Sequence record: PX915677.1 | DNA length: 64,000 bases | Strand: one strand, 5' to 3' | Source: a phage | Part shown: positions 1 to 64,000 of the stretch, piece after piece | How positions within the stretch are numbered: position 1 is the stretch's first letter | Layout of the letters: each line of letters begins with the position of its first letter | The notes under the pieces: model-generated | Databases searched by the model: none | What the model saw: only the letters and a program-made list of their open reading frames with translations | Told to the model about the DNA's origin: nothing | Translations under genes and position numbers: made by a program

Positions 1-522
1 GTTGTTGACAAGACCAAGAATGGTCCTGCTGACCCGGATACTGGTGCAGTAACTGTTAAAGTTGCACAGAATGCTTCTAACCCGACCACTAACATTGGTT
101 TTGATGAAGCTGATATCTTTGATATGACCCTGCAACTGTATACCGCTGGTTCTGAAGCAGATATCATCATGATTAACCCAGCTCATGCTAAGATCTTCGC
201 TGGTCTGCAAGAAAATACTCAGGGTTCACGTAAGCGTATCTTTGAGAACACCAAGCAGTTCATCTACGAAGTTAACAGCATCACTGACCCGCTGGGCCAG
301 AGCTACAAAATCATCGTTAACCGTTGGATGCCTACCGATGCAGTTTACTTCTTCCGTAGCGCTGACTGGACTCAGATGGTTCTGCGTGCTCCGAAACGTA
401 CTGAACTGGCTAAAGACGGTTCTTACGAGAAGTGGATGATTGAAATGGAAGTTGGTCTGCGTCACCGCAACCCGTATGCTTCCGGCGTTCTGTTCACTGC
501 TGCGGGAAAGGTGGCGGCGTAA
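1..522 (+). CDS. major capsid protein, C-terminal part (5' partial)
   Basis: Frame-1 ORF open from base 1 to TAA 520-522 (...FTAAGKVAA*); lies directly upstream of tail genes, followed by a strong terminator and a -1 frameshift Ig-like extension as in T7 10A/10B-type capsid genes. Confidence 0.6.
   Translation, partial: VVDKTKNGPADPDTGAVTVKVAQNASNPTTNIGFDEADIFDMTLQLYTAGSEADIIMINPAHAKIFAGLQENTQGSRKRIFENTKQFIYEVNSITDPLGQSYKIIVNRWMPTDAVYFFRSADWTQMVLRAPKRTELAKDGSYEKWMIEMEVGLRHRNPYASGVLFTAAGKVAA
504..510 (+). other. -1 programmed ribosomal frameshift slippery heptamer GGGAAAG
   Basis: G_GGA_AAG in the capsid zero frame just before the capsid stop; -1 frame is open 444-1046; same heptamer class as the lambda G/GT shift site. 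Confidence 0.5.
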
Positions 523-1046
523 CAGTAGACAGTGTGACTGTTAGCCCTGCGTCTTTAGCAAGTCTAGAGACAGGGGCTACTCGGCAGTTCACTGCAAGCG
601 CGGAGAAAAGTGATGGTTCTACCGAAACAACTGGCTTTACTTGGTCAGTGACAGGAGGTGGTTCTATCACTCAGTCGGGTTTGTATACTGCTCCGAGTGC
701 GTCTCAATCCACTGATGTATCCATTACTGCAACTTTAGAAGGTGTTTCTGGTACAGCAACCATTTCTGAAATTGTTGCTCCTGCTCCTACTATTGTGAGT
801 CGTGGGCCAATTACAGGTAAAGTAGGTGGTACTACCACTAACTTCAACACCATGTTTACTGTAACTAATTCTATTGCTGATGATTACACACTTGTTGTAA
901 CTCCCGCAGAAGCTGGTACAATAAGCGCTAATAATTCGTTAAAATTAGATGCTGCTGCAAGTGGCGAAGTTACTGTTCAAGCTAGTTTGACAGCTGACCC
1001 GTCCATCAATGCAACATGCACTTTTACTGGTGTAACACCTGCTTAA
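510..1046 (+). CDS. Ig-like (Big_2-type) domain extension fused to capsid protein by -1 frameshift
   Basis: Post-slip reading GGGVTVDSVTVSPASLASLETGATRQFTASAEK...; Ig-like T/S/V-rich pattern; the listed GTG start at 534 has no Shine-Dalgarno. Confidence 0.5.
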   Translation, partial: GGGVTVDSVTVSPASLASLETGATRQFTASAEKSDGSTETTGFTWSVTGGGSITQSGLYTAPSASQSTDVSITATLEGVSGTATISEIVAPAPTIVSRGPITGKVGGTTTNFNTMFTVTNSIADDYTLVVTPAEAGTISANNSLKLDAAASGEVTVQASLTADPSINATCTFTGVTPA

Positions 1047-1052
1047 AATTAG

Positions 1053-1080
1053 ACCCTGCCTTCGGGCGGGGTTTTTTCGT
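1053..1080 (+). terminator. rho-independent terminator after capsid gene
   Basis: ccctgcc-ttcg-ggcgggg stem (UUCG loop) followed by TTTTTTCGTTTT. Confidence 0.7.
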
Positions 1081-1105
1081 TTTAAGACCTATACAAGCTA
1101 GTGTG

Positions 1106-1114
1106 TAATGTATA
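1106..1114 (+). promoter_or_regulatory. candidate phage-specific promoter element TAATGTATA
   Basis: 9-mer recurs 34-59 nt upstream of gene starts on the coding strand (1106+, 18161+, 29392-, 35956-). Confidence 0.4.
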
Positions 1115-1147
1115 TTCTTTGTCTACATATAACAAGGAGGACAACCT

Positions 1148-1660
1148 ATGGCAATGCCAGATTTCAGAGGGGCTTTTACATATAACCCAAATACAGGGCA
1201 TCTTTTCTGGTCTATGAGTAACGTATTCAATAAACAGAAAGGGAAACGTGCTGGATGTATTAATAATAAAGGATATCGTGTATTAACCTTCAAGAAGAAA
1301 TCATACCTAGAGCATAAGGTCATAGCTGAACTCTTTCTTCCTAAAGTAGAAGGGAAGGATTATGTCAACCATAAGAATGGAATAAAAGACGATAACAGGA
1401 TTGAGAATCTAGAGTGGTGTACTCAACAAGAAAACTGTACACATGCTTTTGAAACAGGCCTCTCAACACCTAGGAGTCTTGAGGATAACCCTAATTCCAA
1501 ACTCACTAAAGAGCAAGTTCTCTTTTGTTTGGAGAACTACAAACCGAGAGATAGAGAGTTTGGAGCTAGAGCCTTAGCTAGAAAGTTTGGGGTCTCTAAA
1601 AGCACAATATCTCTCATTACTAAAGGCGTAAACTGGAAGGAGGTTTATTATGATGCCTGA
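1148..1660 (+). CDS. HNH homing endonuclease
   Basis: HNH motif ...DYVNHKNGIKDDNRIENLEW...; C-terminal HTH-like region; SD aaggagg; overlaps next gene by 11 nt as expected for an inserted free-standing HEG. Confidence 0.75.
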   Translation: MAMPDFRGAFTYNPNTGHLFWSMSNVFNKQKGKRAGCINNKGYRVLTFKKKSYLEHKVIAELFLPKVEGKDYVNHKNGIKDDNRIENLEWCTQQENCTHAFETGLSTPRSLEDNPNSKLTKEQVLFCLENYKPRDREFGARALARKFGVSKSTISLITKGVNWKEVYYDA

Positions 1661-2399
1661 CGTCCAATACCCCATCAATACCTATGGGTGGCTAAAGAAG
1701 GCCGTGGCCCTCTGGGCAGATAGGGACGATGACGAATTTGTTAATCAAATTCCAAACTTTATTAACTTTGCAGAGAAAGAGATTTATCGTAACTTACGAA
1801 TCCCTCCTCTGGAAAAAGAAGTGTATTTAGATATCAAAGATGGAGTAGCTTATATTCCTCCTGATTACTTAGAAGCTCAATGGATGATGAGAGCCAAAGA
1901 TGGTACAATCTTCCAAGTAACCTCTCCTGAGGAGATTAGCTATCGTAGACAGCATGGAACAATTAATCCATCTCACTGGAATAACCAACCTGTTAACTTT
2001 GCTCGTTTCGGGAGTCGTTTCATTTTCTACCCTAGTATTGAAGCAGATACTCCTGTTTATCCTGATGATGGAAGCCCTTTAATTCCAGCAGAAAACTCAG
2101 TGATTCTTAGCTATTATGCAGACCCACCGGAATTCCACGAAGATACAGATACCAGTGCTATTCTTACTATCGCACCAGAACTTCTTCTGTACTTCACCCT
2201 ACGTCATGCTTGTCTCTTTGTTCAAGATGATAACGGTGTTCAGAAATGGTCAGCATTAGGAAAAGCTATCCTTGATGAAATGGTAGAGCAGAATAAGAAA
2301 CAAGAGTACTCAGGTTCACCTATCGCAATTCCGAATAACATGACTCGGCTTCAGAGCAGCTTGCCTGATATTTATGGTATTCGTACTTCTCGTGTATAA
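1650..2399 (+). CDS. virion structural protein (tail tubular/adaptor-like by position)
   Basis: 249-aa ORF with GGAGG SD immediately after capsid; function inferred only from synteny. Confidence 0.4.
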   Translation: MMPDVQYPINTYGWLKKAVALWADRDDDEFVNQIPNFINFAEKEIYRNLRIPPLEKEVYLDIKDGVAYIPPDYLEAQWMMRAKDGTIFQVTSPEEISYRRQHGTINPSHWNNQPVNFARFGSRFIFYPSIEADTPVYPDDGSPLIPAENSVILSYYADPPEFHEDTDTSAILTIAPELLLYFTLRHACLFVQDDNGVQKWSALGKAILDEMVEQNKKQEYSGSPIAIPNNMTRLQSSLPDIYGIRTSRV

Positions 2400-2408
2400 G
2401 GAGATAAT

Positions 2409-4685
2409 ATGATCGTTTATAATAACCAAGCACCTGATGCAGTGAATAACGTTGGGCAGTTTGGTGCTACTGAAGGCTCTATCGGAGCTTACAAGCAAGC
2501 AGCAGAATATGCAGCTGACTCCAAATATTGGGCACTGCTAGCAGAATCTAAGTTTGGTACAATTGATGATTTAACCGCTGAAGTAGAACGTCTATATCAA
2601 CAGGGTGTTCTGATGAAGCAGGATATTGAAGATCTTAAGCAGGATTTTAAGGATCAAGATGCTCGTTTGATGACTCTGATTGCCCAAACCAACGCAGCAG
2701 TATCGGATGCTAATAATGCCGTTGCTCTCATTAACCAAAAACTTATTGAAGTCCAGAATCAGCTTGATGTTCTGTTAGGAATGTCTGTTGATGTAACAAC
2801 TCTCCCTCCGGGAACTCCGGCTACTGGCTCTTTTAATCCTAACACTGGTGTAATCTCTTTAGGTATTCCAGAAGGTGATCCCGGAAAAGATGGTTCTGTT
2901 AAGGATTTGGATACAGCACCTACAGGTGTTCCAGAGCTAGGTGATTTAGGTTTCTATGTTGACAAAGATGACAATACCGTCCACAAAACTACTCTAGATA
3001 ACATTGCTAACTTAATCCCATCTGTCCGTTCTGTCTCTATTAACGGCGGTCCAGCTCTTGATGGAGAGGTTGCTCTAACGCTTAACAAAGAGACGGTAGG
3101 TTTAGGAAATGTTCTGAACGTTGCTCAGTACAGTCGTCAAGAGATTAATGACAAGTTTGATAAAACCACCAAGACATATCAATCTAAAGCAGAAGCTGAT
3201 GCTGACGCTCAATATCGTCAAGTTGGAGAGAAAGTCTTAGTTTGGGAAGCTACTAAGTATGAGTTCTACACTGTTGCTGCTAACAAAACATTAACTCCTG
3301 TTAAAACTGAAGGTAGAATTCTTACTGTTAATTCCCGTTCTCCAGACTCCAGTGGTAATATTGACATTACCATTCCAACAGGAAACCCTTCTCTATATCT
3401 TGGTGAGATGGTAATGTTCCCTTATGACCCAACAAAGAATATCTCCTATCCGGGCGTTCTTCCAGCCGATGGTCGTCTAGTGTCTAAAGAGTCTGCTTCA
3501 GATTTAGGCCCATCCCTTGTCAGTGGACAACTTCCTGTTGTTTCTGAAACTGAATGGCAAGCAGGGGCTAAACAATACTTCTCTTGGGGTAAATTGGCAG
3601 ATGGTATTACCGATGCAGATTCTACTAATTTTATCAACATTCGACTTCCTGATTGGACTGGAGGGGAGGCAATAAGAGCACCAGATTCTGATAAAGACTC
3701 TCAGTACAATGGGTCTGTACAGGCTCAGAAACCTTATGTTGTTACTGTAAATAACCAAGCTCCTGATGAGATTACTGGTAATGTGAACATCTCCAGATCA
3801 ATTTTAGGTGCTGCCGCTTCTGGTACAAACTCTGATATAACATCCCTCACGGGACTCACTACAGCACTGTCTGTCACACAAGGAGGCACTGGAGCTAAAA
3901 ATGCTGCTAGTGCTCGTTCTAATCTAGGGTTGGGAAGTGTTTCTACTCTGGATAATGTACCTATTGCTAATGGTGGGACAGGGGCTGGAGATGCTGCTGG
4001 TGCAAGGTTCAATATTGGAGCGCTAAGTAACACCCCAGCAAATTCAGGCGTAGGTGGTACTGGGGATCGTGTCCAACATGCCTCCGGGAACGGCCTGTTT
4101 ACTTTAGACTTGTTTAACTGCTACTGGTATATGCAGCCAGAGGATACTAACTTCTGGATTGCCCACGGTGTGTCATATGCAGGGTCTGGTGGCGAAGCCT
4201 CACAATACGGTCGCATATCTTACGCAATAAAGATTGCAGACGGAACAATAAAATATGTCCATTGTCTTACAAACAAAAACACCACTGTTGATGTAAACGG
4301 ATTTATCAAAGCGGCATCTCCGGTAGTTCATATTTACTCCGACGGTCGATATGAGACGAACGAGGAATCTGAGGGGGTTAATGTCATTCGGCAAGGTGTT
4401 GGTGAGTACTTGATTACCGGTTGCCTTGGCTTAAACGCAGATGCAAAATGGGGAGGCATTGACGGCGGCTTTGAAATCCCTACTGACCGCAACAAACAAC
4501 CTAGGGTTTGGCTGGACTATGAGATTAAAGAAGATGGTTCTATTTTAGTTAAAACCTATCACAGAACCCATCCAACCTCTCCGGTTTTTGCTAGAAATGA
4601 GATAGAAGGTTTTTCTGACGGTGATCCTATTGATATCCCGAGTGATGCTTTTATTTCAGTTCGTGTTGAAATGCCTTCTGAGTAA
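2409..4685 (+). CDS. tail fiber protein
   Basis: N-terminal coiled coil; repeated GGTGA..AAxARxNLGLG-type motifs (TQGGTGAKNAASARSNLGLGSV, ANGGTGAGDAAGARFNIGA) typical of phage tail fibers. Confidence 0.6.
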   Translation: MIVYNNQAPDAVNNVGQFGATEGSIGAYKQAAEYAADSKYWALLAESKFGTIDDLTAEVERLYQQGVLMKQDIEDLKQDFKDQDARLMTLIAQTNAAVSDANNAVALINQKLIEVQNQLDVLLGMSVDVTTLPPGTPATGSFNPNTGVISLGIPEGDPGKDGSVKDLDTAPTGVPELGDLGFYVDKDDNTVHKTTLDNIANLIPSVRSVSINGGPALDGEVALTLNKETVGLGNVLNVAQYSRQEINDKFDKTTKTYQSKAEADADAQYRQVGEKVLVWEATKYEFYTVAANKTLTPVKTEGRILTVNSRSPDSSGNIDITIPTGNPSLYLGEMVMFPYDPTKNISYPGVLPADGRLVSKESASDLGPSLVSGQLPVVSETEWQAGAKQYFSWGKLADGITDADSTNFINIRLPDWTGGEAIRAPDSDKDSQYNGSVQAQKPYVVTVNNQAPDEITGNVNISRSILGAAASGTNSDITSLTGLTTALSVTQGGTGAKNAASARSNLGLGSVSTLDNVPIANGGTGAGDAAGARFNIGALSNTPANSGVGGTGDRVQHASGNGLFTLDLFNCYWYMQPEDTNFWIAHGVSYAGSGGEASQYGRISYAIKIADGTIKYVHCLTNKNTTVDVNGFIKAASPVVHIYSDGRYETNEESEGVNVIRQGVGEYLITGCLGLNADAKWGGIDGGFEIPTDRNKQPRVWLDYEIKEDGSILVKTYHRTHPTSPVFARNEIEGFSDGDPIDIPSDAFISVRVEMPSE

Positions 4686-4694
4686 TTTAACAAT

Positions 4695-4713
4695 GCTCCC
4701 TTCGGGGGGCTTT
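4695..4713 (+). terminator. terminator-like hairpin
   Basis: gctccc-ttcg-gggggc stem with UUCG loop followed by TTT. Confidence 0.4.
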
Positions 4714-4725
4714 AAGGAGATTTAA

Positions 4726-6924
4726 ATGTCTAGAGAATTAATGCCCAAATCTGGTATAATGATGCCTCATGTGGTTGTAACCAGAGACGCGGCTGTTGTT
4801 GGGGTTTCTACTGTAGATGGACAGGCTGGAGCTATTAACCTCACCGGAAAATATTTACAGAAAACCGACGCAGCTGCTACCTATCAAACTAAAACAGAGG
4901 GTGCATCTAAAGATTTTGTGCTGGATTCGATTCAACCTATTATGTCTGGTGCGCTGTTCCGAGAAGACCCTTGGGTTGTTAATGATACCCCATTCCGTTC
5001 TACTGGAGCTAATGGTGTAGAATCAGTTGATATGATGAAAGTTACTACTGATAACTCAATCAAGATTGGTAGTTATGCCTCTTCAGTTCAAGGTGTAGAG
5101 ATTCATTCTGCTGGTCGTCTTCAGGTTGTTGACCAGAATGACTCTGGGGTAGAAACTAAGTATCCAGTTTATTCTAAACGTTACCGTCCTGAGATTGAGG
5201 ATTTGCCTTTTGCTGCAATTGGTTCTTATGTTAAAGACTCTAAAGGTCGTACGGTAGGTGTTACTCGTACAGGGATTAACTCTGATATCAAACAGCTCAC
5301 ACAGAAAGTTACTTTCACTCAACCAGTAACTGTCCCTGATGCAGTTGGTGATCATGATGCGGTTACTTTGAGACAGCTTCGAAACAGTGGTGGTGGCTCT
5401 GGTGGTCCTACGATGAGCGGTATCTCTAACTTTGGTATTGGTGATTTCCATTTACGTGACAGTCGAGCTTTTATTCCAGCTTTTGAGGTAACGTCAGACG
5501 GTCAGCTTCTTAATCGTTCAGAGTACCCAGATCTCTGGGCTTATGCACAGCTGTTATCCCCTATCTCAGATTCTGAATGGCTTAGTGATGCCCAAAAACG
5601 TGGACAGTACTCTACTGGTGATGGTTCTACTACTTTCCGCGTTCCAGACCGCAACGGGGTTCAGGTCGGTTCTATTAGGGAGCTATTTGGTCGCGGTGAT
5701 GGTGGTACATCATCCAACGATGGTGTTATCTATGATTCTGCTGCACCTAATATCAAAGGTAAGGTCGCTGGTGTATCAGCCGGGACTTATGCAGGGATAT
5801 TCGGGACGTCTGTGCAAGATTCATTCTATACGGATAACAGTTTGTATCCGGCTGGTGGAGGGGACACTATACCTCCGGGGTCCGGTGCAGTTGATGGACG
5901 TAATAATACTCTAGTCTTCGACGCAAGCCAGTCCAACCCAGTTTATGGTCGTTATAGTATCTCTGACAACATTATACCGAGAAACTTTGTGGGGGTTTGG
6001 ACTATTCGTGCTCATGGTGGATTTGTTGCTGCTAATACTTCTTGGTCTGTTATTAATAGTGACACCACACGACCTTCCAACGGAACGAAAGTTTCTAGTG
6101 GGTCAGTTGTCTCTGAGTATAAAATCGGTTCAGAAGTAGAAGCTTCTACTACTCTCAAAACTGATGCCTACATCAACGGAGCTTACTATGGAATCATTGA
6201 CGTCTACAATAAAACTAAAGGAGTTACCAAGCAGTTAGCTTTCGACGATTCTGGTACACTGAATTCTGATAGGTATGTTTCTAGATTTGGCACTTTGATG
6301 TCTTGGAGTGAAACAGGAGCTAGGAAAGGAACATTCTCCATGGACAACCAAGGGCTAGGGTCTAACTTCTCCTTCAATTCCATACTAAGTGCTTCTCAAT
6401 CATCTAGTGGGGGATACAAGACCACCACTCATGTTGGCATGATTCACAACGACGCCGGAACTTTTGCCGATTCTTGCTGGCACGTTGCAGGTGATGAAGA
6501 CAACAAATACGGTTGCCGTCTAACACTTCGACCAAACAGGAATGAGATTTTATATTATACTTGGCAACCCGGCTCTACTGGAACATACACTCTTGCTCTG
6601 AATCCCGTGTCAGATGAAAGATTAAAACATGATATCCAAGATATTTCCCCTGAGAAAGCTATCAAAGCTATTAAAGGTTTGGATTTCAAATCATTTGTGT
6701 ATAACAATGATGAGCAAGGAAGAACTCGTCGTGGTATTATTGCACAGCAAGCAGAAAAGGTAGAACCTCTTTATGTTAAGACTCGTAGGTTCCACGACAA
6801 TGATGGTGTAGAGCAAGAACAGAAAGAGCTAGACTCAGCTCCTATGCTCCTTGATACTATGCAGGTTGTTCAAGACCTTCTGAAGCGTATTGAAGTTCTA
6901 GAAGCAAAACTAGCAGAGAGGTAA
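4726..6924 (+). CDS. tail fiber/tailspike with C-terminal intramolecular chaperone (peptidase S74-like) domain
   Basis: C-terminus ...NPVSDERLKHDIQDISPEKAIKAIKGLDFKSFVYNND...GIIAQQ... matches the autoproteolytic chaperone domain of phage fibers and endosialidases; SD aaggag. Confidence 0.65.
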   Translation: MSRELMPKSGIMMPHVVVTRDAAVVGVSTVDGQAGAINLTGKYLQKTDAAATYQTKTEGASKDFVLDSIQPIMSGALFREDPWVVNDTPFRSTGANGVESVDMMKVTTDNSIKIGSYASSVQGVEIHSAGRLQVVDQNDSGVETKYPVYSKRYRPEIEDLPFAAIGSYVKDSKGRTVGVTRTGINSDIKQLTQKVTFTQPVTVPDAVGDHDAVTLRQLRNSGGGSGGPTMSGISNFGIGDFHLRDSRAFIPAFEVTSDGQLLNRSEYPDLWAYAQLLSPISDSEWLSDAQKRGQYSTGDGSTTFRVPDRNGVQVGSIRELFGRGDGGTSSNDGVIYDSAAPNIKGKVAGVSAGTYAGIFGTSVQDSFYTDNSLYPAGGGDTIPPGSGAVDGRNNTLVFDASQSNPVYGRYSISDNIIPRNFVGVWTIRAHGGFVAANTSWSVINSDTTRPSNGTKVSSGSVVSEYKIGSEVEASTTLKTDAYINGAYYGIIDVYNKTKGVTKQLAFDDSGTLNSDRYVSRFGTLMSWSETGARKGTFSMDNQGLGSNFSFNSILSASQSSSGGYKTTTHVGMIHNDAGTFADSCWHVAGDEDNKYGCRLTLRPNRNEILYYTWQPGSTGTYTLALNPVSDERLKHDIQDISPEKAIKAIKGLDFKSFVYNNDEQGRTRRGIIAQQAEKVEPLYVKTRRFHDNDGVEQEQKELDSAPMLLDTMQVVQDLLKRIEVLEAKLAER

Positions 6925-6928
6925 TATA

Positions 6929-6946
6929 AGCCCCTTCGGGGGCTTT
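6929..6946 (+). terminator. terminator-like hairpin
   Basis: agcccc-ttcg-ggggct stem with UUCG loop, then TT. Confidence 0.45.
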
Positions 6947-7016
6947 AGTAGTGAGTACCCTTAGTAAGTAATGAAACTAATATATCCCAAGAGGTTAATA
7001 TATAGGAGACACTCAA

Positions 7017-7235
7017 ATGAAAATGATGAAACAAGCTGCATATGGTTTAATATGTTTAGGCGCAGGTGTTGTGGTATCCACCGCAGTTCCTGTAGGCGCA
7101 GTTCATCCATTAGTAACTGTCCCTGCTCCAGTAGAGAAGCTTAGCTCTCAATGCAAGCAGAGAACAATTCAAAATAACTTAGTTGTTATTTGCCCTGATG
7201 CTGAATCTAACGCTCTGAGAAAGATACTACCTTAA
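7017..7235 (+). CDS. small membrane/secreted protein adjacent to endolysin (holin or lysis accessory candidate)
   Basis: 72 aa, N-terminal hydrophobic segment AAYGLICLGAGVVVSTAVPVGAV; SD taggag; directly upstream of the lysozyme gene. Confidence 0.35.
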   Translation: MKMMKQAAYGLICLGAGVVVSTAVPVGAVHPLVTVPAPVEKLSSQCKQRTIQNNLVVICPDAESNALRKILP

Positions 7236-7264
7236 TTTAAAGGGACTACAAAAGGAGGTTAGAA

Positions 7265-7756
7265 ATGGATAACGTCGCATTGCCACCTGTACAACTAAAC
7301 TTAAGCCCAGCTGGAATGGAATTCATCATGAAGCATGAGGGTATGAGAACAAAGGCTTATAAAGATTCCGCAGGTATCTGGACTATATGTGTAGGGGCTA
7401 CGCGCGATATGAATGGTTATCCGGTTAGACAAGGATTAACGTATTCTATAGAGGATTGTCTAGCTCTGCTAGATAGAGACACACAAGACTCTGTTCGTGC
7501 TACTCAGAAGAACATAAAGGTTCCTTTACTGGTTCATGAGTTTGATGCACTCACTTCTTTCAACTTCAATGTTGGCAGTGGGGCTTTAAGCACATCTAAG
7601 TTAAGGAAGGTAATCAATGGAGATGTTAAGGGGGATGTTTATTCCGAATTTCTTCGTTGGGATAAAATAACGGTCAAGGGAGAGAAGCAGAGAAGTCAGG
7701 GTCTTCATAATAGAAGAGTTGCAGAAGCTAATCTTTACACCGAAGGTAAATATTAA
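7265..7756 (+). CDS. endolysin, phage lysozyme (GH24-like)
   Basis: ...FIMKHEGMRTKAYKDSAGIWTICVGAT... with the Glu/Asp/Thr catalytic pattern of T4/P22-type lysozymes; SD aaaggagg. Confidence 0.8.
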   Translation: MDNVALPPVQLNLSPAGMEFIMKHEGMRTKAYKDSAGIWTICVGATRDMNGYPVRQGLTYSIEDCLALLDRDTQDSVRATQKNIKVPLLVHEFDALTSFNFNVGSGALSTSKLRKVINGDVKGDVYSEFLRWDKITVKGEKQRSQGLHNRRVAEANLYTEGKY

Positions 7757-7768
7757 TGGAGGTGCCTT

Positions 7769-8572
7769 TTGGCTATCGAAACTAATGCGGTAGTTATTAC
7801 CGACTTAAACCCACTCTATCCTAGAGACAGGGATTACATCTACGAAGGGGCGGCTCAAATCCGCCTCATTAAACAAACGTTACAGAACACATTCCCCAAT
7901 GTTACAGAGCCAGTTGATATAGATTCTGACACCTTTAAGATCATGTCAGAGAAGCTCAAATTTACTGGTGATGCAATGGATGTTGGTGGTCTTATGATCA
8001 AGAACGTTACTCCGGGAACTGGTGACAAGGACGTTGTTACTAAAGGCCAGATGGAAGCGTTCATGAAGAACTGGATGGAGAATAAAGTATTCCGTATTGG
8101 TGCTTACTATATCACTGAAGAAGACATTAACCCCGGTGATTCTATCTCCTTAGGGTTTGGTTCTTGGGCTAAAGTGACTGGTGTCATTATGGGTACTGGT
8201 GTAGTAAACCCTGATGGTTCTGTCCCTAATGCTCAGAGAGTTGAGTTCCAAGCAGGTGGTACTGGTGGTCGTGTCTTCAATACCATTCGAACAGAGAACG
8301 TACCTTTGATGACAGTTAATGGCTCCAGCTTCTCTCTGTCCAGTAATACTCATAGTCACAATATGGTGTTTGGTCGTGGAGATGCTAGTGGTCATAACAG
8401 CTCGCCAAACTGGTATAGTCCGGGTGGTGGATATAGTCAGAGAACTGATAATGACACACATACTCATACAATCTCTGGTAGTGTAAGTCTTGGTCGTGAT
8501 GATATTTCTCGTCAACCTATTAACACTTTGCCACCATTCAGAGCAGCTCACATTTGGAGACGTATTAGCTAA
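7769..8572 (+). CDS. tail fiber/collar-like structural protein
   Basis: 267 aa; TTG start 6 nt after GGAGG; Gly/Ser/Thr/His-rich C-terminus (HTHTISGSVSLG...INTLPPF) resembling fiber collar domains. Confidence 0.4.
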   Translation: MAIETNAVVITDLNPLYPRDRDYIYEGAAQIRLIKQTLQNTFPNVTEPVDIDSDTFKIMSEKLKFTGDAMDVGGLMIKNVTPGTGDKDVVTKGQMEAFMKNWMENKVFRIGAYYITEEDINPGDSISLGFGSWAKVTGVIMGTGVVNPDGSVPNAQRVEFQAGGTGGRVFNTIRTENVPLMTVNGSSFSLSSNTHSHNMVFGRGDASGHNSSPNWYSPGGGYSQRTDNDTHTHTISGSVSLGRDDISRQPINTLPPFRAAHIWRRIS

Positions 8573-8581
8573 GGAGGAATT

Positions 8582-11500
8582 ATGGCGCTGTATCCAATAA
8601 AGTCACTAGGTGCTGTAGGCGTTATCGCTGACCAAGCTCCGACAGACTTAGCTCCTAATGCTTTCACTAATGCTATAAATGCTCGATTTGTTGAGCAGAG
8701 AGTATTTAAGACGGGGGGCAATGCCCCTCTTTCTTATGTAGATGAAGATAAGGATTTAACCCCTCTGTCTTTCGTTTCTATGCCTTTCGATTATTATAGC
8801 GCAGGTAATAGCTTTCTTGTTGTAGGTACTAATAAGAAGTTATATAAACTGACAGATGAAAGCTTGACTGATATTAGCCGTAAGGTTGCTACAGTCACTA
8901 AGAAGGCTTCTGCCTCAATTAAGATTTATCCAGTTGTTTCTCAGATCGTTCCTAAAGAATCAACTATCTCAATGAACTTCAATCAGACCAAGAATCTAGA
9001 GGTTTCTCTTCTCCCTGCTGATGCTAACAATACCGATCTTATTTGGGAGGTTAGTAACTCATCCTATGGAAGTATTACGGTAGACCCTAGTGACTCTAAA
9101 CTTGCTACTCTAACATCTTTTGAGAAAGAGGGTAATCTTGTAGTAACTATCTCTACTGCCAATGAATCCGTAGTGGCTCAGATTGCTGTTAATATCATCG
9201 ATGGTGATTCAGGCATCTTCTTGAGTCAAGATACTGTTACAATTCGTAAAGGAGGGACTACTACTCTCACGGCTGTTACTGGTAAAACTCCTGTAACTTG
9301 GTCCAGCAATAATGCTTCTATTGTATCCGTAACCCCTAACGCCAACTCTTTAACTGCTGTCATCACAGCGAACGGAGAAGGTAATGTAACAATCACTGCT
9401 GATAACGGGACTAAGACTGCTTCTTGTGAGATTGTTTCTATCCCTCAGATTGATAGTATCTCTTTAAGCCAGTCAGATGTTACTGTGAGTAGAGGTTCTC
9501 AGTATATCTTAACTGCTACCCTTTCTCCTGCTAACGCCCCTAATCAAAATATTACTTGGACCTCTTCTAACCCAAATATTGCAACAGTATCAGGGACTAG
9601 CACACAAGGGACGATCAACGCTCTGCTTGCTGGTTTTACTGAGATTACAGCTACCACTGAAGAAGGTAACAGAGTTGCTGTCTGTACTGTACGTGTGGAT
9701 TTAGCTGGAAGGACAATGAGAACAAGTGCTATGGCATTTGCCGCTCCTGTGTCAGAGTCAGTAGAAACTCAAGAGGAAGAAGTAGTAACTCCTCCTGAAA
9801 GTGAAGAGACGGTTTATTTTGCTGAGCCTACATCCGGTATTGATACGTCAGGGATGTATGAAGGTAACAACTTCTATGACTACTCTAACGTGAATGATAT
9901 TGAAGGTTTTGCAAGAGCTTCTTTACTGGCAACCCCTTTGTCATCTGTAACCTTAGATATTGTCAGCGCTTCTCTTGATGTTGGTGAAGAGATTGTCATT
10001 ACAGCCACAGCTTCTCCAGAAGGTGAGTACTCTTATCAGTGGTCTGTTGATAAAACTGGTTATGTTTCTACAACTTCAGTTACTGGTAAATCTATCAAAC
10101 TGGTTGCTCTTCGTAAAGGAGAGATTAACGTAACATGTACTGTCAGTCAGATGACTCAGAAAGATTACGATGCTTTTGATGACTATCCTTGGTATCACGC
10201 TGTTATCTCTAACTGTGCAGTTGCTACAACTCACTATGAAACTCCTCAGGTAAAAGAATTCGAATCAGAATACTTTGTAGATCTTCCGGGATGGGGTGAG
10301 CAAACAGTTGTTGATAATGACGGAAACCCTTCAGTCAAGAAGTTTAACTGGAAATGTGAGAGAGTAAGATCTTTTAACAACCGTCTTTTTGCTCTGAATA
10401 TGAGAGAGGCTAATGCTTCTGGTGTTACCACTAACTACCCGCTTCGTCTTCGTTGGTCTAACTTTGCCAATGAGAACAAGGCTCCTACACTGTGGGATGA
10501 CTTTGCCTATGATCGAGTTGTGTCTTCGGACTTAGCTTCTAACATCGTAGGGCAGACTCAGGCTCTAGAGAATGGGTATGCTGGTTACATTGACTTAGCA
10601 GATTCTAATGGTAGCTTGATTGATATCCTACCTCTTAAGGATTACTTGTTCGTTTATACAGAGTTTGAAACGTATATTGGTTCTCCGACTAATAACACGT
10701 ACCAACCTCTAATGTTCAAGAAGCTCTTTAACGACTCTGGTATCCTTGCTCCCGAGTGTGTGGTTGAAGTAGAAGGTAGTCACTTCGTAGTTACTCAGAA
10801 CGATGTAATCTTACACAACGGTGCAACTAAGAAGTCAATTGCATCTAACCGTGTCAAGAACATGCTGATTAACGAGGTGTGTCTGGTTAATCCTTTAGCA
10901 ACTCGAGTACACTTGCATCAGGATAAGAAAGAAGTTTGGGTTCTCTATGTAGGACCGGGGGAGCCAAAAGAAAGCTTCGCTTGTACTAAAGCTGCTGTAT
11001 GGAATTACGAGTTTGATACTTGGTCTTTCCGTACTATCCCATATGCTCAGTGTATTGGTCTGGTTGATCCTCCTGTTTTAGAAAGAGGTCCAATCTGGTC
11101 TGACTTCCAAGAAATCACTTGGGATGACCCATCTATTAAAGAACTCGTTTGGAGAAAGGATGCAACAAACTTTAGACAGAGGGTTACGATAGTAGGTTCA
11201 TTCTTGAAGGGATTCTATCAGGTGGATGTAGGCGCTCTTGATTATTTCTATGACAGGCTAAATGATGTTGTTATAGAGAAGCCTCTGGAAATGAGGTTGG
11301 AGAGGACTGGTATAGATTTTGATAATGTGACGAATGAGTGGAATCAGAAGCATATTAATAGATTCCGACCTCAGACAACTGGTTCAGGTACTTACATATT
11401 TGAAGCTGGTGGTAGTCAATTCTCAAATGAATATGGACACCCACACACATCTAAGACATATACGATCGGTGTTGACAGGCATGTCTCGGTGAGACTGAAC

Positions 11501-11599
11501 CATCCATACCTTTTCTATAATGTTATAGATAATGATGTTAACAGTAATGCTGCTATCAATGGTTTAACGATAGAGTTTGCTGTTGGCGGGCGGAGATAA
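8582..11599 (+). CDS. large tail fiber/spike-like protein with multiple Ig-like (Big_2) repeats
   Basis: 1005 aa; at least four repeats of the pattern ...SxxxVtVxxGxtxxLTAtxxPxxAxNxxxxWxSSNxxxAtV...; SD aaggagg. Confidence 0.55.
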   Translation: MALYPIKSLGAVGVIADQAPTDLAPNAFTNAINARFVEQRVFKTGGNAPLSYVDEDKDLTPLSFVSMPFDYYSAGNSFLVVGTNKKLYKLTDESLTDISRKVATVTKKASASIKIYPVVSQIVPKESTISMNFNQTKNLEVSLLPADANNTDLIWEVSNSSYGSITVDPSDSKLATLTSFEKEGNLVVTISTANESVVAQIAVNIIDGDSGIFLSQDTVTIRKGGTTTLTAVTGKTPVTWSSNNASIVSVTPNANSLTAVITANGEGNVTITADNGTKTASCEIVSIPQIDSISLSQSDVTVSRGSQYILTATLSPANAPNQNITWTSSNPNIATVSGTSTQGTINALLAGFTEITATTEEGNRVAVCTVRVDLAGRTMRTSAMAFAAPVSESVETQEEEVVTPPESEETVYFAEPTSGIDTSGMYEGNNFYDYSNVNDIEGFARASLLATPLSSVTLDIVSASLDVGEEIVITATASPEGEYSYQWSVDKTGYVSTTSVTGKSIKLVALRKGEINVTCTVSQMTQKDYDAFDDYPWYHAVISNCAVATTHYETPQVKEFESEYFVDLPGWGEQTVVDNDGNPSVKKFNWKCERVRSFNNRLFALNMREANASGVTTNYPLRLRWSNFANENKAPTLWDDFAYDRVVSSDLASNIVGQTQALENGYAGYIDLADSNGSLIDILPLKDYLFVYTEFETYIGSPTNNTYQPLMFKKLFNDSGILAPECVVEVEGSHFVVTQNDVILHNGATKKSIASNRVKNMLINEVCLVNPLATRVHLHQDKKEVWVLYVGPGEPKESFACTKAAVWNYEFDTWSFRTIPYAQCIGLVDPPVLERGPIWSDFQEITWDDPSIKELVWRKDATNFRQRVTIVGSFLKGFYQVDVGALDYFYDRLNDVVIEKPLEMRLERTGIDFDNVTNEWNQKHINRFRPQTTGSGTYIFEAGGSQFSNEYGHPHTSKTYTIGVDRHVSVRLNHPYLFYNVIDNDVNSNAAINGLTIEFAVGGRR

Positions 11600-11605
11600 C
11601 AACAA

Positions 11606-11632
11606 GGGGCTTCGTGCCCCTTTTATTGTTTT
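11606..11632 (+). terminator. rho-independent terminator
   Basis: ggggc-ttcgt-gcccc stem followed by TTTTATTGTTTT. Confidence 0.7.
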
Positions 11633-11642
11633 GGAGGAACTT

Positions 11643-12611
11643 ATGGGTGCAGGTGGTTTTCGTAAGAACACTGGTCGCAACAACACCACACTCCCGTACA
11701 ACGTTGGGTTTCTCAATAATGTACAGGACACAGAAACATATAACGTAGCCGTATATGATGAGCTACAAAAAGTCAGTACAGCTACTAACCAAATGTTCCA
11801 AGCTATTGATGAGATTCACGATGAGATTGATGTTCGTATCAAAGCTCTCCATGCGATGAACTTACAATTTGATGAGCTTGAGAATAGAATTACTACAGAG
11901 ATAGAGACAGCTATTGCCGATATCCAAACACAGATGGGGAATCTCTCCACTGAAGATATTTGGGATAATTCTGTTCAACCTCCTGTGAAATTAGAAAGCA
12001 CTGTATCTGGTTTTAAAACAAGTATTGAAGGTAACACAACCAAGATTCAAACGGTAGAAGGTATTGTCAACGATCAAGGTCAAGAGATTGCTTTTGTTCA
12101 GACAGAGATTCAAAATATTAATGGAAGCCTATCTCAGTATATGAAGCTCTCTGAGTATGAAGCTACGTGGGGTGTTAACTCTACAGTCAACGGAAGATAT
12201 GCTGGGGTCAAGTTAACTAACAACGGAACAAACAGCCAATTCCAAGTAACAGCTAACAAATTTATTGTTGGTGATGGCAACTCTGGTAATACTCCCTTCG
12301 TGTTTGAAGGTGGGCGAGCTAGGATGGAATTCGCTGATATAAAGAACGTCAATATCACAACAGCTCAGATTGCTAACGCTAGAATCCAATGGGCACAGAT
12401 TGATAACGTATCCATCTCCAACGCCCAGATTCAGAACTTATCAGCGGATAAAATCACTGCTGGTTCTATGTGGGGTTCTAACTGGAGACTAACTGTTGGT
12501 GGTGACTTTGTTATGGGTGGTACAGGTGGGGCGCAGTTGTGGATGAATGGTAACAGAATCGACTTCTACGATGGAAGTGGTGCTCTGAGAATTAGAATAG
12601 GGAGTTGGTAA
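11643..12611 (+). CDS. virion structural protein (coiled-coil, fiber-like)
   Basis: ATG 11643 with GGAGG SD preferred over the listed 11577 start, which overlaps the terminator; coiled-coil N-half, NISNAQIQN-type repeats. Confidence 0.5.
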   Translation: MGAGGFRKNTGRNNTTLPYNVGFLNNVQDTETYNVAVYDELQKVSTATNQMFQAIDEIHDEIDVRIKALHAMNLQFDELENRITTEIETAIADIQTQMGNLSTEDIWDNSVQPPVKLESTVSGFKTSIEGNTTKIQTVEGIVNDQGQEIAFVQTEIQNINGSLSQYMKLSEYEATWGVNSTVNGRYAGVKLTNNGTNSQFQVTANKFIVGDGNSGNTPFVFEGGRARMEFADIKNVNITTAQIANARIQWAQIDNVSISNAQIQNLSADKITAGSMWGSNWRLTVGGDFVMGGTGGAQLWMNGNRIDFYDGSGALRIRIGSW

Positions 12612-12612
12612 T

Positions 12613-13632
12613 ATGGCATATGGAATATGGTGTCAACCTGTAGGTCCGGGGCCAGCTGCCCCTGCCCCTCTTTTTATTGACAGTAATCTAACATTTCCAC
12701 AATACCTAGGGGCATACAGCATATCCCCTTCGTGGAGTGCTAGAAACGCTTCATTTAATGTCGGCTCTTTTGATGGTCAAGGAGAGTTATTAATTGTCCC
12801 AACTAGTAGACTTATTCAAGACTATTACGTAGGGACGGATTTAATGCCTAGTTTTAGCTATGTAACAGGTATAGGGACTTCTGGACAAACAGTAAATATT
12901 AACATAGAGCCTGCTGGAGCTAGCGGTAATAACAATAGAAGCTTCCCAATGTCTTTCCAAGCATATAAACTATGGCCTAGAGGTAATAGAAGTTATGGAA
13001 TAACTTTCTCCAACTCAGCAGATTTCTTCTCTATCTCTGATAGTGGGGTTGTTGGTCAATGTGTTTGGGCGTACAGAGGGGCTGTAGGAGATGGTTTTAC
13101 TGTTCCTAATGCTGGTCCTAACGCTCTTGTGTTTGCTAATTGGAATCAGGGTGGGGTGTGTGCTTCTTACAATGCAAGCAATGGTCAAATGATCATAACC
13201 CACAACAGATCAAACCAGTCCGGAAGTAACAGGGGTGCAGTAATAAATGATATGAGGATCGCTGTTTTTGCCAGTGGAGTGGGTGTGCCAGAACATAATG
13301 GGGGTTTGAATATTTATTCTCCCGGAACTACTGCTTGCGTATTCTCTACTTACAGGACTCCTTTTGCTATTAGCAGGTTCTTCCCATCTAGTGGGGGTGA
13401 TACAGGTCTAGGTATTCCTATGATGTGTATGAACGTTACCAATGGAGCTATAACAGCGCAAGGGGGTGGGTGGATGTGGGTTCATGAAAGATCCCATACA
13501 ATGAGTGGTACATCGGTAGGAACAGGATTTGGACCACTTGTGGCTAACTGGACTGATCAATACCCAATCAATGTTAACATAAACCTAGGATTCAATTACC
13601 CAATGTTGGAAGGTTCTTTAATTTATGCATAA
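12613..13632 (+). CDS. virion structural protein
   Basis: 339-aa ORF, SD ggag, inside the structural operon. Confidence 0.4.
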   Translation: MAYGIWCQPVGPGPAAPAPLFIDSNLTFPQYLGAYSISPSWSARNASFNVGSFDGQGELLIVPTSRLIQDYYVGTDLMPSFSYVTGIGTSGQTVNINIEPAGASGNNNRSFPMSFQAYKLWPRGNRSYGITFSNSADFFSISDSGVVGQCVWAYRGAVGDGFTVPNAGPNALVFANWNQGGVCASYNASNGQMIITHNRSNQSGSNRGAVINDMRIAVFASGVGVPEHNGGLNIYSPGTTACVFSTYRTPFAISRFFPSSGGDTGLGIPMMCMNVTNGAITAQGGGWMWVHERSHTMSGTSVGTGFGPLVANWTDQYPINVNINLGFNYPMLEGSLIYA

Positions 13633-13641
13633 GGAGATATT

Positions 13642-14424
13642 ATGGCAATCAGAATGGGTATCGAAGAACTAGACCCAATGGTTCAACAGGCTTCAAAGAA
13701 GTATGGGATTCCTGCTGCTTTAATTCATGCTGTCATCCAAAGAGAGTCCAGTGGTCGTCCTACAGTGGCCTCTGGAACTGGTCCTGTAGGTTTAATGCAG
13801 ATCAGTAAAGGGTTGGCTAAAGATTACGGTTACAAACTAGAAGATAGACTTGACCCAGCAAAGAATATTGATATGGGCGCTCGTTACATAAGAGATAACT
13901 TAAAAGCTTTTAATGGTGATGTTAAGAAAGCAATGGTTGGTTATTCAGAAGGTATCGGTGGAGCTAAGCAAATGTTCGCTGGTAAAAAGGGGTTTACTCC
14001 ACAAGCTCTTGACTCCATGAACAATAAACACTTTCTTCCTTTCTATGGTGATGCAGCCTCTCAGATTGCTAACCCTGTTGGAGCTTTGCAAGCTGTTCAA
14101 CCAGTCAATCAGTTTAGTCCTGACTTGTTAGATAGAGAGAAGGCCGCACAAGCTCCAACTCAGGCAGAGATTGCTGCTTCTAAGACAGGTGCTTTAGGTG
14201 GAAATCCAGTAGAGTTTTACTCTGATGAAGTGCAGGAAGGCGAAAATCAGAAACCTCAACAGAACTTTGGTAATGCAGTATTAGGGGTAGCTGCTATGCT
14301 TGCTGGTAAACCTCCCACTTCTCAAACAGTTCAGAGGGCAAGTGCACCACATGCAGCAGGTTCTCAGTACAGTCCACAAACACAAGCAGTGCTCAGACGT
14401 CTGGCTAGCATTGGTGTAAAGTAA
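13642..14424 (+). CDS. virion-associated lytic transglycosylase (SLT domain protein)
   Basis: ...ALIHAVIQRESSGRPTVASGTGPVGLMQISKGLAKDYGY... matches the SLT catalytic core (E-S ... GLMQ); SD taaggag. Confidence 0.7.
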   Translation: MAIRMGIEELDPMVQQASKKYGIPAALIHAVIQRESSGRPTVASGTGPVGLMQISKGLAKDYGYKLEDRLDPAKNIDMGARYIRDNLKAFNGDVKKAMVGYSEGIGGAKQMFAGKKGFTPQALDSMNNKHFLPFYGDAASQIANPVGALQAVQPVNQFSPDLLDREKAAQAPTQAEIAASKTGALGGNPVEFYSDEVQEGENQKPQQNFGNAVLGVAAMLAGKPPTSQTVQRASAPHAAGSQYSPQTQAVLRRLASIGVK

Positions 14425-14443
14425 TAATCTTTAAGGAGGACTT

Positions 14444-15496
14444 ATGTCTTTATTTGGAAAATCAGCTTCTAGCAAAACCACAGTGGCCCCTTCCTCTCAG
14501 GTTGATGCCCTGCTGAAGCAGATTGTTGCTAATGCTCAGAATATGCAGAACAACGATCCGGGATTCATCTCCCAACAACTGGCTGGGTTTAATGGCAACC
14601 AACAGGGTGCTCTGAACAACTTAGCAGCTTCTACTACTCAGAAGAAACTAGCTGATATGTATACACCACGTACACAGCAAGGGTTGGACCAATTAAACTC
14701 TCTTGCACAGCAGTATCAGAATATTGTCAATGGTGGTGGTCTAACTGCTGATGGTGTTAATAACTTCAGTAAAGGACTAAACAGCTCAGCTCTTGCTCAA
14801 GCGACTAGTAAGGCAGCTTCCAATGTATCTCTCGGAAATGGTTCTGATTCAGGTTCTCTCCGTAGAGCTGCTGCTCAAGGTGCTGCTCTGAACAGTGCTA
14901 ATACAAACTTAGCTCGTACTATCAGTGGCAAGAATATGGGAATCAGTGCTCTTCAACAAGACCAAAACTTCCAGAGGGGGTTACTTGGTGCTCAGTCAGG
15001 ATTGGCTGGACAGAATCTCAATCTTGGTGCTCAAGGTGTTCAGGCAACTCAACAAGCTATCCAGAATCAACTCATGGCTGGTAATCTACAACAGCAACAA
15101 GCCCAAGCTCAAGCTGATATTAATTGGCAGAACGCTATTGGCTCTCAACAGTATGGGTGGAATCAGCTTAACAACCAACTTAATGTATTAAATAGTGTAA
15201 GCCCAATGGCTGGGTACACGATTAAGAATGCTGCTCCGGGGGTTAATACTGGACAACAGCTCCTAGGTGCTGGTATCACTGGATTAGGTATTGCAGGTCG
15301 TATGGGTGCTTTCTCTCCTAATCAACAGACTCAGAATGCTTGGAGTTCCTATAACAACTCAGGTGGGCAATCTGGAATGGCTGGTCCTATGATTGGTGGT
15401 TCTAATCTTTCTCAACAGAAAGGTCAGTCTAACTGGTTATCCACAGCAGGTAGTAATATCTTAGGTGGTGTCTTAGGGGCATTTGGAGCAAACTAA
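14444..15496 (+). CDS. Gln/Asn/Gly-rich internal virion (ejection) protein, paralog A
   Basis: 350 aa low-complexity Q/N-rich with C-terminal Gly-zipper hydrophobic segment; shares FNxNQxxALNNLA with 15509..16477. Confidence 0.4.
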   Translation: MSLFGKSASSKTTVAPSSQVDALLKQIVANAQNMQNNDPGFISQQLAGFNGNQQGALNNLAASTTQKKLADMYTPRTQQGLDQLNSLAQQYQNIVNGGGLTADGVNNFSKGLNSSALAQATSKAASNVSLGNGSDSGSLRRAAAQGAALNSANTNLARTISGKNMGISALQQDQNFQRGLLGAQSGLAGQNLNLGAQGVQATQQAIQNQLMAGNLQQQQAQAQADINWQNAIGSQQYGWNQLNNQLNVLNSVSPMAGYTIKNAAPGVNTGQQLLGAGITGLGIAGRMGAFSPNQQTQNAWSSYNNSGGQSGMAGPMIGGSNLSQQKGQSNWLSTAGSNILGGVLGAFGAN

Positions 15497-15508
15497 AGGA
15501 GATTTGAT

Positions 15509-16477
15509 ATGGGACTTTTCGGAGGCGGGGGTAGTAAAACTACTTCCCAAATGATTCGCCCTGAATACATTCAACAGTATATTGACCAGCTTAACCAACA
15601 GATTGGTAATACTAGTTCAGGGGATTATGTTTATCGTGACAGTGTAGGGTTTAATAACAATCAGACAGAGGCACTTAACAACCTAGCACAATCTGGCGCT
15701 CTAGGTACTCTCTCACAGCAGTATATGGATGCAGCAGGTCAAGGCTTGGGTTATCTAGATAATGCCTATAAAGGTTATCAGAGCCTCTCTGGACAAGGTG
15801 GGATTACTGGAGAGCAGATTGGTGCTCTCGCTGGTCAACTGTATGATGATGACGCTGTGCAAGCAGCCATTACAGCTAATAATGAACAGGTTCAACAGAA
15901 CTTGGCACGTAATGCTCTTCCTCAGTTGGCTCAACAGTTTGCCGGTCAACAAGGTTCAGGTGCTCGTATGGCTAAGTCTTTTGCCCAAGGTGATGCTCTG
16001 AATCAGATGCAAGGGCAAGCAACAGATATTACCAATAGTGCATATAACTCGGCTATCAGCCAAGCTGAAAGCATCCTCTCTGGTAATAGACAGAATCAGG
16101 CAGCTGCTCTCTCTGGTCTTTCTAATATTGGTTCTAACCTTTCTAACCTAGGTCAGCAGGGTGCTAATTTGTCTCAACAGCAAATAATGAATCAATGGAA
16201 TGCAGGGTTGCAGCAACAACAGCAACAACAGAATGAATATGATAATGCCTACCAGAATGCTCAGAACGCAGCTAATTGGGGATGGCAAGATATCAATAAC
16301 CAACTCGGTGCAGCAGGTGTACTTAACGGTGCTCTCGGACAAACTACAACTACTAAAACATCTGGTGGCAAAGGTGGTTTCCTTGGTGGAGCTATGAGTG
16401 GTGCAGCAGCTGGCTCTTCCTTTGGACCTTGGGGTGCATTAGCTGGGGGTGTAATCGGTGGGTTGGCTAGTACTTAA
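15509..16477 (+). CDS. Gln/Asn/Gly-rich internal virion (ejection) protein, paralog B
   Basis: 322 aa; same architecture as 14444..15496; C-terminal GGFLGGAMSGAAAGSSFGPWGALAGGVIGGLAST. Confidence 0.4.
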   Translation: MGLFGGGGSKTTSQMIRPEYIQQYIDQLNQQIGNTSSGDYVYRDSVGFNNNQTEALNNLAQSGALGTLSQQYMDAAGQGLGYLDNAYKGYQSLSGQGGITGEQIGALAGQLYDDDAVQAAITANNEQVQQNLARNALPQLAQQFAGQQGSGARMAKSFAQGDALNQMQGQATDITNSAYNSAISQAESILSGNRQNQAAALSGLSNIGSNLSNLGQQGANLSQQQIMNQWNAGLQQQQQQQNEYDNAYQNAQNAANWGWQDINNQLGAAGVLNGALGQTTTTKTSGGKGGFLGGAMSGAAAGSSFGPWGALAGGVIGGLAST

Positions 16478-16490
16478 TTAGGAGATAAAT

Positions 16491-18140
16491 ATGCAACAGA
16501 CAACTTACGCTCAGGTCAGAAGTCGTGACCCGAGAAATACTTTCTATGGTGTTAATCCGGGAGCGGCTTCGGCCTCTCCTTATATGGCTAGACCAACTCA
16601 GACAGCAGATATTTCTATGTATCAACGTCCTGCTATACCTGCTGGGCTTTCCTCTCTTGTAGGTCAAACTTCAGTAGATTATCAGAATATGTTGAATCCT
16701 GTTCAGAGTAATGGTCTTCCTTCTGATATCCCAAATGATGTACAACCTCAAGCACAACAGGCTGTAACTCTTCCTGAGTTTGAGAATCAAGAAACCATGC
16801 AAACTGCTGGACTTTCCCCTTCTTCTATTCCTCCAGAATCAGAACCTCTTCCGGTAACACCTCCTACTAAACCGTTAGAAGCTGGTCCTATGGAGTTTAC
16901 TCCTTCTCAGGTGGAACAGGCACAAGGTGTGATTAATACTCTTGCTCAAGGACAAGACGCTGGTGATGGAATGACTGCTGCTACTCGTGCTAAAGATCAG
17001 GAACGTGTTAACAACGATATCTTGCAAGTTGCGAAAGCTAAAGACCCTTCGGAAGCTTGGAACAAACTACAGAAAGAACCATTCTATCAGAACTCTAGTT
17101 TCTACACAGGTTTGATGGGTGTAGGTCTTTCCATTATGTCAGGTAAGTCTCCTATTGAAGCTTTCCAGATTGGTCAGGGAATGGCTAATCAAGATGAGAC
17201 TAAGAAGCAACTGGAAGCTAACCGTGATGCTCTGATTGAACAAGGCTTCTCTCAAGACTCGATCGCAGCTGCTATTGCTAACGGAGATCCATCTCTACTG
17301 AAGATGAGAGCTGTAGACCCTGCTCAGAAAGAAGCGCTGTATGCTGCTCGTGAAGAACGACAAAATGCTGAATGGGATAGACGTCAACAGATTCAAGAGC
17401 AAACTATGCGTGAGCGTGCTGATGAAACTCGTCGTGCCGCTGAAGAAAGGGCTAACATGAACTTTGAACGTCAGAAAGAGTTGATTGGTTATCGTGATAA
17501 GGTTAAGGCTGAACGTGCTGAACAAGCTGCTCAGAGTTTTAACTTTAACCCGAAAGAAGTTCGTCTTGCTCAGAATACAGCTGAAGGTACGGTTGCTAAG
17601 CAGTGGGCAGAGAAAGGTGGCCTGTTTAACCAGTCTAACAAAGACTTGGATTTGGCTGATAAGGCTGTTAAGGATAAAGACTATCAGACAGCTCGTTCTG
17701 CTTACATGCAGGCTATCATGAACTCCGCAAGGGCTGAAATCGGTGCTACTCGTTCTCTTACCGAAGAAGACTTGGGGCACTTTGCAGAAGACCCATCAAT
17801 CTTCGTTCGTGTTGGCAACAAGTTTGCACTGAAATCTGGATGGCGTCCTACTGATTCTGCTCTTGCTTATGCTCGTAAGCAAGCTAACGTTGGTCACACC
17901 TCTGCAATGAAAGGTGTTGCTGATGCTAAGAGAGCTACGATTGAAGCTTACATCGGTTCTGGTATGGATAAGAAGAGAGCTACTGCATTGGTTAACCGTG
18001 CAATCCCTTCTGGTGGTTTCTATGACCCTCTAGGTGTTTTCTCTGAACAAGCAGAAGAAGCAGTTGGTGGTGCAGCAACCAATCCTAAGCTTAATGGTGC
18101 TTTATCAGCTGTCGAAGACACTAGCTGGTTTACTCAATAA
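16491..18140 (+). CDS. internal virion protein (putative)
   Basis: 549-aa ORF with SD, Pro/Gln-rich N-part and charged coiled-coil centre; structural operon context. Confidence 0.4.
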   Translation: MQQTTYAQVRSRDPRNTFYGVNPGAASASPYMARPTQTADISMYQRPAIPAGLSSLVGQTSVDYQNMLNPVQSNGLPSDIPNDVQPQAQQAVTLPEFENQETMQTAGLSPSSIPPESEPLPVTPPTKPLEAGPMEFTPSQVEQAQGVINTLAQGQDAGDGMTAATRAKDQERVNNDILQVAKAKDPSEAWNKLQKEPFYQNSSFYTGLMGVGLSIMSGKSPIEAFQIGQGMANQDETKKQLEANRDALIEQGFSQDSIAAAIANGDPSLLKMRAVDPAQKEALYAAREERQNAEWDRRQQIQEQTMRERADETRRAAEERANMNFERQKELIGYRDKVKAERAEQAAQSFNFNPKEVRLAQNTAEGTVAKQWAEKGGLFNQSNKDLDLADKAVKDKDYQTARSAYMQAIMNSARAEIGATRSLTEEDLGHFAEDPSIFVRVGNKFALKSGWRPTDSALAYARKQANVGHTSAMKGVADAKRATIEAYIGSGMDKKRATALVNRAIPSGGFYDPLGVFSEQAEEAVGGAATNPKLNGALSAVEDTSWFTQ

Positions 18141-18160
18141 GACCTAAGTCCTGCCTTCTA

Positions 18161-18169
18161 TAATGTATA
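18161..18169 (+). promoter_or_regulatory. candidate phage-specific promoter element TAATGTATA
   Basis: ctaTAATGTATAtag 39 nt upstream of ATG 18208. Confidence 0.4.
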
Positions 18170-18207
18170 TAGGGGGTAGGACATTTTTATTTATAAAAGG
18201 AGACGTT

Positions 18208-21200
18208 ATGGCTAACATTAAACCGTGGGAAGAAGCTTCCAAAGCTCCTGCGTATCTGAATGCCTCTCCGGAGCAACAAGCTCAAATGAGAGAACAATAT
18301 AAGGCAGCAGGTGGCTCTATTCCTGAGGAACAACCAGTAGCACAACCACAACAAGAAGAACGTGGTGCTATAGGTGAGTTTGCTCAAGGTGTGTCAAATG
18401 CTCTTCAATCTGGTGGTGCAAATATTGCAGCTAGTGCTGCTAAAGGTATTGGTGGTTTAGTTGAGATTGGTGAGAATCTAGCTGGAGCACAAACTAGTTA
18501 TGGTAAGCGTATCCAAGAGAACTCTCAGAACCTTCTGAAAGAACGTATGGATAAGATTGAGGATGGGATTGGTAAAACTGTCGGTCAGTATGCTGGCGTT
18601 GCTGGTGATATCGGTTTGACAGTTGCTAACCCATTGGCTGCTGCTGCTATCATCGCAGGTCGTGAGACAGGTCGTGCATATGCAGACCAAACCCCTGAAG
18701 AGGGAGAGGATAAGTCTATTCTAGATGCAGCCTTAGTTGGTGGTGCTAACTATGCAGCTCAGAGAATCCTTCCGGGTGCTGTTGGTACAGCTGAGTCCAC
18801 ACTTGGACGTATTGGTCAGAACGTTGCTAGTAACGCAGTGGCTGGTGCTAAAGGTGGTGCTCTTGTGGGTGCTGCTGAAGTTCAGAACAAGTATGGCGAC
18901 GACAACGATCTAGCTAAGACATTGGAAGGTGTTATCGAAGAAGGGGCTATGGGTGCTGCATTTGGTGGCGCAGTTGGTGGGGTTCATGGTTTGATTAGCC
19001 GTCCAGATTCTGCTGTCTTCAAGAACACTCCAGAGTATGCGAAGACTGATATTGCTGCTGATGATGAACTGATTCGTAGTGCTAAGAATATTGATGAACT
19101 GAAAGAAGCTTATTCTAAAGCTGAAACTGCTAATGCTGCTTCTGCTCTGAACCTTCTGGATGAGAATGGATTCCGTATTACAGATGCTGTTGCTGTAGAC
19201 TCCCCTGCTGCTCAGCGTATTCTTAATACTGACCAAGCTCGTGCTGAGAAAGCTGCTTCCGTTCAGAAAGAACATTCCAACATTCCGGGCCTCAACCCTT
19301 TAGCTTCTCCTGCTAAGACTCGTGGTAAAGCATTCGCTGACAACGAGCACAACCAGAAGCAGGCTGTTGCTATGAAGGATGCAATGGCTGATTACACCAA
19401 AGACAATACGAAAGCTCTTACAGATGTTCTAGATAACCTAGACCGTGAATTAACTTCTCTCCGAGCTTCTGGTGATTTTACTGGTAGTCCGATTGATATT
19501 AAGAACCGTACACAAGCCGACCGTGATTTCATTGATGCTTACAAGACTTTCTACAATGAAGCAAATCGATTCAAAGCTCGTGATGGTGAAGACTTTAATA
19601 ACTTTGTAGAGAAAGCTGCTGAACTACAGAAGATGGCTGATAATGTTTCTCCAGAGATGAAGAAAGCTATCGGTGGGTTGAAGAAACTGAAAGGTATGCC
19701 TGAAGGTTTTAATCCTATCCAAGATGCTTACACTCTGAACAATACAGCTAAGTTCATGAGCAATCAAGACCGTGGTTGGACTTCCCTGACTGATGATGGA
19801 TTCCGTGAGGCTTCTTCACCTAGTCTGGTAATGAACACTCTCGGTGCTGCTAAGTATGCTCTGAATCGCTTCTCTTCTCAGCGTGCTCGCTCTCAACGTG
19901 TTAAGCAACAAGAATCTAACAGTGAAGCTATCCGCTCTCTAGCTCGCGGTGATTTGGAAGTTGCTCGTGCTAAGTCTACTGCTGATGAAGCTCGTGCTAA
20001 AATGGAAGAAGAACCAGTTGTTGATGACATTAAATTTAAGACGCAAAATGACGTGGAAACCGAACCGGTTCGGGAGTCTTCTTCTAGTACTGTGACGGAA
20101 GAAAATCTTCCTTCTTCTGCTCCTCAAGAAGCCCCTCTTACAGCTCGTGATTTAGTTGCGCAAAGACGTGCTATCCGTCAGGCTGAACAGCGTCGCGCTG
20201 AAGAAGAGGCATTGGCTGCTCAAGAAGCTCCGGTCGAACAAGCTCCACAGGCTGAACCTCTCCCTGCTCGTAACCCTTTAGAGGAACGTCGTGCAATGGA
20301 ACAGCAACGTGCTCAAGAAGAGGCCGCACAGGCTCCAGAACCAACCGTAGAGGAACCAACAGTCAAAGCTGAGCCATTACCTGCCCGTGCTCCTAAAGCT
20401 CCTAAGGAAGCTGTACAGGACGTTAAACCGGCAAGTGGTGTAGAACGTTTAGCTGCTATGTCTAGTGCTGCTCGTCAGGCTACTAAAGATCGTGCAGAAC
20501 GTTTTGCTCGTTCTCTGTACTCTAAGGCTGCTAAAGCTAAAGCTACTGCTGAAAACTTCTTGGCCTATAAAGGTGATCCTAAGGAACTGATGCGTCGTAT
20601 TCGTCAGGAAGATAATGCTATCAACACTGAACGTCATGAAGAAATGGCTCGTAACCAGCTGGCCTCTCAGCAAGGTATTGCTACTGCTAAGAACAACACT
20701 GTACGAACTAATTTTGCTGAATGGGTTAAAGAACGTGGTCTGCCAGAAGACATTGCTACTAAGGCATTACGTGCTGAAGAGAAAGGTTTAGGTGGGAACG
20801 TAACTAACTTGGATAGTCTGAAACGTCGTGCTGAAAGGTTGTATCAGAAGCAGCGTGAGGATGAGTTTGATAGGCTGTACCAACAGGCTCTAGAAGAGAA
20901 CAAAGCTTTCGATAATAAGAATGCTCCTAAACTGGTTGACCAGAAGAAAGAGCTTCAGTCTGAGATTGATGCTTTGATTGATTCAGAACCTTTACGTCCT
21001 GCTCAGAAAGATGCTATGCGTAAGCTGATGAATGACTTTGTAGATGGGAAGTTTAAATCTTCAGAGAAGGCTGGTAGGGAAGAGGCTTTGGAAGTTGGTC
21101 AGATGAAGGATATTTGGGATGGGTTTATTAACACCTATAACAGAGAAGTGAATGCCTTCAACAAAGCTAACAAGAACTCTCAGTACGAAGCTGCTGCTAA

Positions 21201-22629
21201 GCATTTACAGGCTCGTGAAGAACGTCTTGCTACACTCAGGAAAAAGGCTCAGGCTCGTTCGGATGCTAAAGCTGCTGTTGAGAATGAACGTAAAACTCTA
21301 GAGGCTATTGCAGCTCAGAAGAGTGAGATTGAGAAGATGATGGAAGGTTTACCTAAACCTGTTCGTGAGGCTCAGGAATCTCGTACATTGAAACAGTTGG
21401 CTGCTCACCACGATAAGAACTCTCCAGTTCCTCCAGAGAAGTTCCGTAGTTACATTGAACGTATCCATAACGCCGAGTCAGACTACCTTGATCGTCAGCG
21501 TCGTTTAACTGATGCAGAGGAAGATGCTCGTCAGGCTAAGTGGAACAAGATGTATGAGCAAGCGGAAGAGATGAACCGTAAGTTTGATGTGGACAAGAGA
21601 GTTAAGCGCAGTGAAGAGCTTAAAGCGGCCCAAGAGCGTGAGAATGACCTTATGGCAGTACAACGTCAACGTGATGACATTCATCGCCGCCTGATGCGTA
21701 CTATGGAAGATAAGGGCATATCTAGAGAGGATGCTGAAGCATTTGCTGGTTCCTATATGGATAACCGTTATGCACTTCTTGAGAAGCCTATGACTCCTAC
21801 TGAACATCAGAATGCTCGTTCTCGTATCGAAGCTGATGTTGAGAAGTTTGCTAAGAAGTACGAATCAATGACTCCTATCGAGAAAGAGATTGTTAAGGTT
21901 ACTGGAGATACTGAAGGTAAGCTTGATAACTTGGATGCGGATACTAGGAAGGCTATTGAGGAGGCTCAGAAGGTTGACTCTGATATTAAGAAACTGCAAG
22001 AGGAAGAGTTGGAGATGGAGAAGATTCGTTCTGCTCTGCCTGATGATGAAAGATCTCAAGCAAATTCTGATATCTTGGAAAGCATTAAACAACAGGAAGA
22101 GGTCTTTGCTGATAAAGTAGAGAAAGCTTTCTTGAGTGGGAAGAGCTTGGATGAGTTGGCTAGTGTGGCTGAAGTTTTAGACAGGGTTCATGGTGCAGAT
22201 AAGGCTGGTAACAACCGTCGCTTTGTACGTGCATTGCAGACTGCTGCTAAAAACAAGAAGAAGTATGGTGATAATCCAGTAGCTTGGTTTAGTGCTGATG
22301 ATTACTCTGCCATTGCTAAACTTGGTGCTTCTTCCGCAGGTGGTAACAAATCCAGAGCACTGGAGAAGATCTTTGGTTCTACAGCTGAACAGGCTAAGAG
22401 TAAGTTGCTTGGTAGGGATGATGTAGCGAAGATGAGACGTGTGATTGAAGAGAACCCTGATATCAAGATTCCTTCTTACAAGACAACAAATCGTACTGAG
22501 TACTTGCAGTTCTTGGAGAAGTTTAATGACGAAGGGAAGCCTAAGATTAAACGTGGCTCATTGTCAGAGAAGCTTGAACGCAGTAAGCGTCAATCGAGAC
22601 TCCGTGTAAGAGTTCGACCTAAGGAGTGA
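18208..22629 (+). CDS. large internal virion/ejection protein (1474 aa)
   Basis: ATG 18208 with SD aaaggag (in frame with the listed 18163 start); highly charged Ala/Glu/Lys/Arg-rich coiled-coil; last gene of the structural operon. Confidence 0.5.
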   Translation: MANIKPWEEASKAPAYLNASPEQQAQMREQYKAAGGSIPEEQPVAQPQQEERGAIGEFAQGVSNALQSGGANIAASAAKGIGGLVEIGENLAGAQTSYGKRIQENSQNLLKERMDKIEDGIGKTVGQYAGVAGDIGLTVANPLAAAAIIAGRETGRAYADQTPEEGEDKSILDAALVGGANYAAQRILPGAVGTAESTLGRIGQNVASNAVAGAKGGALVGAAEVQNKYGDDNDLAKTLEGVIEEGAMGAAFGGAVGGVHGLISRPDSAVFKNTPEYAKTDIAADDELIRSAKNIDELKEAYSKAETANAASALNLLDENGFRITDAVAVDSPAAQRILNTDQARAEKAASVQKEHSNIPGLNPLASPAKTRGKAFADNEHNQKQAVAMKDAMADYTKDNTKALTDVLDNLDRELTSLRASGDFTGSPIDIKNRTQADRDFIDAYKTFYNEANRFKARDGEDFNNFVEKAAELQKMADNVSPEMKKAIGGLKKLKGMPEGFNPIQDAYTLNNTAKFMSNQDRGWTSLTDDGFREASSPSLVMNTLGAAKYALNRFSSQRARSQRVKQQESNSEAIRSLARGDLEVARAKSTADEARAKMEEEPVVDDIKFKTQNDVETEPVRESSSSTVTEENLPSSAPQEAPLTARDLVAQRRAIRQAEQRRAEEEALAAQEAPVEQAPQAEPLPARNPLEERRAMEQQRAQEEAAQAPEPTVEEPTVKAEPLPARAPKAPKEAVQDVKPASGVERLAAMSSAARQATKDRAERFARSLYSKAAKAKATAENFLAYKGDPKELMRRIRQEDNAINTERHEEMARNQLASQQGIATAKNNTVRTNFAEWVKERGLPEDIATKALRAEEKGLGGNVTNLDSLKRRAERLYQKQREDEFDRLYQQALEENKAFDNKNAPKLVDQKKELQSEIDALIDSEPLRPAQKDAMRKLMNDFVDGKFKSSEKAGREEALEVGQMKDIWDGFINTYNREVNAFNKANKNSQYEAAAKHLQAREERLATLRKKAQARSDAKAAVENERKTLEAIAAQKSEIEKMMEGLPKPVREAQESRTLKQLAAHHDKNSPVPPEKFRSYIERIHNAESDYLDRQRRLTDAEEDARQAKWNKMYEQAEEMNRKFDVDKRVKRSEELKAAQERENDLMAVQRQRDDIHRRLMRTMEDKGISREDAEAFAGSYMDNRYALLEKPMTPTEHQNARSRIEADVEKFAKKYESMTPIEKEIVKVTGDTEGKLDNLDADTRKAIEEAQKVDSDIKKLQEEELEMEKIRSALPDDERSQANSDILESIKQQEEVFADKVEKAFLSGKSLDELASVAEVLDRVHGADKAGNNRRFVRALQTAAKNKKKYGDNPVAWFSADDYSAIAKLGASSAGGNKSRALEKIFGSTAEQAKSKLLGRDDVAKMRRVIEENPDIKIPSYKTTNRTEYLQFLEKFNDEGKPKIKRGSLSEKLERSKRQSRLRVRVRPKE

Positions 22630-22638
22630 TAAAAGAAA

Positions 22639-22677
22639 AGCCCTCAAGGAGAAATCCAAGAGGGCTTTATTTGTTTC
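22639..22677. terminator. bidirectional terminator-like hairpin at convergence of the two strand blocks
   Basis: agccctc/gagggct 7-bp stem flanked by T-rich runs on both strands (ttatttgtttc on +, cttttctttt on -). Confidence 0.4.
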
Positions 22678-22721
22678 TAAGTTTTAAAAACCATCAAATT
22701 CGTCATACATCCCAATTCTCT

Positions 22722-22814
22722 TCAGAAGTCTGGATGTTCATCTTCAAAGCATCCTGAGATGCCTCCATAGAACCAATCCGATTTACTTCCAAGGATAACA
22801 ACTTCTTCATTCAT
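22722..22814 (-). CDS. hypothetical small protein (30 aa)
   Basis: MNEEVVILGSKSDWFYGG...; strong SD aggaggg 3 nt upstream; not in ORF track (under 60 aa). Confidence 0.25.
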   Translation of the reverse strand: MNEEVVILGSKSDWFYGGISGCFEDEHPDF

Positions 22815-22822
22815 ATACCCTC

Positions 22823-22984
22823 CTAGATTGTGTTTATAAAATTAGTAAGTTTCTCTTCACTTTCATCAAAAGCTTTTCCAGCTGCTTCCATCTCCCAAGT
22901 ATCGGCATTATCAATAAAGCTCTGAGCTTCTAGTAGGTCATGGATTAAGTCGAAGAGCTTGTTTTTATCTGCTTGTGTGATCAT
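22823..22984 (-). CDS. hypothetical small acidic protein (53 aa)
   Basis: MITQADKNKLFDLIHDLLEAQSFIDNADTWEMEAAGKAFDESEEKLTNFINTI; SD aggaa; hand-derived coordinates. Confidence 0.3.
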   Translation of the reverse strand: MITQADKNKLFDLIHDLLEAQSFIDNADTWEMEAAGKAFDESEEKLTNFINTI

Positions 22985-22992
22985 GTCAGTTC

Positions 22993-23220
22993 CTAGATTA
23001 AATCGTAATACTGAATAATGTCAGAGAGTTTGAACTCTCGAATCTCATCTTTCTCTACATCTATCGCTGTCATAATCCAACAAGGTTTGCCACCGTTATG
23101 AAAACGGGAGCTAGCAACGGAGGTTCGGAGTGGAATAACGGACCGGTCAGCAACCTCGCCTCTCCAATTGCGATAGCGAAAGCGAAGCACTTGTTGCGTA
23201 GATTTTTGATCATCACTCAT
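22993..23220 (-). CDS. small WYL-like domain protein
   Basis: FRYRNWRGEVADRSVIPL...GKPCWIMTAIDVEKDEIREFKLSDI resembles WYL-domain signature; start set at internal ATG abutting the HNH stop. Confidence 0.35.
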   Translation of the reverse strand: MSDDQKSTQQVLRFRYRNWRGEVADRSVIPLRTSVASSRFHNGGKPCWIMTAIDVEKDEIREFKLSDIIQYYDLI

Positions 23221-23614
23221 TTCCTTTTTTGAATTGTTTTCTTGCATCATTCTCTTCTTTTGTTTTAATCTTATGACAAGGGTCTTTACACAGAACTTGA
23301 AATCCCTCTTTCTCACACAGAGCACGAGAGATGATTTCATCCCAAGTTGCTTCATGATCTAAGGGAACTATAGGTTCTATGTGGTCAATAGCCATATCCT
23401 TTACAGGGTGGTCAGAACCACACATGGCACACTTAAAGTGCATTGCCAATCTACCTGTCTTTGGATTAATCTTCTGCTCTGTCTTGGCGTCTGCTAGTGC
23501 ATCGAACATGGGCTTCCACTTTCTAGTCAGAGAACGAATCCCTGACTTGATGAAAGAGTTATAACGAGCTTCAGTCCACATTCCACTACAGCGTATCTTC
23601 TCAGACTTCGCCAT
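23213..23614 (-). CDS. HNH endonuclease
   Basis: HFKCAMCGSDHPVKDMAIDHIEPIVPLDHEATWDE...LCKDPCH HNH zinc-finger nuclease motif. Confidence 0.7.
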   Translation of the reverse strand: MAKSEKIRCSGMWTEARYNSFIKSGIRSLTRKWKPMFDALADAKTEQKINPKTGRLAMHFKCAMCGSDHPVKDMAIDHIEPIVPLDHEATWDEIISRALCEKEGFQVLCKDPCHKIKTKEENDARKQFKKGNE

Positions 23615-23780
23615 AATCAGCTTCTTCCCAAACTCGTTTGTTTACACGATGACTTACTTTGCCCTCACGAGGAATACGACCAGTCCGCTGATCAAACAGT
23701 TGGTGCTTAATCTTTTGGTCTTTACGAGATTCACGATTAGAGGAGTTTTCATCATATGAACGATAATCAAATTTACCCAT
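23601..23780 (-). CDS. hypothetical protein (59 aa)
   Basis: MGKFDYRSYDENSSNRESRKDQ...; SD aagga; stop overlaps HNH start; not in ORF track. Confidence 0.35.
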   Translation of the reverse strand: MGKFDYRSYDENSSNRESRKDQKIKHQLFDQRTGRIPREGKVSHRVNKRVWEEADYGEV

Positions 23781-23790
23781 TATAATATCC

Positions 23791-24303
23791 TTATTTTATC
23801 CAGTCTCTTTCTATATAGGAGGTTGTGAGCTTACGTCTCTCTGCTTCAGTGGAGAAGATGACTACTACACTTCCTTTAGTGTTACCACTAACACTTTGCT
23901 GTGTATCTGCTCTTGTGAAACTCACACGACCACCTGTTATGAAAACAATCTCATCAGCATGGTTTATACACTTAGTAAACCACTTAACAGAAGTATCAGC
24001 TGGTAGCAATAAAACTGTACCAACTTTAAGTTTCTTGTTTTTGATTGCCAAGTCAACCCAAGGAGTTATGTCTGAATATGGAGGATTACACCAAGTGTAA
24101 GTGTTTCTGAACTCAGAGAAATCATAGGTTAGAGAATCCATTTCCTCTGTTATATATTTTTCTAGTAGATGATTCTTGTCACTAGATGCTATATCACAGG
24201 AGAATTCAAACCTTGTGTTAAAGAAATCAAACAGCCATTTAGGGGTTTGCCATAAATCTCTAATGTCTTCTGGGGTATTACTAGATCTATAATCTGTTAC
24301 CAT
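23791..24303 (-). CDS. DNA N6-adenine methyltransferase (phage Dam-like)
   Basis: WQTPKWLFDFFNTRFEFSCDIAS and catalytic NPPY motif (TWCNPPYSDITPW). Confidence 0.75.
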   Translation of the reverse strand: MVTDYRSSNTPEDIRDLWQTPKWLFDFFNTRFEFSCDIASSDKNHLLEKYITEEMDSLTYDFSEFRNTYTWCNPPYSDITPWVDLAIKNKKLKVGTVLLLPADTSVKWFTKCINHADEIVFITGGRVSFTRADTQQSVSGNTKGSVVVIFSTEAERRKLTTSYIERDWIK

Positions 24304-25115
24304 TCTCTATCCAACCATGTCCAATCAAATAAATCTTCCGGAGTTTGACCAACAAAGAGCAGCCGAGCATTCTCAAGCATCTTCTCTTCATCTTCAGTAT
24401 CGAACTTCTTATAATATTCCATTCGTACTATATGATACATGGTCCACTTATCTGTAACATCAGCTAGTAATTTAGCTGCTGCCTTCTTCCCTATACCTTG
24501 ACGTCGAAGCTGAAGCTTACCACCCCACATAACCTCTTTACGTTCCCCACATCCGGGGATATTATCCGTACCGTCTCCAATCAACATTTGATAGAAGAAG
24601 TTTTGCCATGAGATTAAATCAGATACGTAGTGAGGGGGAACCTCTTTCTGCCTTTCTCCACAAGCCCAGCGATAATGCCATCCGGGAGTTATCAACAAAT
24701 CCTTGTCTCTAGTACAGATGATAGTATTCTTATCCCTACGTTGTCTTTCAGCTAGTGCATCATCAGCTTCTCTCCCAAAGACCTCAATGTATTCGTACTT
24801 GGCTTTAATGTAATCACCAACGTTTTGCCAGTGAAAAGGTCTTTCTCCGGGAGGTCTGTTTGCCTTGTAATCTTGCTGCTTAGCAACATCAAAACGGAAG
24901 TTACCACCTTCGCTGAAGTAGAACACAACCTTACTGCAACCTGAGCGAGCAATGATTGTATCTATCTTGTACTGAAGTCGTTCAATCATGAAATTGTAAT
25001 CAACTGGAACACGTCCTGTGTCAAGAAAGGGATGCTCCTGAGTAAGAGCACCCACTTCATATCGAAGAACGTCAGCATCCACTATAGCAACTTCAGGGAG
25101 CTTAACTTCTTCCAT
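24297..25115 (-). CDS. 5'-3' exonuclease / flap endonuclease
   Basis: GREADDALA and IGDGTDNIPG motifs of the FEN/Pol I 5' nuclease family; start at MEEVKL with SD aggatga. Confidence 0.7.
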   Translation of the reverse strand: MEEVKLPEVAIVDADVLRYEVGALTQEHPFLDTGRVPVDYNFMIERLQYKIDTIIARSGCSKVVFYFSEGGNFRFDVAKQQDYKANRPPGERPFHWQNVGDYIKAKYEYIEVFGREADDALAERQRRDKNTIICTRDKDLLITPGWHYRWACGERQKEVPPHYVSDLISWQNFFYQMLIGDGTDNIPGCGERKEVMWGGKLQLRRQGIGKKAAAKLLADVTDKWTMYHIVRMEYYKKFDTEDEEKMLENARLLFVGQTPEDLFDWTWLDREW

Positions 25116-25991
25116 AAATATCATCCTGAGCTTGAGCAATAATCCAATCTAGATCTGAGACTGCTGATTCGATGGTTGAGTCATTAAACAGTAGATATGT
25201 TTTTCTCTGTTCGCCTTCAATATATGAACGAGAGTCTCCATCAAAAGAGCAACCATCTCTAAGAACTTGGACAACTTGGACATGGAAATTCTTTTCTAGT
25301 TCTCGTACCTCTGCATCAAAACCTCCGTCAGTAAACACGACAATATCATCCTGACCTAGCCCTTCTTGTTTGATACTTTTTACAGCAAGATTCCCCATAT
25401 GATTGTTGCCAAACATAGGTTTTAAGAAGTCTTCACTTGTAGAAATCATCAAATCTCTTACAGACTTCCCTCCCCATTCTGGTCTAGGTTTTTCTTTCCA
25501 TTCACGATCTTCATAGCGTGCTAGAAAATTTTCTAGAGGTATTCCTAGTGCAGCAGCAGCTACTCTGTACATTGGCTCCTTGAAGGATTTGGTTGAATAT
25601 CCGTGGTGGTATGAATGGGCATTGACCCAAGCATTGGCTATCGTATCTTTACCACAACCCGGAGGCCCATTAAGAATTACTACTAAAGGCTTATAGTGGG
25701 AATCTCCCACCATATTGGTCAGTGTTGGATTGCCTTGAGATTCCATTTCTAATTGCTCCGTGTGGTCATGTGAGTAATCTACTGGAGAAGTTTTGTTACC
25801 AGTAACTTTAGGTAAAATCGCTCTAGTTGTTTCTACGTACCTACCGCCATCAACATTGATTTGAAACTCTACAAGTTCATTCTGTAATTCATACCCTGAT
25901 AAGTTGGATAGCTCCTCCAACTCATCTCTGACGAAATTTAAATGTTTGATTTTAATTGCAAGAGCTTTCTTTAAAGCTTTTACCTCTTCAT

Positions 25992-25995
<4 letters not shown>
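25102..25995 (-). CDS. P-loop kinase (putative dNMP or polynucleotide kinase)
   Basis: Walker A LNGPPGCGKDT; ATG overlaps upstream stop (ATGA coupling). Confidence 0.4.
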
Positions 25996-27487
<1,492 letters not shown>

Positions 27488-27488
<1 letters not shown>

Positions 27489-27787
27489 TATTCTATTCCA
27501 CGCTCTTTAAGAGCTTCTAACAATCCGTTGTGATTAGCAGCACATTCTGTGTACTGGTCCTGATACCACTCCAACGTAGTGGCTAGTGCTTTTCCTTGAG
27601 CACTCTCTAAAAGAGGTAGGTCAACCCTACATTCAGCTTTTAGGTTTGTTGGTAAGGGCATTGATTGCCTGCTGTTGTCGCTCGTTGAACAAGCTGATAA
27701 ACTAAAAGCTAGCAAAATCCCCGTACAACTCAATAGCTTTTTCTTTATATGCACACCTAGCTCCTTCCAGTGTATCATGAAAACCAA
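27488..27787 (-). CDS. lipoprotein (o-spanin candidate)
   Basis: Signal peptide KKKLLSCTGILLAFSLSAC with lipobox LSAC; short Cys/Pro-containing mature part. Confidence 0.4.
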
Positions 27788-28160
27788 GCCAAATAACCTT
27801 ATCCTCGAATCCTATTCGAGCAGTCCATTTGTTAACATCCTTCCTATACCCGACACCTTTTATGCCTGTTATAGAATTCTTCTGAGCAGATGTATTCATC
27901 TGATTCTGCGCATTGGTTGCTTTTCTTAGGTTAGTCCAAGAGTTGTTAGATTTAATCTGATCTTTGTGGTCAATATCAGTATCAGGGATTTCCCCTGTTT
28001 TTAAATACCAAGCCACTCTGTGCGCTTTATGCGCTTTTCCATTAAATCTAATAATAATGTATCCAGCATCTATCAAACAACCGGCTTCTTTTCCAGCAAA
28101 CCTAGAGTTCCATTGATTGCTCTTCTTTTCAGAGCTTCTCCATGTTAGCTTTCCTGACAC
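27702..28160 (-). CDS. HNH homing endonuclease with AP2-type DNA-binding domain
   Basis: HRVAWYLKTGEIPDTDIDHKDQIKSNNSWTNLR HNH_3-like motif plus GVGYRKDVNKWTARIGFEDKVIWLGFHDTLEGARCAYKEKA AP2-like domain. Confidence 0.7.
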   Translation of the reverse strand: MSGKLTWRSSEKKSNQWNSRFAGKEAGCLIDAGYIIIRFNGKAHKAHRVAWYLKTGEIPDTDIDHKDQIKSNNSWTNLRKATNAQNQMNTSAQKNSITGIKGVGYRKDVNKWTARIGFEDKVIWLGFHDTLEGARCAYKEKAIELYGDFASF

Positions 28161-28183
28161 TTCATCATAGGATAAAAACTCTT

Positions 28184-28528
28184 CTATTCCTTCGATTTTA
28201 AAACCCTCTCAGCTTCTTTCTGTCTCTGGTTAAATAGAGAGACATACTCATCACTAGCGCAGACATTATAAAAAACTGGTTTAGTTTTCTCATAATGCAT
28301 CTCTTTATAAATGGTTTCCGTGTTCTTCTTCCAGTTAGATAAACCGGTAAGAACCCTCTGAGCAACTTCATCAGCTGCTCTATTTCTTTCAATCTCTAAC
28401 TCTTGTTGATGTTTCTCTTTGTCCAGATTACTGCTGTCTGTTTGATATTCGTTAAACTTCATACCACCAAAGAATACAAGAGCTGAGAAAACGATAAACC
28501 CTAAGTTATCACTTAATGTGTTTTGCAT
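28184..28528 (-). CDS. membrane-anchored coiled-coil protein (i-spanin candidate)
   Basis: N-terminal TM LGFIVFSALVFFGG then charged helical domain; start moved to ATG 28528 because the listed start lies inside the upstream terminator. Confidence 0.35.
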   Translation of the reverse strand: MQNTLSDNLGFIVFSALVFFGGMKFNEYQTDSSNLDKEKHQQELEIERNRAADEVAQRVLTGLSNWKKNTETIYKEMHYEKTKPVFYNVCASDEYVSLFNQRQKEAERVLKSKE

Positions 28529-28540
28529 GTTGTCTCCAAC

Positions 28541-28564
28541 GAAAAAAGCCACCCGGAGGTGGCT
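28541..28564 (-). terminator. rho-independent terminator (minus strand)
   Basis: agccacc-loop-ggtggct stem with U-tract on the minus strand (A6 on plus 28541-46). Confidence 0.6.
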
Positions 28565-28585
28565 AAGCTATAACAAGGAGAGTTA

Positions 28586-29332
28586 TTAGAATGGGCTATC
28601 GTTGTCGTCTTCGTAAGTAGAAGCAGGCTCTTTATCAATCGTAGGGATTGAAGGAGTAGCTTCTTTCTGCTCTGTTTCAGAAGCACGAGTAATTTCACGA
28701 CCAGCCAGAGGCATGTTCTTAGCGTCATTAGCTTGAGTAAGCAGGTTGCGCTGGAACGGGAACATCAGTTGATAGGATGCTACGTTCTCATCGGTTTCCG
28801 CATACGGTTCGAAGAATACCAGAGGACTACGAGCTTCACCAACTGCTGCACGATATTTGGTTGGGATTGGAGAAATGGTCTTGATGGAGTTTTTAACTTC
28901 ACCAGCTTTGTTAGTGTAAGAGTTAACCAGAATGTTAACAGGCTGACCTAACAGAACATCCTTGAACCAAGACAGATCACCTTTCAGTGCTTGAATGCTT
29001 GGGTCAATCATCTTGCAAAGATCAAGAATACCAGAGTTCTTAGCTCGTGGGTTTACATCATAGCTCTTGAACTGGCAAGCCGGACGTGGTTCTAATGCCT
29101 TACCATCGGAATCTTTACCAGTAGCATCAACACCAATCAGCTCGAAAGCCAAATCCATACGGAAAGCCGGATTCTTAGGAGTTACTGCTTTGGTCTTCGG
29201 GTCAATCCAAGGGTCACGATTGTGAACACCCAAACCTACTACACGAACGATACGAGCTTCGTATTCACCATCAGGGATTACATCGTAGTTGGATTTACGA
29301 GAAGAAGTTGCGATAGTTGGAATCATAGACAT
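28586..29332 (-). CDS. putative ssDNA-binding protein
   Basis: 248 aa with acidic C-terminal tail ...YEDDNDSPF ending in Phe as in SSB/gp2.5-type proteins; promoter motif upstream and terminator downstream. Confidence 0.45.
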   Translation of the reverse strand: MSMIPTIATSSRKSNYDVIPDGEYEARIVRVVGLGVHNRDPWIDPKTKAVTPKNPAFRMDLAFELIGVDATGKDSDGKALEPRPACQFKSYDVNPRAKNSGILDLCKMIDPSIQALKGDLSWFKDVLLGQPVNILVNSYTNKAGEVKNSIKTISPIPTKYRAAVGEARSPLVFFEPYAETDENVASYQLMFPFQRNLLTQANDAKNMPLAGREITRASETEQKEATPSIPTIDKEPASTYEDDNDSPF

Positions 29333-29391
29333 ATTTTAATTTCCTTATTTAATTTGAAAGATTGTTGCTCTCTTTGAGCGGTTATGTATAG

Positions 29392-29400
29392 TATACATTA
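29392..29400 (-). promoter_or_regulatory. candidate phage-specific promoter element TAATGTATA (minus strand)
   Basis: 59 nt upstream of SSB-like gene start 29332. Confidence 0.4.
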
Positions 29401-29463
29401 CGCTTATACCGATAAGAGTACTATATAATATAAGTATCTTTGGTAGTAGATATAACACACTAA

Positions 29464-29472
29464 TAATGTATA
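29464..29472 (+). promoter_or_regulatory. candidate promoter element TAATGTATA (plus strand, orphan)
   Basis: Same 9-mer on the opposite strand inside the 415-bp ORF-free region 29333-29748. Confidence 0.25.
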
Positions 29473-29748
29473 TATTGTATAGCTGATAAAGTTATTGCAG
29501 GCTTGTATATTGGGCAATTCACAGAATCCCTTGCAAGTACCGAAGGGCAGGAGCCACCTGCGAGATAAAAATAGAGAATTAAGGAATCCTTGATTTAGGT
29601 TGTAGGGACTCCTAGGGACTTTGATTCTCTATTTAAAAGAATATTAATTACTTATTACCTAAATAATTAACTAACTTACTTAAACCAAATTCAAGAATAA
29701 TAGATAAAAAGATTATTCCTAAGAAAGCTAAAAAGTAAAGGATATAAG

Positions 29749-29913
29749 TTACCATTCAAGTAAACCTTTAAAGTTAGATTGTTCTACTATCCTCTGATAA
29801 CGAAGATTAGAGTCAGCTTGTTTCTTTAACATCTCATTATATTTATCTCTGATAGAGTCTTTATATACTACAGGTTCTTTAAATAACGAGATCTTGTTCT
29901 TTTCTTCTTTCAT
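29749..29913 (-). CDS. hypothetical small protein
   Basis: Internal ATG of listed ORF 29749..29997, chosen to limit overlap with the phosphoesterase gene. Confidence 0.2.
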   Translation of the reverse strand: MKEEKNKISLFKEPVVYKDSIRDKYNEMLKKQADSNLRYQRIVEQSNFKGLLEW

Positions 29914-30382
29914 CGAAAACCTTCCTAATCTCTTGCAGAGAAACAGCTTTATAATTAATTTGCTCCATTGATGTACAGAAATATCTCCAATCATCAATTA
30001 CATGATTATGGGTATGAGCATAAATATTAAACCTTCCTCTCATTTCATCAGCGTGGATAGGAATATGAGTTACCCAAAACTCTTTATATTTATAATCACC
30101 AGAGATTCTACGGAAGACTTTCATCATATCAGGGAGAAGTTCTAACCTGTCATGGTTTCCTAAGACTAGATGCTTCTCTCCTTTTACTTCAGCGATGATA
30201 TCAAGGGCATACTTTTCAAACACCCAATCACCGGTAAAGAAGATTTTATCTCGCTTAGTTACATGATCAAATGCAGCTAGGATTGCTTTGTCATGTTCTT
30301 CGATGGTTTTAAATTGCTTACGAAAACTACAGATGTTGCGATGACCTAAGTGACCATCTCCTGCAAAATAAACTTCAGCCAT
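29879..30382 (-). CDS. calcineurin-like metallophosphoesterase
   Basis: GDGHLGH, GDWVF, GNHD and HTHNH motifs. Confidence 0.6.
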   Translation of the reverse strand: MAEVYFAGDGHLGHRNICSFRKQFKTIEEHDKAILAAFDHVTKRDKIFFTGDWVFEKYALDIIAEVKGEKHLVLGNHDRLELLPDMMKVFRRISGDYKYKEFWVTHIPIHADEMRGRFNIYAHTHNHVIDDWRYFCTSMEQINYKAVSLQEIRKVFDERRKEQDLVI

Positions 30383-30391
30383 AAAGACCTC

Positions 30392-30607
30392 TTAGATAGT
30401 GCACCCATCGCAAGTTAAATCACCTAGAAGGGATAGAGAAAGTAATCTGGATTGCTCATCACTATATAATTGATCAATCTCTTCTTTAAGTTTTGCCAAC
30501 TCTATGAAATTGATAAGTTGACCATGTTCAAGACAGTCTGTTTTTAGTATAAATAAAACTTCAGCGTCTGTTGAATCTTCACTTGAATATTTATCAATGT
30601 ATTCCAT
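30392..30607 (-). CDS. hypothetical small acidic protein
   Basis: 71 aa, about 22 percent Asp/Glu. Confidence 0.35.
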   Translation of the reverse strand: MEYIDKYSSEDSTDAEVLFILKTDCLEHGQLINFIELAKLKEEIDQLYSDEQSRLLSLSLLGDLTCDGCTI

Positions 30608-30609
30608 TT

Positions 30610-30831
30610 TTATGCCACATCTCCTTGTTTGTTGTTAATAACATCCAGTGCTGTATAAGCTTTACCTGTTCCTAAGTATTCCAAAACTGGAGGACTCTTC
30701 TTTTCTTCAGCGACTACATAAGGTGTGATCTTCCCTTTCAGTACAGCCTGAGATGCTTTAGCACTGTCTTCAGAGGTATGAATAGTGGTAAGCTCTTTCT
30801 TTCCAATCTTATAAGTGTGAATCCAAATCAT
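30610..30831 (-). CDS. hypothetical protein
   Basis: 73-aa ORF in tightly packed operon. Confidence 0.35.
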   Translation of the reverse strand: MIWIHTYKIGKKELTTIHTSEDSAKASQAVLKGKITPYVVAEEKKSPPVLEYLGTGKAYTALDVINNKQGDVA

Positions 30832-30995
30832 ACTTCTTCCTTATATTCCCAATTTCTTTCATAATACCCAGAGTTGTAGTTTAGGGCGCACTTCTCGGCC
30901 TCTTCTATATCATCAGTGTTTAGAATATTCACCCATCCTCCGGCTTCATCAAAACCTTCTTCTTCCTCATTAATCCATACACTATATTTCTTCAT
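30828..30995 (-). CDS. hypothetical small acidic protein
   Basis: Start at MKKYSVW (ATGA overlap with upstream stop). Confidence 0.3.
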   Translation of the reverse strand: MKKYSVWINEEEEGFDEAGGWVNILNTDDIEEAEKCALNYNSGYYERNWEYKEEV

Positions 30996-31168
30996 CGAGA
31001 AGTTCTTCCCCAATCTTTTACATAGCATCGACCGTTAACCCACTTTGTCTCTGACTTAAATTCCTGAGACAATCTCACCTCACAGTCTTCTCTACTGGCA
31101 TCTCCTCCGATATCAATCAGATACAGGAATAGAGCTATACCTAAAGCCCAAAGAATTATCTTCTTCAT
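30992..31168 (-). CDS. small membrane protein (58 aa)
   Basis: MKKIILWALGIALFLYLIDIGG... N-terminal TM; ATGA coupling to upstream gene; not in ORF track. Confidence 0.35.
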   Translation of the reverse strand: MKKIILWALGIALFLYLIDIGGDASREDCEVRLSQEFKSETKWVNGRCYVKDWGRTSR

Positions 31169-31557
31169 CGAATCACCAAAGGCTCTTCAGAGTACACAGG
31201 AGCGGCTATTTCTACAGGAGGTGCTGCCCTAAGGTCATTAAGTCTTACGCCCTTCAGCATGCCGTCTAGGTGGTCCTTTTTGGGGATTCCAACAGGGAAG
31301 TCGTCAATCCAGATATCGACGAAGAAACCTAGCTGTCGACAGACCTCATCCTTCTGCACACCATTACAAAAGATAATAGGAATCTGCAAACACTCTGCAT
31401 CAATCTTAATGTCGTGGTTATCGTACCCATTAGGCTCTGCAAAGCGATAAGTTACAAAGCGTACATCGTAGCCCTTTTCTTGCATTAATGCCACCACAGA
31501 GCGCCACAGCTTTTTATCTGAGGTGTAAGTGTCATCGTAATCTAAACCAATATTCAT
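31165..31557 (-). CDS. HAD-superfamily phosphatase (5'-nucleotidase-like)
   Basis: N-terminal DxDxT motif in MNIGLDYDDTYT; start at ATG 31557 with SD aagga. Confidence 0.4.
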   Translation of the reverse strand: MNIGLDYDDTYTSDKKLWRSVVALMQEKGYDVRFVTYRFAEPNGYDNHDIKIDAECLQIPIIFCNGVQKDEVCRQLGFFVDIWIDDFPVGIPKKDHLDGMLKGVRLNDLRAAPPVEIAAPVYSEEPLVIR

Positions 31558-31573
31558 GTCAAATCCTTTAGAC

Positions 31574-31596
31574 AAGAAAAGCCGCCCGAAGGCAGC
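31574..31596 (-). terminator. rho-independent terminator (minus strand)
   Basis: gctgcc-uucg-ggcggc stem (G-U pair valid only on minus strand) followed by UUUUCUUGU. Confidence 0.55.
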
Positions 31597-31603
31597 TTCT
31601 TAT

Positions 31604-31780
31604 TTAACTGTTCACTTTAGCTTCAAGTGTTTCGTTTTCAATACTCAAGTCAATCACTACACCAGTAAGCTCAACGACTGCTTGGCGAAGGGCATCTTTA
31701 CCCATAGAGTGTACTTGAGATAAGAAGAAAGCTTTACCTTCTTCAGTGGATAGGGTTTCTTTTAATTCAGAAGCAGTCAT
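31604..31780 (-). CDS. hypothetical small protein (58 aa)
   Basis: MTASELKETLSTEEGKAFFLSQVHSMGKDALRQAVVELTG...; SD aggaa; terminator immediately downstream. Confidence 0.4.
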   Translation of the reverse strand: MTASELKETLSTEEGKAFFLSQVHSMGKDALRQAVVELTGVVIDLSIENETLEAKVNS

Positions 31781-31789
31781 TGATATTCC

Positions 31790-31957
31790 TTATGTTATGT
31801 TATAAATTCGCATGATTGTACCACCATTGGCTTCAATAGCAGCAACCATTTGGTTTCGTTCTTCATCCGTGTAAACTAACACACTTCTAAACTCGCCTGT
31901 TGCATCAGTATAAAGGATGTTATATTTTGGAGGCGGTTTACGGTAAATACCTTCCAT
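31790..31957 (-). CDS. hypothetical protein
   Basis: Start at MEGIYRKPP, overlapping upstream stop (TGATG). Confidence 0.3.
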   Translation of the reverse strand: MEGIYRKPPPKYNILYTDATGEFRSVLVYTDEERNQMVAAIEANGGTIMRIYNIT

Positions 31958-32085
31958 CACTCTTTCTCCTCTCGTTCTTTCCACAGTTCGGCTAGCTCTA
32001 GATAGAACTCAGCCTCATCAAGACGACCTTGTTCATTACAGATGGCGCTCTGACGATAACACCAATCCGATGGCATCTCTTCCAC
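31957..32085 (-). CDS. hypothetical small protein (42 aa, GTG start)
   Basis: SD aaggag 6 nt before GTG; MEEMPSDWCYRQSAICNEQG... Confidence 0.25.
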   Translation of the reverse strand: MEEMPSDWCYRQSAICNEQGRLDEAEFYLELAELWKEREEKE

Positions 32086-32140
32086 TTCAATCTCCTTGTT
32101 ACGAACCAATCAATAAGAATAGTTCATTCGTCTTATTTAT

Positions 32141-32335
32141 TCACTCTACCAATGCAGGTACTTCTATCCTTTTAACTGTGAATGTCTTGTTTGGAAACTT
32201 TCGAACTAGCTCTGCTGCTTTGGTTATTGCTAAGTTCTCTGTCTCAAAGATACACAGTTGACCATTTAATGCTACGAGAGTGGAGCCACCACTGAAGACG
32301 GCCCAAGATTCATAATAACCACGAACACTCATCAC
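32141..32335 (-). CDS. hypothetical protein
   Basis: 64-aa ORF abutting downstream of 32332..32700. Confidence 0.35.
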   Translation of the reverse strand: MMSVRGYYESWAVFSGGSTLVALNGQLCIFETENLAITKAAELVRKFPNKTFTVKRIEVPALVE

Positions 32336-32700
32336 TCAACCTCAATATTATATAGAGTTTTCAGTGTATCTTTAATCCAAGCACGTCGTTTTGGATTCTT
32401 ATGATGTGCCCCGTTTTCCCTATCTCTAAAATATTGATCACATCCGAATGGGTATGTTGGGTCAAAAAACTTTTCTTGATTAAACATATTCTTCATGTCG
32501 TCAATATCTAAATGCTTTGTGAAATAGTAATACCTCTTATAACAGCGAAAGTTGAAGCATAATCCTTGATCTTCACTAAACCATTTTGGATAAATTCCAG
32601 TCTTAGCTATTTCATAATATTGGAGGAGGAAATCCTCCATCCCCCTCTCTTTAGCTAAACATCTCAATGTTCTGTAGATGATATTGGTTTCTTTCATCAC
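32332..32700 (-). CDS. hypothetical protein
   Basis: 122-aa ORF immediately downstream of the polymerase gene. Confidence 0.4.
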   Translation of the reverse strand: MMKETNIIYRTLRCLAKERGMEDFLLQYYEIAKTGIYPKWFSEDQGLCFNFRCYKRYYYFTKHLDIDDMKNMFNQEKFFDPTYPFGCDQYFRDRENGAHHKNPKRRAWIKDTLKTLYNIEVE

Positions 32701-32705
32701 TCACC

Positions 32706-34550
32706 TTAGTGTGTATGCATCCAGTTAAGTCCAATCTGACAATCAGATGCCAGAGGACATTCCATATTCAGATACTCGCCAGCTTTCTTAACACAAAGCT
32801 CGGTGTGCTCTTTGAGTTTCTGTACATCATTACGGTTTACTGAGAATTGACCTTCATCGTGCATATCAATTACCTTAGCACAACGAACCTTATCTTTCTC
32901 AATCCACTTGTTAAGGAACATCATAGCATATTTCATAACAACAGCACCAGCACATTGCAGGAGTGTGTTAAGGGCTTTATGAACCATAACCTTACCAGTG
33001 GCATCCCGTCTCATTGTAATCTTACGACCATCAACTCCAATCAAGTATCCTTGAGCAGCTTTCTCTGTCATACGATCAATGAGGATTGCAATACATGGGT
33101 TCTCTGCTAAGAAACGTGCTCGCATCACTGAACCTTCGTCAGCCCCACCACCTACAATTGAACCAAGCTTAGCATCACCAGCACCATAGTTGAATGCGTA
33201 GATAAACGTCTTAGCGTTGTCACGAGTAGGAAGACCAGCAAGTTTCTGGTTGTGGGAGTGGATATCACCTTCAAGGAGAATATCACGATACATAATAGCA
33301 GAAGCTAAACCACGTTCTGCCAGAGCTTTCTTAGCTGGGTTGTTCTCTTCAATTGCCTCAGCAAGCATATCCCTACACTCTTTAATGAGGTAGTGAGCGA
33401 GCATACGAAGTTCAAGTCCAGAACCATCATACCCTAAGAATACTTCTTTACCAGCGGGTATGTAATATTTGTAAGCACCTATAGGTTTATCTTTCTTCCC
33501 CGGCTTACCTTTCTCGTAAATTACGTTAGTACCTTTTCGTATATAACAACCATCAGGAACAACGTTAGTAATAACGAAAGGACGAGAGTGATCACTGTCT
33601 GAGTTATAGTCAGACTCAAACAAACTGCGACACTCGTGACCAAACAGACCACGGGAGGGAATATTAACCACGATACGATGTTTGAATCGAAAAGTCGGCG
33701 TAGCGCAGCTGTTAGCTTCTGCCGAAAGTTTACCATCTTCGCGTTCCTTTGCTATGAGTCCACTGATAAGACCTAGCCTGTGAGCCGCTACAACGCGTCT
33801 CTTAAGCAAACTTCCGACACTCCCTAGCTCACCCCCTAACCCTTCTTCAAGAGTCTCCTCGAGGTTTGTAGGAGCTGTAGGCCACTTGTTTGATGTGGCT
33901 AGTGCTTTCTTAATCTCATCAAACGTTACAGGATTACGGCGATTAGGGTTCAACCCCAAACCAAATACGTAAGCCTTCATGTAATTCTTAGTCTTAAACC
34001 TGAAATGCTTTTCTAAGAACTTCTTAATATCAGCGTCAACCATCTCGGCTGTCTGCTTCTGCTTAGCATTGCCTCGCATCCAAGCAGTATACCATGCTTG
34101 GTATGTTCCATACTTTCTCATATCTTTCTTAATTTCGAAAGTATTCCAAGGCTTCTTAGATACGTTAAACTCTGGAGGAAGGAAGCCCTCATCCATAAGA
34201 GCTTCTTTAACTCGTGCATCTTTAGATGGGTCAAAGTCTACATATTCGACACAGGTGAAAGCTCCACCAATATCTTCTCTCTTCAGCCCAACCCTATCAC
34301 AATAGGCTTGAGGCCACTTCTGTAAAGCTCCAGACTTCTTAAACGGCTTCATATAAGTAGAGCCATCTAATCTCATCTTAGGTAAGAGAGGAATCAACTC
34401 TCTGTCAATATTAACAATAATCTCTTTAAGGAGGTGAACATACCACCGAGCATTTCTTCGGTTGAAACTCACTCCGTGCTTTGCTTGCTTAGAGATTATA
34501 TCAGCGACAGTCATCTCTGTCAAAAATGGAAGAGCGTCCGGGTTGCTCAC
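32706..34550 (-). CDS. DNA polymerase, family A, polymerase domain only (no 3'-5' exonuclease domain)
   Basis: Motif A DGSGLELRMLAHY, motif B RDNAKTFIYAFNYGAG, motif C VIDMHDEGQF. Confidence 0.85.
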   Translation of the reverse strand: MSNPDALPFLTEMTVADIISKQAKHGVSFNRRNARWYVHLLKEIIVNIDRELIPLLPKMRLDGSTYMKPFKKSGALQKWPQAYCDRVGLKREDIGGAFTCVEYVDFDPSKDARVKEALMDEGFLPPEFNVSKKPWNTFEIKKDMRKYGTYQAWYTAWMRGNAKQKQTAEMVDADIKKFLEKHFRFKTKNYMKAYVFGLGLNPNRRNPVTFDEIKKALATSNKWPTAPTNLEETLEEGLGGELGSVGSLLKRRVVAAHRLGLISGLIAKEREDGKLSAEANSCATPTFRFKHRIVVNIPSRGLFGHECRSLFESDYNSDSDHSRPFVITNVVPDGCYIRKGTNVIYEKGKPGKKDKPIGAYKYYIPAGKEVFLGYDGSGLELRMLAHYLIKECRDMLAEAIEENNPAKKALAERGLASAIMYRDILLEGDIHSHNQKLAGLPTRDNAKTFIYAFNYGAGDAKLGSIVGGGADEGSVMRARFLAENPCIAILIDRMTEKAAQGYLIGVDGRKITMRRDATGKVMVHKALNTLLQCAGAVVMKYAMMFLNKWIEKDKVRCAKVIDMHDEGQFSVNRNDVQKLKEHTELCVKKAGEYLNMECPLASDCQIGLNWMHTH

Positions 34551-34566
34551 TTTATACTCCTTTAAA

Positions 34567-34989
34567 TTATTGGTAAAGTAAATCTGTAAATGCTTGATTA
34601 TCTTCTACTACATTCAGCATAGTTGCTTCATCACTATAAGCCCTAACCGTCCCATTGACAACTGTCCAAGGAGGGGGCGGAGGGGGTGTATGTGTAGCTC
34701 TGGCTTCACGAGGTTGTTCTCGTACCAGATGAGCCACTACTCTCTGATTAGCAACCTCTTCCCTTTCTCGAATAGCTCTTTGAATGTAAGCCAGCTTCAT
34801 ACCCCAAGCTTCTTCAAACTCCTGAGGGTGCTTATCACTGATAACCACATACTGACGTTCAGGAATACCAGAGCGAATCTCTGATAATAATTCATGAAAC
34901 AAATCCAGTTCATGCTCAGTGAGATTCATTTCAATATCATCCCACTTTAGAACTAGGAAACGGTTTTGGTGTCTAGCTGGTAATGGCAT
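34567..34989 (-). CDS. hypothetical protein (Pro-rich segment)
   Basis: 140 aa, contains a PPPPPP stretch. Confidence 0.4.
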   Translation of the reverse strand: MPLPARHQNRFLVLKWDDIEMNLTEHELDLFHELLSEIRSGIPERQYVVISDKHPQEFEEAWGMKLAYIQRAIREREEVANQRVVAHLVREQPREARATHTPPPPPPWTVVNGTVRAYSDEATMLNVVEDNQAFTDLLYQ

Positions 34990-34992
34990 AAC

Positions 34993-35277
34993 TCAACCTC
35001 TTGGGAATGGCATCAAAAATTCCACAGCAGATTTAATTTCATTATTGATTCTTGAATCACGATAAGAGATAAACTTACCTTTACTATCACGTAACATTAC
35101 ATGGGTTCTGGCTGTTTTGTGAGGGAGCAATGTGATACTAGTTGGAATGGCATCAATCCCTACAGCGTATTTGTCAATAGTCTTACTTTCAGCCAACAGA
35201 TAAGACCAAGTACGCGGTTTCTGCTCCGGGCGGTTAGGGTATGTGTCCCGAATCTGAACCATAGCTAATTTATTCAT
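34993..35277 (-). CDS. hypothetical protein, tandem paralog 1
   Basis: Shares KTARTxVxLR..GKFISY...A.E.L.PFP.G with 35279..35533. Confidence 0.45.
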   Translation of the reverse strand: MNKLAMVQIRDTYPNRPEQKPRTWSYLLAESKTIDKYAVGIDAIPTSITLLPHKTARTHVMLRDSKGKFISYRDSRINNEIKSAVEFLMPFPRG

Positions 35278-35278
35278 A

Positions 35279-35533
35279 TTAAACTCCTTTAGGGAATGGG
35301 ATGAGATTTTCTACTGCAACACGGAAAGATTTTTCTACGTTCTTATTCTTATAAGAAATGAATTTACCATCAGCACCACGAAGGATTACATTAGTGCGAG
35401 CTGTTTTTGGGTTAATCCCAATCATCCGTTCGATGATCTTGTTTGATTTGTTGTGGTGGTTAGTGAAAGTCCACTTAACAATCTTGCCATCTCTGGTTAC
35501 ATCAAAAATATTTACGATTTTTACAATAGACAT
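35279..35533 (-). CDS. hypothetical protein, tandem paralog 2
   Basis: See 34993..35277. Confidence 0.45.
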   Translation of the reverse strand: MSIVKIVNIFDVTRDGKIVKWTFTNHHNKSNKIIERMIGINPKTARTNVILRGADGKFISYKNKNVEKSFRVAVENLIPFPKGV

Positions 35534-35567
35534 ATTTATTACCTAAGAAGTTTATTTTGGTTTATAT

Positions 35568-35596
35568 AAAAGAAAAGGCCACCCATTTGGGTAGCC
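35568..35596 (-). terminator. rho-independent terminator (minus strand)
   Basis: ggcuaccc-aaau-gggugguc-type stem perfect only with G-U on minus-strand RNA, followed by UUUUCUUUU. Confidence 0.6.
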
Positions 35597-35601
35597 TCAT
35601 A

Positions 35602-35919
35602 TTACGATGAGCTTAAAGCTCCTTTGCGTGCTCCAGCTGCTTTTCCAGCTCGATCACCACTTTTGCCGCCGTTTGAACGGTTTGAGCTGACTGATTCAAC
35701 ACGTAAGTTGCTTGACGCATTAGAGCCTCCAGACTTGACAGCTCGTTTGTGTCCAACGTCTTTACCTCTGACAGCAGCTTTTCCATCGCGCTTTTCAACG
35801 ATGCGACGTGCACGGTGGCGCTGAGCATCTCCGCTCTTGCTCCCAACGCCTGTTTCACCACGGGCAATTGCGGTACGTCTTTCTTGTGCATAATCTCTCT
35901 TTCCTACATGATCTGCCAT
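35602..35919 (-). CDS. basic Lys/Arg/Gly/Ser-rich low-complexity protein
   Basis: SD aaggag; TAATGTATA element 36 nt upstream and terminator downstream; A/T-rich third codon positions match the genome, unlike the overlapping frame 35613..35891. Confidence 0.5.
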   Translation of the reverse strand: MADHVGKRDYAQERRTAIARGETGVGSKSGDAQRHRARRIVEKRDGKAAVRGKDVGHKRAVKSGGSNASSNLRVESVSSNRSNGGKSGDRAGKAAGARKGALSSS

Positions 35920-35955
35920 TTAAAACTCCTTAATATATCAGTGTACACTAAGGAG

Positions 35956-35964
35956 TATACATTA
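35956..35964 (-). promoter_or_regulatory. candidate phage-specific promoter element TAATGTATA (minus strand)
   Basis: 36 nt upstream of ATG 35919. Confidence 0.4.
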
Positions 35965-35975
35965 TAAGTTACTGT

Positions 35976-36713
35976 TTAAGCTTTCTTTTCCATTGCTTTA
36001 ACAATCGCCTTACAGAAACCAGAACGAACAATATCATCTGATTCACCATCTACAATCTCAGCAAACTCATACAGATCGTGTTCATCAATAAAGTTAGTAG
36101 CCCAAGTTAGACCACTCTCGCGACCACGCATATCATGCTGGTTTGTATCACCCATACAGAACAATTGAGAGGTTTCTCCCAATCGAGTCATGATGGAGAA
36201 GGCTTCATCCTTAGTTGTGTTCTGGAACTCATCAACAATAACAATAGCATCATTGAAAGAACGACCACGGAGATATTCCAGAGGTACAAACTCAATGTTA
36301 CCATTTCCGATTTGGCATTCATAGAATCCCTTACCATATCGCTGAGTAATAACATCAATGATAGGCATCAGGTAAGGCTCAAACTTCTCACGCATTCCTC
36401 CCGGAAGTAACCCAAGAGAGTTTCCCATGCCAACCGAAGGGCGACTCAGAATGATCTTCTGAATCTTACCACTCTTCAGTGCATCGATAACCGTGGAAGT
36501 GATTACAAAGGTCTTACCACAGCCCGCAGGAGCGTCTGTGAACACAACTTGTTTAGTCTTAATAGCATTGAGTAGCTCAGACTGAAACTGGTTCTGAGGG
36601 ACTACAGGCTTTGCTAAAACCACCTCTTCATACTCTCGCTTACCTTTACGAGTAACAAGTGCTTCCCGACGAAGGTCTTTCCGTGATTCTTTCCGTGATT
36701 GACGACGACTCAT
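35976..36713 (-). CDS. PhoH-like ATPase
   Basis: Walker A VFTDAPAGCGKTF, Walker B-like IVIVDEFQN; PhoH family size. Confidence 0.7.
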   Translation of the reverse strand: MSRRQSRKESRKDLRREALVTRKGKREYEEVVLAKPVVPQNQFQSELLNAIKTKQVVFTDAPAGCGKTFVITSTVIDALKSGKIQKIILSRPSVGMGNSLGLLPGGMREKFEPYLMPIIDVITQRYGKGFYECQIGNGNIEFVPLEYLRGRSFNDAIVIVDEFQNTTKDEAFSIMTRLGETSQLFCMGDTNQHDMRGRESGLTWATNFIDEHDLYEFAEIVDGESDDIVRSGFCKAIVKAMEKKA

Positions 36714-36895
36714 TTACGCTCTCCAATTTCTTCGTAATGACACTCAGTAGTTAAGCAGTCTTTACAGATTGCTGTATAAACCCTGACGTTAGTAAATCGT
36801 TTGTTCTTCCCTTTGGTTGGAGAGCCTTTGGCAAGCTCTCTGATAACCTTGTTACTTAAGTGAAGGTTTGTTCCTTCACATTTAGAGCACTTCAT
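36710..36895 (-). CDS. small zinc-ribbon protein
   Basis: CSKC ... CKDC cysteine pairs in 61 aa. Confidence 0.4.
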   Translation of the reverse strand: MKCSKCEGTNLHLSNKVIRELAKGSPTKGKNKRFTNVRVYTAICKDCLTTECHYEEIGERK

Positions 36896-37211
36896 GGTTC
36901 ATATCTTTATGAATCCTGTAAACAGCTGTCGCCATACAAGCAACAGCCTCGTTGTGTGGGAGGTGCATCCCTGTAGAACCATCCCAATCTTTGAACTCAT
37001 TGTCAAAGACTCCGGTAGGCTCTGGATATAGAGCTTGCAGCTCCACTAGATCATTAGCAACTTGTTGCCATTTATCATCAGACCAGATAGGGTCATCCAA
37101 CCAGTAATACAAATAGGAATGGATGATCAATTGCCTTCTATGCCGATTTATTACTTCAGCGGGACTTATCTCACTTCCATTTGAAGTCCTAAATGTATTA
37201 CTGTCAATCAT
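36882..37211 (-). CDS. hypothetical protein
   Basis: 109-aa ORF; HSYLYYWLDDPIWSDD segment of unclear affinity. Confidence 0.35.
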   Translation of the reverse strand: MIDSNTFRTSNGSEISPAEVINRHRRQLIIHSYLYYWLDDPIWSDDKWQQVANDLVELQALYPEPTGVFDNEFKDWDGSTGMHLPHNEAVACMATAVYRIHKDMNHEVL

Positions 37212-37393
37212 TTTACAACCTTAAATTTGAATGTTGTTGGGTGGTAATAGTGCAATCTATTGATAGTGTGCTTTGTTTCAAGGTATATCCTGCAAGAGTG
37301 GCACATGACATGGGTCAGACCAGTTACAGGGTTAGGTTTGAAGTTGGCGACAGGCTTCTCTTTCTTACAGAAGCTACAGACTTTCTTTTCCAT
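37208..37393 (-). CDS. small zinc-ribbon protein
   Basis: Start at MEKKVCSFCKK with SD ggag; CxxC...CxxC. Confidence 0.35.
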   Translation of the reverse strand: MEKKVCSFCKKEKPVANFKPNPVTGLTHVMCHSCRIYLETKHTINRLHYYHPTTFKFKVVK

Positions 37394-37607
37394 CTTTTCT
37401 CCAGTGGTCAACGAATTGCTGAAACACTTTATGGTCGAATGTGAAACCGCGAGCAATCCCACATTCTACGAAAGTAGAAGGCATATAGTCTACATCATCT
37501 TTAGATGTATGACCATAAACTTGAATAAGCTTTTTAATCTTATCCTTCTCTCTTCGAGGAAGCATCCTAAATGCCTCCTGAATATCTGTAATATGTTTGA
37601 TTTTCAT
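37374..37607 (-). CDS. hypothetical protein
   Basis: 77-aa ORF. Confidence 0.35.
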   Translation of the reverse strand: MKIKHITDIQEAFRMLPRREKDKIKKLIQVYGHTSKDDVDYMPSTFVECGIARGFTFDHKVFQQFVDHWRKDGKESL

Positions 37608-37619
37608 CAGAAATTCCTG

Positions 37620-37754
37620 CTAATCCTCTGGATTATGAGAACAGCAATACTCACATACCCCGCAACATGGACAAATTTCTACACTTGGGTCATATGCATC
37701 ATCCACTGTCATTCCGCACTTGGTACAGAACACGTCGTCATCTTCTTCCAACAT
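37620..37754 (-). CDS. small Cys-rich protein (44 aa)
   Basis: MLEEDDDVFCTKCGMTVDDAYDPSVEICPCCGVCEYCCSHNPED; SD ggag; TAATG coupling; not in ORF track. Confidence 0.35.
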   Translation of the reverse strand: MLEEDDDVFCTKCGMTVDDAYDPSVEICPCCGVCEYCCSHNPED

Positions 37755-38002
37755 TAATTCTCCAAACAAGAATCATTCATCAGTAGCTCCAAACTATCAA
37801 GTGTGTAGTAATAACCAAAGAATGGGGCTGTTGACTTGGAAACCTTTTTATCAAAAAGAGATTGAGAAAGATTTATTTCTACTCCAGCATCTTCAAGCTG
37901 TTGTTTTGTAGGGTAGTCAGTGAAAGAGCAAAGTACTTCTCTGTCCTCCCCTCTGTCCGTTTCTTCGACACGACTCAGAATCCAAATACTTTTACTAGCC
38001 AT
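37754..38002 (-). CDS. hypothetical protein
   Basis: Start at MASKSIWIL with SD ggag immediately after the ThyX stop. Confidence 0.35.
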   Translation of the reverse strand: MASKSIWILSRVEETDRGEDREVLCSFTDYPTKQQLEDAGVEINLSQSLFDKKVSKSTAPFFGYYYTLDSLELLMNDSCLEN

Positions 38003-38004
38003 TT

Positions 38005-38661
38005 TTAACTCTCCACAGTTTTCTTCAGAGCTGCCCATGAGATTGGGTAGAGTTTAGCCATCTCTTCATCCAGAGATTTAGCAAACACTCGAACTTCATA
38101 TTGAGCGTGAGATGAGAGTCGCTGACGACACAACTCAAACCAGCCATACAAAGAACCAGTCCACACCCACTCAGTGATCATCCCCTGAGGAAGAACAAAT
38201 CGAGCTTGCTCTGGTGCAATAAATTCAATCAACTTGTCATATGCTGCTAGAGAAGCTTCATATGCATCGTTAATCAGCATTAATGCTTCAGCTCGCTCTC
38301 CGTTGATGAGTTGAATCCCTGAACCTGCATGGAGGTCCGAAGGTCTCGCAAAAATCTCTTTAGGGATGAAGACTTCAACTGCTCCATCTTTATACCGCCG
38401 GGACATTTCGTTCCACGAGAATCCAACCTGATGCTTCTGTAGTTGACGAGCGATTGCAATTGGAGCCTTACAACGAAAGGACACTTGTGGGTGACGGAAC
38501 GGAGTGCAGTGTTTCTCTCTAGCCAAGAAGTTAATCAGCCTAGTATCACGATCATTCAAATCACCCTCTCGTACAACACCAAAAGAAACTCTTGCAGCAT
38601 TAACAACAGTTTTATCACTGCCCATAGCTTCAATCAATGTTGCTTGCAATTGTTCATTCAT
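38005..38661 (-). CDS. thyX: flavin-dependent thymidylate synthase (ThyX-like), variant signature
   Basis: ThyX-like ...KHQVGFSWNEMSRRY tail (canonical RHR appears as KHQ) and overall size. Confidence 0.55.
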   Translation of the reverse strand: MNEQLQATLIEAMGSDKTVVNAARVSFGVVREGDLNDRDTRLINFLAREKHCTPFRHPQVSFRCKAPIAIARQLQKHQVGFSWNEMSRRYKDGAVEVFIPKEIFARPSDLHAGSGIQLINGERAEALMLINDAYEASLAAYDKLIEFIAPEQARFVLPQGMITEWVWTGSLYGWFELCRQRLSSHAQYEVRVFAKSLDEEMAKLYPISWAALKKTVES

Positions 38662-39133
38662 ACTTCAACTTCTCCTTGTTATAAGCAATCTCTGCTTCCT
38701 CTGGAGTATGGAAAGTTCCTAAATGCTTAGTCTTTCCGTTAACTCCGATTATAGCTCTGAATTTTGTACCACTAGCCGTCTCTCTGATGTAAACACCCAT
38801 TGGAAGTTTTCCAGCTTTTCCGGCTCTATTGTATTGTTTTCTGTTATGACAGTTTGTAGATGGGTCAACATCTCTTAGGTTTTTAAGAGAGTCATCCAGT
38901 TTAATCTGGTTGATGTGATCAATCTCAAACTCAGGCATCTTTCCATAAGAGAAAAACCAAGCTAATCGACATGCTCTGTAAGATTTCCCTTCATAATAGA
39001 TGTACCTGTAACCTAATGTTGAGACACACCCAGCAATGTTCCCTGATACTCTCCTACCTTTGGTATTCTTCCACCTAAAGATTCCAGTATCAGGGTCATA
39101 TGCTAAGTCTTCTTTTATCTTATCAGTTAACAC
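38654..39133 (-). CDS. HNH homing endonuclease with AP2-type DNA-binding domain
   Basis: YRACRLAWFFSYGKMPEFEIDHINQIKLDDSLKNLR plus AP2-like GVYIRETASGTKFRAIIGVNGKTKHLGTFHTPEEAEIAY. Confidence 0.7.
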   Translation of the reverse strand: MLTDKIKEDLAYDPDTGIFRWKNTKGRRVSGNIAGCVSTLGYRYIYYEGKSYRACRLAWFFSYGKMPEFEIDHINQIKLDDSLKNLRDVDPSTNCHNRKQYNRAGKAGKLPMGVYIRETASGTKFRAIIGVNGKTKHLGTFHTPEEAEIAYNKEKLKYE

Positions 39134-39398
39134 CTAAAGCTGTATCCAAAAATGCTTTCAGGTTTGCTTCAGTCTGCATACCAGAGAGGCTGTAATGTGT
39201 TCCACTGTTACGGTCAGGTACAACAAAAGCAGGGATGCTTCGTACACCATACTTAACAGCTTGTTCACGACCATCACCTTCAAGGATGTTAATCTCTTCC
39301 ACTTCTACATCAAACTCCTTAACAACCTTCTCAAAGGTAGGAGCCATTGCTTTACATGGAGCACACTGATCACTATAAAACTTAATTACTTTAGGCAT
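39123..39398 (-). CDS. thioredoxin-like protein
   Basis: CxxC active site in FYSDQCAPCKAMAP, about 90 aa, SD aagga. Confidence 0.65.
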   Translation of the reverse strand: MPKVIKFYSDQCAPCKAMAPTFEKVVKEFDVEVEEINILEGDGREQAVKYGVRSIPAFVVPDRNSGTHYSLSGMQTEANLKAFLDTALGVN

Positions 39399-39407
39399 GT
39401 AAATCCT

Positions 39408-39586
39408 TATGCAGTCAGGAGGTGAAGCAGGAATGGGATAACAACAGCTACGATAACCATGATAGTTGATGCTGTTTGAATCTCACCTTTCTTATCAGGA
39501 GTTTCTTCAATAAGCTTACCAGAAGCCCAATAAATACCACCACCAATAAAGATAGCCCAAATACCCCATACGATTGCTGATAACAT
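39408..39586 (-). CDS. small two-TM membrane protein (59 aa)
   Basis: MLSAIVWGIWAIFIGGGIYWASGKLIEETPDKKGEIQTASTIMVIVAVVIPFLLHLLTA; SD aagga; preferred over listed ORF 39448..39720. Confidence 0.4.
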
Positions 39587-39646
39587 ATATCTATATCCTT
39601 ATAAATAAGTTCGCCCCACCTCGGGTTAGGAGACAGGGCGGAGGTT

Positions 39647-40210
39647 TTAGTAAGACACGTCACCACTTGAATGGGACATGTTGCTCTTGACGAAGTAGCA
39701 ATACTTGCCAAGACCTTCATTAATTTCTTGAAGCATACTCTGATCGACAGGGTAAGTGGCTAAATCGCCATCAAACTCATCCATCTTCTCAATAATACAC
39801 ATCAAGGTCATGCACATATCAGAGAGCATACCGTCCATGTCTAGATCAGCATTACCCTCTGAGAACCAAGCGTGGGATAGGTAGTTAGCTGCTGTAGCAT
39901 CCACTTTAACACAGTGGTATCGCATACGTTCAGCAATACGATCTCCTACTTGTCGTGCGTAATCTTCCAGCTCATCAAACATACCATGAACACCCTGAAA
40001 TCCTGCACCAGAAACGTTCCAGTGGTAGTTCTTAGCTTTGATATGCAAGAGTTCCATGTTAGCTTGTAAGCAGCTCAGGATGTGTTCTAGGCTGTTTGCA
40101 CTAATCATGCCTTGCATTGTTTCAAGGCGAGAGATTGAAAGCTCAGACCGGTCTAACATACTATAACTGTCACGACCAATCTCAGGTAAATCAAAGACAT
40201 TCTTATGCAT
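39647..40210 (-). CDS. Dps/ferritin-like protein
   Basis: NYHWNVSGAGFQGVHGMFDELEDYARQVGDRIAERM matches the Dps ferroxidase-centre region; start at MHKNVFD with SD ggag. Confidence 0.55.
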   Translation of the reverse strand: MHKNVFDLPEIGRDSYSMLDRSELSISRLETMQGMISANSLEHILSCLQANMELLHIKAKNYHWNVSGAGFQGVHGMFDELEDYARQVGDRIAERMRYHCVKVDATAANYLSHAWFSEGNADLDMDGMLSDMCMTLMCIIEKMDEFDGDLATYPVDQSMLQEINEGLGKYCYFVKSNMSHSSGDVSY

Positions 40211-40532
40211 TTGGGTTTTCTCCATCAAGTTCAACTGAGTTAGCAACATTACGTGCAATATTATCCATTACCTGCTGGGTAATTACGATGCAGTTCTGTG
40301 GGTCTACTGACTTAGAACGCCCCATTTCAGGGTCATACACCTTAACTCGCTTAGCAGTTGAACCTGTGACCTGAAGAACCTTCAACAGATATCCCTGATT
40401 ACCAATAGACCAAGCAACAACATCACGATTCTTGATAAAGCGACCAAGCATATCACGATGATAAAACTGTTGCATCACCTTGGATTTTGTAATCTCTTCA
40501 GTGGGCGGGGCCACTTTACTCAAATCTAACAT
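40203..40532 (-). CDS. hypothetical protein
   Basis: 109-aa ORF. Confidence 0.4.
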   Translation of the reverse strand: MLDLSKVAPPTEEITKSKVMQQFYHRDMLGRFIKNRDVVAWSIGNQGYLLKVLQVTGSTAKRVKVYDPEMGRSKSVDPQNCIVITQQVMDNIARNVANSVELDGENPNA

Positions 40533-40604
40533 AACTCTCTCCTGTAAAATACAAATTCTTATTGTACTCTATATACATTTGAGAGTTATCATATCTACTA
40601 CCAA

Positions 40605-40814
40605 TCAGTAGTAAATTACTTTAGACATAAAAGAACCAGTGTTAGGGTCTTCATACCAGCGATGTATGTCAGCGCTTTTTACTATTGTGCCCAGAGTCTT
40701 CAACTGTTTCTTAGCAATACGAGCCTCTTTGCGAGTGTCAAACAATTTGATGTTATCTTTTCTCATGTGTTGCTCAAGATTCCAAACAACATGAATAGCC
40801 CACATCTTTTTCAT
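40605..40814 (-). CDS. small protein, tandem triplet family member 1
   Basis: 69 aa ending ...VIYY; family shares W...R.EAR..KKQ...YY. Confidence 0.4.
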   Translation of the reverse strand: MKKMWAIHVVWNLEQHMRKDNIKLFDTRKEARIAKKQLKTLGTIVKSADIHRWYEDPNTGSFMSKVIYY

Positions 40815-41023
40815 TAGTAATGTACCTTTCCGCTAATATAAACACGACCAGAGGAATACTCTCTGGCCTTATGAATACTGATGCTCTTGATCATATCCAT
40901 ATTAAACATAGATTTTTTAAAATCTCGAGCTTGTTGGCGAGTGGGTAGTGCAGTCATAGTCATGCCACCTGATGCCCACTTAATCTTTGCTAACCAAAAT
41001 TGTCTCATGGTGATTGGTCTCAT
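40814..41023 (-). CDS. small protein, tandem triplet family member 2
   Basis: 69 aa ending ...KVHY. Confidence 0.4.
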   Translation of the reverse strand: MRPITMRQFWLAKIKWASGGMTMTALPTRQQARDFKKSMFNMDMIKSISIHKAREYSSGRVYISGKVHY

Positions 41024-41220
41024 TAATAATAAACCTTACTGTTAACACAAAAAGCACCTTCACTATTCACGATAGCTTTTCCTAGTGTAACCTTATTAAG
41101 TCTAAAAGTAGATTTGTATTGATTTTTGACCCTACGTGCGTGCTCTCGAGTCTTAACAAAATCTACAGCTACTAACTCTCCAGTCGTGTTGTCATGTACA
41201 CGAACAATCCACTTTTTCAT
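41023..41220 (-). CDS. small protein, tandem triplet family member 3
   Basis: 65 aa ending ...KVYY. Confidence 0.4.
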   Translation of the reverse strand: MKKWIVRVHDNTTGELVAVDFVKTREHARRVKNQYKSTFRLNKVTLGKAIVNSEGAFCVNSKVYY

Positions 41221-41754
41221 TTACACACCTTTAGATGCAACCACACCTTCAGAGTTATTATAACGACCCTTCACTGCGTAGGAATGTTCCCCTGCATGAG
41301 AGTGCTCAAACATAACCATTTGACCAACACGCATACCAGCACGAACTCGTAAGCTGTGGTGCTTGGTTACGTTATGGAATTCAAATGTCAGCTTACTGCT
41401 ATTAAATCCTGCATCTGCCCAACCGGCGTGAAGGTGGTTCAAACCACAACGAGCCATAGACGAACGCAAAACAAACAGGCTTGAGATGTTATCTGGAAGG
41501 TTAAACTCCTCCATAGAGTGAGCCAAGAAGAACTGACCCGGAGTGATAACCAAACCCTCTTCAGGAATCTTTACTTCCTTCCACTGAAGATTCTCTTTCG
41601 CATCAATATCAACGATGCCATCAGCCTGTTCTTCAACAAGGATAGTATCACCAATACGGATATCCACACTAGCAGCGTTAACATATTTATGCTCCGCATC
41701 CAGATAACCATTGTCAATTACATCGTGCAGTTCAATACTTCCTAGTAAACCCAT
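41221..41754 (-). CDS. dCTP deaminase (dUTPase-fold)
   Basis: LHAGWADAGFNSSKLTFEFHN...RVGQMVMFE pattern of the Dcd/dUTPase family. Confidence 0.55.
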   Translation of the reverse strand: MGLLGSIELHDVIDNGYLDAEHKYVNAASVDIRIGDTILVEEQADGIVDIDAKENLQWKEVKIPEEGLVITPGQFFLAHSMEEFNLPDNISSLFVLRSSMARCGLNHLHAGWADAGFNSSKLTFEFHNVTKHHSLRVRAGMRVGQMVMFEHSHAGEHSYAVKGRYNNSEGVVASKGV

Positions 41755-41763
41755 TCTTATTCC

Positions 41764-43077
41764 TTAGTTATTTTCGTCTATTTCAAAAGAGATTCCACGA
41801 CCCGCTTCATCGGCAAACCGAACTGTACGGGTTTGAGGCTGCAACACTTCAGGGTTGTTGGCAACAAATTGATCAGCGAGACTATCTCCCAAATCCTGTT
41901 CCATATCTTCATCAGTCCACACAGCCCTAACAGGTGCGTTGATATCACCAACAGCGAAACCCTGACCAGAGAACTGACGTGCGCTAACAGTTAAGCCGTT
42001 TGGTCGACCACGAGAGGGTCTAGCCATCCATCGCTCCATAGAATCACTTGTAATACCAAGAGCTTCTTCAAAAGATGTTCTACGAGTAGGGCTTTCTCTT
42101 CGTGACTCTTGTGCTCGACGCATTGCAGGGGCTACAAACACCCCTTCAATTGCATTGTGTCGGTTAGGTTCCTCTTCTCGACCAAGCAGATCACCACCCG
42201 TGTTAGTCGTTAAATTTGTCAACCCCTCAGACCAATACGCATGAATCTGACCAGAACCGTGAAGACTAGACATAATCTGAATCTCTTCATAAGGGATTCC
42301 AAAGAATCGACTCATGTCTCGGTTAACACAATATAGAGCACTTGTTGTATCTTCAATAAGAGAAACCTGACCTAATCCATTGACTAGATGACTAACTGGC
42401 TGAGGTGTGGGAAGATATCGAGTTTGGGCCATGTATTGATGCGCAACTGCTGGAGAGGAAAATCTCAACACTTGTGAGTTAGGCCACTTCTTGTGAACAT
42501 ACCTGATTTCACGACTAGAAACAACCACTGGACAAGGGGAAGTCATAGCCAAATATCCGTGAGAAGTCATGAATAAGTTGTCAAGAGTCATCGCACCACG
42601 GCACATCATAGGAAAATTATCCAATACCTCTTCAATAGAAGTAGGATAATTAAACATGAATTGGATACGAACCCCATTCCACTGAAACTCAATAATATCA
42701 GTGAATGTTAATTGAGAACCCCCAGCATAGGATTCGTTTGTAGCTTCAGCAAGAAGTGATGCATATTCAATATCTTGTGACTCTAGCCATTCCTTCACAT
42801 TACTTTCAATCTCCCGTCCAAGCTCTTGCCAACGATCAGTTGGGATGAAAGTGTTTTGAGTTCTTGGTGTTTGTCCTCTGACAATAAAGATATCAATGTC
42901 ATGTGGAGCTATGTTATTAAGGACAGCATCACGAACAGCCCCACCAGTAATGATGGGACAGATACCATCTGGAATCAAGTTGTTGTTAATCAACTGTTCA
43001 ATGAAGTGACGACCAACAGTGATATCAGGTTGTTGAGCAACCTTATCTTCAATTTGGTTAATCGGGATAACAATCAT
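41764..43077 (-). CDS. nucleotidyltransferase with CCA-adding/poly(A) polymerase-type head domain
   Basis: PIITGGAVRDAVLNNIAPHDIDIFIV closely matches the GGxVRD...DxD class-II tRNA nucleotidyltransferase motif; start at MIVIPINQ one nt after the exonuclease stop. Confidence 0.55.
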   Translation of the reverse strand: MIVIPINQIEDKVAQQPDITVGRHFIEQLINNNLIPDGICPIITGGAVRDAVLNNIAPHDIDIFIVRGQTPRTQNTFIPTDRWQELGREIESNVKEWLESQDIEYASLLAEATNESYAGGSQLTFTDIIEFQWNGVRIQFMFNYPTSIEEVLDNFPMMCRGAMTLDNLFMTSHGYLAMTSPCPVVVSSREIRYVHKKWPNSQVLRFSSPAVAHQYMAQTRYLPTPQPVSHLVNGLGQVSLIEDTTSALYCVNRDMSRFFGIPYEEIQIMSSLHGSGQIHAYWSEGLTNLTTNTGGDLLGREEEPNRHNAIEGVFVAPAMRRAQESRRESPTRRTSFEEALGITSDSMERWMARPSRGRPNGLTVSARQFSGQGFAVGDINAPVRAVWTDEDMEQDLGDSLADQFVANNPEVLQPQTRTVRFADEAGRGISFEIDENN

Positions 43078-43078
43078 T

Positions 43079-43636
43079 TTACATTTTCCAATATAATGAA
43101 GGTGGGTCGTAAGGGTCAAATCCCGTGAGTTCACACAAGAAAAGATAAACCTTAACAGTCAAGTTAACGTCCTGTTCACAATAAGTAAACATATCTTCAG
43201 TGAAAGCATCCCATGCTTCCTCTTGCTCACCGTAGTCACCTTTAAGTTCCTCTAAGAACTCACCCCATTGCTTCAAGCCGTGACCTCTTGGGCCACGTCT
43301 AGGGTCGCCTTTCGGATACTCAGGACTGTCGCCAATACGGTCAGGTTTAAGATATCGACTAAGACATAAAGTGTCAAAGACGTTAAAATTATATTTAATC
43401 AAAGAGGGATACATCTTCTTCAGAGCAGGTAAGTCGAAGTCAATAATATTATGACCCACTAGTACATCTGCTTCTGTCAGTTTACGAATCCCGTCTTCAA
43501 TTTGGTGAGGCCGATAGCCCCACCTTTCACCAGTTTCAACATCGAAGATATAAATACACCATACTTTAGTTATGTCATCGTACAGTGCATTACTCTCGAT
43601 ATCGAATGCAAACACTTTCTTCTTTTTCTTTACCAC
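43079..43636 (-). CDS. DnaQ-like 3'-5' exonuclease (stand-alone proofreading domain)
   Basis: Exo I FAFDIES, Exo [13 protein letters not shown], Exo III YCEQDV. Confidence 0.7.
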
Positions 43637-45420
43637 GGTGAAGCTCCATCTGCTTGGTTGACGAGAGAAGCTGCATCCTCTCCGTTAGTTAAAACGAATG
43701 GATTATCTTCATCAACTTCAAAGTCTTCCCTTTCTACAAGTCTACCGGTTTCGCTGATATACTTAGTATAACAGACACCTGTCTGACCGTAGTTACGTTC
43801 TTTCAGTAATCGAATGACTGAGAGGTTCTTAGCTAAGCCGTCAGCTTGCTTATCACGCTCAAAGCCAATGATACACTGACACCAACGCATAAGAGAACGA
43901 GAGCCAGTGAACTGTACTTCACGTACCTGTCCACCTTCTTCATGAGGAGCACCACCTGCCGGAGCATTAAGGTGAGATAACACGAAAGCGGTAAAGTCTA
44001 ATTCTTTACACATACCAGCAAGCTCGGAAGCAATCTTACTGATTTCAGTGTTAATCTCTGAAGGTGTTAAATGAGATACCAGAGCGGTAATGTTATCAAG
44101 GATGATGAACTTACACTGGTTTTCAACTACCCAGAAACGGATACACTGTTTAATGTCTTCCCATTCATTCTGTCCGAAGTTGTCATACAAGAAGAATTTG
44201 TCTGCATAACGAAGTGCTTCATTACGCAAATCTTCCTCGTCATATTCAACATCAGGTCGGTGGAAAGGAATTGATGCTGACTTACCAGCAATGTTCTTAA
44301 CAGACATGCCTACCTTCTCTTCCAAGAAGAAGCCACCTCCATTAAAACCATGCTCTAAGCACAGATGAGCAACCAGCTCGTGAGCAATGAGTGTTTTACC
44401 ACTCCCTACTCCACCACCAATTGCTACCACCTCTCCCCATCGAATACCGAAGGTCATCTCATTCAGAGTCTTCCACGGATACGGGATACCCCACTCCGCT
44501 TTCTTCAGAGCATCATCAAGACAATCAAAGATTGTTACAGCACCAGCAGGAGATTCCCGCTTTGCTGAATACTTGAGAATGTTGAATAACTCTTGACCAC
44601 GACCAGACAGAAGCATGTCATTCGCATCCTTAATCTCTTTCTCCACACCGTTGTATGGGAAGGTTCCTTTAGGAATACGAGCAAACTTGACATGAGGGAA
44701 TAAAGAACGACCTTTTGTTAAAGCTATCTCACCTGCATCATCGTTGTCCATGCAGAGCACAACCTCCTCAAAACCATTTACGAAGTCTCGGTTACGAGAC
44801 AACACAGAAGAGATTGAACCTGCACCGAACGGTAAAGAAACACATGCTGGTTTAATGTTTGTTGCATTTGTAAAAGCTGTAAGGACATGGAAACCTGACA
44901 TACAGGATAGCGGGTCTTCAAAAATGAAGAGCTTCTTGTTGTACACATCTCCACGTTGAGCTTGTGCCATACCAAACAAATCTGCTTCTTTCACACTGCC
45001 GACGTAATAGAACTTCTTACTATCTAGCAGCTTAACCTCGTACCCGACAATGTTTCCATCACGTTCACGAGGAAAGAAGTAACTGTCTGGTGTCTGACCA
45101 TCAGTTTGACTCAGACCAATGCGACACTCAAACCGCTCTGATACAGCTTTAGGGATTAAACGGCGAGTGAGTTCACCCTGAGGAAGCTCTAAGCAATCAT
45201 CTAAGACTTCTCTCAACTCTTCAGGGGATAACTCTTTCTTCTCGTTTGGAGTAGGTGTAGTGCCCTTTTCGAACACTTCGTAATTCCCACAACGGTTACA
45301 ACTTCCCCACTCCTCACCAGTCTCTTCGTTACGGAAGAGAATCATGTGGTTGTGGGTTTTATCACGACCATGAGAGATACATTCCTTACAACCTGTGTCT
45401 CCCAAAATGATCTTTGACAT
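43630..45420 (-). CDS. DNA primase/helicase (T7 gp4-like)
   Basis: N-terminal Cys4 zinc-binding domain, TOPRIM (LCMDNDDAG), DnaB-type Walker [10 protein letters not shown] and Walker B FIILDN. Confidence 0.85.
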
Positions 45421-45446
45421 GCTCTTCCTCCTTGGAATCCTTGAGC

Positions 45447-45650
45447 TTAGTAGAACGAACGAATTTCATCCCACACTTGTTCCTGTTCTTTCCTATAAAA
45501 AGAAAGTTGGGTCTTGAACATCTCCACTGATGATTCAAAGTTTTTGGTTTGTGCAGCTTCAACGAAACGTTCATGTCGGTTGATTTTGCACCGTAGCATT
45601 AAATACTTGGCTTCAAGTCTCCGAAGAGCCTGCCTTTTCTCAAGATTCAC
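45447..45650 (-). CDS. hypothetical protein
   Basis: 67-aa ORF. Confidence 0.35.
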   Translation of the reverse strand: MNLEKRQALRRLEAKYLMLRCKINRHERFVEAAQTKNFESSVEMFKTQLSFYRKEQEQVWDEIRSFY

Positions 45651-46059
45651 TTTTCAGATACTCTGACCAGTCGCCAGATTCAACCAGAACATCTTGTTCT
45701 TCGTCGATGTGATAAATCCAAGCGATAACAGTTTCACCTGAGTCCATCTTAACAGCAATCTGAGTACGCTGATAGAAGCTGTCTTCAGGGCTACGTTTGT
45801 TGTAACCTTCCAGACGGTCATACGGACCTTCCAGACCTGCTTTGTCAGTAGCAAACACTTCTACACGAACAGGCTTATTGTTATTGCTGTGTGCGAGAGA
45901 GATGCTCGGGAAGTAGGAACCACCATAACGGAACAGATCAAAGTTGTCTTCAGTCCAACCTTCACCAATCGACTTAGCACCAGCTCGGTCATTAACTAAA
46001 TAGTTAGCTTGACCACGACGAAGAGAACCATAAGTTGCTACGTAAATTACTTCTGACAT
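45640..46059 (-). CDS. gamma-glutamyl cyclotransferase-like (AIG2/GGCT fold) protein
   Basis: N-terminal YVATYGSLRRG motif. Confidence 0.5.
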   Translation of the reverse strand: MSEVIYVATYGSLRRGQANYLVNDRAGAKSIGEGWTEDNFDLFRYGGSYFPSISLAHSNNNKPVRVEVFATDKAGLEGPYDRLEGYNKRSPEDSFYQRTQIAVKMDSGETVIAWIYHIDEEQDVLVESGDWSEYLKSES

Positions 46060-46060
46060 T

Positions 46061-46270
46061 TTAAATACCTTTCCAGTCTTTCATGATGTTTTCAATGTAA
46101 GCACACTGCTGATCAGTGGCTCCTGTTACAAACACTTCTAACCCCAACTGCTCACAGAAGGGATTAAGAATCAATATTCTGGTTTGCCCATACGAGTGAT
46201 GCTCTCGGTAGATAACACACCCAGCATCCCATACAGAATCAATGGCTTTACTCAATCTTTCATGTTTCAT
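46061..46270 (-). CDS. hypothetical protein
   Basis: 69-aa ORF in ligase operon. Confidence 0.35.
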   Translation of the reverse strand: MKHERLSKAIDSVWDAGCVIYREHHSYGQTRILILNPFCEQLGLEVFVTGATDQQCAYIENIMKDWKGI

Positions 46271-46323
46271 AAAACCTCCAGCTTATCCGAACTAGCCTCC
46301 TCTTTCGAAGAGGCTAAAGCAGA

Positions 46324-46509
46324 TTACTCTGTAATAAAGATTTTGATTACACCACAGATTGCTGCACTCTCAAATACTGCAACAGCTTCACTCCCCTGAA
46401 AGAAGGCCACTTTGCCGTCAGAGAAGTTAAACATGTCAGCATCTAGGTCCATAGCTCGCATATCACCAGCGTCGTTAGTATCTTTAAACAGAACTTTATA
46501 CTTATTCAC
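46324..46509 (-). CDS. hypothetical protein
   Basis: 61-aa ORF in ligase operon. Confidence 0.3.
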   Translation of the reverse strand: MNKYKVLFKDTNDAGDMRAMDLDADMFNFSDGKVAFFQGSEAVAVFESAAICGVIKIFITE

Positions 46510-46754
46510 AGATAGGTCACTCCTTTGTCTTGTTGTGCTTCAGAGATGATACGTTCTACACATTCCATAGAATACTTATCACCACGTTTCAGGAAAGTTA
46601 CAATTGCAGAGAATTGATTACCAATCATTCGCTGATTAGTAATACCCCACTCCTCACACAACTTACGCAACTCTTTACGAGAGCCTACAATCAGAGGCTC
46701 TTTTTGTTCCATCATTCCATTTTGTACTAGATCTTCCAATGAAAACATATCCAT
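46506..46754 (-). CDS. hypothetical protein
   Basis: 82-aa ORF in ligase operon. Confidence 0.35.
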   Translation of the reverse strand: MDMFSLEDLVQNGMMEQKEPLIVGSRKELRKLCEEWGITNQRMIGNQFSAIVTFLKRGDKYSMECVERIISEAQQDKGVTYL

Positions 46755-46760
46755 ATATCC

Positions 46761-47963
46761 TTAGTAGTTTACAACAGTGCCATCGTTCAGGGTAAGGCTA
46801 TTAATCTGCAACACACGACCAAGCTGACGATCACTAATTGGTGCGTTCCATCCAGAGCGGTAGAAGTTACGACCACAGAAGAACAAGATCACATTACTTG
46901 CTACAGTCGAACCGTTTTCAGGATGCTTGATGTTAGCGATATAATAACCACGACGCAGATTACGACGGGTTACTGGGTTGATCTCTAACCCTTGCTCTTC
47001 AACTTGCATTGTTTCAGGAACAGGTTCCGAAGATTCTTCAGCAACTGGCTCGGAGCTTTCCCCTGATAGTGCGTAATCCTCATCACCTGCTGGTGAAAAT
47101 GTTTCTTCTACTTCTTCCACAGGAAGTTCGTATGCAACACGATAGTCAGGCTCAACACCAGAGAAGCTCTTAACAAACTCAACGATGTTGTGAGTGTAAG
47201 TTTCCAGAGTTGTTCCAGTCAGTCCCGGAGCTGTGTTAACTTCCAGAACCCAAGCGTTAGTATTTTTACTAATCAGGTCAACAGCACCAAAGTTCAAACC
47301 CAGAGCAGATACAGCTTTGTGAGCTTGAATCAGAACTTGATCAGGAGGCGCGTCAGTGAAGGCGTTAGAATAAACCCAACCAGTATGATGGTTACGAATA
47401 TCTTCACGATAGGTTGACAGATCGCGGTAACCGTTACGACGAATCTTCTTCTGAACGTAAGTGATAACACCTTCGAACACATGAACACGCCATTCACGAC
47501 GTGGGCCTTGGATGCCTTTGGTGTACAGAGGAGCATCCGCAACACCTTCTCGCGCAAGACGAACAGTAATACCTTCTCCAGAGTGACCAGTTAAGGTTCC
47601 ACGTTCATAAACAATTTCATTCCGGTTCCAGTTCTGAGCTACTTCACGATCGACGGTGTATTCAACAGTTTTGACTTCAGCTAAACGCAGTGCGTTAAAT
47701 GCTGCAACTTTGTTAGCCGCTCGGTTCAAGGCAACCACAGAGTTCAACACAGTTGCGCCACCGAAGAAAGCATCATTGTATCGACGGTTTCCGTAGTTGA
47801 CAACAATATCACCAACACGAGAACGGTAACGAGAACCCTCTGATACCAGAGACATTACGTTAGCATTTAAGCGAAGTTCCTGAATCTTAGTGTTAATTGC
47901 AGAAGTAAGTTCACGAACTGAATCAGAAGGGCCATAAGGAAGAACACGGATACGAGTAGTCAT
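46761..47963 (-). CDS. ATP-grasp family ligase
   Basis: C-terminal AVDLISKNTNAWVLEVNTAPGL typical of ATP-grasp (RimK-like) enzymes; acidic Glu/Ser-rich C-terminal tail. Confidence 0.6.
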   Translation of the reverse strand: MTTRIRVLPYGPSDSVRELTSAINTKIQELRLNANVMSLVSEGSRYRSRVGDIVVNYGNRRYNDAFFGGATVLNSVVALNRAANKVAAFNALRLAEVKTVEYTVDREVAQNWNRNEIVYERGTLTGHSGEGITVRLAREGVADAPLYTKGIQGPRREWRVHVFEGVITYVQKKIRRNGYRDLSTYREDIRNHHTGWVYSNAFTDAPPDQVLIQAHKAVSALGLNFGAVDLISKNTNAWVLEVNTAPGLTGTTLETYTHNIVEFVKSFSGVEPDYRVAYELPVEEVEETFSPAGDEDYALSGESSEPVAEESSEPVPETMQVEEQGLEINPVTRRNLRRGYYIANIKHPENGSTVASNVILFFCGRNFYRSGWNAPISDRQLGRVLQINSLTLNDGTVVNY

Positions 47964-47965
47964 TG

Positions 47966-48190
47966 TTAGATACCTTTAAGTTTAAGAATTTCGTTACGAG
48001 TTTTTTGAATCTGAGCTTCAATTTCGAAGTAGTCATTGAACGCATCGTTCTCTACTTCATCGGATGGTGCATCAATCAGACCGAAAGCGAACGGATACAG
48101 CTTTCGCTGCTCCGTTACTAATTCGATATGAACTCCTATGTAATACTGTAGGAGAGTAATCTTCGGTTTCTTAGGAACCAGATTTGACAT
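47966..48190 (-). CDS. hypothetical protein
   Basis: 74-aa ORF. Confidence 0.3.
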   Translation of the reverse strand: MSNLVPKKPKITLLQYYIGVHIELVTEQRKLYPFAFGLIDAPSDEVENDAFNDYFEIEAQIQKTRNEILKLKGI

Positions 48191-48404
48191 GAGGTTCTAC
48201 CTTAATGCCTTTGATTTTTACATAATCAGCAAGCACGTTGTTGATCACTGTTGGGAAAGGAACCTCAACCTGTGTTTCAAGTACTTGACCAATACCAGCT
48301 TGCATCCACTTTTGGATTGCACGAAGGTTATCACATCCTGTGCTCGTCATCGGGATACGTCGAGTAGTTACAACGTTATCCAGCATCATCTTACGAATTT
48401 CCAT
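48171..48404 (-). CDS. hypothetical protein
   Basis: 77-aa ORF. Confidence 0.3.
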   Translation of the reverse strand: MEIRKMMLDNVVTTRRIPMTSTGCDNLRAIQKWMQAGIGQVLETQVEVPFPTVINNVLADYVKIKGIKVEPHVKSGS

Positions 48405-48406
48405 AC

Positions 48407-50437
48407 TTAACCTCTATTCAATGAACATTTAGGAGAATTACAATAAACTTGATTCATAGAACCAAGCGTACAACTTTCAGCATCGCGCCACGGAATCTGC
48501 TTAAAACACTCTGAGCAGTATCCGAGGGTTGACCACATGGCTTTGGTGAAGTCAGTGCTTCGGTTTCCGTCGAAGCTGACAACAGTTTTTCGGAGAGCTG
48601 TTCGTGATTCAGGAAACACACCTGCTTTCTCAGCAGGTTCCTCCTTTTTTGGCTTAGTTGAGATTGCAAAAATACTGTTGCTACGTTTCTCAACATAAGC
48701 ATCAACAACATCCTCCAGAGTGATGCCTGTCTGTTTCGCTGATGAAGGTAATATAGTCATACGACCAATCATTTCTTCAGTTACACGTAAAGCAAACTCG
48801 GGACGACGGGCGTTTGTTGTATCTGTTGCTTTAATCCATACATAACCATCTTTGATCGTAGCATTAGATACTTTCTTCTTTACTTCTACAGCGCAGACTT
48901 TACAGATATCTTCACCACGAAGACGACTAAGTTCATCATCGAACTCATTCTCTGTTTTAACTTCACCACAGATTTCACAAACACCAATAGGAGTTTCCTC
49001 CTCTTCTTCCTCTTTAGGTTTAGTCAAACCTTCCAGACATTCAGGATGCCAATAGCACTGATATGCGAAGACTGCTTTAGGTGCATCCTTCCAATCAATG
49101 TGTTTGTCACAACCACCACAATCACCATGAGAGTGTGCTTCCCAGAATTTACGAGTGATAGTAACGCCGTTCTTGTTGACGAAACTATCATTCATATCAA
49201 AAGGGATATCATCATCGAAGTCAGCAGTAGTTGACTCAGGCTCCTTTTTCTCCAGAGATGGGTCAACAAAACGACCTGCTGTGATCACTAAGCGAACCAT
49301 AGCATTAACTTCGGAGATGCAGGATACTGTCCCACGGTAAACAATTTTAGGGTCTTTCAGGGCATCCTGATAAGCCTTAATGTCTACGTTATGAACATCA
49401 CCTTCGATGTACTCTTGAGACTTCTCATCGTAGATATAACCAATCATCTTACCACGAGAAGGAACAGCACCAGCAGTTGCATAAGGAACAAACTCATGTG
49501 GTGTGATTTCCACAGTCATATCGCGGCGAATATCAATGTTTCGATCGCTTGCGATTTTGTTTTGACTTACCACTGCGTTTCTTCGACGAACGTCTGCCGC
49601 TGTCACTCCTGGCTTCGTGTCGTAAGGATTGCTTGTACTGCTTTTTGAGGAACTTTGATAGTTGCTTTGGCTGTAGTTGTTCGAGTAGTAACTGGCCCAA
49701 CGATTGACTACCGTAAAAACCGGAAGCTCGTGGGCGACCTCTTCAACCAGAGTCATACTGTTGTTTGACATATCAAAGATATATTCTGTACCAACTTTAC
49801 ATTCAAAATGCTCGTCAATACGATTCTTATGAGACTTAGAACGCTTCAGAATCCACATCAACATATCTTCTTCAGAAGCACCAAACCAATCTCTGTTACA
49901 ACGTGCGAGGTGGAATGGACGCTCTTCGTTACGGATGATATGAAGACGGTTATCAGAAGCATCATGCCAGATTAAAGTGAAAGCACCATCCAGCTTTTGA
50001 ATAGTCTCTGCTGCACCAATAGTGTTAATAGAGTGGCAGATGTTCTCACTGTCTACCTCGAAGTTTTTGCTGTCAGGTAACAGATCTTGGTCCATCAAGG
50101 TTCCGTTATGAACCAGAGTGATGTTACCATGTTGGAAAGGATGGGCGTTCTTGGCGTTAACTGCACCTTTCGTTGCATGACGGCTGTGACCAACAATCCA
50201 TGAAGGTGCTACAGTGTAAGCTGTTTCACCAGTGGTGTGCTTCTTGTACTCATCTTGTAGGATGAATGCGAAAGAAGGAAGAGCTTCTTTATAAGTGAAG
50301 ACTTCCTTAGTGCTTTTACGCTGACCAAAGATACCGGAGGAATGTTGTCCTCGGAATACTCCAGCATAAAAGAGTTGGTTAAATACGTCTAAATCAGTGC
50401 TTGACAGATTACCGCCAGCTAATACGATGCCACAAAT
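48407..50437 (-). CDS. class-II (Ntn) glutamine amidotransferase domain protein with Cys-rich C-terminal region; apparent ATT start
   Basis: Frame open from stop 50441-43; N-terminus ?CGIVLAGG, HSRHATKG and LVHNGTL motifs; no ATG/GTG/TTG before codon 114; SD aggtgg 8 nt upstream of ATT-TGT; multiple CxxC pairs C-terminally. Confidence 0.6.
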   Translation of the reverse strand: MCGIVLAGGNLSSTDLDVFNQLFYAGVFRGQHSSGIFGQRKSTKEVFTYKEALPSFAFILQDEYKKHTTGETAYTVAPSWIVGHSRHATKGAVNAKNAHPFQHGNITLVHNGTLMDQDLLPDSKNFEVDSENICHSINTIGAAETIQKLDGAFTLIWHDASDNRLHIIRNEERPFHLARCNRDWFGASEEDMLMWILKRSKSHKNRIDEHFECKVGTEYIFDMSNNSMTLVEEVAHELPVFTVVNRWASYYSNNYSQSNYQSSSKSSTSNPYDTKPGVTAADVRRRNAVVSQNKIASDRNIDIRRDMTVEITPHEFVPYATAGAVPSRGKMIGYIYDEKSQEYIEGDVHNVDIKAYQDALKDPKIVYRGTVSCISEVNAMVRLVITAGRFVDPSLEKKEPESTTADFDDDIPFDMNDSFVNKNGVTITRKFWEAHSHGDCGGCDKHIDWKDAPKAVFAYQCYWHPECLEGLTKPKEEEEEETPIGVCEICGEVKTENEFDDELSRLRGEDICKVCAVEVKKKVSNATIKDGYVWIKATDTTNARRPEFALRVTEEMIGRMTILPSSAKQTGITLEDVVDAYVEKRSNSIFAISTKPKKEEPAEKAGVFPESRTALRKTVVSFDGNRSTDFTKAMWSTLGYCSECFKQIPWRDAESCTLGSMNQVYCNSPKCSLNRG

Positions 50438-50516
50438 TTTCTAATCCACCTGAAGGGTAAACCCTTTCATCTAATTAACCTTTAAATTGTGCCCCTTTAT
50501 CAGAGGCACCCATTGA

Positions 50517-51620
50517 TTACAGCGCTTGCTCTAACTGATTTTCCAGATGGTCTGGAATGTACCCTGTGATATTGCTATCACTGTGACCTGACTCACGTAG
50601 TAAGTCAAAAATAGCACGGATACGCTGTTCTGGAGCGTGTCTTACTTGAGATAGGTCTGCTGTACGAAGCATAACCAGAATCTCTTGGTACAAATTGTTA
50701 GCGTTCCCTCGGACATATCCAAGGAATCCGTAGAAGTCTGACATATGACGTAAGTCAACAAGAACATCTCCGTTGGAGTTAGTTCTACGTAAACGAATAC
50801 GACCAGACTGTTCTACTTCATGAGAACGGCAATACAAAACATCACGGGCCATACAATACCCTGAATGCAAATCAGATTCATCCAGATTGTAATCCAGAGG
50901 AAGATAAGGAAGCATTGGGGCGAATCGTACAGTATTTAAATGCTCAACAAACTGATCGTTGCTCATATCTGCGTTATCTAAAGCCAGCTTCTTCAACATC
51001 AAGAAGCGGTTAACCAGATTGAGAAGTTGACCACGTTTCCACTTAGGCTCGCTGATACGGAACTCAATCGAACCGTATTGGGCAAGTGGCAGAAGGTTCA
51101 GGGATGTATACTTATCCCATGAACGAACCAGACGGTTGAAGAACTCTTCACCATCGTAGTTAAATGCGTCAGAGGCATTCATTACCTGTGCTTGTACCAC
51201 TGCAAACGCAGGGCAGAAATTGCTACGGTAACGATGGTAGCCTGAGCACTTGAACAACATCTTTTCGTAGAAGGTCCAAGCGAGAATGGTTTTCTTGAGG
51301 ATATTACTATCAGCATCCCTCATATCCATATGAACGTGAGTAGAGCAACGCCAAGTCCCCTCGGCGTGCGATTCAGCTACTGCTTCACTCAGGTTGTTGA
51401 TAGCGTCTAACAACTCCTGTCCGTTGTAAGGTCGTGAACATACCATTTCACAACCGTTACGCAGGGAACCATCCTCTGTACAATCCCACATATCTGCTTC
51501 GATATGATCGGAACCTTCGAGTTCAAGTTCAATACCGACACCGCACTGAAGTGCAATTGAACTATGCGCCTCAGTTAAACGACCTTCTCGATATCCAAAA
51601 GTTTGCGCTACAGTTGTCAT
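50517..51620 (-). CDS. glutamine-synthetase-like amidoligase (carboxylate-amine ligase)
   Basis: GIELELEG, GSLRNG and GSIEFR motifs. Confidence 0.5.
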   Translation of the reverse strand: MTTVAQTFGYREGRLTEAHSSIALQCGVGIELELEGSDHIEADMWDCTEDGSLRNGCEMVCSRPYNGQELLDAINNLSEAVAESHAEGTWRCSTHVHMDMRDADSNILKKTILAWTFYEKMLFKCSGYHRYRSNFCPAFAVVQAQVMNASDAFNYDGEEFFNRLVRSWDKYTSLNLLPLAQYGSIEFRISEPKWKRGQLLNLVNRFLMLKKLALDNADMSNDQFVEHLNTVRFAPMLPYLPLDYNLDESDLHSGYCMARDVLYCRSHEVEQSGRIRLRRTNSNGDVLVDLRHMSDFYGFLGYVRGNANNLYQEILVMLRTADLSQVRHAPEQRIRAIFDLLRESGHSDSNITGYIPDHLENQLEQAL

Positions 51621-52234
51621 AACGAATCCACCAACGTAATATTATAATTGCTAAGGTTTTCAGAGATGTGATGAAAATGCTCCAGAAGTCGCATCGGTTG
51701 TTGACCGTAAGAGTCACGAGGTGCTTCCAGATCTACTTGTCCCACCAGTGCACCTTTATAATGCACTTTACCATCTGTAGGATTGATGTAAATATAACGA
51801 GTAACCAATCCATCAAATTCAGGATTGAACAGACTGTAAACCATTTCACCAGAGATCGAACGACCAATTCCCGGAGCGTTTCGAATCTTGTTACCCATCA
51901 AACCCTTCGCTCTCTGACGAACAGGGTTGATATGAGTCCAGCTTACAGTGTTACCGTTATGGAACAGATAACCAACATCAGGTGATTCGAGAATCAAGGT
52001 TGGGTCGAACACTGGAATATTCATCGTAGTGTTTCGGAGATTCCCATGCTCGTTCTTGTACCACTGCTCTACAACAAAATACAGAGCCTGTTCTGCTTCA
52101 TGCGAGAAGTCATCGCTGCGGAAGTTACCGCTCTGCTCAACACCAATCACAAAACACGGAAGGTTGATATTGCCTGCTCGTTTAGCAATCCATGTACCAT
52201 TATAGTAATGAGAAAAATCAGCTACTAAGCTCAC
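51617..52234 (-). CDS. hypothetical protein (ligase operon)
   Basis: 205-aa ORF coupled to flanking genes. Confidence 0.4.
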   Translation of the reverse strand: MSLVADFSHYYNGTWIAKRAGNINLPCFVIGVEQSGNFRSDDFSHEAEQALYFVVEQWYKNEHGNLRNTTMNIPVFDPTLILESPDVGYLFHNGNTVSWTHINPVRQRAKGLMGNKIRNAPGIGRSISGEMVYSLFNPEFDGLVTRYIYINPTDGKVHYKGALVGQVDLEAPRDSYGQQPMRLLEHFHHISENLSNYNITLVDSL

Positions 52235-52243
52235 GATAACCTC

Positions 52244-53050
52244 TTATGCTACCTGAAGGAGTTTGATCTGCTGGTCAGCTTCTTTAACGTTGTTCCCGTT
52301 AATGATTTCATGAAGCTTCTCAATCGGAAGGCGAGAGTGCAATGCCATCAGGGTGGACATATCACACTGCTGAACAACCTTGTCAACCTGATCGTAAACA
52401 AACTTACGGTTTTCACGATCACTAATCCAGAAGTTAGACAGAGAACGGTATTCAATACCATAGTCTTTATAACGGATTGCAGATGCTTTACCGTAGAGTT
52501 CTTTACGGCGAGTATCTTTGTCCATAATTACTGCTGGGAGAGACAGGAAGTAGTCACACAACACACCCAGCATCATCTGAGTTTGCAGAGTGATATCCAA
52601 AGCACCAACTACGCCAAGATGTACGTGACCACCGGCAGTACGAAGTCCCTTATTCTGAGAAGTCGGGGATGGGTTTTTCTGACCAGTGAAGGCGTTGAAA
52701 TCAGGAGTGCACCCGAAGATGAACGCTGATTCGTTAAAGGTCTTCATCTCTTCTTCAGTGAAGATGTGAGAGCTAACACCCGGAGCTGTTTCCATGTCCA
52801 GTTTGTTCAGGACATTATTGGTGAGATCAATACCACGTTGCATGTTATCGTTAAACGCTTCAAAACCGCTCTGTGGGTCAATATCAAACTCAGCCAGTAC
52901 GTTGTCCTCTTGGAGACGAACATCCTTAGCCAGAGCGATCTTATCGTCCTTAGAGCAGCCTAATAAACCGGCTACAGAAGTGATGATACCATTGCTAGTA
53001 CGAACGAACATTTCAGGGTCAGAGCCGATGAGGAATTTGCGCTTAGTCAT
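52244..53050 (-). CDS. amidoligase-like protein, paralog
   Basis: IGSDPE, GGHVHLG and GIEYR motifs parallel to 50517..51620. Confidence 0.4.
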   Translation of the reverse strand: MTKRKFLIGSDPEMFVRTSNGIITSVAGLLGCSKDDKIALAKDVRLQEDNVLAEFDIDPQSGFEAFNDNMQRGIDLTNNVLNKLDMETAPGVSSHIFTEEEMKTFNESAFIFGCTPDFNAFTGQKNPSPTSQNKGLRTAGGHVHLGVVGALDITLQTQMMLGVLCDYFLSLPAVIMDKDTRRKELYGKASAIRYKDYGIEYRSLSNFWISDRENRKFVYDQVDKVVQQCDMSTLMALHSRLPIEKLHEIINGNNVKEADQQIKLLQVA

Positions 53051-54014
53051 TGTAATACTCCACTAGTTCAGAAAAGAGAGATGAGATTGTGTTACCAACT
53101 TCTTCAAGAGTAAGACCGGAATCTGCTCCAGTTCTTTGAATCAGTCGGGATGTAAAGTTTTGTACTGTAATGTTTCCCAACTTGTCGTCTATTGATTCAC
53201 GTTTGTGACCATAGCAGTTGGACCAGAGTCTTAACCACTCTGACATTGTTTCATACTCGTCCGGGTCTTGATCTTTAGCACGAGCAAATCTTCGTAAGGC
53301 ATCTTGGTTATGGTTACGAACATAACCATTCTCGTTGTCGCCAACACCGAAGGGGTTTTGAACCCATACTTGCTTCGTATATTCATCAGAGTCTACAACC
53401 AAAGGAAGGAAAGCTGCTGCTGACATATTGTTGTTAATAACAATAGAGGTGCTCTCGCTACTCCCATTGGCTCTTCCTCGTTGAGACCACCCACCGAAGA
53501 AGTCACGACCCAACCCAGCTAACACTAGAGCGATGCCGATGCGTTTACGCTTCAGCCACTCTTCCCTGTCTTCAATTCCTTCTGCTAGGAAATCCATTCC
53601 ACGATATTGCCCTTCCAGAATACTACGGAAGAGCATAAGTCCTGTGAAGATCTGATCTGCTGGATGCTCACGAAGATTGACAGCAACACTGTTCGCTGAA
53701 GTGATAGTAAATACATCACGATAGCAAGACATAGAATTCATAATGTCTGCTGTTTCAATCAAGTTCTTTTCAATATCAGATGGAACATGACCATGAAAAG
53801 AGTGGGTCCAGTAATTCAACATCTCCAATTGCAAGTTAATGTCACGGTTGAAGCGTTTATGGCGCCCATCTTCCATTACACATTCGTCATTAACATCATA
53901 TACGACTTGACCTTGCATGTAGTTGTGGATACCGAAGCACCCACGACCTAAGAACTTCTGTTCCCCTAAATCCTGTTGAAGATTAAGAGGTACGATCGTT
54001 GTGGAGATTGACAT
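53043..54014 (-). CDS. hypothetical protein (ligase operon)
   Basis: 323-aa ORF. Confidence 0.4.
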   Translation of the reverse strand: MSISTTIVPLNLQQDLGEQKFLGRGCFGIHNYMQGQVVYDVNDECVMEDGRHKRFNRDINLQLEMLNYWTHSFHGHVPSDIEKNLIETADIMNSMSCYRDVFTITSANSVAVNLREHPADQIFTGLMLFRSILEGQYRGMDFLAEGIEDREEWLKRKRIGIALVLAGLGRDFFGGWSQRGRANGSSESTSIVINNNMSAAAFLPLVVDSDEYTKQVWVQNPFGVGDNENGYVRNHNQDALRRFARAKDQDPDEYETMSEWLRLWSNCYGHKRESIDDKLGNITVQNFTSRLIQRTGADSGLTLEEVGNTISSLFSELVEYYND

Positions 54015-54024
54015 AACTAACCTT

Positions 54025-55224
54025 TTATTTTCCTAAAAATAATCCGCTCATAATACCATCCCACTCAGAGGACGGAATCACTGAATACTCCGAACTTTGG
54101 TCCAGAGTTCCACTACTAAATCGCTGAATGATGTTGTAGATGTTGAACAGGTCTTTAGCCTCGGCACGAATGCCGTAGATTAACCTGTTAGCTGTTTTCT
54201 CATTTTTAGACACGCGACGGGTAAAGTTAACCAAAAGATTATCACCTTTAAGTGTCTCTGACCCGTCTTTTACTAGATCGGGGTGCATCACTGGCAAGAA
54301 CATTGAGTTGTTAACTCGCAATTCTGCTGTTTCGTCGTTCTCATAATGAATCCACTTAAAGTCTTCATCACGGAAGTGACCGCATCCATCTCTGTATGAC
54401 TGTTGACGCCAAGGAACTTGAAATGCTTCAGCGTATTTATCAGCCATGCCGACTGTAAACAACGACGCTGGGAAGATACAAGCATCCCAATCATTACCAA
54501 CCAGAGTTGCTTTCGTTTCACCTAAGAGGTTAGTGTAAGTGCTAACCATTCGGGAATAAACGTAAGCCTGAAGGATTGTCCAGCCTTCAACCAACCATTT
54601 ATGGAGGAAGGTTTCAACTTGACTCTCTTCATCTTCACAATAGAAGGTTCGGTCTAACATCAAATAGAACAGACAACGATCAGCAGGGATGTTCTCAGTT
54701 GCTACCCCCATAAAACCTTTATCGTGCCAGCGTAAACAGGAGGGACGATCTTTGTCCACAAATGCTTCCATAGCTTCCAGTACAGCACGAGGTGTGGTTC
54801 GATGTTCAGGGTTTTTGTCGTTCCAACGTTCGATGTTATTCTTGGGAGGTGTGTCTTCATCTTCATACGAACACCAACTTAAAGCTTCAGCTACATGCTT
54901 TTCATCACGCCAACGTCTAAAACCTAACATCTTCATATGAGTTCCAGAGTTCCAGATATGCTTGATTTTACACATATCCATCTCTCGGCTTAACAAGAAC
55001 TCTTCTCCGTCAGCGCTACGAACGTTGGCTTCTTCATGCCACACTCGAACGTGCATATTCCATCCATGAGTTGCCTCATACATGTTAGGGTCGAAGTAGT
55101 CATCATCTTCGTCATCGTTTTCATCAACGCCACCATTATAGTTGCGAAGTTGAAGGAATCCATAACAAGGAGGACTAACCGTTAAAACATTACCTTCAGT
55201 ATCTTCTAATGTTACTGGAAACAT
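54025..55224 (-). CDS. hypothetical protein (ligase operon)
   Basis: 399-aa ORF, acidic DENDDEDDD segment. Confidence 0.4.
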   Translation of the reverse strand: MFPVTLEDTEGNVLTVSPPCYGFLQLRNYNGGVDENDDEDDDYFDPNMYEATHGWNMHVRVWHEEANVRSADGEEFLLSREMDMCKIKHIWNSGTHMKMLGFRRWRDEKHVAEALSWCSYEDEDTPPKNNIERWNDKNPEHRTTPRAVLEAMEAFVDKDRPSCLRWHDKGFMGVATENIPADRCLFYLMLDRTFYCEDEESQVETFLHKWLVEGWTILQAYVYSRMVSTYTNLLGETKATLVGNDWDACIFPASLFTVGMADKYAEAFQVPWRQQSYRDGCGHFRDEDFKWIHYENDETAELRVNNSMFLPVMHPDLVKDGSETLKGDNLLVNFTRRVSKNEKTANRLIYGIRAEAKDLFNIYNIIQRFSSGTLDQSSEYSVIPSSEWDGIMSGLFLGK

Positions 55225-55235
55225 TATACCAACCT

Positions 55236-55598
55236 CTATTGGTTTTTAATCAACTCGATCGATTTACGGATATAAAGAATATCTCGGAAGTTTCGATAGT
55301 TGTTCATAAATTGATGCTTCTGGAAAGTAGCTTCTTCCAGAGCTTTCTTTGCGTCTGCGTAGCTTTTACGGGCAAGATGTACAACCCGTTCTGGTAACAT
55401 GTTTGCATGACGGATGACATACTTGTGAGCTTTCATGTTGCTTTGCTCACGAGCAATCTTACTTTTAGCAACTTTGATACCATTTGCAATCCAAGCAAGT
55501 TCTTGCTCAAGCTCATCGTTGGACATTCCACCGAGGTTTGATGCAACCTTGTTCAGAGTTTCAATATTAACGTTGCCCTTGATGGGACGTGTATTCAT
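55236..55598 (-). CDS. hypothetical protein
   Basis: 120-aa ORF. Confidence 0.4.
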   Translation of the reverse strand: MNTRPIKGNVNIETLNKVASNLGGMSNDELEQELAWIANGIKVAKSKIAREQSNMKAHKYVIRHANMLPERVVHLARKSYADAKKALEEATFQKHQFMNNYRNFRDILYIRKSIELIKNQ

Positions 55599-55600
55599 AC

Positions 55601-55753
55601 TTACTCCTGTTGTTTACACTCGTCAATAACCCACTGATAAGTGGATTGCCCAGAAAAGAAACACTGAATAAATCCAGATGTTCTCTGCGTTACCAGTGCT
55701 AGTGCACAAATCACTACCGCTGCTGCTAGCAGTTTTAAATCTAATTTAGACAT
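55601..55753 (-). CDS. small membrane protein (50 aa)
   Basis: MSKLDLKLLAAAVVICALALV...; SD gagg; not in ORF track. Confidence 0.3.
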   Translation of the reverse strand: MSKLDLKLLAAAVVICALALVTQRTSGFIQCFFSGQSTYQWVIDECKQQE

Positions 55754-55772
55754 ATTTCCTCTCGTTGAATTT

Positions 55773-55797
55773 AAAAAAGGACTCTCCGAAAAGAGTC
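55773..55797 (-). terminator. terminator-like hairpin (minus strand)
   Basis: gactct/agagtc stem followed by U6 on minus strand. Confidence 0.3.
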
Positions 55798-55952
55798 AAG
55801 CTTTAAATACAAAAAGATATTACCCAATATCTGTGGATAACCTGCTCTTAAAATATCTATCCGACGGATGTTCGAGGAATGTTCCTCTCCCTAGCATCGG
55901 CCCCATACGGGAAATATATTAAGATTAGGTTAGTTGAGTCAGAATAACTCAC

Positions 55953-55974
55953 ATAGCCCTCCGAAGAAGGCTAT
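55953..55974 (-). other. conserved stable hairpin element (copy 1)
   Basis: Minus-strand RNA AUAGCCUUC-UUCG-GAGGGCUAU just after a stop codon; shares the 13-mer CTCACATAGCCCT (plus) with 61132-61144. Confidence 0.4.
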
Positions 55975-55988
55975 AGGCGTTACTACAA

Positions 55989-56204
55989 CTAAAAGTCACT
56001 TGATTCTACAAAAGCATCACTAAGGATTTCGTCAATTTCTTTGTTAGTCAAATCTTTCCTGAACCAACAACAAGGTACATCCACCCATTGACCAGAGTTG
56101 TTTTCTACAGAGCATCTATTGCCTGTCTTACTCTTGCACTTATAGGTTTTACCTTTGTCTAGACGATAATGTATTCTGTGAACGATCGACACAAGCGTTA
56201 TCAT
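55989..56204 (-). CDS. hypothetical protein
   Basis: 71-aa ORF. Confidence 0.35.
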   Translation of the reverse strand: MITLVSIVHRIHYRLDKGKTYKCKSKTGNRCSVENNSGQWVDVPCCWFRKDLTNKEIDEILSDAFVESSDF

Positions 56205-56437
56205 TACTCGCCTTTCTTAGCACGATCTTTGGCAGTTTTGCCAGTGCGGATGCGATGAGAAACGTTAACCAGAGTGCCACCATCAACTACGGTAACGCTC
56301 TTGTTTTTAGCCAGATCGAACACAGTTTTCTCTGTGCCACCCAAGCGAATTTGCTTAGGCTCACTGAAGGTTTGGGTTGATTTGGATTGGAACTGGAACG
56401 GTTGACGGATTGCATCGATTGCGCTTACTTTAGACAT
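56204..56437 (-). CDS. hypothetical protein
   Basis: 77-aa ORF. Confidence 0.35.
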   Translation of the reverse strand: MSKVSAIDAIRQPFQFQSKSTQTFSEPKQIRLGGTEKTVFDLAKNKSVTVVDGGTLVNVSHRIRTGKTAKDRAKKGE

Positions 56438-56669
56438 AGGGGAAATTCCTTAAAAAGTCATGGCTGCGTAGAGGGAATTCCCTACGCAAATTGGGCCGCC
56501 CACAGAGAGGCGTCATAGTACTAAAAGGAGGAGAGAAGAGGGCTTATTTAGCTACCTTTTTCTGTCCGTTTACGAACCAGATAATCGAACCATCAGGCTG
56601 TCGTTGACCGAAGCCTTTCTGGTTAATCATATCGTCATAAGAATATGCTTTACGTCTCATTTGTTTTAC

Positions 56670-56918
56670 CTACGAAGTTAAGATGATTTCAGCCTTAACA
56701 TATTTCTCACCAACAACCATATCACCAGAGATGACACGTAGTTCTCCAGTGCCTAGGTTAACAGCTCCAGCAGGTTGGCAACCTCTGCTCTTAGCTGTCA
56801 GCATATAAATCTTTTGAAGATGGCACTCTTGGAGAGTGAACACATCTGACATGTTTAGATCTTTAACACGGAGGACTGTTTCCTCTTTGCTCTTAACTTT
56901 AATATGTATTGTGCTCAT
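56670..56918 (-). CDS. small protein, expanded paralog family
   Basis: Family pattern L..L..G.vF...Y.....NL..G. Confidence 0.4.
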   Translation of the reverse strand: MSTIHIKVKSKEETVLRVKDLNMSDVFTLQECHLQKIYMLTAKSRGCQPAGAVNLGTGELRVISGDMVVGEKYVKAEIILTS

Positions 56919-56920
56919 GC

Positions 56921-57166
56921 CTACTCCTGAACCACTGACATACGAATCATTTCTACCTGATCATCAAGACCTTTAACAGATAGCACACCTGTGGAAAGGT
57001 TTACCACAGGAACCCAACCACTGGCTATACGGATGTTACCAGAAGCATTTTCAACCCTCATATAATATTGAGGAGAAGCACTTCCGTTCTGAACTACGAA
57101 TGGGTTTCCGGGAATGATTGTTTCCAATCGAACCGTATTATCCTTTTTCTTTGGGATGATTTTCAT
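56921..57166 (-). CDS. small protein, expanded paralog family
   Basis: MKIIPKKKDNTVRLETIIPGNPFVV... Confidence 0.4.
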   Translation of the reverse strand: MKIIPKKKDNTVRLETIIPGNPFVVQNGSASPQYYMRVENASGNIRIASGWVPVVNLSTGVLSVKGLDDQVEMIRMSVVQE

Positions 57167-57414
57167 TATGTATTATCCACCAAAAGTTCTGCCGATACAG
57201 GGACAACTCGGCACCAGATAGAAGGGGCTGTTACGTTACCATCAGATAGACGAAGAGTGATTGCTCGATCGGAGTTAACGGTTACATTAGGACTTTCAGA
57301 CACAGACCCTTTGACATAGAGAGTAGAACTCTCAGGGAATTTAAATACTGCTCCACTAGGAAGAGAGTTGATATCAACCGTGGACACTTCTTCTTTCTTG
57401 TGAGTAATCTTCAT
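57166..57414 (-). CDS. small protein, expanded paralog family
   Basis: MKITHKKEEVSTVDINSLPSGAVFKF... Confidence 0.4.
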   Translation of the reverse strand: MKITHKKEEVSTVDINSLPSGAVFKFPESSTLYVKGSVSESPNVTVNSDRAITLRLSDGNVTAPSIWCRVVPVSAELLVDNT

Positions 57415-57422
57415 ATTGATTC

Positions 57423-57734
57423 CTATTTAAGTTTGAGGCTAATATTAAGGTGCATACATGCCCTGTTCTGTACAGCAGCATAACTTCTACCAAGCATGTC
57501 AGCCATTCTCTGAATAGACATAAACCCGGCATTACGGATAAGGAACTGATCTTCTTCTTTAGACCACTTGACTCGGATTGAAGCTCTTGATATTCCGAAT
57601 TTAGTGCAAGCTGTGTTAACAGCATTCTCCGTTACATTCATAATCTGAGCAACTTCTTGAACCGAGTACTCTTTGATCAGTCTCCGAAGATTTTCAATCT
57701 GCATCGGAGTCCATATAGTTCTTCGTGCTTTCAT
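57423..57734 (-). CDS. HTH DNA-binding protein (putative transcription regulator)
   Basis: Two helix-turn-helix-like repeats (QIENLRRLIKEYSVQEVAQIMNVTENAV / EEDQFLIRNAGFMSIQRMADMLGRSYAAV). Confidence 0.4.
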   Translation of the reverse strand: MKARRTIWTPMQIENLRRLIKEYSVQEVAQIMNVTENAVNTACTKFGISRASIRVKWSKEEDQFLIRNAGFMSIQRMADMLGRSYAAVQNRACMHLNISLKLK

Positions 57735-58024
57735 ACATCCTCCAATTAAACGTTTATATAAGACTTGCTTAGATAAAGATTCAATAAAATAGGGGGAGGG
57801 GACGAATCCTCCCTTATCCTATTAGTTAATATTGCATGTAAGATCTAACAATCGGTTGCCTTTGTAGGAATAAGCGTTATGCTAATCCAGCACTAAACTC
57901 CCGCCCCCTTAGTGGGCTGGGTTATTAAAGGGTAACGCCCTTATGGGCTAGTTACATGAATGTTAGTTTGATAGGAGATCTGAAGTCCTATCTCAAAGGA
58001 CTCTCGTAAGAATCCTTCACGATA

Positions 58025-58282
58025 TTACTTAAAGATAAAATGAATAACTGCATCATATGCTTTAAACAGAAGCCAACCTATTGGATAAAAAACTCCTGAC
58101 AGTATTGAGATAGGCCACAACACAATTAAGAGAACAACCATCATCTCATCAGGTTCAGAGCTGGTAGACCCTGTTGTAATGACCCCTTTTAGTAGACCTT
58201 TCTTGTATAGCAGTTTCATCACTAAGACAGAAAGGAATACTCCAATAAAGTAAACTGAGATAAAAATATCAAGTAAACCCAT
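58025..58282 (-). CDS. small multi-TM membrane protein
   Basis: 85 aa with hydrophobic segments FISVYFIGVFLSVLV and VVLLIVLWPISILSGVF. Confidence 0.4.
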   Translation of the reverse strand: MGLLDIFISVYFIGVFLSVLVMKLLYKKGLLKGVITTGSTSSEPDEMMVVLLIVLWPISILSGVFYPIGWLLFKAYDAVIHFIFK

Positions 58283-58434
58283 TTAATCGTCTCTTACTTG
58301 TTCAACTTTCGTCGGCTATCTCTCCAAGCCAACCAAGTGTAGGTTTTCAGTTCTTCAAAGTCTTCTGGAGAGAATAGATAATCTTTGAAGGTGTTCCCAA
58401 ACCACTCTAAAAATTCTTCAGTCATAAGATTCTC

Positions 58435-58608
58435 TTAACAAGATTGGTCACACGGCTGATCACCACATGTTTTACAGATCACTGGTGAGTAACTACAGGC
58501 AGGATAAACAGACACCCCATCAAACGTCTCACATCCACAATCAGGACATGTACCGTTGGATTCCATGTCATCATCGTCATCTACTTCACCGCCACCAAAA
58601 CAACTCAT
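58435..58608 (-). CDS. small Cys-rich protein (57 aa)
   Basis: MSCFGGGEVDDDDDMESNGTCPDCGCETFDG...CKTCGDQPCDQSC; SD aaggag; not in ORF track. Confidence 0.35.
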   Translation of the reverse strand: MSCFGGGEVDDDDDMESNGTCPDCGCETFDGVSVYPACSYSPVICKTCGDQPCDQSC

Positions 58609-58617
58609 ACAGGCTCC

Positions 58618-58839
58618 TTAGTAAACTAAACCTGTAGCCTTTGCATCAGGCTGAGGGACTACTTTTGCACTAGGGCGATAGCCATCCACTGAGCCGTTCC
58701 AAAGATTGACACAGGTGATATATCCATCGTCTATGATGTCTGTTTTAATCCAGAAGTGTTTATCATGACCAAAAATACTTCCGTTTGGCAGCGTGGACAA
58801 TTCAACAGTTTTAAGTGACTGCTTAGAGTCTAGTTTCAT
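58618..58839 (-). CDS. small protein, expanded paralog family
   Basis: LKTVELSTLPNGSIFGHDKHFWIKTD...CVNLWNGSV. Confidence 0.4.
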   Translation of the reverse strand: MKLDSKQSLKTVELSTLPNGSIFGHDKHFWIKTDIIDDGYITCVNLWNGSVDGYRPSAKVVPQPDAKATGLVY

Positions 58840-58848
58840 ATAAGTTCC

Positions 58849-59046
58849 TTAATATACCAAACCATGTAAAAGAAACATCCTCTTTGTAAGCTCTGCTTTA
58901 GCTCTGTAATAAGCCTTAGAACCTAACAGGCGGCTCTTAACAAAGAACTTAATGTCATTGCTAACATCTTGTATTAAACGCTCCTGTACAGTTTCTGAGG
59001 AGTTATTAATCGAATCAATTAACACCTTTGTAGATGTGTAATTCAT
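58849..59046 (-). CDS. hypothetical small protein
   Basis: Start at MNYTSTK, 1 nt after lipoprotein stop. Confidence 0.3.
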   Translation of the reverse strand: MNYTSTKVLIDSINNSSETVQERLIQDVSNDIKFFVKSRLLGSKAYYRAKAELTKRMFLLHGLVY

Positions 59047-59047
59047 A

Positions 59048-59347
59048 TCACCACTCCTTACCGGTTGTAATCGTAGAGCCACCACACCACAATGCTGTAT
59101 CAATAACAACATTATCCGGTGTAGACTTCTCTTCGTTGATAGAAGGGTTAGCATTAGAACAGGTTGCTCCGTTCCATCGCATATCAATTTCACCAGAAGG
59201 AATCTTCTCACCCTTATGCCAGCGAGAAACACAAACACCTTCCACTGCTACTGCACACCATCCATCAGGACGGCTCTGTACGCAGCCTGTAAGGGCTATG
59301 CAGACAAGGAAGATACAGATTAAGGATATTACACCACCCCAACTCAT
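59048..59347 (-). CDS. lipoprotein (Cys-rich)
   Basis: Signal peptide ISLICIFLVCIALTGC with lipobox LTGC. Confidence 0.5.
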   Translation of the reverse strand: MSWGGVISLICIFLVCIALTGCVQSRPDGWCAVAVEGVCVSRWHKGEKIPSGEIDMRWNGATCSNANPSINEEKSTPDNVVIDTALWCGGSTITTGKEW

Positions 59348-59366
59348 AATTACCTCCTATTAGATT

Positions 59367-59400
59367 TGGTGGACTATCTGGAATCGAACCAGAAGCTCAC
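59367..59400 (-). other. tRNA-like 3' fragment (T-arm plus acceptor-CCA), degenerate
   Basis: Minus-strand ...TCTGG-TTCGATT-CCAGA-TAGTCC-ACCA; no pairing 5' acceptor strand found by eye. Confidence 0.3.
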
Positions 59401-59487
59401 TAAGAAAGTAATTCCCACTGTTATAAAAGCACTTGCCTCAACAGGGATACACTAACTCTGGTGCCGCACCCATACTAGCCCTAAATG

Positions 59488-59563
59488 TGGTGCGCCCTAC
59501 AGGACTCGAACCTGTAACCAATAGCTTAGAAGGCTACTGCTCTATCCATTGAGCTAAGAGCGC
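59488..59563 (-). tRNA. tRNA-Arg (anticodon TCT)
   Basis: Hand-folded cloverleaf: acceptor GCGCTCT/AGGGCGC, D-arm GCTC-AATGGAT-AGAGC, anticodon loop CTTCTAA, T-arm ACAGG-TTCGAGT-CCTGT, encoded CCA. Confidence 0.8.
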
Positions 59564-59571
59564 AGAATTAT

Positions 59572-59736
59572 TTAGATCATATCTCGCTTGGTGATATGAC
59601 CACATGTTTTACATCGAAGTATATAACGAGTACCTGTGTCTTCTATTTGACCAATCTCATTATATATGTGTAAACGAATTTCTTTTATTGTCTCCCAATC
59701 ATGGAGATGGAAGAAACGTTTAAACCACTTGAACAT
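59572..59736 (-). CDS. hypothetical small CxxC protein
   Basis: Internal start MFKWFKRFFHLHDWE...; ends ..RCKTCGHITKRDMI. Confidence 0.25.
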   Translation of the reverse strand: MFKWFKRFFHLHDWETIKEIRLHIYNEIGQIEDTGTRYILRCKTCGHITKRDMI

Positions 59737-59743
59737 AATAACC

Positions 59744-59995
59744 TCAAGCACAAGCAGGGAGAGTGATGATTTTATGCTTACCGTCAAACTCTCCAAACAA
59801 ACCCAAGAATGTAGGACTGTAAGTTCCAGTGCAAACAAACTCATCAAACAATGCGTTATAGCTAGGCTTAATCTTCCAAGCCCATACATAACCCATCTTA
59901 TCGATTGCAATGTAACGAGTGTTCAGAGGAACAGTCATCATCACATCGTCAACTTCGATCACTTTAGTTATTGGTGCAGCTTGAAAGTTTTTCAT
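59744..59995 (-). CDS. hypothetical protein
   Basis: 83-aa ORF. Confidence 0.35.
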   Translation of the reverse strand: MKNFQAAPITKVIEVDDVMMTVPLNTRYIAIDKMGYVWAWKIKPSYNALFDEFVCTGTYSPTFLGLFGEFDGKHKIITLPACA

Positions 59996-60225
59996 TACAT
60001 TTCCTCTAATTTAAGAGTTGCTTTATACTCTGTAACTGGAACGTGCCCAGCGAATGAAAGCTTATGGGCAGGATGTGATAAATTTACAGAAAAACCTCCC
60101 CCAATCTTCATGTAGAACTTCTTTTTGTCCCAAGATGGGCACTCATCAAGTGAGAAGATTGATCCAACGCTCAAACCTCGGAAAGTCTTTTGGTCTGTTT
60201 TAGTTGAGCCTAGAATGATATTCAT
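59995..60225 (-). CDS. small protein, expanded paralog family
   Basis: FRGLSVGSIFSLDE...FSVNLSH; ATGA coupling with upstream small ORF. Confidence 0.4.
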   Translation of the reverse strand: MNIILGSTKTDQKTFRGLSVGSIFSLDECPSWDKKKFYMKIGGGFSVNLSHPAHKLSFAGHVPVTEYKATLKLEEM

Positions 60226-60398
60226 ACTTTACCTTTAATGAAAATGTCATTACCACAGACACAGCATGAACGAACAACAGTAGCGCCACGCTGAACGATA
60301 CGAACCTCTTCCTTAACCAGATTGACACGAGCGCCGCAGCAAGGAGAGTTGACATAAGAGTAACCAGCTTGAGTATTCTTGATTGTTTGATTAGACAT
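60222..60398 (-). CDS. small Cys-rich zinc-ribbon protein (58 aa)
   Basis: MSNQTIKNTQAGYSYVNSPCCGARVNLV...RSCCVCGNDIF; SD gaggaag; not in ORF track. Confidence 0.35.
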   Translation of the reverse strand: MSNQTIKNTQAGYSYVNSPCCGARVNLVKEEVRIVQRGATVVRSCCVCGNDIFIKGKV

Positions 60399-60442
60399 TT
60401 TAGCTTCCTCTTGTTAGTTTAAGTAAGAGTTGTCCCTTAATT

Positions 60443-60471
60443 AAAACAACAAAGGCCGCCTTCGGGCAGCC
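60443..60471 (-). terminator. rho-independent terminator (minus strand)
   Basis: ggcugcc-cgaa-ggcggcc stem (G-U pair valid on minus strand only) followed by UUUGUUGUUUU. Confidence 0.6.
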
Positions 60472-60476
60472 TCTCT

Positions 60477-60728
60477 TTATTGACTCACACCACGAATCAG
60501 ATGATTCTGTAGCGTCCCGTCTTCTGCATTATACAGGAATGCAAACATCAATTCTTTAGCCACATCTCTTGAACAATTAAGACACTTAGAGATTTGCGTT
60601 AGTTGCATGTTGCGTTCTGTGTGTTCCATCAAGGCAATGCGAATGATTTCTCGCATACCTATTACATGAACTGTTTTAACCGGCATAGGTCCAATTGCCT
60701 TGCTTGTTACGAATGGCTGACATTGCAT
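60477..60728 (-). CDS. hypothetical protein
   Basis: 83-aa ORF; start ambiguous (alternative ATG at 60686); overlapping 45-aa ORF 60676..60816 also possible. Confidence 0.3.
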   Translation of the reverse strand: MQCQPFVTSKAIGPMPVKTVHVIGMREIIRIALMEHTERNMQLTQISKCLNCSRDVAKELMFAFLYNAEDGTLQNHLIRGVSQ

Positions 60729-61136
60729 GAATCCAGAAGCCTTCCAGTTTCAGAGCACCATTAGCTACTGCATCCATACGTTCAGGGCGGTTCATACGTT
60801 TGGTTGATACTTTCATACCTATCTCTCTTTGTTAGTGGAGGCATTATTGCCAGTTGATATAAGGGATAGCCCTAGTCAGTAGACTAATCCTGACCGCGTA
60901 CTCATTGCCGACCTTCTCTGCCTAAGAGTTCAGGTTCTAGAGCTATCTCTTATCCCAACTGGTGAAGACTCCCTACCCCTAGGAAGTCTCCTGAATCCCA
61001 AACCAATACGTACCCCTACATATCAGAAAGTCTTTCGAAAATTAACAGGTTTTAGTCTAACACCGGATGTTCGAGCAAGCTCTCCCTAGCGGTGTGGCAT
61101 ATGCCTGAATTAATAAGTTAATGAGGAACACCCTCA

Positions 61137-61164
61137 CATAGCCCTCTGATAAACACAAGGGCTA
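61137..61164 (-). other. conserved stable hairpin element (copy 2)
   Basis: atagccct/agggctat 8-bp perfect stem with 12-nt loop just after stop of 61175..61393; preceded by the shared 13-mer. Confidence 0.4.
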
Positions 61165-61174
61165 TAAGTCGGTG

Positions 61175-61393
61175 TTACTTTTGGGATAAACACAGATCAG
61201 GTCGTGGCATAACAGTGGTTGATAGACCGAAGACTTCAACAGAACCACTGCTCAAGTTAGCAGCCTTACACAAACCATCAGGGGTTTTATCTTCTAGCAT
61301 CAGCCAGAAACGTTTATCATAAGAGAAAACATCACCACCTTTAACGTCCTCTGCATTTGCATATTTAGGATAATCAACTACTTTAATTTCCAT
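61175..61393 (-). CDS. small protein, expanded paralog family
   Basis: KGGDVFSYDKRFWLMLED...ANLSSGSV. Confidence 0.4.
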   Translation of the reverse strand: MEIKVVDYPKYANAEDVKGGDVFSYDKRFWLMLEDKTPDGLCKAANLSSGSVEVFGLSTTVMPRPDLCLSQK

Positions 61394-61403
61394 CTAATTG
61401 CCC

Positions 61404-61622
61404 TTATTGATATATAGAAAGGTGGATAAGTTTATTAACATGAGCGAAGTTAGGAAGGATTTGCATCTCATTGTTGAAGATATTAAAACAACGAACCCCG
61501 CCCTCTACAGCATAAGCAGATTTCTGAAACAGACTGCCTCCCCACACAAATACATCATGTGTTTCAAGAGATCGTAACTGAACAGCTTCGTCAACAATCT
61601 TCTTTTCAATGTTCATATTCAC
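61404..61622 (-). CDS. small protein, expanded paralog family (divergent)
   Basis: LRSLETHDVFVWGG... Confidence 0.35.
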   Translation of the reverse strand: MNMNIEKKIVDEAVQLRSLETHDVFVWGGSLFQKSAYAVEGGVRCFNIFNNEMQILPNFAHVNKLIHLSIYQ

Positions 61623-61870
61623 TTCCGATTGGTAATTACTGCATCATGGATAACTGAAACAGGTAAGTTTGAATCTAGCTTCATTACTTGATTGGTGCTT
61701 AAACTGAGCACTACACAACCATTCCGAAGATCAGTCTCTGACACATGTGGTGTATATAACTGAACGATCATGTAATAATCAATACATGTTGCCTTAACTT
61801 GGAATACATCACCAAGTTTCAAATCACCCACACACAATTCTTTAGCTTTCATCTCAAGATCAATCTTCAT
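61619..61870 (-). CDS. small protein, expanded paralog family
   Basis: LCVGDLKLGDVFQVKATCIDYYMI. Confidence 0.4.
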   Translation of the reverse strand: MKIDLEMKAKELCVGDLKLGDVFQVKATCIDYYMIVQLYTPHVSETDLRNGCVVLSLSTNQVMKLDSNLPVSVIHDAVITNRK

Positions 61871-62096
61871 CTTTAGCCTCTATGTTGGTTATGTGAAGAT
61901 CACTACGTACTTGGCAGACTTCATCCCGTTTAAAAGGCATGAGCTTTCCAGTTACCACATCAACACAGTTCACATAGTTATCTGCGTATAGTGTGTCGGT
62001 TCTAATATAAAGAGAGTCTTTACGCTCAAACAGAACCCCCGGCTTCATGTTATTTAAGCGAAGCATTGTACGATCGGATTTAATATTAACTTTCAT
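61860..62096 (-). CDS. small protein, expanded paralog family
   Basis: LRLNNMKPGVLFERKDSLYIRTD...CVDVVTGKL. Confidence 0.4.
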   Translation of the reverse strand: MKVNIKSDRTMLRLNNMKPGVLFERKDSLYIRTDTLYADNYVNCVDVVTGKLMPFKRDEVCQVRSDLHITNIEAKDED

Positions 62097-62098
62097 CT

Positions 62099-62356
62099 TT
62101 AATCCACCTTATTGGTAAGTCGAGCATTATCAACTACCTGAACAACAGTATCTTTTCTCAACATTGTTATTCTATCCGAAGTGAGATCTACTACTACTCT
62201 TTCGTCAGGCTTCCAACTAGCTGAATAAACGGTTGAGGAATCTAGCTTTACTGTAAGATATATTTTATTTTTAGGTGGAACAGTTTCAAAAACACTCCCC
62301 ACCTTCAGGTCTTTCAGTTGCTTGACTACAGGGGCTGTATTAATATCATGCTTCAT
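62099..62356 (-). CDS. small protein, expanded paralog family
   Basis: Start at MKHDINTAPVV with SD aggag; VKQLKDLKVGSVFETV... Confidence 0.4.
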   Translation of the reverse strand: MKHDINTAPVVKQLKDLKVGSVFETVPPKNKIYLTVKLDSSTVYSASWKPDERVVVDLTSDRITMLRKDTVVQVVDNARLTNKVD

Positions 62357-62642
62357 TGTTAATCTCCTGCTGCTTAGCAATAGCCACTCGTAAGTCTTCA
62401 TTAGCACGAGCAAGGCGCAACACTTCATGATTGAGGTTCTGAAGACGTTTGTTTCTGTCTTCAACTTGCATAATAAGATCGTTGAGTGTTACTTTAACTT
62501 TCTCGTTATACATCTCATCCACTCGAACTAGTGATTTATACATTCTCTCCCAGCTTGCTGCTTTGTTTCTGAGAACAATAAACCCTATAACGCTGATAGT
62601 TAAACAGCTTACAAAAAGGAATTTATATACTTCTAAAGTCAT
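62346..62642 (-). CDS. membrane-anchored coiled-coil protein
   Basis: N-terminal TM FLFVSCLTISVIGFIVL followed by heptad-rich helical region. Confidence 0.4.
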   Translation of the reverse strand: MTLEVYKFLFVSCLTISVIGFIVLRNKAASWERMYKSLVRVDEMYNEKVKVTLNDLIMQVEDRNKRLQNLNHEVLRLARANEDLRVAIAKQQEINNEA

Positions 62643-62841
62643 ATCATTTACCCTTTATCAGAGATTAAAAGTAATATTATTTAAGTAAGTTATATTTAGT
62701 AAACTTATTTTCTAAGAAATTTTCAAAGGGTCTATATACAGAGCATTACCCATAGTCCCAGAATACTGCCATCTTTTTCAATAAATTTACTAAGTGGTTG
62801 GTTTATAAAGGAATTTAGTTTGTCAAATCTGGCACTAGTGA

Positions 62842-63231
62842 TTATTCCCTAGAGCTATTATCGAACACTAAATCACCACAATACATAGGATTGGCATACC
62901 ATTTTGGCACCCCTTCGCTCTTACTCTGAAAGTAAGTCCCACTGTACAGCGGAACATAATTCTTCTTAAGGGCACGTTTAGCAAGTCGCTCGCTTTCTCC
63001 AATGGCTTGCTTAGTCATCGGATTTTTATCACGAATCAGCTTTACATAACGTTTATAAGGTTTCTCCTGTTTTAATAGTACCGGAATCCACTCAAACTGG
63101 TTCTTCTGTCTTATCACCTGTTCAGCGGTCAGTTTTCGTTGGGCCATTCTATTTATCACGGTATCCGCAACTAAAGCCTTACATGCGGTTGGCTGATTCC
63201 CTGCCTCATAATAAATAGTCAATGTCAACAT
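62842..63231 (-). CDS. SleB/CwlJ-like cell wall hydrolase domain protein
   Basis: TIYYEAGNQPTACKALVADTVINRM...EQVIRQKNQFEWI matches Hydrolase_2 (SleB) core pattern. Confidence 0.5.
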   Translation of the reverse strand: MLTLTIYYEAGNQPTACKALVADTVINRMAQRKLTAEQVIRQKNQFEWIPVLLKQEKPYKRYVKLIRDKNPMTKQAIGESERLAKRALKKNYVPLYSGTYFQSKSEGVPKWYANPMYCGDLVFDNSSRE

Positions 63232-63304
63232 TAGCTGTGCCGTTGTTATCAGAACTTGCTACCTCCTGTTTTGTTGTTTCAATAAACACCCTCGAAAAGA
63301 TGCT

Positions 63305-63334
63305 TATAGAAACACCCCTCCCTTTCGGGAGAGG
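63305..63334 (-). terminator. rho-independent terminator (minus strand)
   Basis: ccucuccc-gaaa-gggagggg stem (GNRA loop, one G-U) followed by U-rich GUGUUUCUAU. Confidence 0.55.
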
Positions 63335-63341
63335 CACTATC

Positions 63342-64000
63342 TTACCACTCGTAACTTACACCAGCGCCCAGAACAGCGTCACTCTCTGAAGTCATTGCCA
63401 CTGATGCTTTAGTTACTACGTTTTCATTGAAACGAGCACTAACACCAATAGCAAGAGCAGATTCACCATCGTAAGCACCTACCCCAGCACCAACAGAGAA
63501 AGCAGATCCTTGACTTACTTGCGGGATGTTAGCCATTGCAGCCACGCCAGAAATACCAGCAGAGGCATGATCACGGTTACGGTCTACTTGTTTTTGCAAA
63601 GAAGCAAAACGTTTATTGGTGGATTGTTCCAGAGCTTTGATGGATTTGGCGTTAGCATTAACGGCAGACATATCTGCATCTTTACCATTTTTGCCATTTA
63701 ATCCGTCAACGCCATTCAAACCTGCTGCACCAGTTAGGCCAGTTTCGCCTCTCTTACCATCTGCACCAGAATCACCTTTTTCACCTTGAGCGCCTTGTTC
63801 TCCATCAATGCCATCTTTACCATCAATGCCATCTTTACCATCAATGCCATCTTTACCATCAATGCCATCTTTACCATCAATGCCATCTTTACCATCAATG
63901 CCATCTTTACCATCAATGCCATCTTTACCATCAATGCCATCTTTACCATCAATGCCATCTTTACCATCAATGCCATCTTTACCATCAATGCCATCTTTAC
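63342..64000 (-). CDS. collagen-like repeat protein with YadA-anchor-like C-terminal domain (5' partial, continues beyond window)
   Basis: Frame of listed ORF 63342..63719 stays open upstream through uninterrupted Gly-X-Y triplets (GET GLT GAA ... then (GKDGID)n); C-terminus GVAAMANIPQ...GAGVSYEW resembles trimeric autotransporter anchor. Confidence 0.55.
   Translation of the reverse strand, partial: KDGIDGKDGIDGKDGIDGKDGIDGKDGIDGKDGIDGKDGIDGKDGIDGKDGIDGKDGIDGKDGIDGEQGAQGEKGDSGADGKRGETGLTGAAGLNGVDGLNGKNGKDADMSAVNANAKSIKALEQSTNKRFASLQKQVDRNRDHASAGISGVAAMANIPQVSQGSAFSVGAGVGAYDGESALAIGVSARFNENVVTKASVAMTSESDAVLGAGVSYEW
63802..64000. repeat. perfect 18-bp tandem repeat array, at least 10 copies, truncated by window end
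   Basis: Unit ccatctttaccatcaatg repeated head-to-tail from 63811; encodes (GKDGID)n on the minus strand. Confidence 0.9.

Follow-up and report, generated by a model that had tools for sequence, protein, structure and literature searches.

Free-standing homing endonucleases can split phage genes without an intron, as mobE does in nrdA of Aeh1 and as in the intronless homing of the T4 seg and mob endonucleases, while HNH endonucleases are also harboured by phage group I introns, including those of the SPO1 and SP82 DNA polymerase genes. For spanins, the closest described case comes from the T5-like phages, in which the T5 spanin genes overlap by 70 bp whereas those of Shivani and phiR201 are separated by about 700 bp with a GIY-YIG homing endonuclease, differences between the i-spanins being limited to the very end of the C-terminus and those between the o-spanins to the signal sequence (Kongari 2018, PMC6139136). 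Kongari et al. pointed out that the N-terminus newly created by such an event still has to encode a lipoylation signal, and raised the transition between overlapped and separated genes while leaving its direction open (PMC6139136).

The window, that is, the whole 64,000-nt stretch of DNA that was analysed (PX915677.1), belongs to a phiEco32-like Kuravirus, a coliphage, and its spanin locus is a further case of the kind of event described in T5-like phages. Both architectures exist among the window and its relatives, a homing endonuclease gene (HEG) differs between them, and only the C-terminus of the i-spanin and the signal of the o-spanin are changed. Our main reading, to which we give a probability of about 0.8 on the basis of the sequence comparisons below, is that a free-standing HNH/AP2 cassette turned an overlapped spanin pair into a separated pair, with RNA splicing unneeded.

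A first-pass annotation of the window had proposed a spanin pair split by an HNH homing endonuclease, which is supported by homology to Paul, phiEco32 and SU10 and by a 545-bp insertion. The TM-bearing, i-spanin-like ORF is present on the minus strand as proposed (28184..28528; ATG start, 114 aa), matches PHROG 1152 'Rz-like spanin' (E=4e-35) and has its strongest hydrophobic segment at residues 9-23. Its AlphaFold model (single-sequence, mean pLDDT 68.6) is all-helical (H3-25, H36-76, H83-90, H93-112), and hydrophobicity, model and PHROG match together describe a small type II inner-membrane protein with the N-terminal transmembrane helix and helical periplasmic domain of a two-component i-spanin. 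Residues up to 96 equal those of Paul, SU10 and phiEco32 save one or two substitutions. A terminator-like hairpin (28547..28564, minus strand) lies just upstream of the i-spanin ribosome-binding site, and its equivalent in Paul is annotated as a terminator.

The o-spanin-like lipoprotein with lipobox L-S-A-C had been placed at 27488..27787. This maximal ORF (minus strand, TTG start, 99 aa) is indeed there, but GTG 27754 is the more likely start: AAGGAG (27761..27766) precedes it by 6 nt, and the resulting 88-aa precursor (27488..27754, minus strand) passes a PROSITE-style lipoprotein rule with the Cys at position 22, leaving a 67-aa mature lipoprotein that starts CSTSDNS. The overlap of 86 nt previously given for the HNH and lipoprotein genes holds for the maximal TTG ORF, while the likelier start gives 53 nt. 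The junction of MHIKKKLLSCTGILLAFSLSAC with STSD is that of a small lipoprotein with a lipobox Cys and Ser at +2, and hence with no Lol-avoidance Asp. The protein matches PHROG 2425 (1e-25), and its mature form is identical to the annotated o-spanin of Paul, an orthologue with LipoP support on record. A spanin function for the predicted pair is thus supported by homology and topology.

The endolysin (7265..7756, plus strand; PHROG 7 'endolysin', 4e-46) is adjacent to the holin (7017..7235, plus strand; PHROG 11161 'holin', 2.8e-50) and lies about 20.4 kb from the spanin locus on the other strand, in agreement with the earlier statements that the endolysin is 20 kb off and that the lysis functions are dispersed. 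A published Kuravirus genome has a similar layout, with holin/endolysin and o-spanin about 19 kb apart on opposite strands, and the 20-kb separation is therefore not a consequence of the invasion.

To place the insertion, the locus was compared with relatives that lack the HEG, as the first-pass annotation had suggested; these carry an overlapped pair, and the window differs by one clean 545-bp insertion that holds the HNH gene. The locus was matched in 99 phage records, 93 of them from Escherichia phages and phiEco32 among them. For example, in the HEG-free phages phiEco32, Paul, SU10 and Ec3-ASingh the i-spanin and o-spanin genes overlap by 116 nt in two frames. The Paul record annotates both genes as i-spanin and o-spanin with TMpred and LipoP support and a 116-nt overlap, and the RefSeq label for the phiEco32 and SU10 homologue is 'Rz-like spanin'. 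The o-spanin of the HEG-free phages (MRKLNQFFIMSALVMSMSAC...) starts at an ATG that matches a remnant at 28293 in the window. This remnant of the ancestral o-spanin start, MRKLNQFFIMSALVMSM, runs into SLYLTRDRKKLRGF and a stop (28198..28293, minus strand) and has been severed from the lipobox Cys by the insertion. An IMG/VR scan with the i-spanin returned only five loci, whose lengths all fit the HEG-free state; scoring was possible for three of them, and these lack the HEG. The proposal that a mobile element invaded the spanin locus is upheld by the absence of the insertion from the HEG-free relatives.

The mobile cassette occupies 27698..28242 (minus strand, from alignment; its boundary can be shifted by up to 2 nt, a TC being shared) and lies between ...GATGAGTATG and TCAGCTTGTTCAACG, within the former i/o-spanin overlap. 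The insertion point falls between the o-spanin signal codons M-S-M and S-A-C, two codons upstream of the lipobox Cys. Both spanin frames are open only because the insert supplies a tail and stop for the i-spanin and a ribosome-binding site, start and signal for the o-spanin. The genes are separated by 429 nt in the window (i-spanin stop 28184 to GTG 27754) and overlapped in the HEG-free relatives, both of which are arrangements of two-component spanins.

The cassette occurs in eight genomes as two variants that are about 70% identical, with the same site, length and layout in all. KM01, E20-1 and EK010 carry the window's variant (type A) at 94-98% identity, while SU7, PAS59, Bas86 and Bas87 carry one about 70% identical to it (type B). 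In every one of the eight, 492 nt lie between the i-spanin stop and the Cys codon, and the HEG-positive phages were isolated independently in Japan, China, Sweden and Switzerland. It should be noted that the eight genomes represent two diverged lineages, so that this conservation amounts to approximately one independent comparison.

At the i-spanin end, the first 57 nt of the insert keep the reading frame and give an ancestral-like tail of 18 residues followed by a stop, so that the final 18 codons and the stop of the gene come from the cassette. This replacement tail, (V)SLFNQRQKEAERVLKSKE with a TAG stop (28184..28242, minus strand), stands in place of the ancestral (V)SLFNERQQQAINALTNKPKS, of which it is a protein-level homologue. 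Synonymous divergence from the ancestral tail is saturated (pS ~1) while pN is 0.09-0.27 over the first 12 codons, the two cassette variants agree in tail length and in the position of the stop, and the window and EK010 differ by a K/E to E/K charge swap. The pattern shows, for the 12-19 codons that the analysis spans, the signature expected of an i-spanin tail under purifying selection. Import of the tail from Felixounavirus was considered and set aside in favour of local duplication, since the tail of momo (VRVFNEQSEQYIQKLPSK) is less like the cassette tails than the Gordonclarkvirinae tail is. Likewise, a 9-mer found at the ends of both spanin genes (GGAATAGAA) was discarded as a target duplication, about two such repeats per kb being expected by chance.

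At the o-spanin end, the new start and lipoprotein signal span 27689..27766 on the minus strand (GTG 27752..27754, Cys codon 27689..27691). The last ~69 nt of the insert (27698..27766) hold the AAGGAG, the GTG start and the signal codons, and the encoded signal peptide MHIKKKLLSCTGILLAFSL (19 residues, basic then hydrophobic) joins the host S-A-C in frame and restores the lipobox. Of this segment, 53 nt (27702..27754) are read twice, as o-spanin signal and, in another frame, as the final endonuclease codons. The ~70%-identical variant has a homologous alternative-frame signal, MLTKKKQKSCLVIFLASSLMAC, with an ATG start, and the GenBank record of SU7 annotates this variant o-spanin as O-spanin with a ribosome-binding site. 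The lipoprotein rule is passed in both variants, the position of the start codon (GTG or ATG) is shared, and start codon, n-region, h-region and in-frame lipobox junction are kept across ~30% DNA divergence. In type-B cassettes the ancestral o-spanin remnant stops directly after ...VMSM. In three endonucleases that are 41% identical and lie at non-spanin loci, both alternative frames are interrupted by stops. When the last 30 endonuclease codons were randomly recoded with synonymous codons, 7-9% of the recodings still yielded a rule-passing lipoprotein signal, and this simulation therefore supports selection on the overprinted signal only modestly.

An alternative that we regard as improbable, although it fares best among those considered, is that the insertion damaged the spanin, for example through a non-cognate i-spanin tail or through poor translation or failed lipidation of the o-spanin, and is tolerated because spanins are dispensable on laboratory plates, the open frames then reflecting recency and not selection. 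Lambda spanin mutants do still lyse in the absence of added divalent cations, the flanks of the window are nearly identical to those of a HEG-free phage, as a recent acquisition would leave them, and the 7-9% of recodings that keep a signal-like peptide fit this reading as well. However, both gene ends are intact, with the same length and register, in two ~30%-diverged variants and eight independent isolates; the tail bears the marks of purifying selection; and L-S-A-C, the type-A lipobox, is no less canonical than the M-S-A-C of the ancestral signal.

The gene between the spanins was described in the first-pass annotation as HNH-AP2 at 27702..28160. It is present on the minus strand and encodes 152 aa from GTG 28160, a putative start; its Pfam HNH_3 match is well above the cut-off (57.8 bits vs 24.8), whereas the AP2 match is below threshold (27.4 vs 33.3). 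The protein matches PHROG 99 'HNH endonuclease' (3.6e-57) and contains the HNH motif DHKDQIKSNNSWTNLRKATNAQN. Its frame is open from 28208, and tblastn homologues align from residue 1-2 of a query beginning at 28184, i.e., upstream of GTG 28160. In type-A cassettes the endonuclease has a GTG or ATG without a Shine-Dalgarno sequence, located inside a conserved motif, and a survey of start codons across the cassettes found no canonical endonuclease start in type B. Lacking a convincing start, the endonuclease may be poorly expressed or decaying. Its translation may also be coupled to that of the i-spanin: after termination, ribosomes may reinitiate at the GTG/ATG 24 nt past the stop, or a non-AUG Ile codon may serve as the start. 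A -1 frameshift producing an i-spanin-endonuclease fusion was considered as well, but the type-A heptamer U_UUA_AAA (about 28197..28203), which lies in the i-spanin frame and would move ribosomes into that of the nuclease, is absent in type B and is therefore probably a chance occurrence.

Two BASEL records, Bas86 and Bas87, give the Rz-like spanin as a CDS joined from two pieces on either side of the HNH gene, which raises the question of an intron. The 545-bp element would then be a self-splicing, group I-like intron with an HNH gene, whose removal restores the overlapped mRNA and both original spanins, and the in-frame tail and signal peptide within the insert would be incidental; we consider both parts of this reading very unlikely. 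It has in its favour that such endonucleases are known inside phage group I introns and that, downstream of the insert, the frame of the ancestral i-spanin tail has stayed intact because the same DNA also codes for the o-spanin. However, a scan of 27300..28800 with Rfam 15, in which hits were allowed up to E<=10, matched neither a group I nor a group II intron family and gave no P3-P9 core, and the ORF in the endonuclease frame fills about 504-522 of the 545 nt, leaving about 25-40 nt outside it and thus no room for a P3-P9 catalytic core. In addition, no choice of boundary in either variant combines U at the end of the 5' exon with G at the end of the intron, the possible exon-end/intron-end pairs being G/A, T/T and C/C in type A and T/A and G/G in type B. 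Finally, the 5' end of the insert behaves as i-spanin coding sequence (synonymous saturation, low non-synonymous change and a conserved stop position), and its 3' end keeps all elements of the o-spanin signal over about 30% divergence. On Rfam, splice-site rules, ORF occupancy and the coding-constraint tests, the intron reading was rejected as unlikely. As a side observation, RNA of the region folds somewhat better than shuffled sequences (z = -2.2), a value that could be counted for an intron and is uninformative either way.

The distribution of the cassette is that of a homing element, with presence/absence polymorphism at one conserved site. Presence is sporadic in two genera, both of which have HEG-free alleles with the 545-nt length difference. 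For instance, 101114UKE3 has a HEG-free Suseptimavirus backbone with flanks 98.8% identical to those of SU7 and is 545 nt shorter. A 30-nt window around the insertion site is identical at 30/30 positions between the Kuravirus and Suseptimavirus HEG-free alleles, and in these alignments the insertion site is the best-conserved part of the spanin locus; the HEG-free site sequence, GATGAGTATGTCAGCTTGTTCAACGAGCGAC, is the candidate target of the HNH nuclease. The backbone of EK010 and E20-1 is that of a Suseptimavirus (93-99% to SU7), but a patch between ~28300 and 26800, cassette included, is window-like (90-99%). Judged from this mosaic, EK010 is a recombinant for the patch, the pattern that horizontal spread with co-conversion of the flanks would leave. 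The flanking SNPs of the window agree with HEG-free Ec3-ASingh as close as 13 nt and 71 nt to the cassette, and this near identity to a HEG-free phage suggests that the window's own acquisition was recent. The cassette itself, going by its two ~30%-diverged variants that keep both substitute gene ends, is old.

That the separated, endonuclease-bearing state was instead ancestral for the subfamily, the overlap having arisen by precise loss of the cassette, could be entertained because the direction was left open for T5 and Shivani (Kongari et al.) and both states are present in both genera, but it is highly improbable given that Felixounavirus spanins of the same family are overlapped with the same embedded o-spanin start (MKRLSQ...) and no cassette there, that HEG-positive genomes retain the now-useless ancestral o-spanin start and signal codons, that ~90% of matching records are HEG-free (nine with the cassette among 99-153 records), and that a simple deletion would be unable to recreate a 116-nt dual-coding overlap.

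Under the preferred reading, gain of the cassette by an overlapped pair, i-spanin and lipoprotein o-spanin would both be made and would span the periplasm and, once holin and endolysin have done their work, disrupt the outer membrane, as lambda Rz/Rz1 do. During co-infection the endonuclease would cut the intact, doubly constrained HEG-free site, and repair would copy in the whole cassette together with its pre-adapted gene ends, which would make homing phenotypically silent. The cassette tail may have arisen as a duplicate of the target's own i-spanin tail that then diverged at synonymous sites, a divergence that would remove direct-repeat homology and, probably, the cleavage site. We hold at about even odds the stronger proposal that this is a co-adapted, 'self-repairing' cassette, combining a duplicate of the i-spanin tail with an export signal overprinted on the C-terminal codons of the nuclease, which colonises a gene overlap without intron or intein. 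The accompanying suggestion that the nuclease frame shares one of its ends with one host gene and the other end with another is put forward with the same evenly balanced confidence. If the proposal is true, dual-coding overlaps would be favourable sites for homing, no other available DNA being as conserved, and one strategy would have arisen convergently in the Gordonclarkvirinae and in the T5 case.

These results bear on annotation. Most public records misannotate the spanin pair: those of phiEco32, SU10, KM01 and EK010 call only a truncated 57-aa ORF, and those of Bas86 and Bas87 join the i-spanin across the insert as though spliced. In HEG-positive members of this phage group two separate spanin CDSs should be annotated, with the o-spanin starting inside the endonuclease gene. 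The spanin-HEG case is not discussed in the SU7 paper, the BASEL 2025 paper or the Kuravirus papers searched. The locus is a compact natural example of a selfish nuclease invading overlapping genes at no apparent cost to the host phage, and of a spanin pair passing from overlapped to separated architecture, a transition whose direction and mechanics can be inferred because two cassette variants and HEG-free alleles in both genera are available. It also provides natural chimeras of spanin tails and signals that suit structure-function studies, and an HNH nuclease whose candidate target is defined.

The locus reveals no new kind of system, and its nearest counterparts differ from it in defined ways. 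The Rz/Rz1-like spanins of phiEco32, Paul and other Kuravirus phages (i-spanin family 'JH2' and o-spanin group NJ01/ECBP2/KBNP1711/phiEco32 in the classes of Kongari et al.) are the same proteins in the same genomic position and at the same distance from holin and endolysin. Unlike in these overlapped pairs, the last 18 i-spanin residues and the 19-residue o-spanin signal are replaced in the window, and its spanin genes each overlap the endonuclease frame and not each other. Compared with T5 and Shivani, the hosts of the element are Gordonclarkvirinae podophages, the nuclease is HNH_3/AP2 and not GIY-YIG, and the insert is smaller (545 bp). In the present locus, the insertion could be traced to the codons of the lipobox, the C-terminal codons of the nuclease double, in a second frame, as those of the new signal, the new tail appears to be a diverged duplicate of the target, and the direction of gain and the mobility are backed by mosaic and flank-SNP evidence.

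The cassette resembles mobE and the seg and mob genes in being a free-standing nuclease gene within coding sequence that leaves two expressible pieces and would spread through cleavage of the empty allele with co-conversion of the flanks. Unlike mobE in nrdA, it interrupts a dual-coding overlap of two genes and does not divide one gene into two subunits, and for this reason it must supply both a C-terminus and an N-terminal export signal. With the SPO1 and SP82 introns it shares an HNH-family nuclease placed within an essential or conserved phage gene, at a position that is itself highly conserved; unlike those introns, it has no intron core, canonical splice-site nucleotides or Rfam match, and the ends of the insert are coding in the frames of the host genes.

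The minus strand carries three successive open reading frames from 27488 to 28528, exactly where the first-pass annotation had placed them: an i-spanin-like ORF (28184..28528; ATG start, 114 aa), an HNH ORF (27702..28160; GTG start, 152 aa) and a lipoprotein ORF whose maximal form (27488..27787; TTG start, 99 aa) contains L-S-A-C. The i-spanin matches PHROG 1152 'Rz-like spanin' (E=4e-35), is most hydrophobic at residues 9-23, and is all helical in a single-sequence AlphaFold model (mean pLDDT 68.6; H3-25, H36-76, H83-90 and H93-112). The HNH protein matches PHROG 99 'HNH endonuclease' (3.6e-57); of its proposed HNH-AP2 identity, HNH_3 exceeds the Pfam threshold and AP2 falls slightly under it. 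The best o-spanin start is GTG 27754, six nucleotides 3' of AAGGAG, and the resulting precursor, MHIKKKLLSCTGILLAFSLSAC followed by STSD..., fits the standard lipoprotein pattern (Cys at position 22, Ser at +2). The overlap of the HNH and lipoprotein genes, previously put at 86 nt, holds for the TTG start and falls to 53 nt with the GTG start. The holin (7017..7235) and endolysin (7265..7756) lie on the plus strand about 20 kb away, as had been noted for the endolysin, and the same dispersal is seen in a published Kuravirus genome, where holin/endolysin and o-spanin lie on opposite strands at a distance of about 19 kb. These ORFs, domain matches and distant lysis genes confirm the original observation, with the o-spanin start as the sole correction; the products presumably function as spanins, the o-spanin being lipidated.

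The 'holin' match (PHROG 11161) has one hydrophobic segment, which is N-terminal. A recent Kuravirus paper (PMC13417854) ascribes to its homologue a signal peptide only, without a transmembrane domain, and describes the endolysin as SAR-type. It may be worth re-examining which protein is the holin in these phages.

Megablast matches the region to phiEco32-like coliphages (Kuravirus, Gordonclarkvirinae) at 95-99% identity; KM01 alone among these records covers the whole query, and some 545 bp are missing from the rest. The flanking genes of phage Paul carry the annotations i-spanin and o-spanin, backed by TMpred and LipoP, and overlap by 116 nt; RefSeq gives the orthologue in phiEco32 and SU10 the name 'Rz-like spanin'. 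A four-way alignment places a single clean insertion in the window and KM01 (approximately 27698..28242 in the window), between ...GATGAGTATG and TCAGCTTGTTCAACG..., with a 2-nt boundary ambiguity from a shared TC; the suggestion that a homing endonuclease gene (HEG) had invaded the spanin locus is thus upheld by comparison with HEG-free relatives. The insertion point falls in the central part of the dual-coding segment of HEG-free phages, between M-S-M and S-A-C of the o-spanin frame and two codons 5' of the lipidated cysteine. A 30-nt stretch at this site is identical (30/30) in HEG-free alleles of two genera and is the best conserved in the locus, as expected of DNA constrained in two frames; such conservation is also typical of homing sites.

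Most public records annotate, instead of the o-spanin, an internal ORF of 57 aa whose start is the Met in ...RQSMPLP (1989..2162 in the phiEco32 locus, as phi32_38, and in L001, a further compared locus; 2081..2254 in EK010; 1973..2146 in another locus, L006). Product names in KM01 are seemingly shifted by one gene, the 57-aa fragment being called 'Appr-1-p processing enzyme', and the SU7 GenBank record annotates an O-spanin starting inside the HNH gene.

The cassette carries substitute ends for both genes that it separates. Its first 57 nt keep the i-spanin frame open, replacing the ancestral tail (V)SLFNERQQQAINALTNKPKS with (V)SLFNQRQKEAERVLKSKE-stop. Its last part supplies AAGGAG, GTG and the peptide MHIKKKLLSCTGILLAFSL, which is fused in frame to host S-A-C and restores the lipobox; the same nucleotides encode, in another frame, the endonuclease C-terminus ...CAYKEKAIELYGDFASF-stop. 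The ancestral o-spanin start, ATG 28293, persists within the i-spanin gene and now reads MRKLNQFFIMSALVMSM-SLYLTRDRKKLRGF-stop, cut off from the cysteine. This orphaned start (28198..28293, minus strand) retains its original ribosome-binding context and opens a 31-aa hydrophobic peptide, MRKLNQFFIMSALVMSMSLYLTRDRKKLRGF, which might be synthesized as a by-product. In a predicted RNA fold (27700..27770, minus strand), the o-spanin Shine-Dalgarno/GTG GGAGCUAGG pairs with a downstream GCUAGCUUU spanning the endonuclease stop, a pairing that could limit o-spanin translation.

The cassette was found in eight genomes as two types. About 9 of the 99-153 records matching the locus have it; in IMG/VR, all three scorable loci are HEG-free and all five locus lengths are consistent with that state. 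Type A consists of the window, KM01, E20-1 and EK010 (the last three 94-98% identical to the window), and type B (SU7, PAS59, Bas86 and Bas87) shares with it about 70% DNA and 66% protein identity. In 8/8 HEG+ genomes, which together amount to roughly one deep comparison, exactly 492 nt separate the i-spanin stop from the Cys codon. HEG-free relatives of the type B backbone are shorter by exactly 545 nt, and the flanks of one of these, 101114UKE3, are 98.8% identical to SU7. The type B tail, (V)GLFNERQQQAAEALKLKN-stop, has the same length as that of type A, and its alternative-frame signal, MLTKKKQKSCLVIFLASSLMAC, has ATG at the position of the type A GTG and satisfies the lipoprotein rule. 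In type B, the orphaned-start peptide is shortened to 17 aa by a stop arising at the junction. Over the first 12 codons, cassette tails compared with the ancestral tail have saturated pS (~1) and low pN (0.09-0.27), the pattern expected if they are diverged but translated duplicates of the tail in the target. Between the window and EK010 tails, K..E is exchanged for E..K at positions three residues apart. In the endonuclease genes of S147, HY02 and Panisse (41% identical, at unrelated loci), both alternative frames are interrupted by stops at the 3' end. Random synonymous recoding of the last 30 endonuclease codons still gives a rule-passing signal in 7-9% of cases, and hence codon choice alone is weak evidence for a selected signal.

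The endonuclease itself is without a convincing start codon (window 28160..28208, minus strand; 1400..1550 in the compared locus L005). Homologues align 5' of GTG 28160; this type A codon (ATG in EK010) is without a Shine-Dalgarno and lies 24 nt past the i-spanin stop, and comparison of the cassettes found no canonical start codon in type B. A purine-rich run followed by an Ile codon is common to both types (ATC 28194..28196 in the window, ATT in type B). The endonuclease may be translated at a low level through coupling or a non-AUG start; alternatively, the type B gene may be in decay. A U_UUA_AAA heptamer lies in the i-spanin frame of type A, and a -1 shift there would lead into the nuclease frame.

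With respect to the direction of change, the window flanks carry the SNP haplotype of HEG-free Ec3-ASingh to within 13 nt (27684) and 71 nt (28312) of the cassette and differ from that of HEG+ KM01; judged by these haplotypes, the difference from Ec3-ASingh is a clean gain or loss in an otherwise identical background. Felixounavirus spanins of the same family are overlapped with the same embedded start (momo has MKRLSQSFIMFVLLIIMSGC), and HEG+ genomes keep the orphaned start; an overlapped ancestor that gained the cassette is therefore much more probable than a separated one that lost it. That the cassette is an intron, as the joined i-spanin CDS around the HNH gene in BASEL records Bas86 and Bas87 would have it, finds no support: no Rfam intron family matched even at E<=10, the endonuclease-frame ORF takes up ~504-522 of the 545 nt, no boundary choice gives a terminal exon U plus terminal intron G, and at both ends the insert behaves like coding sequence in frame with the host genes. 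With a z-score of -2.2, the folding of the region is unremarkable.

EK010 and E20-1 are mosaics: they are SU7-like (93-99%) upstream of ~28400 and downstream of ~26750, and window-like (90-99%) between these points, across the cassette and the entire o-spanin. The middle part has the appearance of a patch acquired by recombination or co-conversion, a ~1.5-kb Kuravirus-like stretch in a Suseptimavirus backbone. The gene downstream of o-spanin varies (a macro-domain gene at 27048..27488 in the window, a 339-nt 'NrdA-like' ORF in EK010, a 225-nt ORF in SU7). A second, different HNH gene occurs in SU10 (2543..2956 of its locus), CHD5UKE1, FH3, 1-6af, WFI101126 and Ptacy1532, directly upstream of the i-spanin terminator and 3' of a 248-aa gene; it is without a counterpart in the window, and its site in these relatives makes the spanin neighbourhood a homing endonuclease hotspot. 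Site-specific cleavage and homing are presumed for the endonuclease in the window.

No discussion of the spanin/HNH arrangement is found in the SU7 paper, the BASEL 2025 paper or two Kuravirus papers. The type of event is already known; the new detail consists of the precise insertion point, the apparent origin of the i-spanin tail by duplication, an o-spanin signal overprinted on the nuclease gene, and evidence that the cassette is mobile. The two-component spanin families listed by Kongari et al. 2018 (PMC6139136) include phiEco32; these authors report that T5 spanins overlap by 70 bp, whereas those of Shivani and phiR201 are ~700 bp apart with a homing endonuclease between them, with no differences beyond the C-terminus of the i-spanin and the signal of the o-spanin. 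The window shows an event of this kind, with an HNH rather than a GIY-YIG nuclease between the spanins.

Follow-up and report, generated by a model that had tools for sequence, protein, structure and literature searches.

A conserved intergenic region of phiEco32-like coliphages with a predicted second, opposing phage sigma-dependent promoter and a candidate structured noncoding RNA

Introduction

Phages are known to encode small structured RNAs. The phi29 pRNA and the species 1 and species 2 RNAs of T4 are stable, structured RNAs of 120 to 170 nt that are made from promoters of their own. OOP of lambda and sar of P22 are noncoding RNAs of only 69 to 77 nt; they are transcribed from their own host sigma-70 promoters, run convergently with an operon whose 3′ end they overlap, and are antisense to coding sequence or to a ribosome-binding site.

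phiEco32 is a model of the takeover of transcription by a phage sigma factor, and structures of gp36 and gp79 with RNA polymerase exist. Promoters used by host RNA polymerase together with the phage sigma factor gp36 have the experimentally defined consensus tAATGTAtA, and transcription starts 6 to 8 nt downstream of this element (PMC8948821). Six gp36 promoters have been published: P6, P13 and P26, which are late, and P40, P58 and P68, which are middle (PMC8948821, text and Table S3; PMC4331800). In the cryo-EM structure of the open complex of RNA polymerase, gp36 and gp79 on P68, the N-terminal domain of gp36 reads −14A, −13A, −12T and −11G, the C-terminal domain contacts −37G and −34A in a −35 region, and transcription is abolished when these two bases are mutated (PMC12276001). 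The bioinformatic study of these promoters limited its search to the gene-facing strand (PMC4331800).

Here, we analyze a gap between genes in a window of 64,000 nt (the whole stretch of phage DNA under study, record PX915677.1). We read this gap, with a probability of roughly 0.6, as a control region between two leftward operons that comprises P40, a rightward promoter, a gene for an RNA of ∼155 nt and a shared terminator hairpin, H3. As with the phi29 pRNA and the T4 species, the predicted RNA would be stable and structured and would have its own promoter; in contrast to them, it matches neither the Rfam pRNA model nor any other Rfam model in sequence or structure. phiEco32-type phages package their DNA by a conventional terminase. 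Like OOP and sar, the candidate is a short noncoding RNA with its own promoter that would run convergently with an operon and overlap its 3′ end. It differs from them in its length of ∼155 nt, in its predicted dependence on a phage sigma factor and in an overlap confined to the terminator. It also has an invariant domain, a feature that antisense action of the OOP/sar type would not require.

Results

The gap lies in a phiEco32-like phage and contains the published promoter P40

The 700 bp around the gap are 97 to 99% identical to the corresponding DNA of DE5, WFI101126, SU10, NJ01 and phiEco32, and by this similarity the window is assigned to a phiEco32-like coliphage (Gordonclarkvirinae, Kuravirus). 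The counterpart of the stretch in phiEco32 lies between phi32_40 and phi32_42 and includes the annotated 35-aa phi32_41. A single tRNA gene, for tRNA-Arg(TCT), was found in the window by ARAGORN, at 59488-59563.

The 9-mer TAATGTATA occurs in five exact copies in the window, compared to 0.67 expected, and 0 of 100 shuffles reached five. Both copies that a sequence-only reading had placed in the gap, one on each strand, are present (Table 1). That reading took the minus-strand copy to drive the gene that follows, and correctly so: this copy is P40, one of the published gp36-dependent middle promoters (PMC8948821, text and Table S3; PMC4331800). P40 has a predicted start near 29385 and overlaps the palindrome ATGTATAGTATACAT; this palindrome exists as claimed and lies at 29384-29398, one base away from the coordinates first assigned to it. 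In the leader of gp40, the transcript from P40 contains a small hairpin, which appears in relatives as GCUC/GAGC, GUUCA/UGAAC and GUCC/GGAC and, thus, with compensatory changes. P40 and the motif are already known; the plus-strand site is the apparently new part.

Table 1. Features of the gap and of the gp36 promoters in the window
Feature	Position	Strand	Remark
gp40	28586-29332	−	248 aa; first gene of the P40 operon; phi32_40 in phiEco32
gp40 5′ UTR hairpin GCUC-AAAGA-GAGC	29367-29379	−	+7 to +19 of the P40 transcript
P40 element TAATGTATA	29392-29400	−	published gp36-dependent middle promoter (PMC8948821, PMC4331800)
Upstream (−35) box TTGGTAGTAGATAT	29440-29453	+	−40 to −26; includes −37G and −34A
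Rightward gp36 element TAATGTATA	29464-29472	+	predicted positions −15 to −7
H1, AUAGCU-GAUAA-AGUUAU	29479-29495	+	5′-terminal hairpin at predicted +1
Linker UUGCA	29495-29499	+	invariant
H2, central variable hairpin domain	29500-29541	+	between conserved linkers; class A in the window
Linker GAAGGGC	29542-29548	+	conserved
Hc, GCAGG-AGCCA-CCUGC	29547-29561	+	small hairpin
H3, long 3′ hairpin	29569-29634	+	66 nt; after an A-rich linker
gp41	29648-29755	−	35-aa hydrophobic ORF; phi32_41 in phiEco32
P13 copy	1106	+	motif position in the window
P26 copy	18161	+	motif position in the window
P58 copy	35956	−	motif position in the window
P68 AAATGTATA	40572-40580	−	motif position in the window

The noncoding DNA is flanked by gp40 and by the small gene gp41

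The gap had been described as a 415-bp region free of ORFs. Its first 315 bp (29333-29647) are noncoding, and beyond them lies gp41, a conserved ORF of 35 aa. Likewise, the DNA without an ORF behind the plus-strand motif measures ∼175 bp only, instead of the proposed 280 bp or so, and is followed by the antisense side of gp41. The gap had also been called the longest of its kind in the minus block, for which we took 23-64 kb and counted minus-strand ORFs. At a threshold of ≥40 aa, 29333-29748 is indeed such a stretch (416 bp without a minus-strand ORF); at 50 aa, it is exceeded by 60729-61174, and the claim is therefore not robust.

The gp41 protein, MVTYILYFLAFLGIIFLSIILEFGLSKLVNYLGNK, matches PHROG 24970 (E 2.7e-24). 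Most relatives keep its ORF open, with conservative substitutions; Paul-type phages lack it, and in EcoN5 and PE006 it is disrupted. The stretch that was originally singled out includes gp41, which is not part of the RNA unit described below.

The product of gp40 had been labeled SSB-like. It belongs to PHROG 6599, a family without known function, and has no match among Pfam and PDB sequences. An AlphaFold model built with 26 homologues (pLDDT 82, pTM 0.75) combines a beta-rich core with an acidic tail that is disordered and ends in ...DDNDSPF. The matches of this model in Foldseek are weak and are mostly to OB-fold ssDNA-binding proteins (PrgE, bacterial SSBs, PriB and RPA), the best being PrgE (E 8.7e-4, TM 0.29/0.50). 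The label is weakly supported; going by the model, gp40 may be an ssDNA-binding protein of the OB-fold type whose C-terminal tail is acidic, an assignment that is plausible rather than established.

The short ORFs within the gap encode 32 to 37 aa and have no ATG start. In relatives, they are interrupted by indels of 1, 2 and 3 nt and by replacement of the central segment. Some database records place hypothetical proteins over the RNA element.

The plus-strand copy has the features of a complete gp36 promoter

The plus-strand copy of the 9-mer is not among the six published gp36 promoters. When the gp36 promoters were aligned by the 9-mer, P68 (ATTGGTAGTAGATAT) and the plus-strand copy (TTTGGTAGTAGATAT), both taken from −40 to −26, showed a 14-nt identity at equal spacing, and the 64 kb have exact copies of TGGTAGTAGATA at two places only, the P68 box and the box at 29440. 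The remaining gp36 promoters have different upstream sequences in this alignment; the two late promoters in the window have TAAGACCTA upstream in common, which differs from the P68-type box. All six bases contacted by gp36 (−14A, −13A, −12T, −11G, −37G and −34A) are present in the rightward promoter. By the published numbering, transcription is predicted to start at A29479, 7 nt past the 9-mer (PMC12276001). P40 and the rightward promoter are arranged back to back with their predicted starts 94 bp apart.

Altogether, the sequence predicts a complete P68-type gp36 promoter at the plus-strand copy. With P68, it shares the class of 9-mer, the 14-nt −35 box, the spacing and the contacted bases, and by analogy it would belong to the middle class. 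Compared to the published gp36 promoters, it has the consensus element in common with them and is distinguished by opposing the surrounding genes, by having no ORF behind it and by an activity that is only predicted. Among the relatives compared, there is no conserved plus-strand ORF downstream. In the literature covered, of which Pavlova 2012 and Savalia 2008 were not part, we found no seventh gp36 promoter, no P68-type box at this site, no noncoding RNA and no RNA-seq of these phages. The rightward promoter and the RNA behind it are, therefore, apparently unreported.

We analyzed conservation in the region from 18 diverse isolates of three genera and in IMG/VR and metagenome contigs; more distant relatives were collected by way of gp40 homologues. 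In an alignment of 19 genomes, the 9-mer is invariant at 9 of 9 positions and the box at 10 of 14, compared to 0 of 10 in the spacer from −25 to −16, which has a mean pairwise identity of 0.50. A conserved box and 9-mer on either side of a freely varying spacer are the pattern that marks a selected, bipartite promoter. Across 61 loci, TGGTAGT within the −35 box is invariant (61/61), while the 9-mer reads TAATGTATA in 54, TAATGAATA in five, and GAATGTATT and TAATATATA in one each; TGGTAGT and AAT(G) are retained even where gp40 is only 71 to 81% identical. The variant TAATATATA comes from a metagenome and carries −11G to A, a change that should weaken the promoter, and the promoter is therefore not indispensable in every genome. 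TGGTAGT is, thus, a conserved −35 element common to two promoters, in agreement with the contacts in the cryo-EM structure (PMC12276001), where the earlier description was that of a single-element promoter.

The DNA downstream of the rightward promoter is predicted to encode a structured RNA

From A29479 onward, all relatives that have the element share one architecture. H1 occurs in 9 to 10 sequence forms, all of which pair over 5 to 7 bp and begin at +1; they include AUAGCU/AGUUAU, AUAGCU/AGCUAU, AUAGA/UCUAU and AGAGUU/AACUCU as well as AUAGUU/AACUAU, AUCUCU/AGAGGU and ACAUC/GAUGU. Two pairs of H1 show changes on both sides (UA in 22 and GC in two of 24 distinct sequences; CG in 19, UA in three and AU in two), and a third alternates between G-C (14) and G.U (10). 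In 500 shuffles, a covariation score as high as the observed one never occurred.

H2 exists in at least four unrelated, swapped classes of 33 to 68 nt that are set between the same linkers, and each of these folds as a hairpin. Compensatory changes occur in class B (CUG/CAG to CCG/CGG) and, at two pairs, in class C. Hc has one compensatory change, to GCUGG/CCAGC in the relative L054, and its loop is AGCCA or AGACA (AGMCA). The arms of H3 are 14 nt long and 93% complementary, and the plus strand can form a duplex of 16+3+4 bp. In H3, 58 of 66 positions are invariant and variation is confined to the predicted loops; among the 24 distinct sequences, its helices never vary and give no covariation, and two alternative folds fit equally well. 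The folding and the covariation in related phages, which the sequence-only reading had named as a check, are thus borne out for H1 by covariation and for H2 and Hc by compensatory changes.

The region is also conserved: besides the promoter islands, the 3′ domain (29542-29634) is invariant at 84 of 93 positions. Its pairwise identity of 0.95 to 0.98 compares with 0.72 for the adjacent gp40 codons and 0.68 for the region upstream of P40, and it is still ∼96% identical in contigs whose gp40 is 71% identical. The conserved block stops at H3, and the genes beyond vary among phages; the selected part therefore lies within 29440-29637.

A long-range helix, P2, in which UUGCAGG would pair with CCUGCGA, was suggested by RNAfold and RNAalifold. 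We rejected it: it is broken in L054, in which Hc is compensated, and has a mismatch in class B. The 3′ half contains four CsrA-type GGA motifs, with ∼2 expected; neither these nor SD-like motifs and a mini-ORF (UUG AUU UAG) are significant or conserved enough to be counted.

Several observations bear on the strand of the RNA. On the minus strand, the G.U pairs of H1 (found in 10 of 24 sequences) and of H3 would turn into A.C mismatches. The folding energy of the unit is −45.8 kcal/mol (z −2.2) for the plus strand and −35.3 kcal/mol (z −1.4) for the minus strand, and that of H3 alone is −23.5 and −18.2 kcal/mol, respectively. Moreover, GC skew takes positive values in 29300-29650, in contrast to the remaining minus block, and the sense strand of this genome has an excess of G. 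Four lines in all point to a plus-strand RNA.

H3 is a predicted terminator of the upstream leftward operon

When read leftward, the H3 palindrome has an 11-bp outer stem and is followed by a U tail, UUUUUAUCUC (29568-29559). This tail (U5) is kept in 25 of 29 variants. The stop codon of gp41 is ∼13 nt from the base of H3 at 29634, and in phages without gp41 the stop of a phosphoesterase gene lies just before H3. Because of the nearby stop codon and the conserved U tail, H3 read leftward is a predicted intrinsic terminator of the upstream leftward operon. A simple terminator scanner did not call it, because its loop is longer than 8 nt and its stem is AU-rich at the base. P40 restarts leftward transcription 180 bp beyond this terminator.

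In the rightward direction, H3 is followed by UAUUUAAAA and, in relatives, by AUUAAAAU, UUUAAAAC or AAUUAAAA, tails that are weak and variable. With so poor a tail, it is uncertain where the rightward RNA ends: termination at H3 may be inefficient, the RNA may be processed at H3, or transcription may continue into the antisense side of gp41. As in bidirectional terminators of convergent genes, one palindrome with an A tract and a U tract would serve two units. H3 differs from these terminators in its length of 66 nt, its AU-rich base, its invariant sequence and its weak rightward U tract.

The element is found in phiEco32-like phages

A blastn search of 50,697 phage records found the element only in 99 phiEco32-like phages of Escherichia and Shigella. 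No match was found by blastn in 5,426 E. coli genomes, a search that is insensitive to short seeds, and a degenerate H3 pattern had no exact match in one genome each of 185,579 bacterial and archaeal species. Scanning with patterns gave five contigs in IMG/VR, four of which are known isolates, and six true matches in metagenomes, along with eight chance matches in GC-rich contigs. In more distant relatives (L029-L031 and L061), in which gp40 is 67 to 70% identical, the intergenic region is short and different and lacks the element. These searches suggest that the RNA is restricted to phages. A look-up of gp40 in Logan/ENA assemblies for transcript-like contigs returned full-length genome contigs only.

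The element did not correspond to a known kind of RNA. An Rfam scan of 28500-30500 at permissive E-values gave no family and one chance-level snoRNA match outside the element, and ARAGORN predicted no tRNA or tmRNA there. Regarding Hfq-type sRNAs, there is no U tail of ≥6; short-word blastn against the window, aimed at further copies of the element and at targets in trans, gave no complementarity beyond 11 to 16 nt. Two such matches, 36317-36332 and 36433-36442, were discarded as chance: they lie inside a coding gene of 245 aa, and the best one has the same sense.

Discussion

Our data suggest the following model. At middle times gp36, helped by gp79, would appear, and host RNA polymerase with gp36 would fire in both directions from the region. 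Leftward, P40 would serve gp40 and the genes onward to the sigma gene. Rightward, a transcript of ∼155 nt would run from A29479 through H1, H2, Hc and H3, would be protected by its 5′ hairpin and would end at or near H3, the terminator that the convergent units would share. The working part of this RNA would be the invariant 3′ domain, i.e., Hc, the A-rich linker and H3, most likely recognized by an equally invariant partner, for instance, a host factor or a phage protein that is itself highly conserved; the role of H1 and H2 would be limited to folding and stability. H1 probably stabilizes the 5′ end. In the alignments, H1 and H2 accept any sequence that folds, and recombination at the conserved linkers shuffles them from phage to phage. 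The 3′ domain is invariant although the phage proteins differ by 30%, which points to an invariant partner.

A small RNA was one of the options raised by the sequence-only reading for the plus-strand copy, and the predicted complete promoter, the hairpin at +1, the covariation and the near-invariant 3′ domain give it good comparative support. As to its function, we provisionally consider a factor-binding or otherwise trans-acting stable RNA most likely and favor it over simple antisense pairing, because pairing in cis would not demand such invariance. The alternative would be an antisense RNA or insulator in cis, like OOP of lambda, in which the rightward RNA meets the leftward operon at the shared hairpin. 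Its pairing with leftward 3′ ends or read-through tails would lead to cleavage by RNase III or would block read-through into P40, leaving the gp40-gp36 operon dependent on P40 alone. The convergent geometry, the shared palindromic terminator, the gp41 stop close to it and the preserved leftward U tail are consistent with this idea, the plus-strand duplex of H3 is enough for an RNase III substrate, and, given the weak plus-strand tail, transcripts could run on and become antisense to gp41 or the phosphoesterase gene. Nevertheless, we regard it as unlikely. Pairing of this kind is automatic and needs neither 96% invariance nor conserved loops; the conserved block ends at H3 although the genes beyond differ; and H1, H2 and Hc, which lie outside any terminated leftward transcript, are yet maintained by compensatory changes. 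What stands of the antisense option, going by the sequence, is an overlap at the shared terminator hairpin, which would extend to gp41 only upon read-through.

The other explanations concern the DNA or a protein. At a transcription-activated origin, a rightward structured primer or R-loop RNA would start DNA synthesis beside the putative SSB gene. Here, an orphan middle-class promoter facing against the genes, beside a possible OB-fold SSB, brings to mind the primary origin of T7, oriF and oriG of T4, and RNA II of ColE1, which similarly combine a phage-specific or middle promoter, a structured noncoding RNA and a neighborhood of replication genes. Also, the locus is nearly central in the genome (at ∼36.6 kb in the 77.5 kb of phiEco32), the transcript would be G-rich and structured, and the downstream DNA at 29600-29800 has 21 to 26% GC. 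However, this AT-rich DNA is coding sequence of gp41 that is missing or replaced in Paul-type and other relatives, so that, in contrast to the known origins, no conserved AT-rich unwinding element lies downstream. The G clusters are shorter in the Paul type, GC skew shows a local strand effect only and no change at 29.5 kb, and the one repeat resembling an iteron or initiator pattern, the TAGGGACT pair, is inside H3. The origin-like region that had been suggested from the sequence thus found no specific support, and we hold it to be improbable. Still less probable is a cassette that acts at the level of DNA, i.e., a module of terminator and promoter that recombination keeps uniform and that acts as a linker for crossovers between mosaic modules, in which the rightward promoter is incidental or aids P40, for instance, through supercoiling between divergent promoters. 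PeSL cassettes of T4 likewise pair a conserved promoter with a stem-loop at recombination breakpoints, and mosaic breakpoints do occur at the ends of the block (gp41 is present or absent just past H3), together with an insertion of ∼150 bp between the promoters and a shuffling of H1, H2 and 3′ types among phages. PeSLs, by contrast, measure ∼50 to 70 bp, have early sigma-70 promoters and contain no covarying multi-hairpin RNA. Recombinational homogenization cannot make invariant islands of 9 and 12 nt with a freely varying 10-nt spacer between them, nor can it give rise to the compensatory double changes in three hairpins or to the locking of a hairpin to the predicted +1. The G.U pairs, in turn, speak for a plus-strand RNA. 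A hidden gene for a small protein on either strand would account for the short ORFs and for the hypothetical proteins in some records; it is hardly credible and was rejected, given that the ORFs lack an ATG and are broken in relatives by small indels and the central replacement, and that conservation follows the hairpins and not codons. We consider the annotated proteins spurious.

Some of the evidence for a trans-acting RNA could be read otherwise, as the invariance of the 3′ domain could come in part from its role as the leftward terminator or from frequent recombination at a mosaic junction. A more tentative extension, to which we give a low probability, would make the RNA a new class of phage sigma-dependent effector RNA, in which the 3′ domain serves as a decoy or sponge for a conserved factor of the host or phage, or as a primer or activator of phage DNA replication, and H2 as a determinant of specificity or compatibility among co-infecting relatives.

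If the rightward promoter is active, a seventh gp36 promoter would add a noncoding output to a set of which the published six all precede genes. An RNA that is 96% invariant across Kuravirus, Suseptimavirus and Nieuwekanaalvirus would be under strong selection and would have been missed by annotation. Phages of these three genera are used in therapy collections. Finally, H1 resembles the covarying 5′ hairpin of the gp40 leader.

Variation in the predicted RNA locus and in gp36-type promoters

Among the homologous loci from related phages and metagenome contigs (L001-L076), the predicted noncoding RNA is found with many combinations of H1 form, H2 class, and 3′-domain type, the last differing by the presence or absence of UA and G bases in the apex of hairpin H3. 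These mixed combinations imply that the RNA gene has recombined repeatedly, with the conserved linkers UUGCA and GAAGGGC as the predicted sites of exchange. In the oppositely oriented P40 transcript, a small hairpin in the gp40 5′ UTR is maintained among relatives by compensatory changes (GCUC/GAGC, GUUCA/UGAAC, and GUCC/GGAC). The neighboring predicted rightward gp36-driven transcript likewise has a 5′-proximal hairpin, H1.

Upstream of the gp36-type promoters, the late promoters P13 (window 1106-1114, plus strand) and P26 (window 18161-18169, plus strand) have TAAGACCTA in common at −38 to −30, and P68 and the rightward promoter have TTGGTAGTAGATAT in common at the same positions; A at −34 is present in all six promoters compared. 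We suggest that this upstream element may distinguish the promoter classes. The early region of the window also contains a near-consensus gp36-type element.

The first position of the gp36-type element is flexible, because the element of the rightward promoter reads GAATGTATT in locus L054. In L033 (metagenome contig ERZ1034915 NODE-75), a natural variant, the rightward promoter is TAATATATA, in which −11G is replaced by A, while the RNA region is otherwise intact; because −11G is a gp36 contact, expression from this promoter may be lost or weakened in the L033 phage. In L055 (Logan SRR28250349 contig), in which gp40 is 75% identical, a hairpin of 5 bp with a run of U (ACAGU...ACUGUUUUUUCUUU) comes directly after a box-plus-AATG-like sequence; the contig stops there, and the RNA may have been replaced in this lineage. 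In a group of five loci, an insertion of ∼150 bp separates P40 from the rightward promoter and codes for a 47-aa minus-strand ORF, the ATG of which overlaps the −35 box; in these relatives, the −35 box becomes TGGTAGTATATC.

Flanking genes

The intrinsic terminator that follows gp40 extends into the 5′ end of the ORF listed next on the gp40 strand (28184-28552). Farther downstream, a homing endonuclease ORF is missing from phiEco32 at the corresponding position, is found in one metagenomic relative (L072), and looks like a mobile insertion. On the other side of the RNA locus, gp41 (window 29648-29755) is disrupted by a 24-nt deletion and a frameshift in EcoN5 (L015) and PE006 (L048) and is wholly absent from Paul-type phages; judged from these genomes, this small membrane protein is dispensable.

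Features of the window and of one related locus
Feature	Position	Strand	Remarks
Small hairpin, gp40 5′ UTR	29367-29379	-	+7 to +19 of P40 transcript
Canonical intrinsic terminator, AGCCACC-UCCG-GGUGGCU then UUUUUUCG	28547-28564	-	just downstream of gp40 stop codon (28586)
HNH/AP2-type homing endonuclease ORF, 152 aa	27702-28160	-	between gp39-like and gp38-like genes
Near-consensus gp36-type element, GAATGTATA	62537-62545	-	early region; without P68-type box
Insertion in L005 (EcM-vB1)	786-929 (L005)		also in L037, L041, L052, L058

Follow-up and report, generated by a model that had tools for sequence, protein, structure and literature searches.

Separate exonuclease and polymerase genes for a T7-like family A DNA polymerase in a Kuravirus phage

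In the 64,000-nucleotide stretch of phage DNA analysed here (sequence record PX915677.1, hereafter the window), a family A DNA polymerase gene and a small exonuclease gene are encoded far apart, raising the question of whether they are two parts of one enzyme. The first-pass annotation had left two readings side by side, proofreading supplied in trans or disruption by a mobile element. The stretch is ~99% identical to Kuravirus phages, for example vB_EcoP_SU10 (99% at the nucleotide level for the polymerase gene), and on this sequence evidence its source is an E. coli podophage of the Kuravirus group (phiEco32/SU10-like) with a T7-type replication module. At the amino-acid level, the polymerase is 100% identical to SU10 gp051 and the exonuclease 99.5% identical to SU10 gp075. 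The genes at issue are:

32706..34550, minus strand: family A DNA polymerase, polymerase domain only (614 aa; PF00476, phrog_17, motifs A/B/C)
43079..43636, minus strand: stand-alone 3´-5´ proofreading exonuclease, 'DNA polymerase exonuclease subunit' (185 aa; PF01612, phrog_403, phrog_38876)
43630..45420, minus strand: T7 gp4-like bifunctional primase-helicase (596 aa; PF03796 DnaB_C, weak Toprim, phrog_239 'DNA primase/helicase' E 1e-175)

The polymerase gene starts with GTG, with AAAGGAG in front, and both the SD sequence and the start are conserved in relatives. PF00476 was the sole Pfam match of the product (83.1 bits vs a cut-off of 34.3, residues 361-611), the phrog_17 'DNA polymerase' profile extended across residues 8-613 (E 7e-79), and T7 gp5 was matched with E 1e-32. 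Motifs A, B and C, as reported in the first-pass annotation, all aligned with their T7 gp5 counterparts: D375 of motif A (D375/E380) with D475, R443/K447/Y451 of motif B with R518/K522/Y526, and D565/E566 of motif C (H564-D565-E566) with D654/E655. The motif residues are invariant in 103 polymerase homologues, save D565 and E566 (each at least 90%). For an AF2 model (pLDDT 91.9, pTM 0.81), the best 27 PDB matches were all T7 DNA polymerase (best E 7e-26, TM ~0.6), with Bst and Taq Pol I next. The protein is modelled as a right-hand Pol I/T7-type fold, and DNA-templated activity is predicted. Relative to T7 gp5, it has an enlarged thumb insertion (~135-240) and a beta insertion ahead of motif A (~327-370).

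The same annotation was right that this protein is without a 3´-5´ exonuclease domain, as a search of residues 1-371 with a threshold as loose as E <= 10 detected no exonuclease family. Alignment to T7 gp5, which had been proposed for locating the N-terminal boundary, placed residue 1 at ~T7 residue 207, with homology spanning T7 residues ~207-704. This boundary is general among relatives: 96 of the ~102-103 aligned polymerase homologues start within 20 aa of a common column, and the ~114 best database relatives are all polymerase-only. In six fused relatives, an exonuclease domain of 152-169 aa lies wholly N-terminal of the column at which the window polymerase starts.

The exonuclease gene also starts with GTG, with GGAG located 7 nt upstream, and ends in a normal stop codon with the ATG of the next gene directly after it. 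The product matched PF01612 (34.7 bits vs a cut-off of 23.6; PF13482 only weakly) and residues 3-178 of T7 gp5 (E = 1e-11), and is homologous to T7 gp5 residues 1-~205, the exo/pol linker included. A stand-alone exonuclease with Exo I, II and III had been claimed, and the catalytic residues of all three (Exo I D12, E14; Exo II N63, D68; Exo III Y152, D156) proved invariant when the protein was aligned with the N-terminal domain of T7 gp5 and three further stand-alone exonucleases. The description 'DnaQ-like exonuclease' stands as to exonuclease and falls as to the DnaQ/DEDDh type; it is a loose label, the motifs being those of PolA-type DEDDy enzymes (Yx3D, PF01612). A DnaQ/epsilon-type DEDDh assignment was rejected since Exo III, YCEQD, is Yx3D rather than Hx4D and PF00929 was not matched. 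By these motifs, the small protein is a PolA-type DEDDy exonuclease, with predicted 3´-5´ activity on mismatched ends. Its dN/dS of 0.015-0.09 indicates strong purifying selection.

The sequences nearest to the exonuclease are proofreading domains from fused T7-type polymerases (37-45% identity), and its closest IMG/VR relatives are for the most part the N-terminal domains of compact polymerases of the fused kind. At 75 of 80 IMG/VR loci of exonuclease relatives, a fused compact polymerase comes right after the primase-helicase gene. Joined end to end, the window exonuclease and polymerase are colinear with T7 gp5 and meet near its residues 205-210. On the full-length phrog_17 polymerase profile, the exonuclease fell at 667-826 and the polymerase at 836-1233, adjacent and non-overlapping, and the exonuclease profile aligned to the extra N-terminal part of fused relatives, ending at the start of the window polymerase. 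When the pair was concatenated and modelled with single-sequence AF2, the result was uninformative (pLDDT 34). At the level of sequence, the alignment and profile comparisons confirm a family A polymerase divided at the exo/pol boundary into two intact genes.

This two-gene layout is real and ordinary, and by its record already annotated and published. In the GenBank records of SU10 and KBNP1711, the small gene is labelled 'DNA polymerase exonuclease subunit', and PHROG has families for the split. Separate genes in LUZ24-like phages and phiEco32 were noted in 2012, with credit to the phiEco32 genome paper (PMC3517423), and the 2023 description of phage YF01 treats the separation as common to the whole group and relatives, with both genes kept by all group members (PMC9965538). 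The split being catalogued for phiEco32-like and LUZ24-like phages, it has little discovery value here. What remains of value is an uncharacterised natural family A polymerase with its proofreading domain as a separate subunit; a search of the searchable literature found no biochemical study of this type of split phage PolA. Such work could reveal how a T7-type exo/pol interface behaves when non-covalent, and could give separable polymerase and proofreader reagents.

From the exonuclease stop to the polymerase start is 8,528 nt, with ~22 ORFs between them (23 genes are annotated there in SU10) and all genes on the minus strand, in agreement with the earlier estimate of 8.5 kb and about 20 genes. 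The block and two of its genes are:

34551..43078, minus strand: intervening block with a nucleotidyltransferase, dCTP deaminase, thioredoxin, HNH-AP2 endonuclease, ThyX, a small 'ligase' ORF, PhoH and many small ORFs
38654-39133: HNH-AP2 gene, without a counterpart in SU10
39123..39398, minus strand: phage-encoded thioredoxin (phrog_22 thioredoxin domain, E 8e-13)

With the exception of the HNH gene, the block is kept in SU10 and KBNP1711, and outside the HNH insertion (38682-39138) its nucleotide identity to SU10 is 94-98%. The polymerase and exonuclease genes are essentially those of the Kuravirus/Gordonclarkvirinae phages (phiEco32, vB_EcoP_SU10, YF01, KBNP1711), and the Kuravirus order is that of the window: primase-helicase, exonuclease, nucleotidyltransferase, dCTP deaminase and, further on, polymerase. 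Relative to SU10, the window gains the HNH-AP2 gene and is without two small SU10 segments, differences that are mosaic details. At the other end, the exonuclease had been placed immediately downstream of the primase-helicase; in fact the exonuclease start and the primase-helicase stop codon overlap by 7 nt (43630-43636, GTGGTAA), and this overlap suggests that translation of the two genes may be coupled. The C-terminal tail of the primase-helicase is acidic, and its last residue is W.

The identical break point is found in Nieuwekanaalvirus, Grimontviridae, Bruynoghevirus and uncultured viruses, and overall at least four groups of cultured phages share it, as do uncultured viruses. The phages and contigs sharing it include KBNP1711, PKM.Hi.22.6, PaP4, L089 and the uncultured L074, and the polymerase N-termini of the window, PaP4, PKM, KBNP1711 and L074 align. 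Directly downstream of the primase-helicase is where the exonuclease gene lies in the window, SU10, KBNP1711 and PaP4; PKM.Hi.22.6 and L089 have one endonuclease gene in between. For L074, whose contig begins before any primase-helicase gene could appear, only the break point is comparable, and its two halves are set apart by a single 55-aa ORF. Across the split lineages, the distance from exonuclease to polymerase ranges from 0.25 kb to >9 kb, ~40-fold. Because the break point recurs across phage groups with the exonuclease beside the primase-helicase, the split is, on this comparative evidence, old and stable rather than a recent mobile-element disruption. Together with the ~40-fold variation in the gap, these features favour one ancient split that would have been followed by gene accretion. 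A constant break point, an exonuclease next to the primase-helicase and a gap of variable length across phage groups are the small evolutionary point that the comparison adds.

We therefore consider it probable, at roughly 85%, that an ancestral T7-like polymerase is now two proteins cut at the linker that act as a non-covalent two-subunit enzyme. The ancestor would have been a single chain with exonuclease and polymerase, as T7 gp5 is. The exonuclease gene would have stayed at the ancestral site right after the primase-helicase, while small ORFs and genes for replication and nucleotide metabolism accumulated and moved the polymerase gene 8.5 kb downstream. The DEDDy exonuclease of 185 aa would take the place on the polymerase that the N-terminal domain has in T7 gp5 and, once docked, would proofread the 3´ end in trans. 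The analysis shows homology, colinearity with T7 gp5, intact catalytic motifs, purifying selection and a split conserved across phage groups; that the two proteins associate and that proofreading takes place we infer as likely.

The mobile-element disruption raised by the first-pass annotation, in the form of a recent insertion or rearrangement that broke a fused gene and left the exonuclease a crippled or decaying fragment, has some circumstances in its favour. Homing endonucleases are active in the region: the HNH-AP2 gene is missing from SU10, and the polymerase genes of relatives hold a group-I-intron-like insertion with an endonuclease. KBNP1711 has such an intron-like interruption and the window polymerase gene does not, and the PKM.Hi.22.6 polymerase occurs in two pieces. 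The split may plausibly have begun with an ancient insertion between the domains; a single ORF parts the L074 halves. As a recent or damaging event, however, disruption is very improbable: the two ORFs are complete and have separate ribosome-binding sites and start codons, the exonuclease retains all catalytic residues and a low dN/dS, the boundary and the polymerase start point are shared as widely as described above, and the intervening genes are a conserved replication and nucleotide-metabolism core rather than one element. That the split is only apparent, the halves being rejoined into one protein by a split intein, trans-splicing or frameshifting, is hardly credible. The introns in relatives' polymerase genes could be cited for it, but a profile search found no intein/Hint domain in either ORF, Rfam gave no intron matches in window positions 30000-47000, 8.5 kb and ~22 expressed-looking genes lie between the halves, and the exonuclease stop and the conserved polymerase SD and start are those of separate genes.

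A further reading, which we regard as unlikely, is that the exonuclease acts independently of the polymerase (bound to the primase-helicase, or in primer/Okazaki processing, recombination or host DNA degradation), leaving the polymerase without proofreading. The exonuclease does stay beside the primase-helicase in most split lineages examined, whatever the distance to the polymerase, and binding of exonuclease to polymerase is something we infer. This adjacency is inherited, however, since the whole polymerase follows the primase-helicase gene in fused ancestors; the nearest relatives of the exonuclease are proofreading domains, it keeps the linker segment that joins the polymerase domain in T7 gp5, and all group members keep both genes (PMC9965538). 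That the exonuclease gene is tightly coupled to the primase-helicase gene and not the polymerase gene would also fit association with the helicase or solo action. A bolder idea is that the exonuclease is a dissociable fidelity module dosed via this coupling, giving a tunable mutation rate, and that the exo/pol linker is a recurrent hotspot for gene insertion, grown in different lineages from 0.25 kb to >9 kb. We think this distinctly unlikely; gene order is what speaks for both parts of it. If the module idea were true, the phage replisome could run with or without proofreading.

The two-subunit reading can be set against known systems. The LUZ24-like Bruynoghevirus phages (LUZ24, PaP3, PaP4, tf; 'DNA polymerase part I / part II') have the same break, with polymerase N-termini that align (...VADIIS(K/R)Q...), and, as in the window, an exonuclease gene that overlaps the primase-helicase end and a polymerase with a thumb insertion and an insertion ahead of motif A. 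Unlike in the window, their halves are ~2 kb and seven small genes apart, in a genome of 44-46 kb, and their exonuclease is 34%, their polymerase 45% identical to that of the window. T7 gp5 shares the catalytic motifs, the fold, a Y526-type motif B, the C-terminal His and a gp4-like primase-helicase partner, but is one chain rather than two genes 8.5 kb apart; relative to it, the window polymerase has a partly different thioredoxin-binding loop and extra thumb and palm insertions. The E. coli Pol III core (alpha + epsilon/DnaQ) shares the concept of polymerase and proofreader as separate, complexed polypeptides, although it is family C rather than A and DEDDh rather than DEDDy, with homology only at the DEDD superfamily level.

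Partners of the two-subunit complex would be the gp4-like primase-helicase, perhaps the phage thioredoxin, and a 5´-3´ exonuclease encoded elsewhere:

24297..25139, minus strand: 5´-3´ exonuclease, T7 gp6/FEN-like (280 aa; phrog_107 'exonuclease' E 1e-64; SU10 gp029 'exonuclease')

Thioredoxin is supplied by the host in T7 and encoded by the phage in the window, where a role with the polymerase is putative. By analogy with host thioredoxin for T7 gp5, it is possible that the phage protein is a processivity factor of the polymerase, an idea put forward for the related phage Privateer (PMC7881722). The 5´-3´ exonuclease is a third Pol I-type activity on a separate gene, and YF01 is also listed with a separate 5´-3´ exonuclease subunit (PMC9965538).

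The family A DNA polymerase of this Kuravirus phage is encoded as two separate proteins, a polymerase subunit and a 3´-5´ exonuclease subunit, which when concatenated are colinear with the single chain of T7 DNA polymerase (gp5). Both belong to a T7-like replication set found in the region:

32706-34550, minus strand: family A DNA polymerase, polymerase domain, 614 aa (PF00476, DNA_pol_A)
43079-43636, minus strand: stand-alone PolA-type DEDDy 3´-5´ exonuclease, 185 aa (PF01612)
43630-45420, minus strand: gp4-like primase-helicase
39123-39398: phage thioredoxin
24297-25139: separate 5´-3´ exonuclease

The minus strand carries every gene of the region, and the 8.5 kb that separate the exonuclease stop from the start of the polymerase hold ~22 ORFs (23 genes in the annotation of vB_EcoP_SU10, SU10 below). 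Dozens of E. coli and Shigella Kuravirus (Gordonclarkvirinae) podophages, including SU10, YF01 and Bas90/91, share 98-99.5% nucleotide identity with the polymerase ORF, with at least 80% of the ORF covered in 94 phage records. Positions 30000-46444 of the window are 94-98% identical to SU10, small mosaic differences excepted.

For the polymerase subunit, the sole Pfam match was PF00476 (83.1 bits, residues 361-611) and the best sequence match in the PDB was T7 DNA polymerase (E = 1e-32). Motif A (D375, E380) aligned with T7 gp5 D475, motif B (R443, K447, Y451) with R518/K522/Y526 and motif C (H564-D565-E566) with D654/E655. Across a 103-homologue alignment none of these residues varies apart from D565 and E566, which at least 90% of the sequences retain. 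In a PDB fold search with a confident AlphaFold2 model built from the homologue alignment (pLDDT 91.9, pTM 0.81), every top match was T7 DNA polymerase (lowest E 7e-26), and the Pol I enzymes of Bst, Taq and mycobacteria came next; given that Foldseek reports no aligned ranges, these matches confirm a T7-like fold, not domain boundaries. Compared to T7 gp5, the subunit has two extra segments, one of ~100 aa with helices and beta structure in the thumb (residues ~135-240) and a beta-rich one of ~40 aa immediately preceding motif A (residues ~327-370); both are shared with Pseudomonas phage PaP4 and modelled at high confidence. Neither contains a conserved acidic triad in the 103-homologue alignment; they may be docking sites for the exonuclease subunit, thioredoxin or helicase.

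The exonuclease subunit scored above threshold for PF01612, the 3´-5´ exonuclease of family A polymerases, and matched T7 gp5 residues 3-178 (E = 1e-11). When it was aligned with the N-terminal domain of T7 gp5 and three further stand-alone exonucleases, the residues of Exo I (D12, E14), Exo II (N63, D68) and Exo III (Y152, D156) were all invariant. Since Exo III has the form Yx3D, the protein is PolA-type DEDDy and not DnaQ-type DEDDh. The gene starts with a GTG, preceded by GGAG 7 nt upstream, that overlaps the primase-helicase stop codon, TAA (GTGGTAA). Its dN/dS, 0.015 against SU10 and 0.088 against KBNP1711 (dS ~1), shows strong purifying selection and resembles that of the adjoining primase-helicase.

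We also looked for an exonuclease domain hidden in the polymerase itself. Along T7 gp5, the exonuclease spans residues 1-~205 and the polymerase begins at ~residue 207; on the full-length polymerase profile phrog_17 the two occupy positions 667-826 and 836-1233, respectively, adjacent and non-overlapping. Pfam searches at E <= 10 returned no exonuclease family for residues 1-371 of the polymerase and nothing relevant in the thumb insertion. In the 103-sequence alignment, 96 homologues begin no more than 20 aa from residue 1 of the window polymerase, while six fused homologues carry a DEDD domain of 152-169 aa wholly upstream of the column of that residue. The exonuclease profile aligns exactly to these upstream columns, ending at the window polymerase start. 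A profile-profile match of the exonuclease alignment to that of the polymerase was confined to columns from the six fused homologues, and a hidden N-terminal exonuclease was rejected.

A first-pass annotation of the sequence had described a polymerase ORF with motifs A, B and C and no 3´-5´ exonuclease domain, and a stand-alone exonuclease with Exo I, II and III located 8.5 kb away, about 20 genes apart and immediately downstream of the primase-helicase gene. The coordinates, motifs and T7 gp5 colinearity all confirm this split, with one small correction, to the label "DnaQ-like" for the exonuclease. The same annotation had suggested alignment to T7 gp5 as a way to place the N-terminal boundary of the polymerase and had named exonuclease motifs in that N-terminus as evidence against a split; the T7 gp5 alignment, the Pfam searches and the 103-homologue alignment agree that the polymerase has none.

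The split architecture, together with the same polymerase N-terminus (...VA(D/E)IIS(K/R/Q)Q...), was found in five other settings:

Nieuwekanaalvirus KBNP1711
Grimontviridae phage PKM.Hi.22.6: ~6 kb between exonuclease and polymerase
Bruynoghevirus PaP4 (LUZ24-like): ~2 kb between exonuclease and polymerase
35-kb metagenomic contig L089: primase-helicase, HNH, exonuclease, five small genes, polymerase
uncultured virus L074: one 55-aa ORF between exonuclease and polymerase

Vibrio phage Rostov-1 and Prochlorococcus phage P-SSP3, considered as candidate splits but with annotation too sparse or truncated to classify, were left out of this comparison. The best 114 database relatives of the polymerase (34-98% identity) are all without an exonuclease domain, and fused forms appear only lower in the list. 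Among the closest IMG/VR relatives of the exonuclease, 75 of 80 form the N-terminal domain in compact fused polymerases (575-640 aa), which directly adjoin the primase-helicase gene on its 3´ side. The simplest history is that a primase-helicase gene was ancestrally followed by a fused exo-pol gene, which would have broken at the inter-domain linker and then accreted genes in the gap, with the exonuclease staying beside the primase-helicase gene throughout. The split is not a recent accident. The first-pass annotation was essentially right in reading a split, with proofreading supplied in trans if at all, but its alternative of mobile-element disruption, taken as a recent event, is contradicted by the low dN/dS and by the five other settings.

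Such a split is ordinary for this phage group, already described and not new. The gene is named "DNA polymerase exonuclease subunit" in the SU10 and KBNP1711 GenBank records, as are the PHROGs families it matches (phrog_403, phrog_38876 and phrog_192), and separate genes for the polymerase and proofreading exonuclease were reported for all LUZ24-group phages (PMC3517423; the phage tf paper, PLoS One 2012). In the literature that could be searched, we found no biochemical characterization of an enzyme split in this way.

The best-supported explanation, on indirect evidence, is that the two proteins would form a non-covalent complex in which the small subunit sits where T7 gp5 has its N-terminal domain, editing the primer terminus in trans. 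This is suggested because the exonuclease keeps the linker segment and has bona fide proofreading domains as its closest homologues, because all catalytic residues are conserved under selection and because both genes are present throughout the group (PMC9965538). The main rival, an exonuclease working on its own or together with the helicase, is unlikely. A single-sequence AlphaFold2 prediction of the concatenated exonuclease and polymerase reached a pLDDT of only 34, too low for use, and a fused chain could in any case not tell the explanations apart. That an intein, intron or frameshift rejoins the halves is in practice excluded: Pfam detected no intein domain in either ORF, there was no Rfam match in 30000-47000, and only one base separates the exonuclease stop from the ATG of the following gene.

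Mobile elements are active around the split, but the HNH-AP2 insertion, the group-I-intron-like interruption of the KBNP1711 polymerase gene and the LUZ24 polymerase intron are separate, later events.

38654-39133, minus strand: HNH-AP2 homing-endonuclease gene, 159 aa (phrog_99)

This gene sits between the thioredoxin and ThyX genes, and the segment 38682-39138 is without a counterpart in SU10. A second, similar HNH-AP2 ORF is present at 27702-28160 and a further HNH ORF at 23213-23614. In KBNP1711 (L005, 23290-24132) and PKM.Hi.22.6 (L003, 21816-22521), the polymerase gene is itself divided further, into one piece of ~455 aa and another of 126-139 aa, a pattern that fits many ~450-aa database homologues (72-74% query coverage). 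Within the KBNP1711 gap there is an ORF for an endonuclease, along with two group-I-intron-like matches that fall just short of the Rfam threshold of 50 (48.1 and 34.7 bits), and an intron was reported in the LUZ24 polymerase gene (PMC3517423). The window polymerase gene is uninterrupted.

Two other neighboring genes have annotations of note:

41764-43077, minus strand: nucleotidyltransferase, 437 aa (phrog_12715, E 2e-245)
36882-37211, minus strand: 109-aa ORF, "DNA ligase" in the annotation of relatives (phrog_6466)

The nucleotidyltransferase gene adjoins that of the exonuclease on its 3´ side. Its product has a head domain of the CCA-adding/poly(A)-polymerase type (PF01743, E 0.002, below threshold), and the long C-terminal region after it is uncharacterized; ATG 43077 is a likelier start than GTG 43134, which overlaps the exonuclease gene. 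The 109-aa ORF is far too short for a complete ligase and may correspond to an N-terminal ligase-like domain only. A 248-aa protein (28586-29332, minus strand) with the acidic tail ...YEDDNDSPF is not significantly similar to either the PaP4 SSB or any PDB chain, and was not retained as a gp2.5-like SSB. Its tail and the C-terminal end of the primase-helicase (...NQADGASPW) recall the acidic, aromatic-ended, gp5-binding tails of T7 gp2.5 and gp4.

Finally, a perfect sigma-70 consensus (TTGACA-17 nt-TATAAT, extended -10 TG) was noted at 34495-34523 on the minus strand, within the polymerase ORF and 27-55 nt from its 5´ end. In the promoter and terminator scan, consensus sites were no commoner than the shuffled expectation. 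The site is identical in SU10 and has lost its -35 at synonymous positions in KBNP1711; it may simply reflect the conserved L-T...D-I-I codons or act as an internal promoter specific to the lineage.

Follow-up and report, generated by a model that had tools for sequence, protein, structure and literature searches.

A very basic 105-aa protein encoded by phiEco32-like phages belongs by sequence homology to the HNH superfamily and is probably a minimal DNA-nicking or DNA-cleaving enzyme

Small HNH enzymes of about 100 aa encoded by phages nick DNA (PMC3592412, PMC5304195), and those named in this group are Gme HNH (4h9d), GVE2 HNHE (5h0o), the HNH protein of phage Gamma and the enzymes of the HK97 gp74 type. 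The DNA of phages tf, LUZ24 and their relatives carries localized nicks at TACT/RTGMC, which are made by an unidentified site-specific nickase (PMC3517423, PMC11780129). In phage T4, translation of genes e, soc, 49 and I-TevI is gated by a hairpin, and so is that of the HNH gene mobE of phage Aeh1 (PMC3014915); in these cases the hairpin of the read-through RNA sequesters the Shine-Dalgarno sequence, and a phage promoter lies in the DNA of the 5' arm. For phiEco32, papers on gp36 promoters from the Severinov and Djordjevic groups describe tAATGTAtA as a single-element promoter, which is read by RNA polymerase when it carries gp36, a sigma factor of the phage, and is located upstream of genes 6, 13, 26, 40, 58 and 68 (PMC8948821, PMC4331800), with transcription starting 6–8 bp downstream of the element (PMC8948821). 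In the related phage SU10, CDS 56 was assigned to the middle gene products, and its 10.8 kDa hypothetical protein was detected by mass spectrometry with 2 peptides and 18.3% coverage (PMC4281155).

The window analysed here, 64,000 nucleotides of sequence record PX915677.1, is from a phiEco32-like (Kuravirus) phage. Using megablast, 99 phage records of about 75–78 kb were similar to positions 35400-36100, including 93 Escherichia and 3 Shigella phages, and these records are Gordonclarkvirinae/Kuravirus, phiEco32-like podoviruses. On the minus strand, the gene order is PhoH-like ATPase (35976..36713), a 105-aa basic protein (35602..35919), three small genes and DNA polymerase (32706..34550). By sequence, the 105-aa gene is the orthologue of phiEco32 gp58 (phi32_58). 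The hypothetical proteins phiEco32 gp58, SU10 gp056 and ShigP1_00095 are 97–100% identical to the window protein, and their genes likewise have PhoH on one side and, on the other, the small genes that precede DNA polymerase, with the same promoter; there is no material difference, and the window represents a further isolate of the same gene. From its sequence, we consider this protein to be a minimal, cysteine-free and very basic DNA-nicking or DNA-cleaving enzyme of the HNH family with its own middle-phase expression, a reading to which we give a probability of roughly 0.6.

Wholly inside the 105-aa ORF lies a 92-aa ORF (35613..35891, minus strand) in the +1 frame, which is most likely not a gene. 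An earlier note on this DNA had described both ORFs, and both were found on the minus strand where it had placed them. That note had favoured the basic frame on third-position composition, and the choice proved right: GC3 was 0.32 in the basic frame versus 0.645 in the alternative frame, and 0.30–0.40 in six neighbouring genes. Conservation of the two frames and proteomics, two of the checks it had suggested, gave the same answer. The basic protein matched 262 phage records of many genera by tblastn, while the alternative-frame protein matched only the 99 records already similar at the DNA level. Identity of the basic protein was 57–67% in Pseudomonas (Bruynoghevirus, tf), Aeromonas, Vibrio, Salmonella 7-11 and Cronobacter GAP52 phages and about 51–52% in Proteus phages, and a Planktothrix phage gave a weaker tblastn match. 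In the comparison with ECBP2, the alternative frame decayed faster than the main frame (72% versus 88% identity). When the codons of ten Gordonclarkvirinae were aligned, 24, 10 and 54 columns were variable at the first, second and third codon positions of the basic frame, respectively; since its third position is the most variable, the alternative frame varies most at its second position. Pairwise dN/dS was 0.11–0.30 in the basic frame versus 1.3–2.4 in the alternative frame. The product detected in SU10 is that of the basic frame, as gp056 has 104 aa and 10.83 kDa, is about 99% identical to the window protein and differs by one missing C-terminal residue. Of the two frames, it is the basic one that is under selection and is translated.

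It was also considered that the 92-aa ORF is translated in addition, as a lineage-specific helical protein. All 99 DNA-similar records keep the ORF open, as do two contigs that are further removed (main-frame dS 0.7–0.9), and phages tf and TL likewise have an open +1 frame; the deposited tf CDS tf_29 is in fact this wrong (+1) frame. After random back-translation, an alternative frame of at least 92 codons was open by chance in 5% of cases under the codon usage of the neighbours, a value in favour of dual coding, but in 38% under the gene's own usage, and the lack of stops in the ORF follows from the rarity, in the basic frame, of codons with T as their second base. Several stops interrupt the alternative frame in the metagenomic P0017 contig, GAP52, 7-11 and LAh_6, the GC3 of this frame is atypical, and its protein had no family match in Pfam, PHROGs or NCBIfam. 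Neither purifying selection on the second frame nor openness beyond composition was found, and with the stops in distant relatives this leaves dual coding unsupported. The overlapping ORF looks like a by-product of the composition of a frame rich in Gly, Arg, Lys and Ser.

A residual doubt on this point comes from the reduced synonymous divergence of the main frame. Main-frame pS was 0.37–0.53, compared with 0.54–0.70 in the flanking genes, and a run of 14 codons (codons 28–41) had no synonymous change in the ten Gordonclarkvirinae (permutation P = 0.0003). However, the constraint is local rather than ORF-wide, and the next more distant relatives do have synonymous changes in this stretch. Candidate explanations are local recombination near the insertion sites of flanking homing endonucleases or a lineage-specific cis element; the fold of the whole mRNA, tried as a source of the constraint, was weak (z = -1.6). 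On balance, translation of the second frame is highly improbable, and the peptides diagnostic for the 92-aa ORF would be AEMLSATVHVASLK and TLDTNELSSLEALMR.

The basic frame is surrounded by clear expression signals on the minus strand, and the promoter element, Shine-Dalgarno sequence and downstream terminator that the earlier note had assigned to it were all confirmed. The promoter element TAATGTATA (35956-35964), of the type read by the phage sigma factor (phiEco32 gp36), has five exact copies in the window versus 0.67 expected, a number reached in 0/100 shuffles. The copy at 35956-35964 is invariant in 10 Gordonclarkvirinae including phiEco32. As a single tAATGTAtA-type element that matches exactly at the gene-58 position, it is the published gp36-dependent promoter upstream of phiEco32 gene 58 and is not new. 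From the published distance of 6–8 nt, transcription would start at 35948..35950 (PMC8948821). The Shine-Dalgarno sequence AAGGAG (35926-35931) is located 6 nt before the ATG. An intrinsic terminator (35566..35598) with a 10-bp G+C-rich stem, a 4-nt loop and a U-run follows directly after the stop codon; the stem-loop spans 35598..35575, contains 6 G-C pairs and is followed by UUCUUUU. The terminator folds at -18 kcal/mol with z = -4.0, and 0/200 shuffles folded as well.

A strong terminator directly 3' of the gene was also found in Gordonclarkvirinae, two metagenomic contigs, GAP52, 7-11 and LAh_6. The stem sequences differ among these relatives, thus it is the position that is conserved and not the sequence. 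Where homing genes sit behind the gene (Bas89, SU10, the P0017 contig and L017), the terminator is displaced. The description of the gene as a stand-alone transcription unit holds for its own promoter and terminator but not for its upstream side: no terminator was found between the upstream PhoH gene and the TAATGTATA promoter, so read-through transcripts should also enter the 105-aa gene. Going by these signals, the gene may be highly expressed.

The leader of the read-through RNA is predicted to form a hairpin (35925..35956, minus strand) with a 5' arm at 35956-35944, a loop at 35943-35938 and a 3' arm at 35937-35925, the Shine-Dalgarno AAGGAG lying within the 3' arm. In the minimum-energy and centroid folds the stem has 13 bp (centroid -14.7 kcal/mol), in which ACUCCUUAGUGUA pairs with UAUAUUAAGGAGU and the Shine-Dalgarno sequence is buried. 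The inferred start at 35948-35950 lies in the 5' arm, so transcripts from the own promoter would be without the CUCC that pairs to GGAG, and RNA from this start folds at only -3 kcal/mol. From this arrangement we infer a translational gate that confines expression to the middle phase. Read-through RNA from PhoH would fold into the 13-bp hairpin and probably hide the Shine-Dalgarno sequence, while transcripts starting inside the 5' arm at the own promoter would be translatable; translation would then be limited to the period of gp36-polymerase activity, i.e. the middle phase.

Ten phages have identical sequence over the 44 nt that extend from the promoter to the ribosome site, while the flanks of this block and the coding regions have diverged; since the hairpin sequence is invariant, covariation gives no support. 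The 86-nt leader as a whole folds no better than shuffles (z = -1.05). A CTCCTTA sequence is absent downstream of the other four promoter copies in the window, and all matches to Rfam families in 35400-36100 were at the level of chance, well under the gathering scores. The arrangement resembles that of T4 e, soc, 49 and I-TevI and of Aeh1 mobE, with two differences: the T4 promoters are of another type and are read with sigma gp55 instead of phiEco32 gp36, and the mechanism here is a prediction from an invariant sequence and an inferred start site. Two palindromes, GTGTACAC of the leader and CGTGCACG of the synonymous-constrained stretch, were tried as repeated sites and rejected, since each occurs only once in the window.

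The 105-aa protein has a pI of 11.5, and 70 of its 105 residues are Gly, Ala, Arg, Ser or Lys. The label "low-complexity" in the earlier note fits the C-terminal tail, but residues 8–88 are a highly conserved domain that is predicted to fold. Over its full length the protein is a member of phrog_4590 (E = 7.7e-41), a PHROGs family annotated as of unknown function, and the window protein itself had no match in Pfam or NCBIfam. At least 200 homologues were found in a database of 5.8 billion proteins, and a profile search of 1.8 billion cluster representatives gave 320 clusters, almost all of 80–115 aa. The median pI of PHROG 4590 is 11.35. In 46 diverse members, 24 residues were invariant, namely R8, E13, A17, R20, G21, E22, T23, G26, S29, D31, R34, H35, A37, R38, R39, H57, G64, N71, L72, N80, G84, G85, G88 and K93. 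The conserved N-terminal helix-loop-helix segment, RDYxQERxTAIARGETGxGSxSxDAxRHRARR, is specific to the family. A few long fusions carry the PHROG 4590 domain; their N-terminal regions had no Pfam or PHROG assignment and so gave no functional hint.

On sequence evidence, the PHROG 4590 family is homologous to HNH domains. Residues 53–82 (35674..35763, minus strand; DVGH57...GGSN...N71L...N80 in the window protein) would correspond to an HNH (beta-beta-alpha-metal) core, and the motif of the family reads V-D-H57-K-x3-K-x-G-G-S-N-x2-S-N71-L-R-V-x5-N80. The catalytic His (H57), the structural Asn (N71, with L72) and the distal Asn (N80) are present in 46/46 members. Pfam HNH (PF01844) matched 34/46 members at E ≤ 1 (best 5e-4) and HNH_3 matched 14/46, in both cases just under the gathering score, the best bit scores being 20.6 against a cutoff of 21.4 for HNH and 22.7 against 24.8 for HNH_3; these near-threshold matches in the relatives map to the segment of residues 53–82. 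At the level of the family profile, the homology was evident. In the library of 1.8 billion sequences the profile reached proteins bearing a PF01844 domain that scores above threshold (P0218 at 2.7e-7 and P0261 at 5.6e-6), and hhalign of the family with one of them gave 97% probability.

The predicted structure is compatible with this assignment. In the AlphaFold model (mean pLDDT 68, about 78 in the core), the core consists of a strand at 53–57, a strand at 72–76 and a helix at 77–82, and the top matches in BFVD, a collection of predicted viral structures, were small phage proteins named "HNHc domain containing protein". A profile search of PDB sequences found no match even at E ≤ 10, and the Foldseek search against PDB was not significant. 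Some depositors had used similar labels before, namely "HNH endonuclease signature" for TL gp25, "HNH endonuclease" in UniRef and "McrA" at JGI. The family shares with the HNH superfamily (PF01844/HNH_3/SMART HNHc) a size of about 100 aa and the His...Asn...Asn order on a predicted strand-strand-helix core, and with HNH nucleases both the profile homology and the best structural matches of that core. It differs in having its own N-terminal segment, in scoring below the Pfam gathering thresholds and in being cysteine-free. Cys is absent in 117/120 members, therefore the common [CxxC]2 zinc site is absent. Unlike the HNH enzymes of the HK97 gp74 type, the PHROG 4590 gene lies in the replication module and not beside a terminase gene or cos site, so that both the [CxxC]2 site and the neighbourhood of terminase-associated HNH proteins are missing.

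The Kuravirus members deviate from the superfamily at one further position. In HNH nucleases the acidic residue before the catalytic His is a metal ligand, as in Cas9 (D839-H840), I-HmuI (D74-H75) and T4 endonuclease VII (D40-H41). The residue at this position is Asp in 42/46 and Glu in 2/46 family members, while the window protein and all Gordonclarkvirinae have Gly56 before His57 in place of the acidic or His ligand; Asp54 is present two residues before Gly56. Because Gly replaces the metal-binding Asp, the Kuravirus protein could be catalytically impaired. The earlier note had proposed a DNA-condensing or histone-like factor, and a related reading is that of an abundant, catalytically dead, basic DNA-binding or architectural protein which keeps the HNH scaffold only as a DNA-binding fold. 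The D56G change, the pI of 11.5 with a tail rich in Gly, Ser, Lys and Arg, and the strength of promoter, ribosome site and terminator would all suit such a protein. Against it, purifying selection continues to act on the G56 clade, where H57, N71 and N80 are kept as well, and a protein that only shaped DNA would gain nothing from retaining the catalytic His and Asn. Moreover, Pfam, NCBIfam and fold searches gave no homology or fold similarity to HU, IHF, H-NS, Dps or other nucleoid proteins, and the two peptides in the SU10 lysate do not suggest a very abundant protein. An architectural role is therefore unlikely in our view, and the histone-like proposal gives way to a nuclease-like protein of the HNH family, to which the family profile, H57/N71/N80 and the predicted core point.

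The genomic context is consistent with a function in DNA metabolism. In every phage examined, the family gene was located in a replication/nucleotide-metabolism module, with DNA polymerase, exonuclease, ribonucleotide reductase or PhoH genes as neighbours. It lies between PhoH and DNA polymerase in Kuravirus, Suseptimavirus and Nieuwekanaalvirus, 3' of the NrdD/NrdG genes and 5' of the polymerase in the metagenomic relatives, and near the polymerase and thymidylate synthase in GAP52, 7-11 and LAh_6, and it overlaps the end of the polymerase 3'-5' exonuclease gene in tf and TL. It is a core gene of this module in phiEco32-like, 7-11-like, LUZ24/tf-like and other phages. The G+C content of the 105-aa gene is 0.51 versus 0.42, but a foreign origin was rejected, as the excess comes from the first two codon positions, where it reflects the amino-acid composition, and GC3 has a typical value.

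This context also bears on a free-standing homing endonuclease, a selfish mobile gene that by chance sits in the replication module. The HNH motif, the own promoter and terminator, a leader hairpin that would occlude the ribosome site like those of T4 I-TevI and Aeh1 mobE, and the unusually high identity across distant phages would fit such a gene, and true homing genes of the HNH or endonuclease VII type are inserted right behind the family gene in Bas89, SU10, the P0017 contig and L017. A homing gene is, however, sporadic among close relatives, while this gene was present, with conserved synteny, in 99/99 of the DNA-similar records and in 262 phage records. It shows purifying selection (dN/dS 0.11–0.30), encodes only about 100 aa without an extra DNA-recognition domain, and, since its GC3 matches that of the phage, does not look recently acquired. 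We consider a selfish homing gene very unlikely.

A more specific activity was suggested by the Pseudomonas phages tf, LUZ24 and Rembedalsseter, all of which carry a PHROG 4590 member beside the polymerase exonuclease gene: the family might be the site-specific nickase that makes the single-strand interruptions of the tf/LUZ24 type. In the window, which differs from tf/LUZ24 in this respect, the nick motif TACTRTGMC was not enriched, with 2 exact copies versus 1.9 expected and 35 one-mismatch copies versus 47 expected. A scan of the window for strand-biased, over-represented 8-12-mers picked up nothing but a tandem repeat in coding sequence at the end of the window, and a literature search on nicks in Kuravirus/Gordonclarkvirinae DNA gave no report of them. 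As neither the nick motif is enriched nor another strand-biased motif present, the nickase idea stays a minority possibility, and from the sequences we regard it as rather doubtful. The role could hold for the members of the Asp56 type and not for the Kuravirus clade. If it were true for the family, the Kuravirus, 7-11, GAP52, Aeromonas, Vibrio and Proteus carriers would package DNA nicked at motifs of their own, or else the enzyme would have become, in the G56 clade, a protein that binds without cutting.

Taken together, metal-dependent nicking or cutting of DNA is the most likely activity of the 105-aa protein. With its many Arg and Lys residues the protein would bind DNA, which it would nick or cut by the one-metal HNH mechanism, with His57 as the general base and Asn80 as a metal ligand; in the Kuravirus clade, Asp54 or a partner may compensate for the change of Asp56 to Gly. 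Such an enzyme would have a nuclease role in the DNA metabolism of the phage. The gene, its promoter and its family were known from earlier records, which makes the finding as such an ordinary one; what is added here is the assignment to the HNH superfamily, as an uncharacterised subfamily.

In conclusion, a core protein that is annotated as "hypothetical" and is widespread in several lineages of podoviruses and other phages can be placed by sequence homology in the HNH superfamily, as an unusually minimal version of it. The conspicuous overlapping ORF, which is annotated as a gene in phage tf, would be a compositional artefact. If the predicted leader hairpin acts as proposed, a translational gate like that of T4 appears to work with a quite different promoter and sigma system. 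The protein is a candidate for nuclease functions in the DNA metabolism of these phages, which may include the genome nicks of the tf/LUZ24-like phages.

Within the gene for the 105-aa basic HNH-like protein (35602..35919, minus strand), codons 28-41 (window 35799-35840) showed zero synonymous variation among ten Gordonclarkvirinae, and codons 66-75 and 84-88 were likewise without synonymous variation in the same ten, unlike the remaining gene and its neighbours, in which synonymous sites were near saturation. The 14-codon invariant run at codons 28-41 had P = 0.0003, and pS was 0.37-0.53 in the main frame of the gene versus 0.54-0.70 in the neighbours. In the next relatives beyond Gordonclarkvirinae the synonymous constraint in the gene was gone. 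The overlapping +1 frame has been deposited as a CDS in Pseudomonas phage tf (tf_29, 2975-3289 of record L013), with the wording 'contains one transmembrane region'. It is the other frame of this stretch that codes for the conserved family protein, so tf_29 looks mis-annotated.

A perfect 10-bp palindrome, AGTGTACACT (35939-35948), coincides exactly with the site at which transcripts from the gene's own promoter are inferred to begin, and is nearly invariant among relatives, with a single loop change in NJ01; GTGTACAC was found once in the whole window. By analogy with the autorepression of I-TevI, the palindrome could be an operator. Alternatively, it could merely be part of the predicted RNA hairpin in the leader.

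The domain of the gene, its special N-terminal segment included, was also found at the C-terminus of rare long metagenomic proteins, namely P0205 (786 aa), P0227 (573 aa), P0231 (450 aa) and P0260 (252 aa), which gave zero Pfam or PHROG matches outside the domain. The spots flanking the gene are a hot spot for insertions of HNH or endonuclease VII homing-type genes. Insertions lie in the intergenic spot directly 3' of the gene and, in phiEco32, 5' of it; the inserted genes are at 884-1378 of Bas89 (L008), 1498-1791 of SU10 (L021, gp055), 4341-4748 of relative L017, 4330-4821 of relative L019 and 1086-1418 of phiEco32 (L007, phi32_59). SGF2, EC.W2-6, YW01 and YF01, which matched the window region around the gene in two pieces, were counted with this hot spot. 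The DNA polymerase gene of L017 also appears to be split by a homing-type gene.

Elsewhere in the window, a single tRNA-Arg gene (anticodon TCT) is located at 59488-59563 on the minus strand. A perfect tandem repeat of the 18-bp unit CCATCAATGCCATCTTTA occupies 63802-64000, comprises no fewer than 11 copies, all 100% identical, and continues past the window end; its minus strand would encode a Gly-X-Y-like repeat (KDGIDG). A one-mismatch promoter copy, AAATGTATA, at 40572 (minus strand) is probably the counterpart of the gene-68 promoter. Exact TAATGTATA promoter elements are present at 29392-29400 (minus strand) and 29464-29472 (plus strand), in divergent orientation with 64 nt between them, and this pair presumably marks the switch region from which the middle genes, clustered on the minus strand, and the late genes, clustered on the plus strand, diverge.
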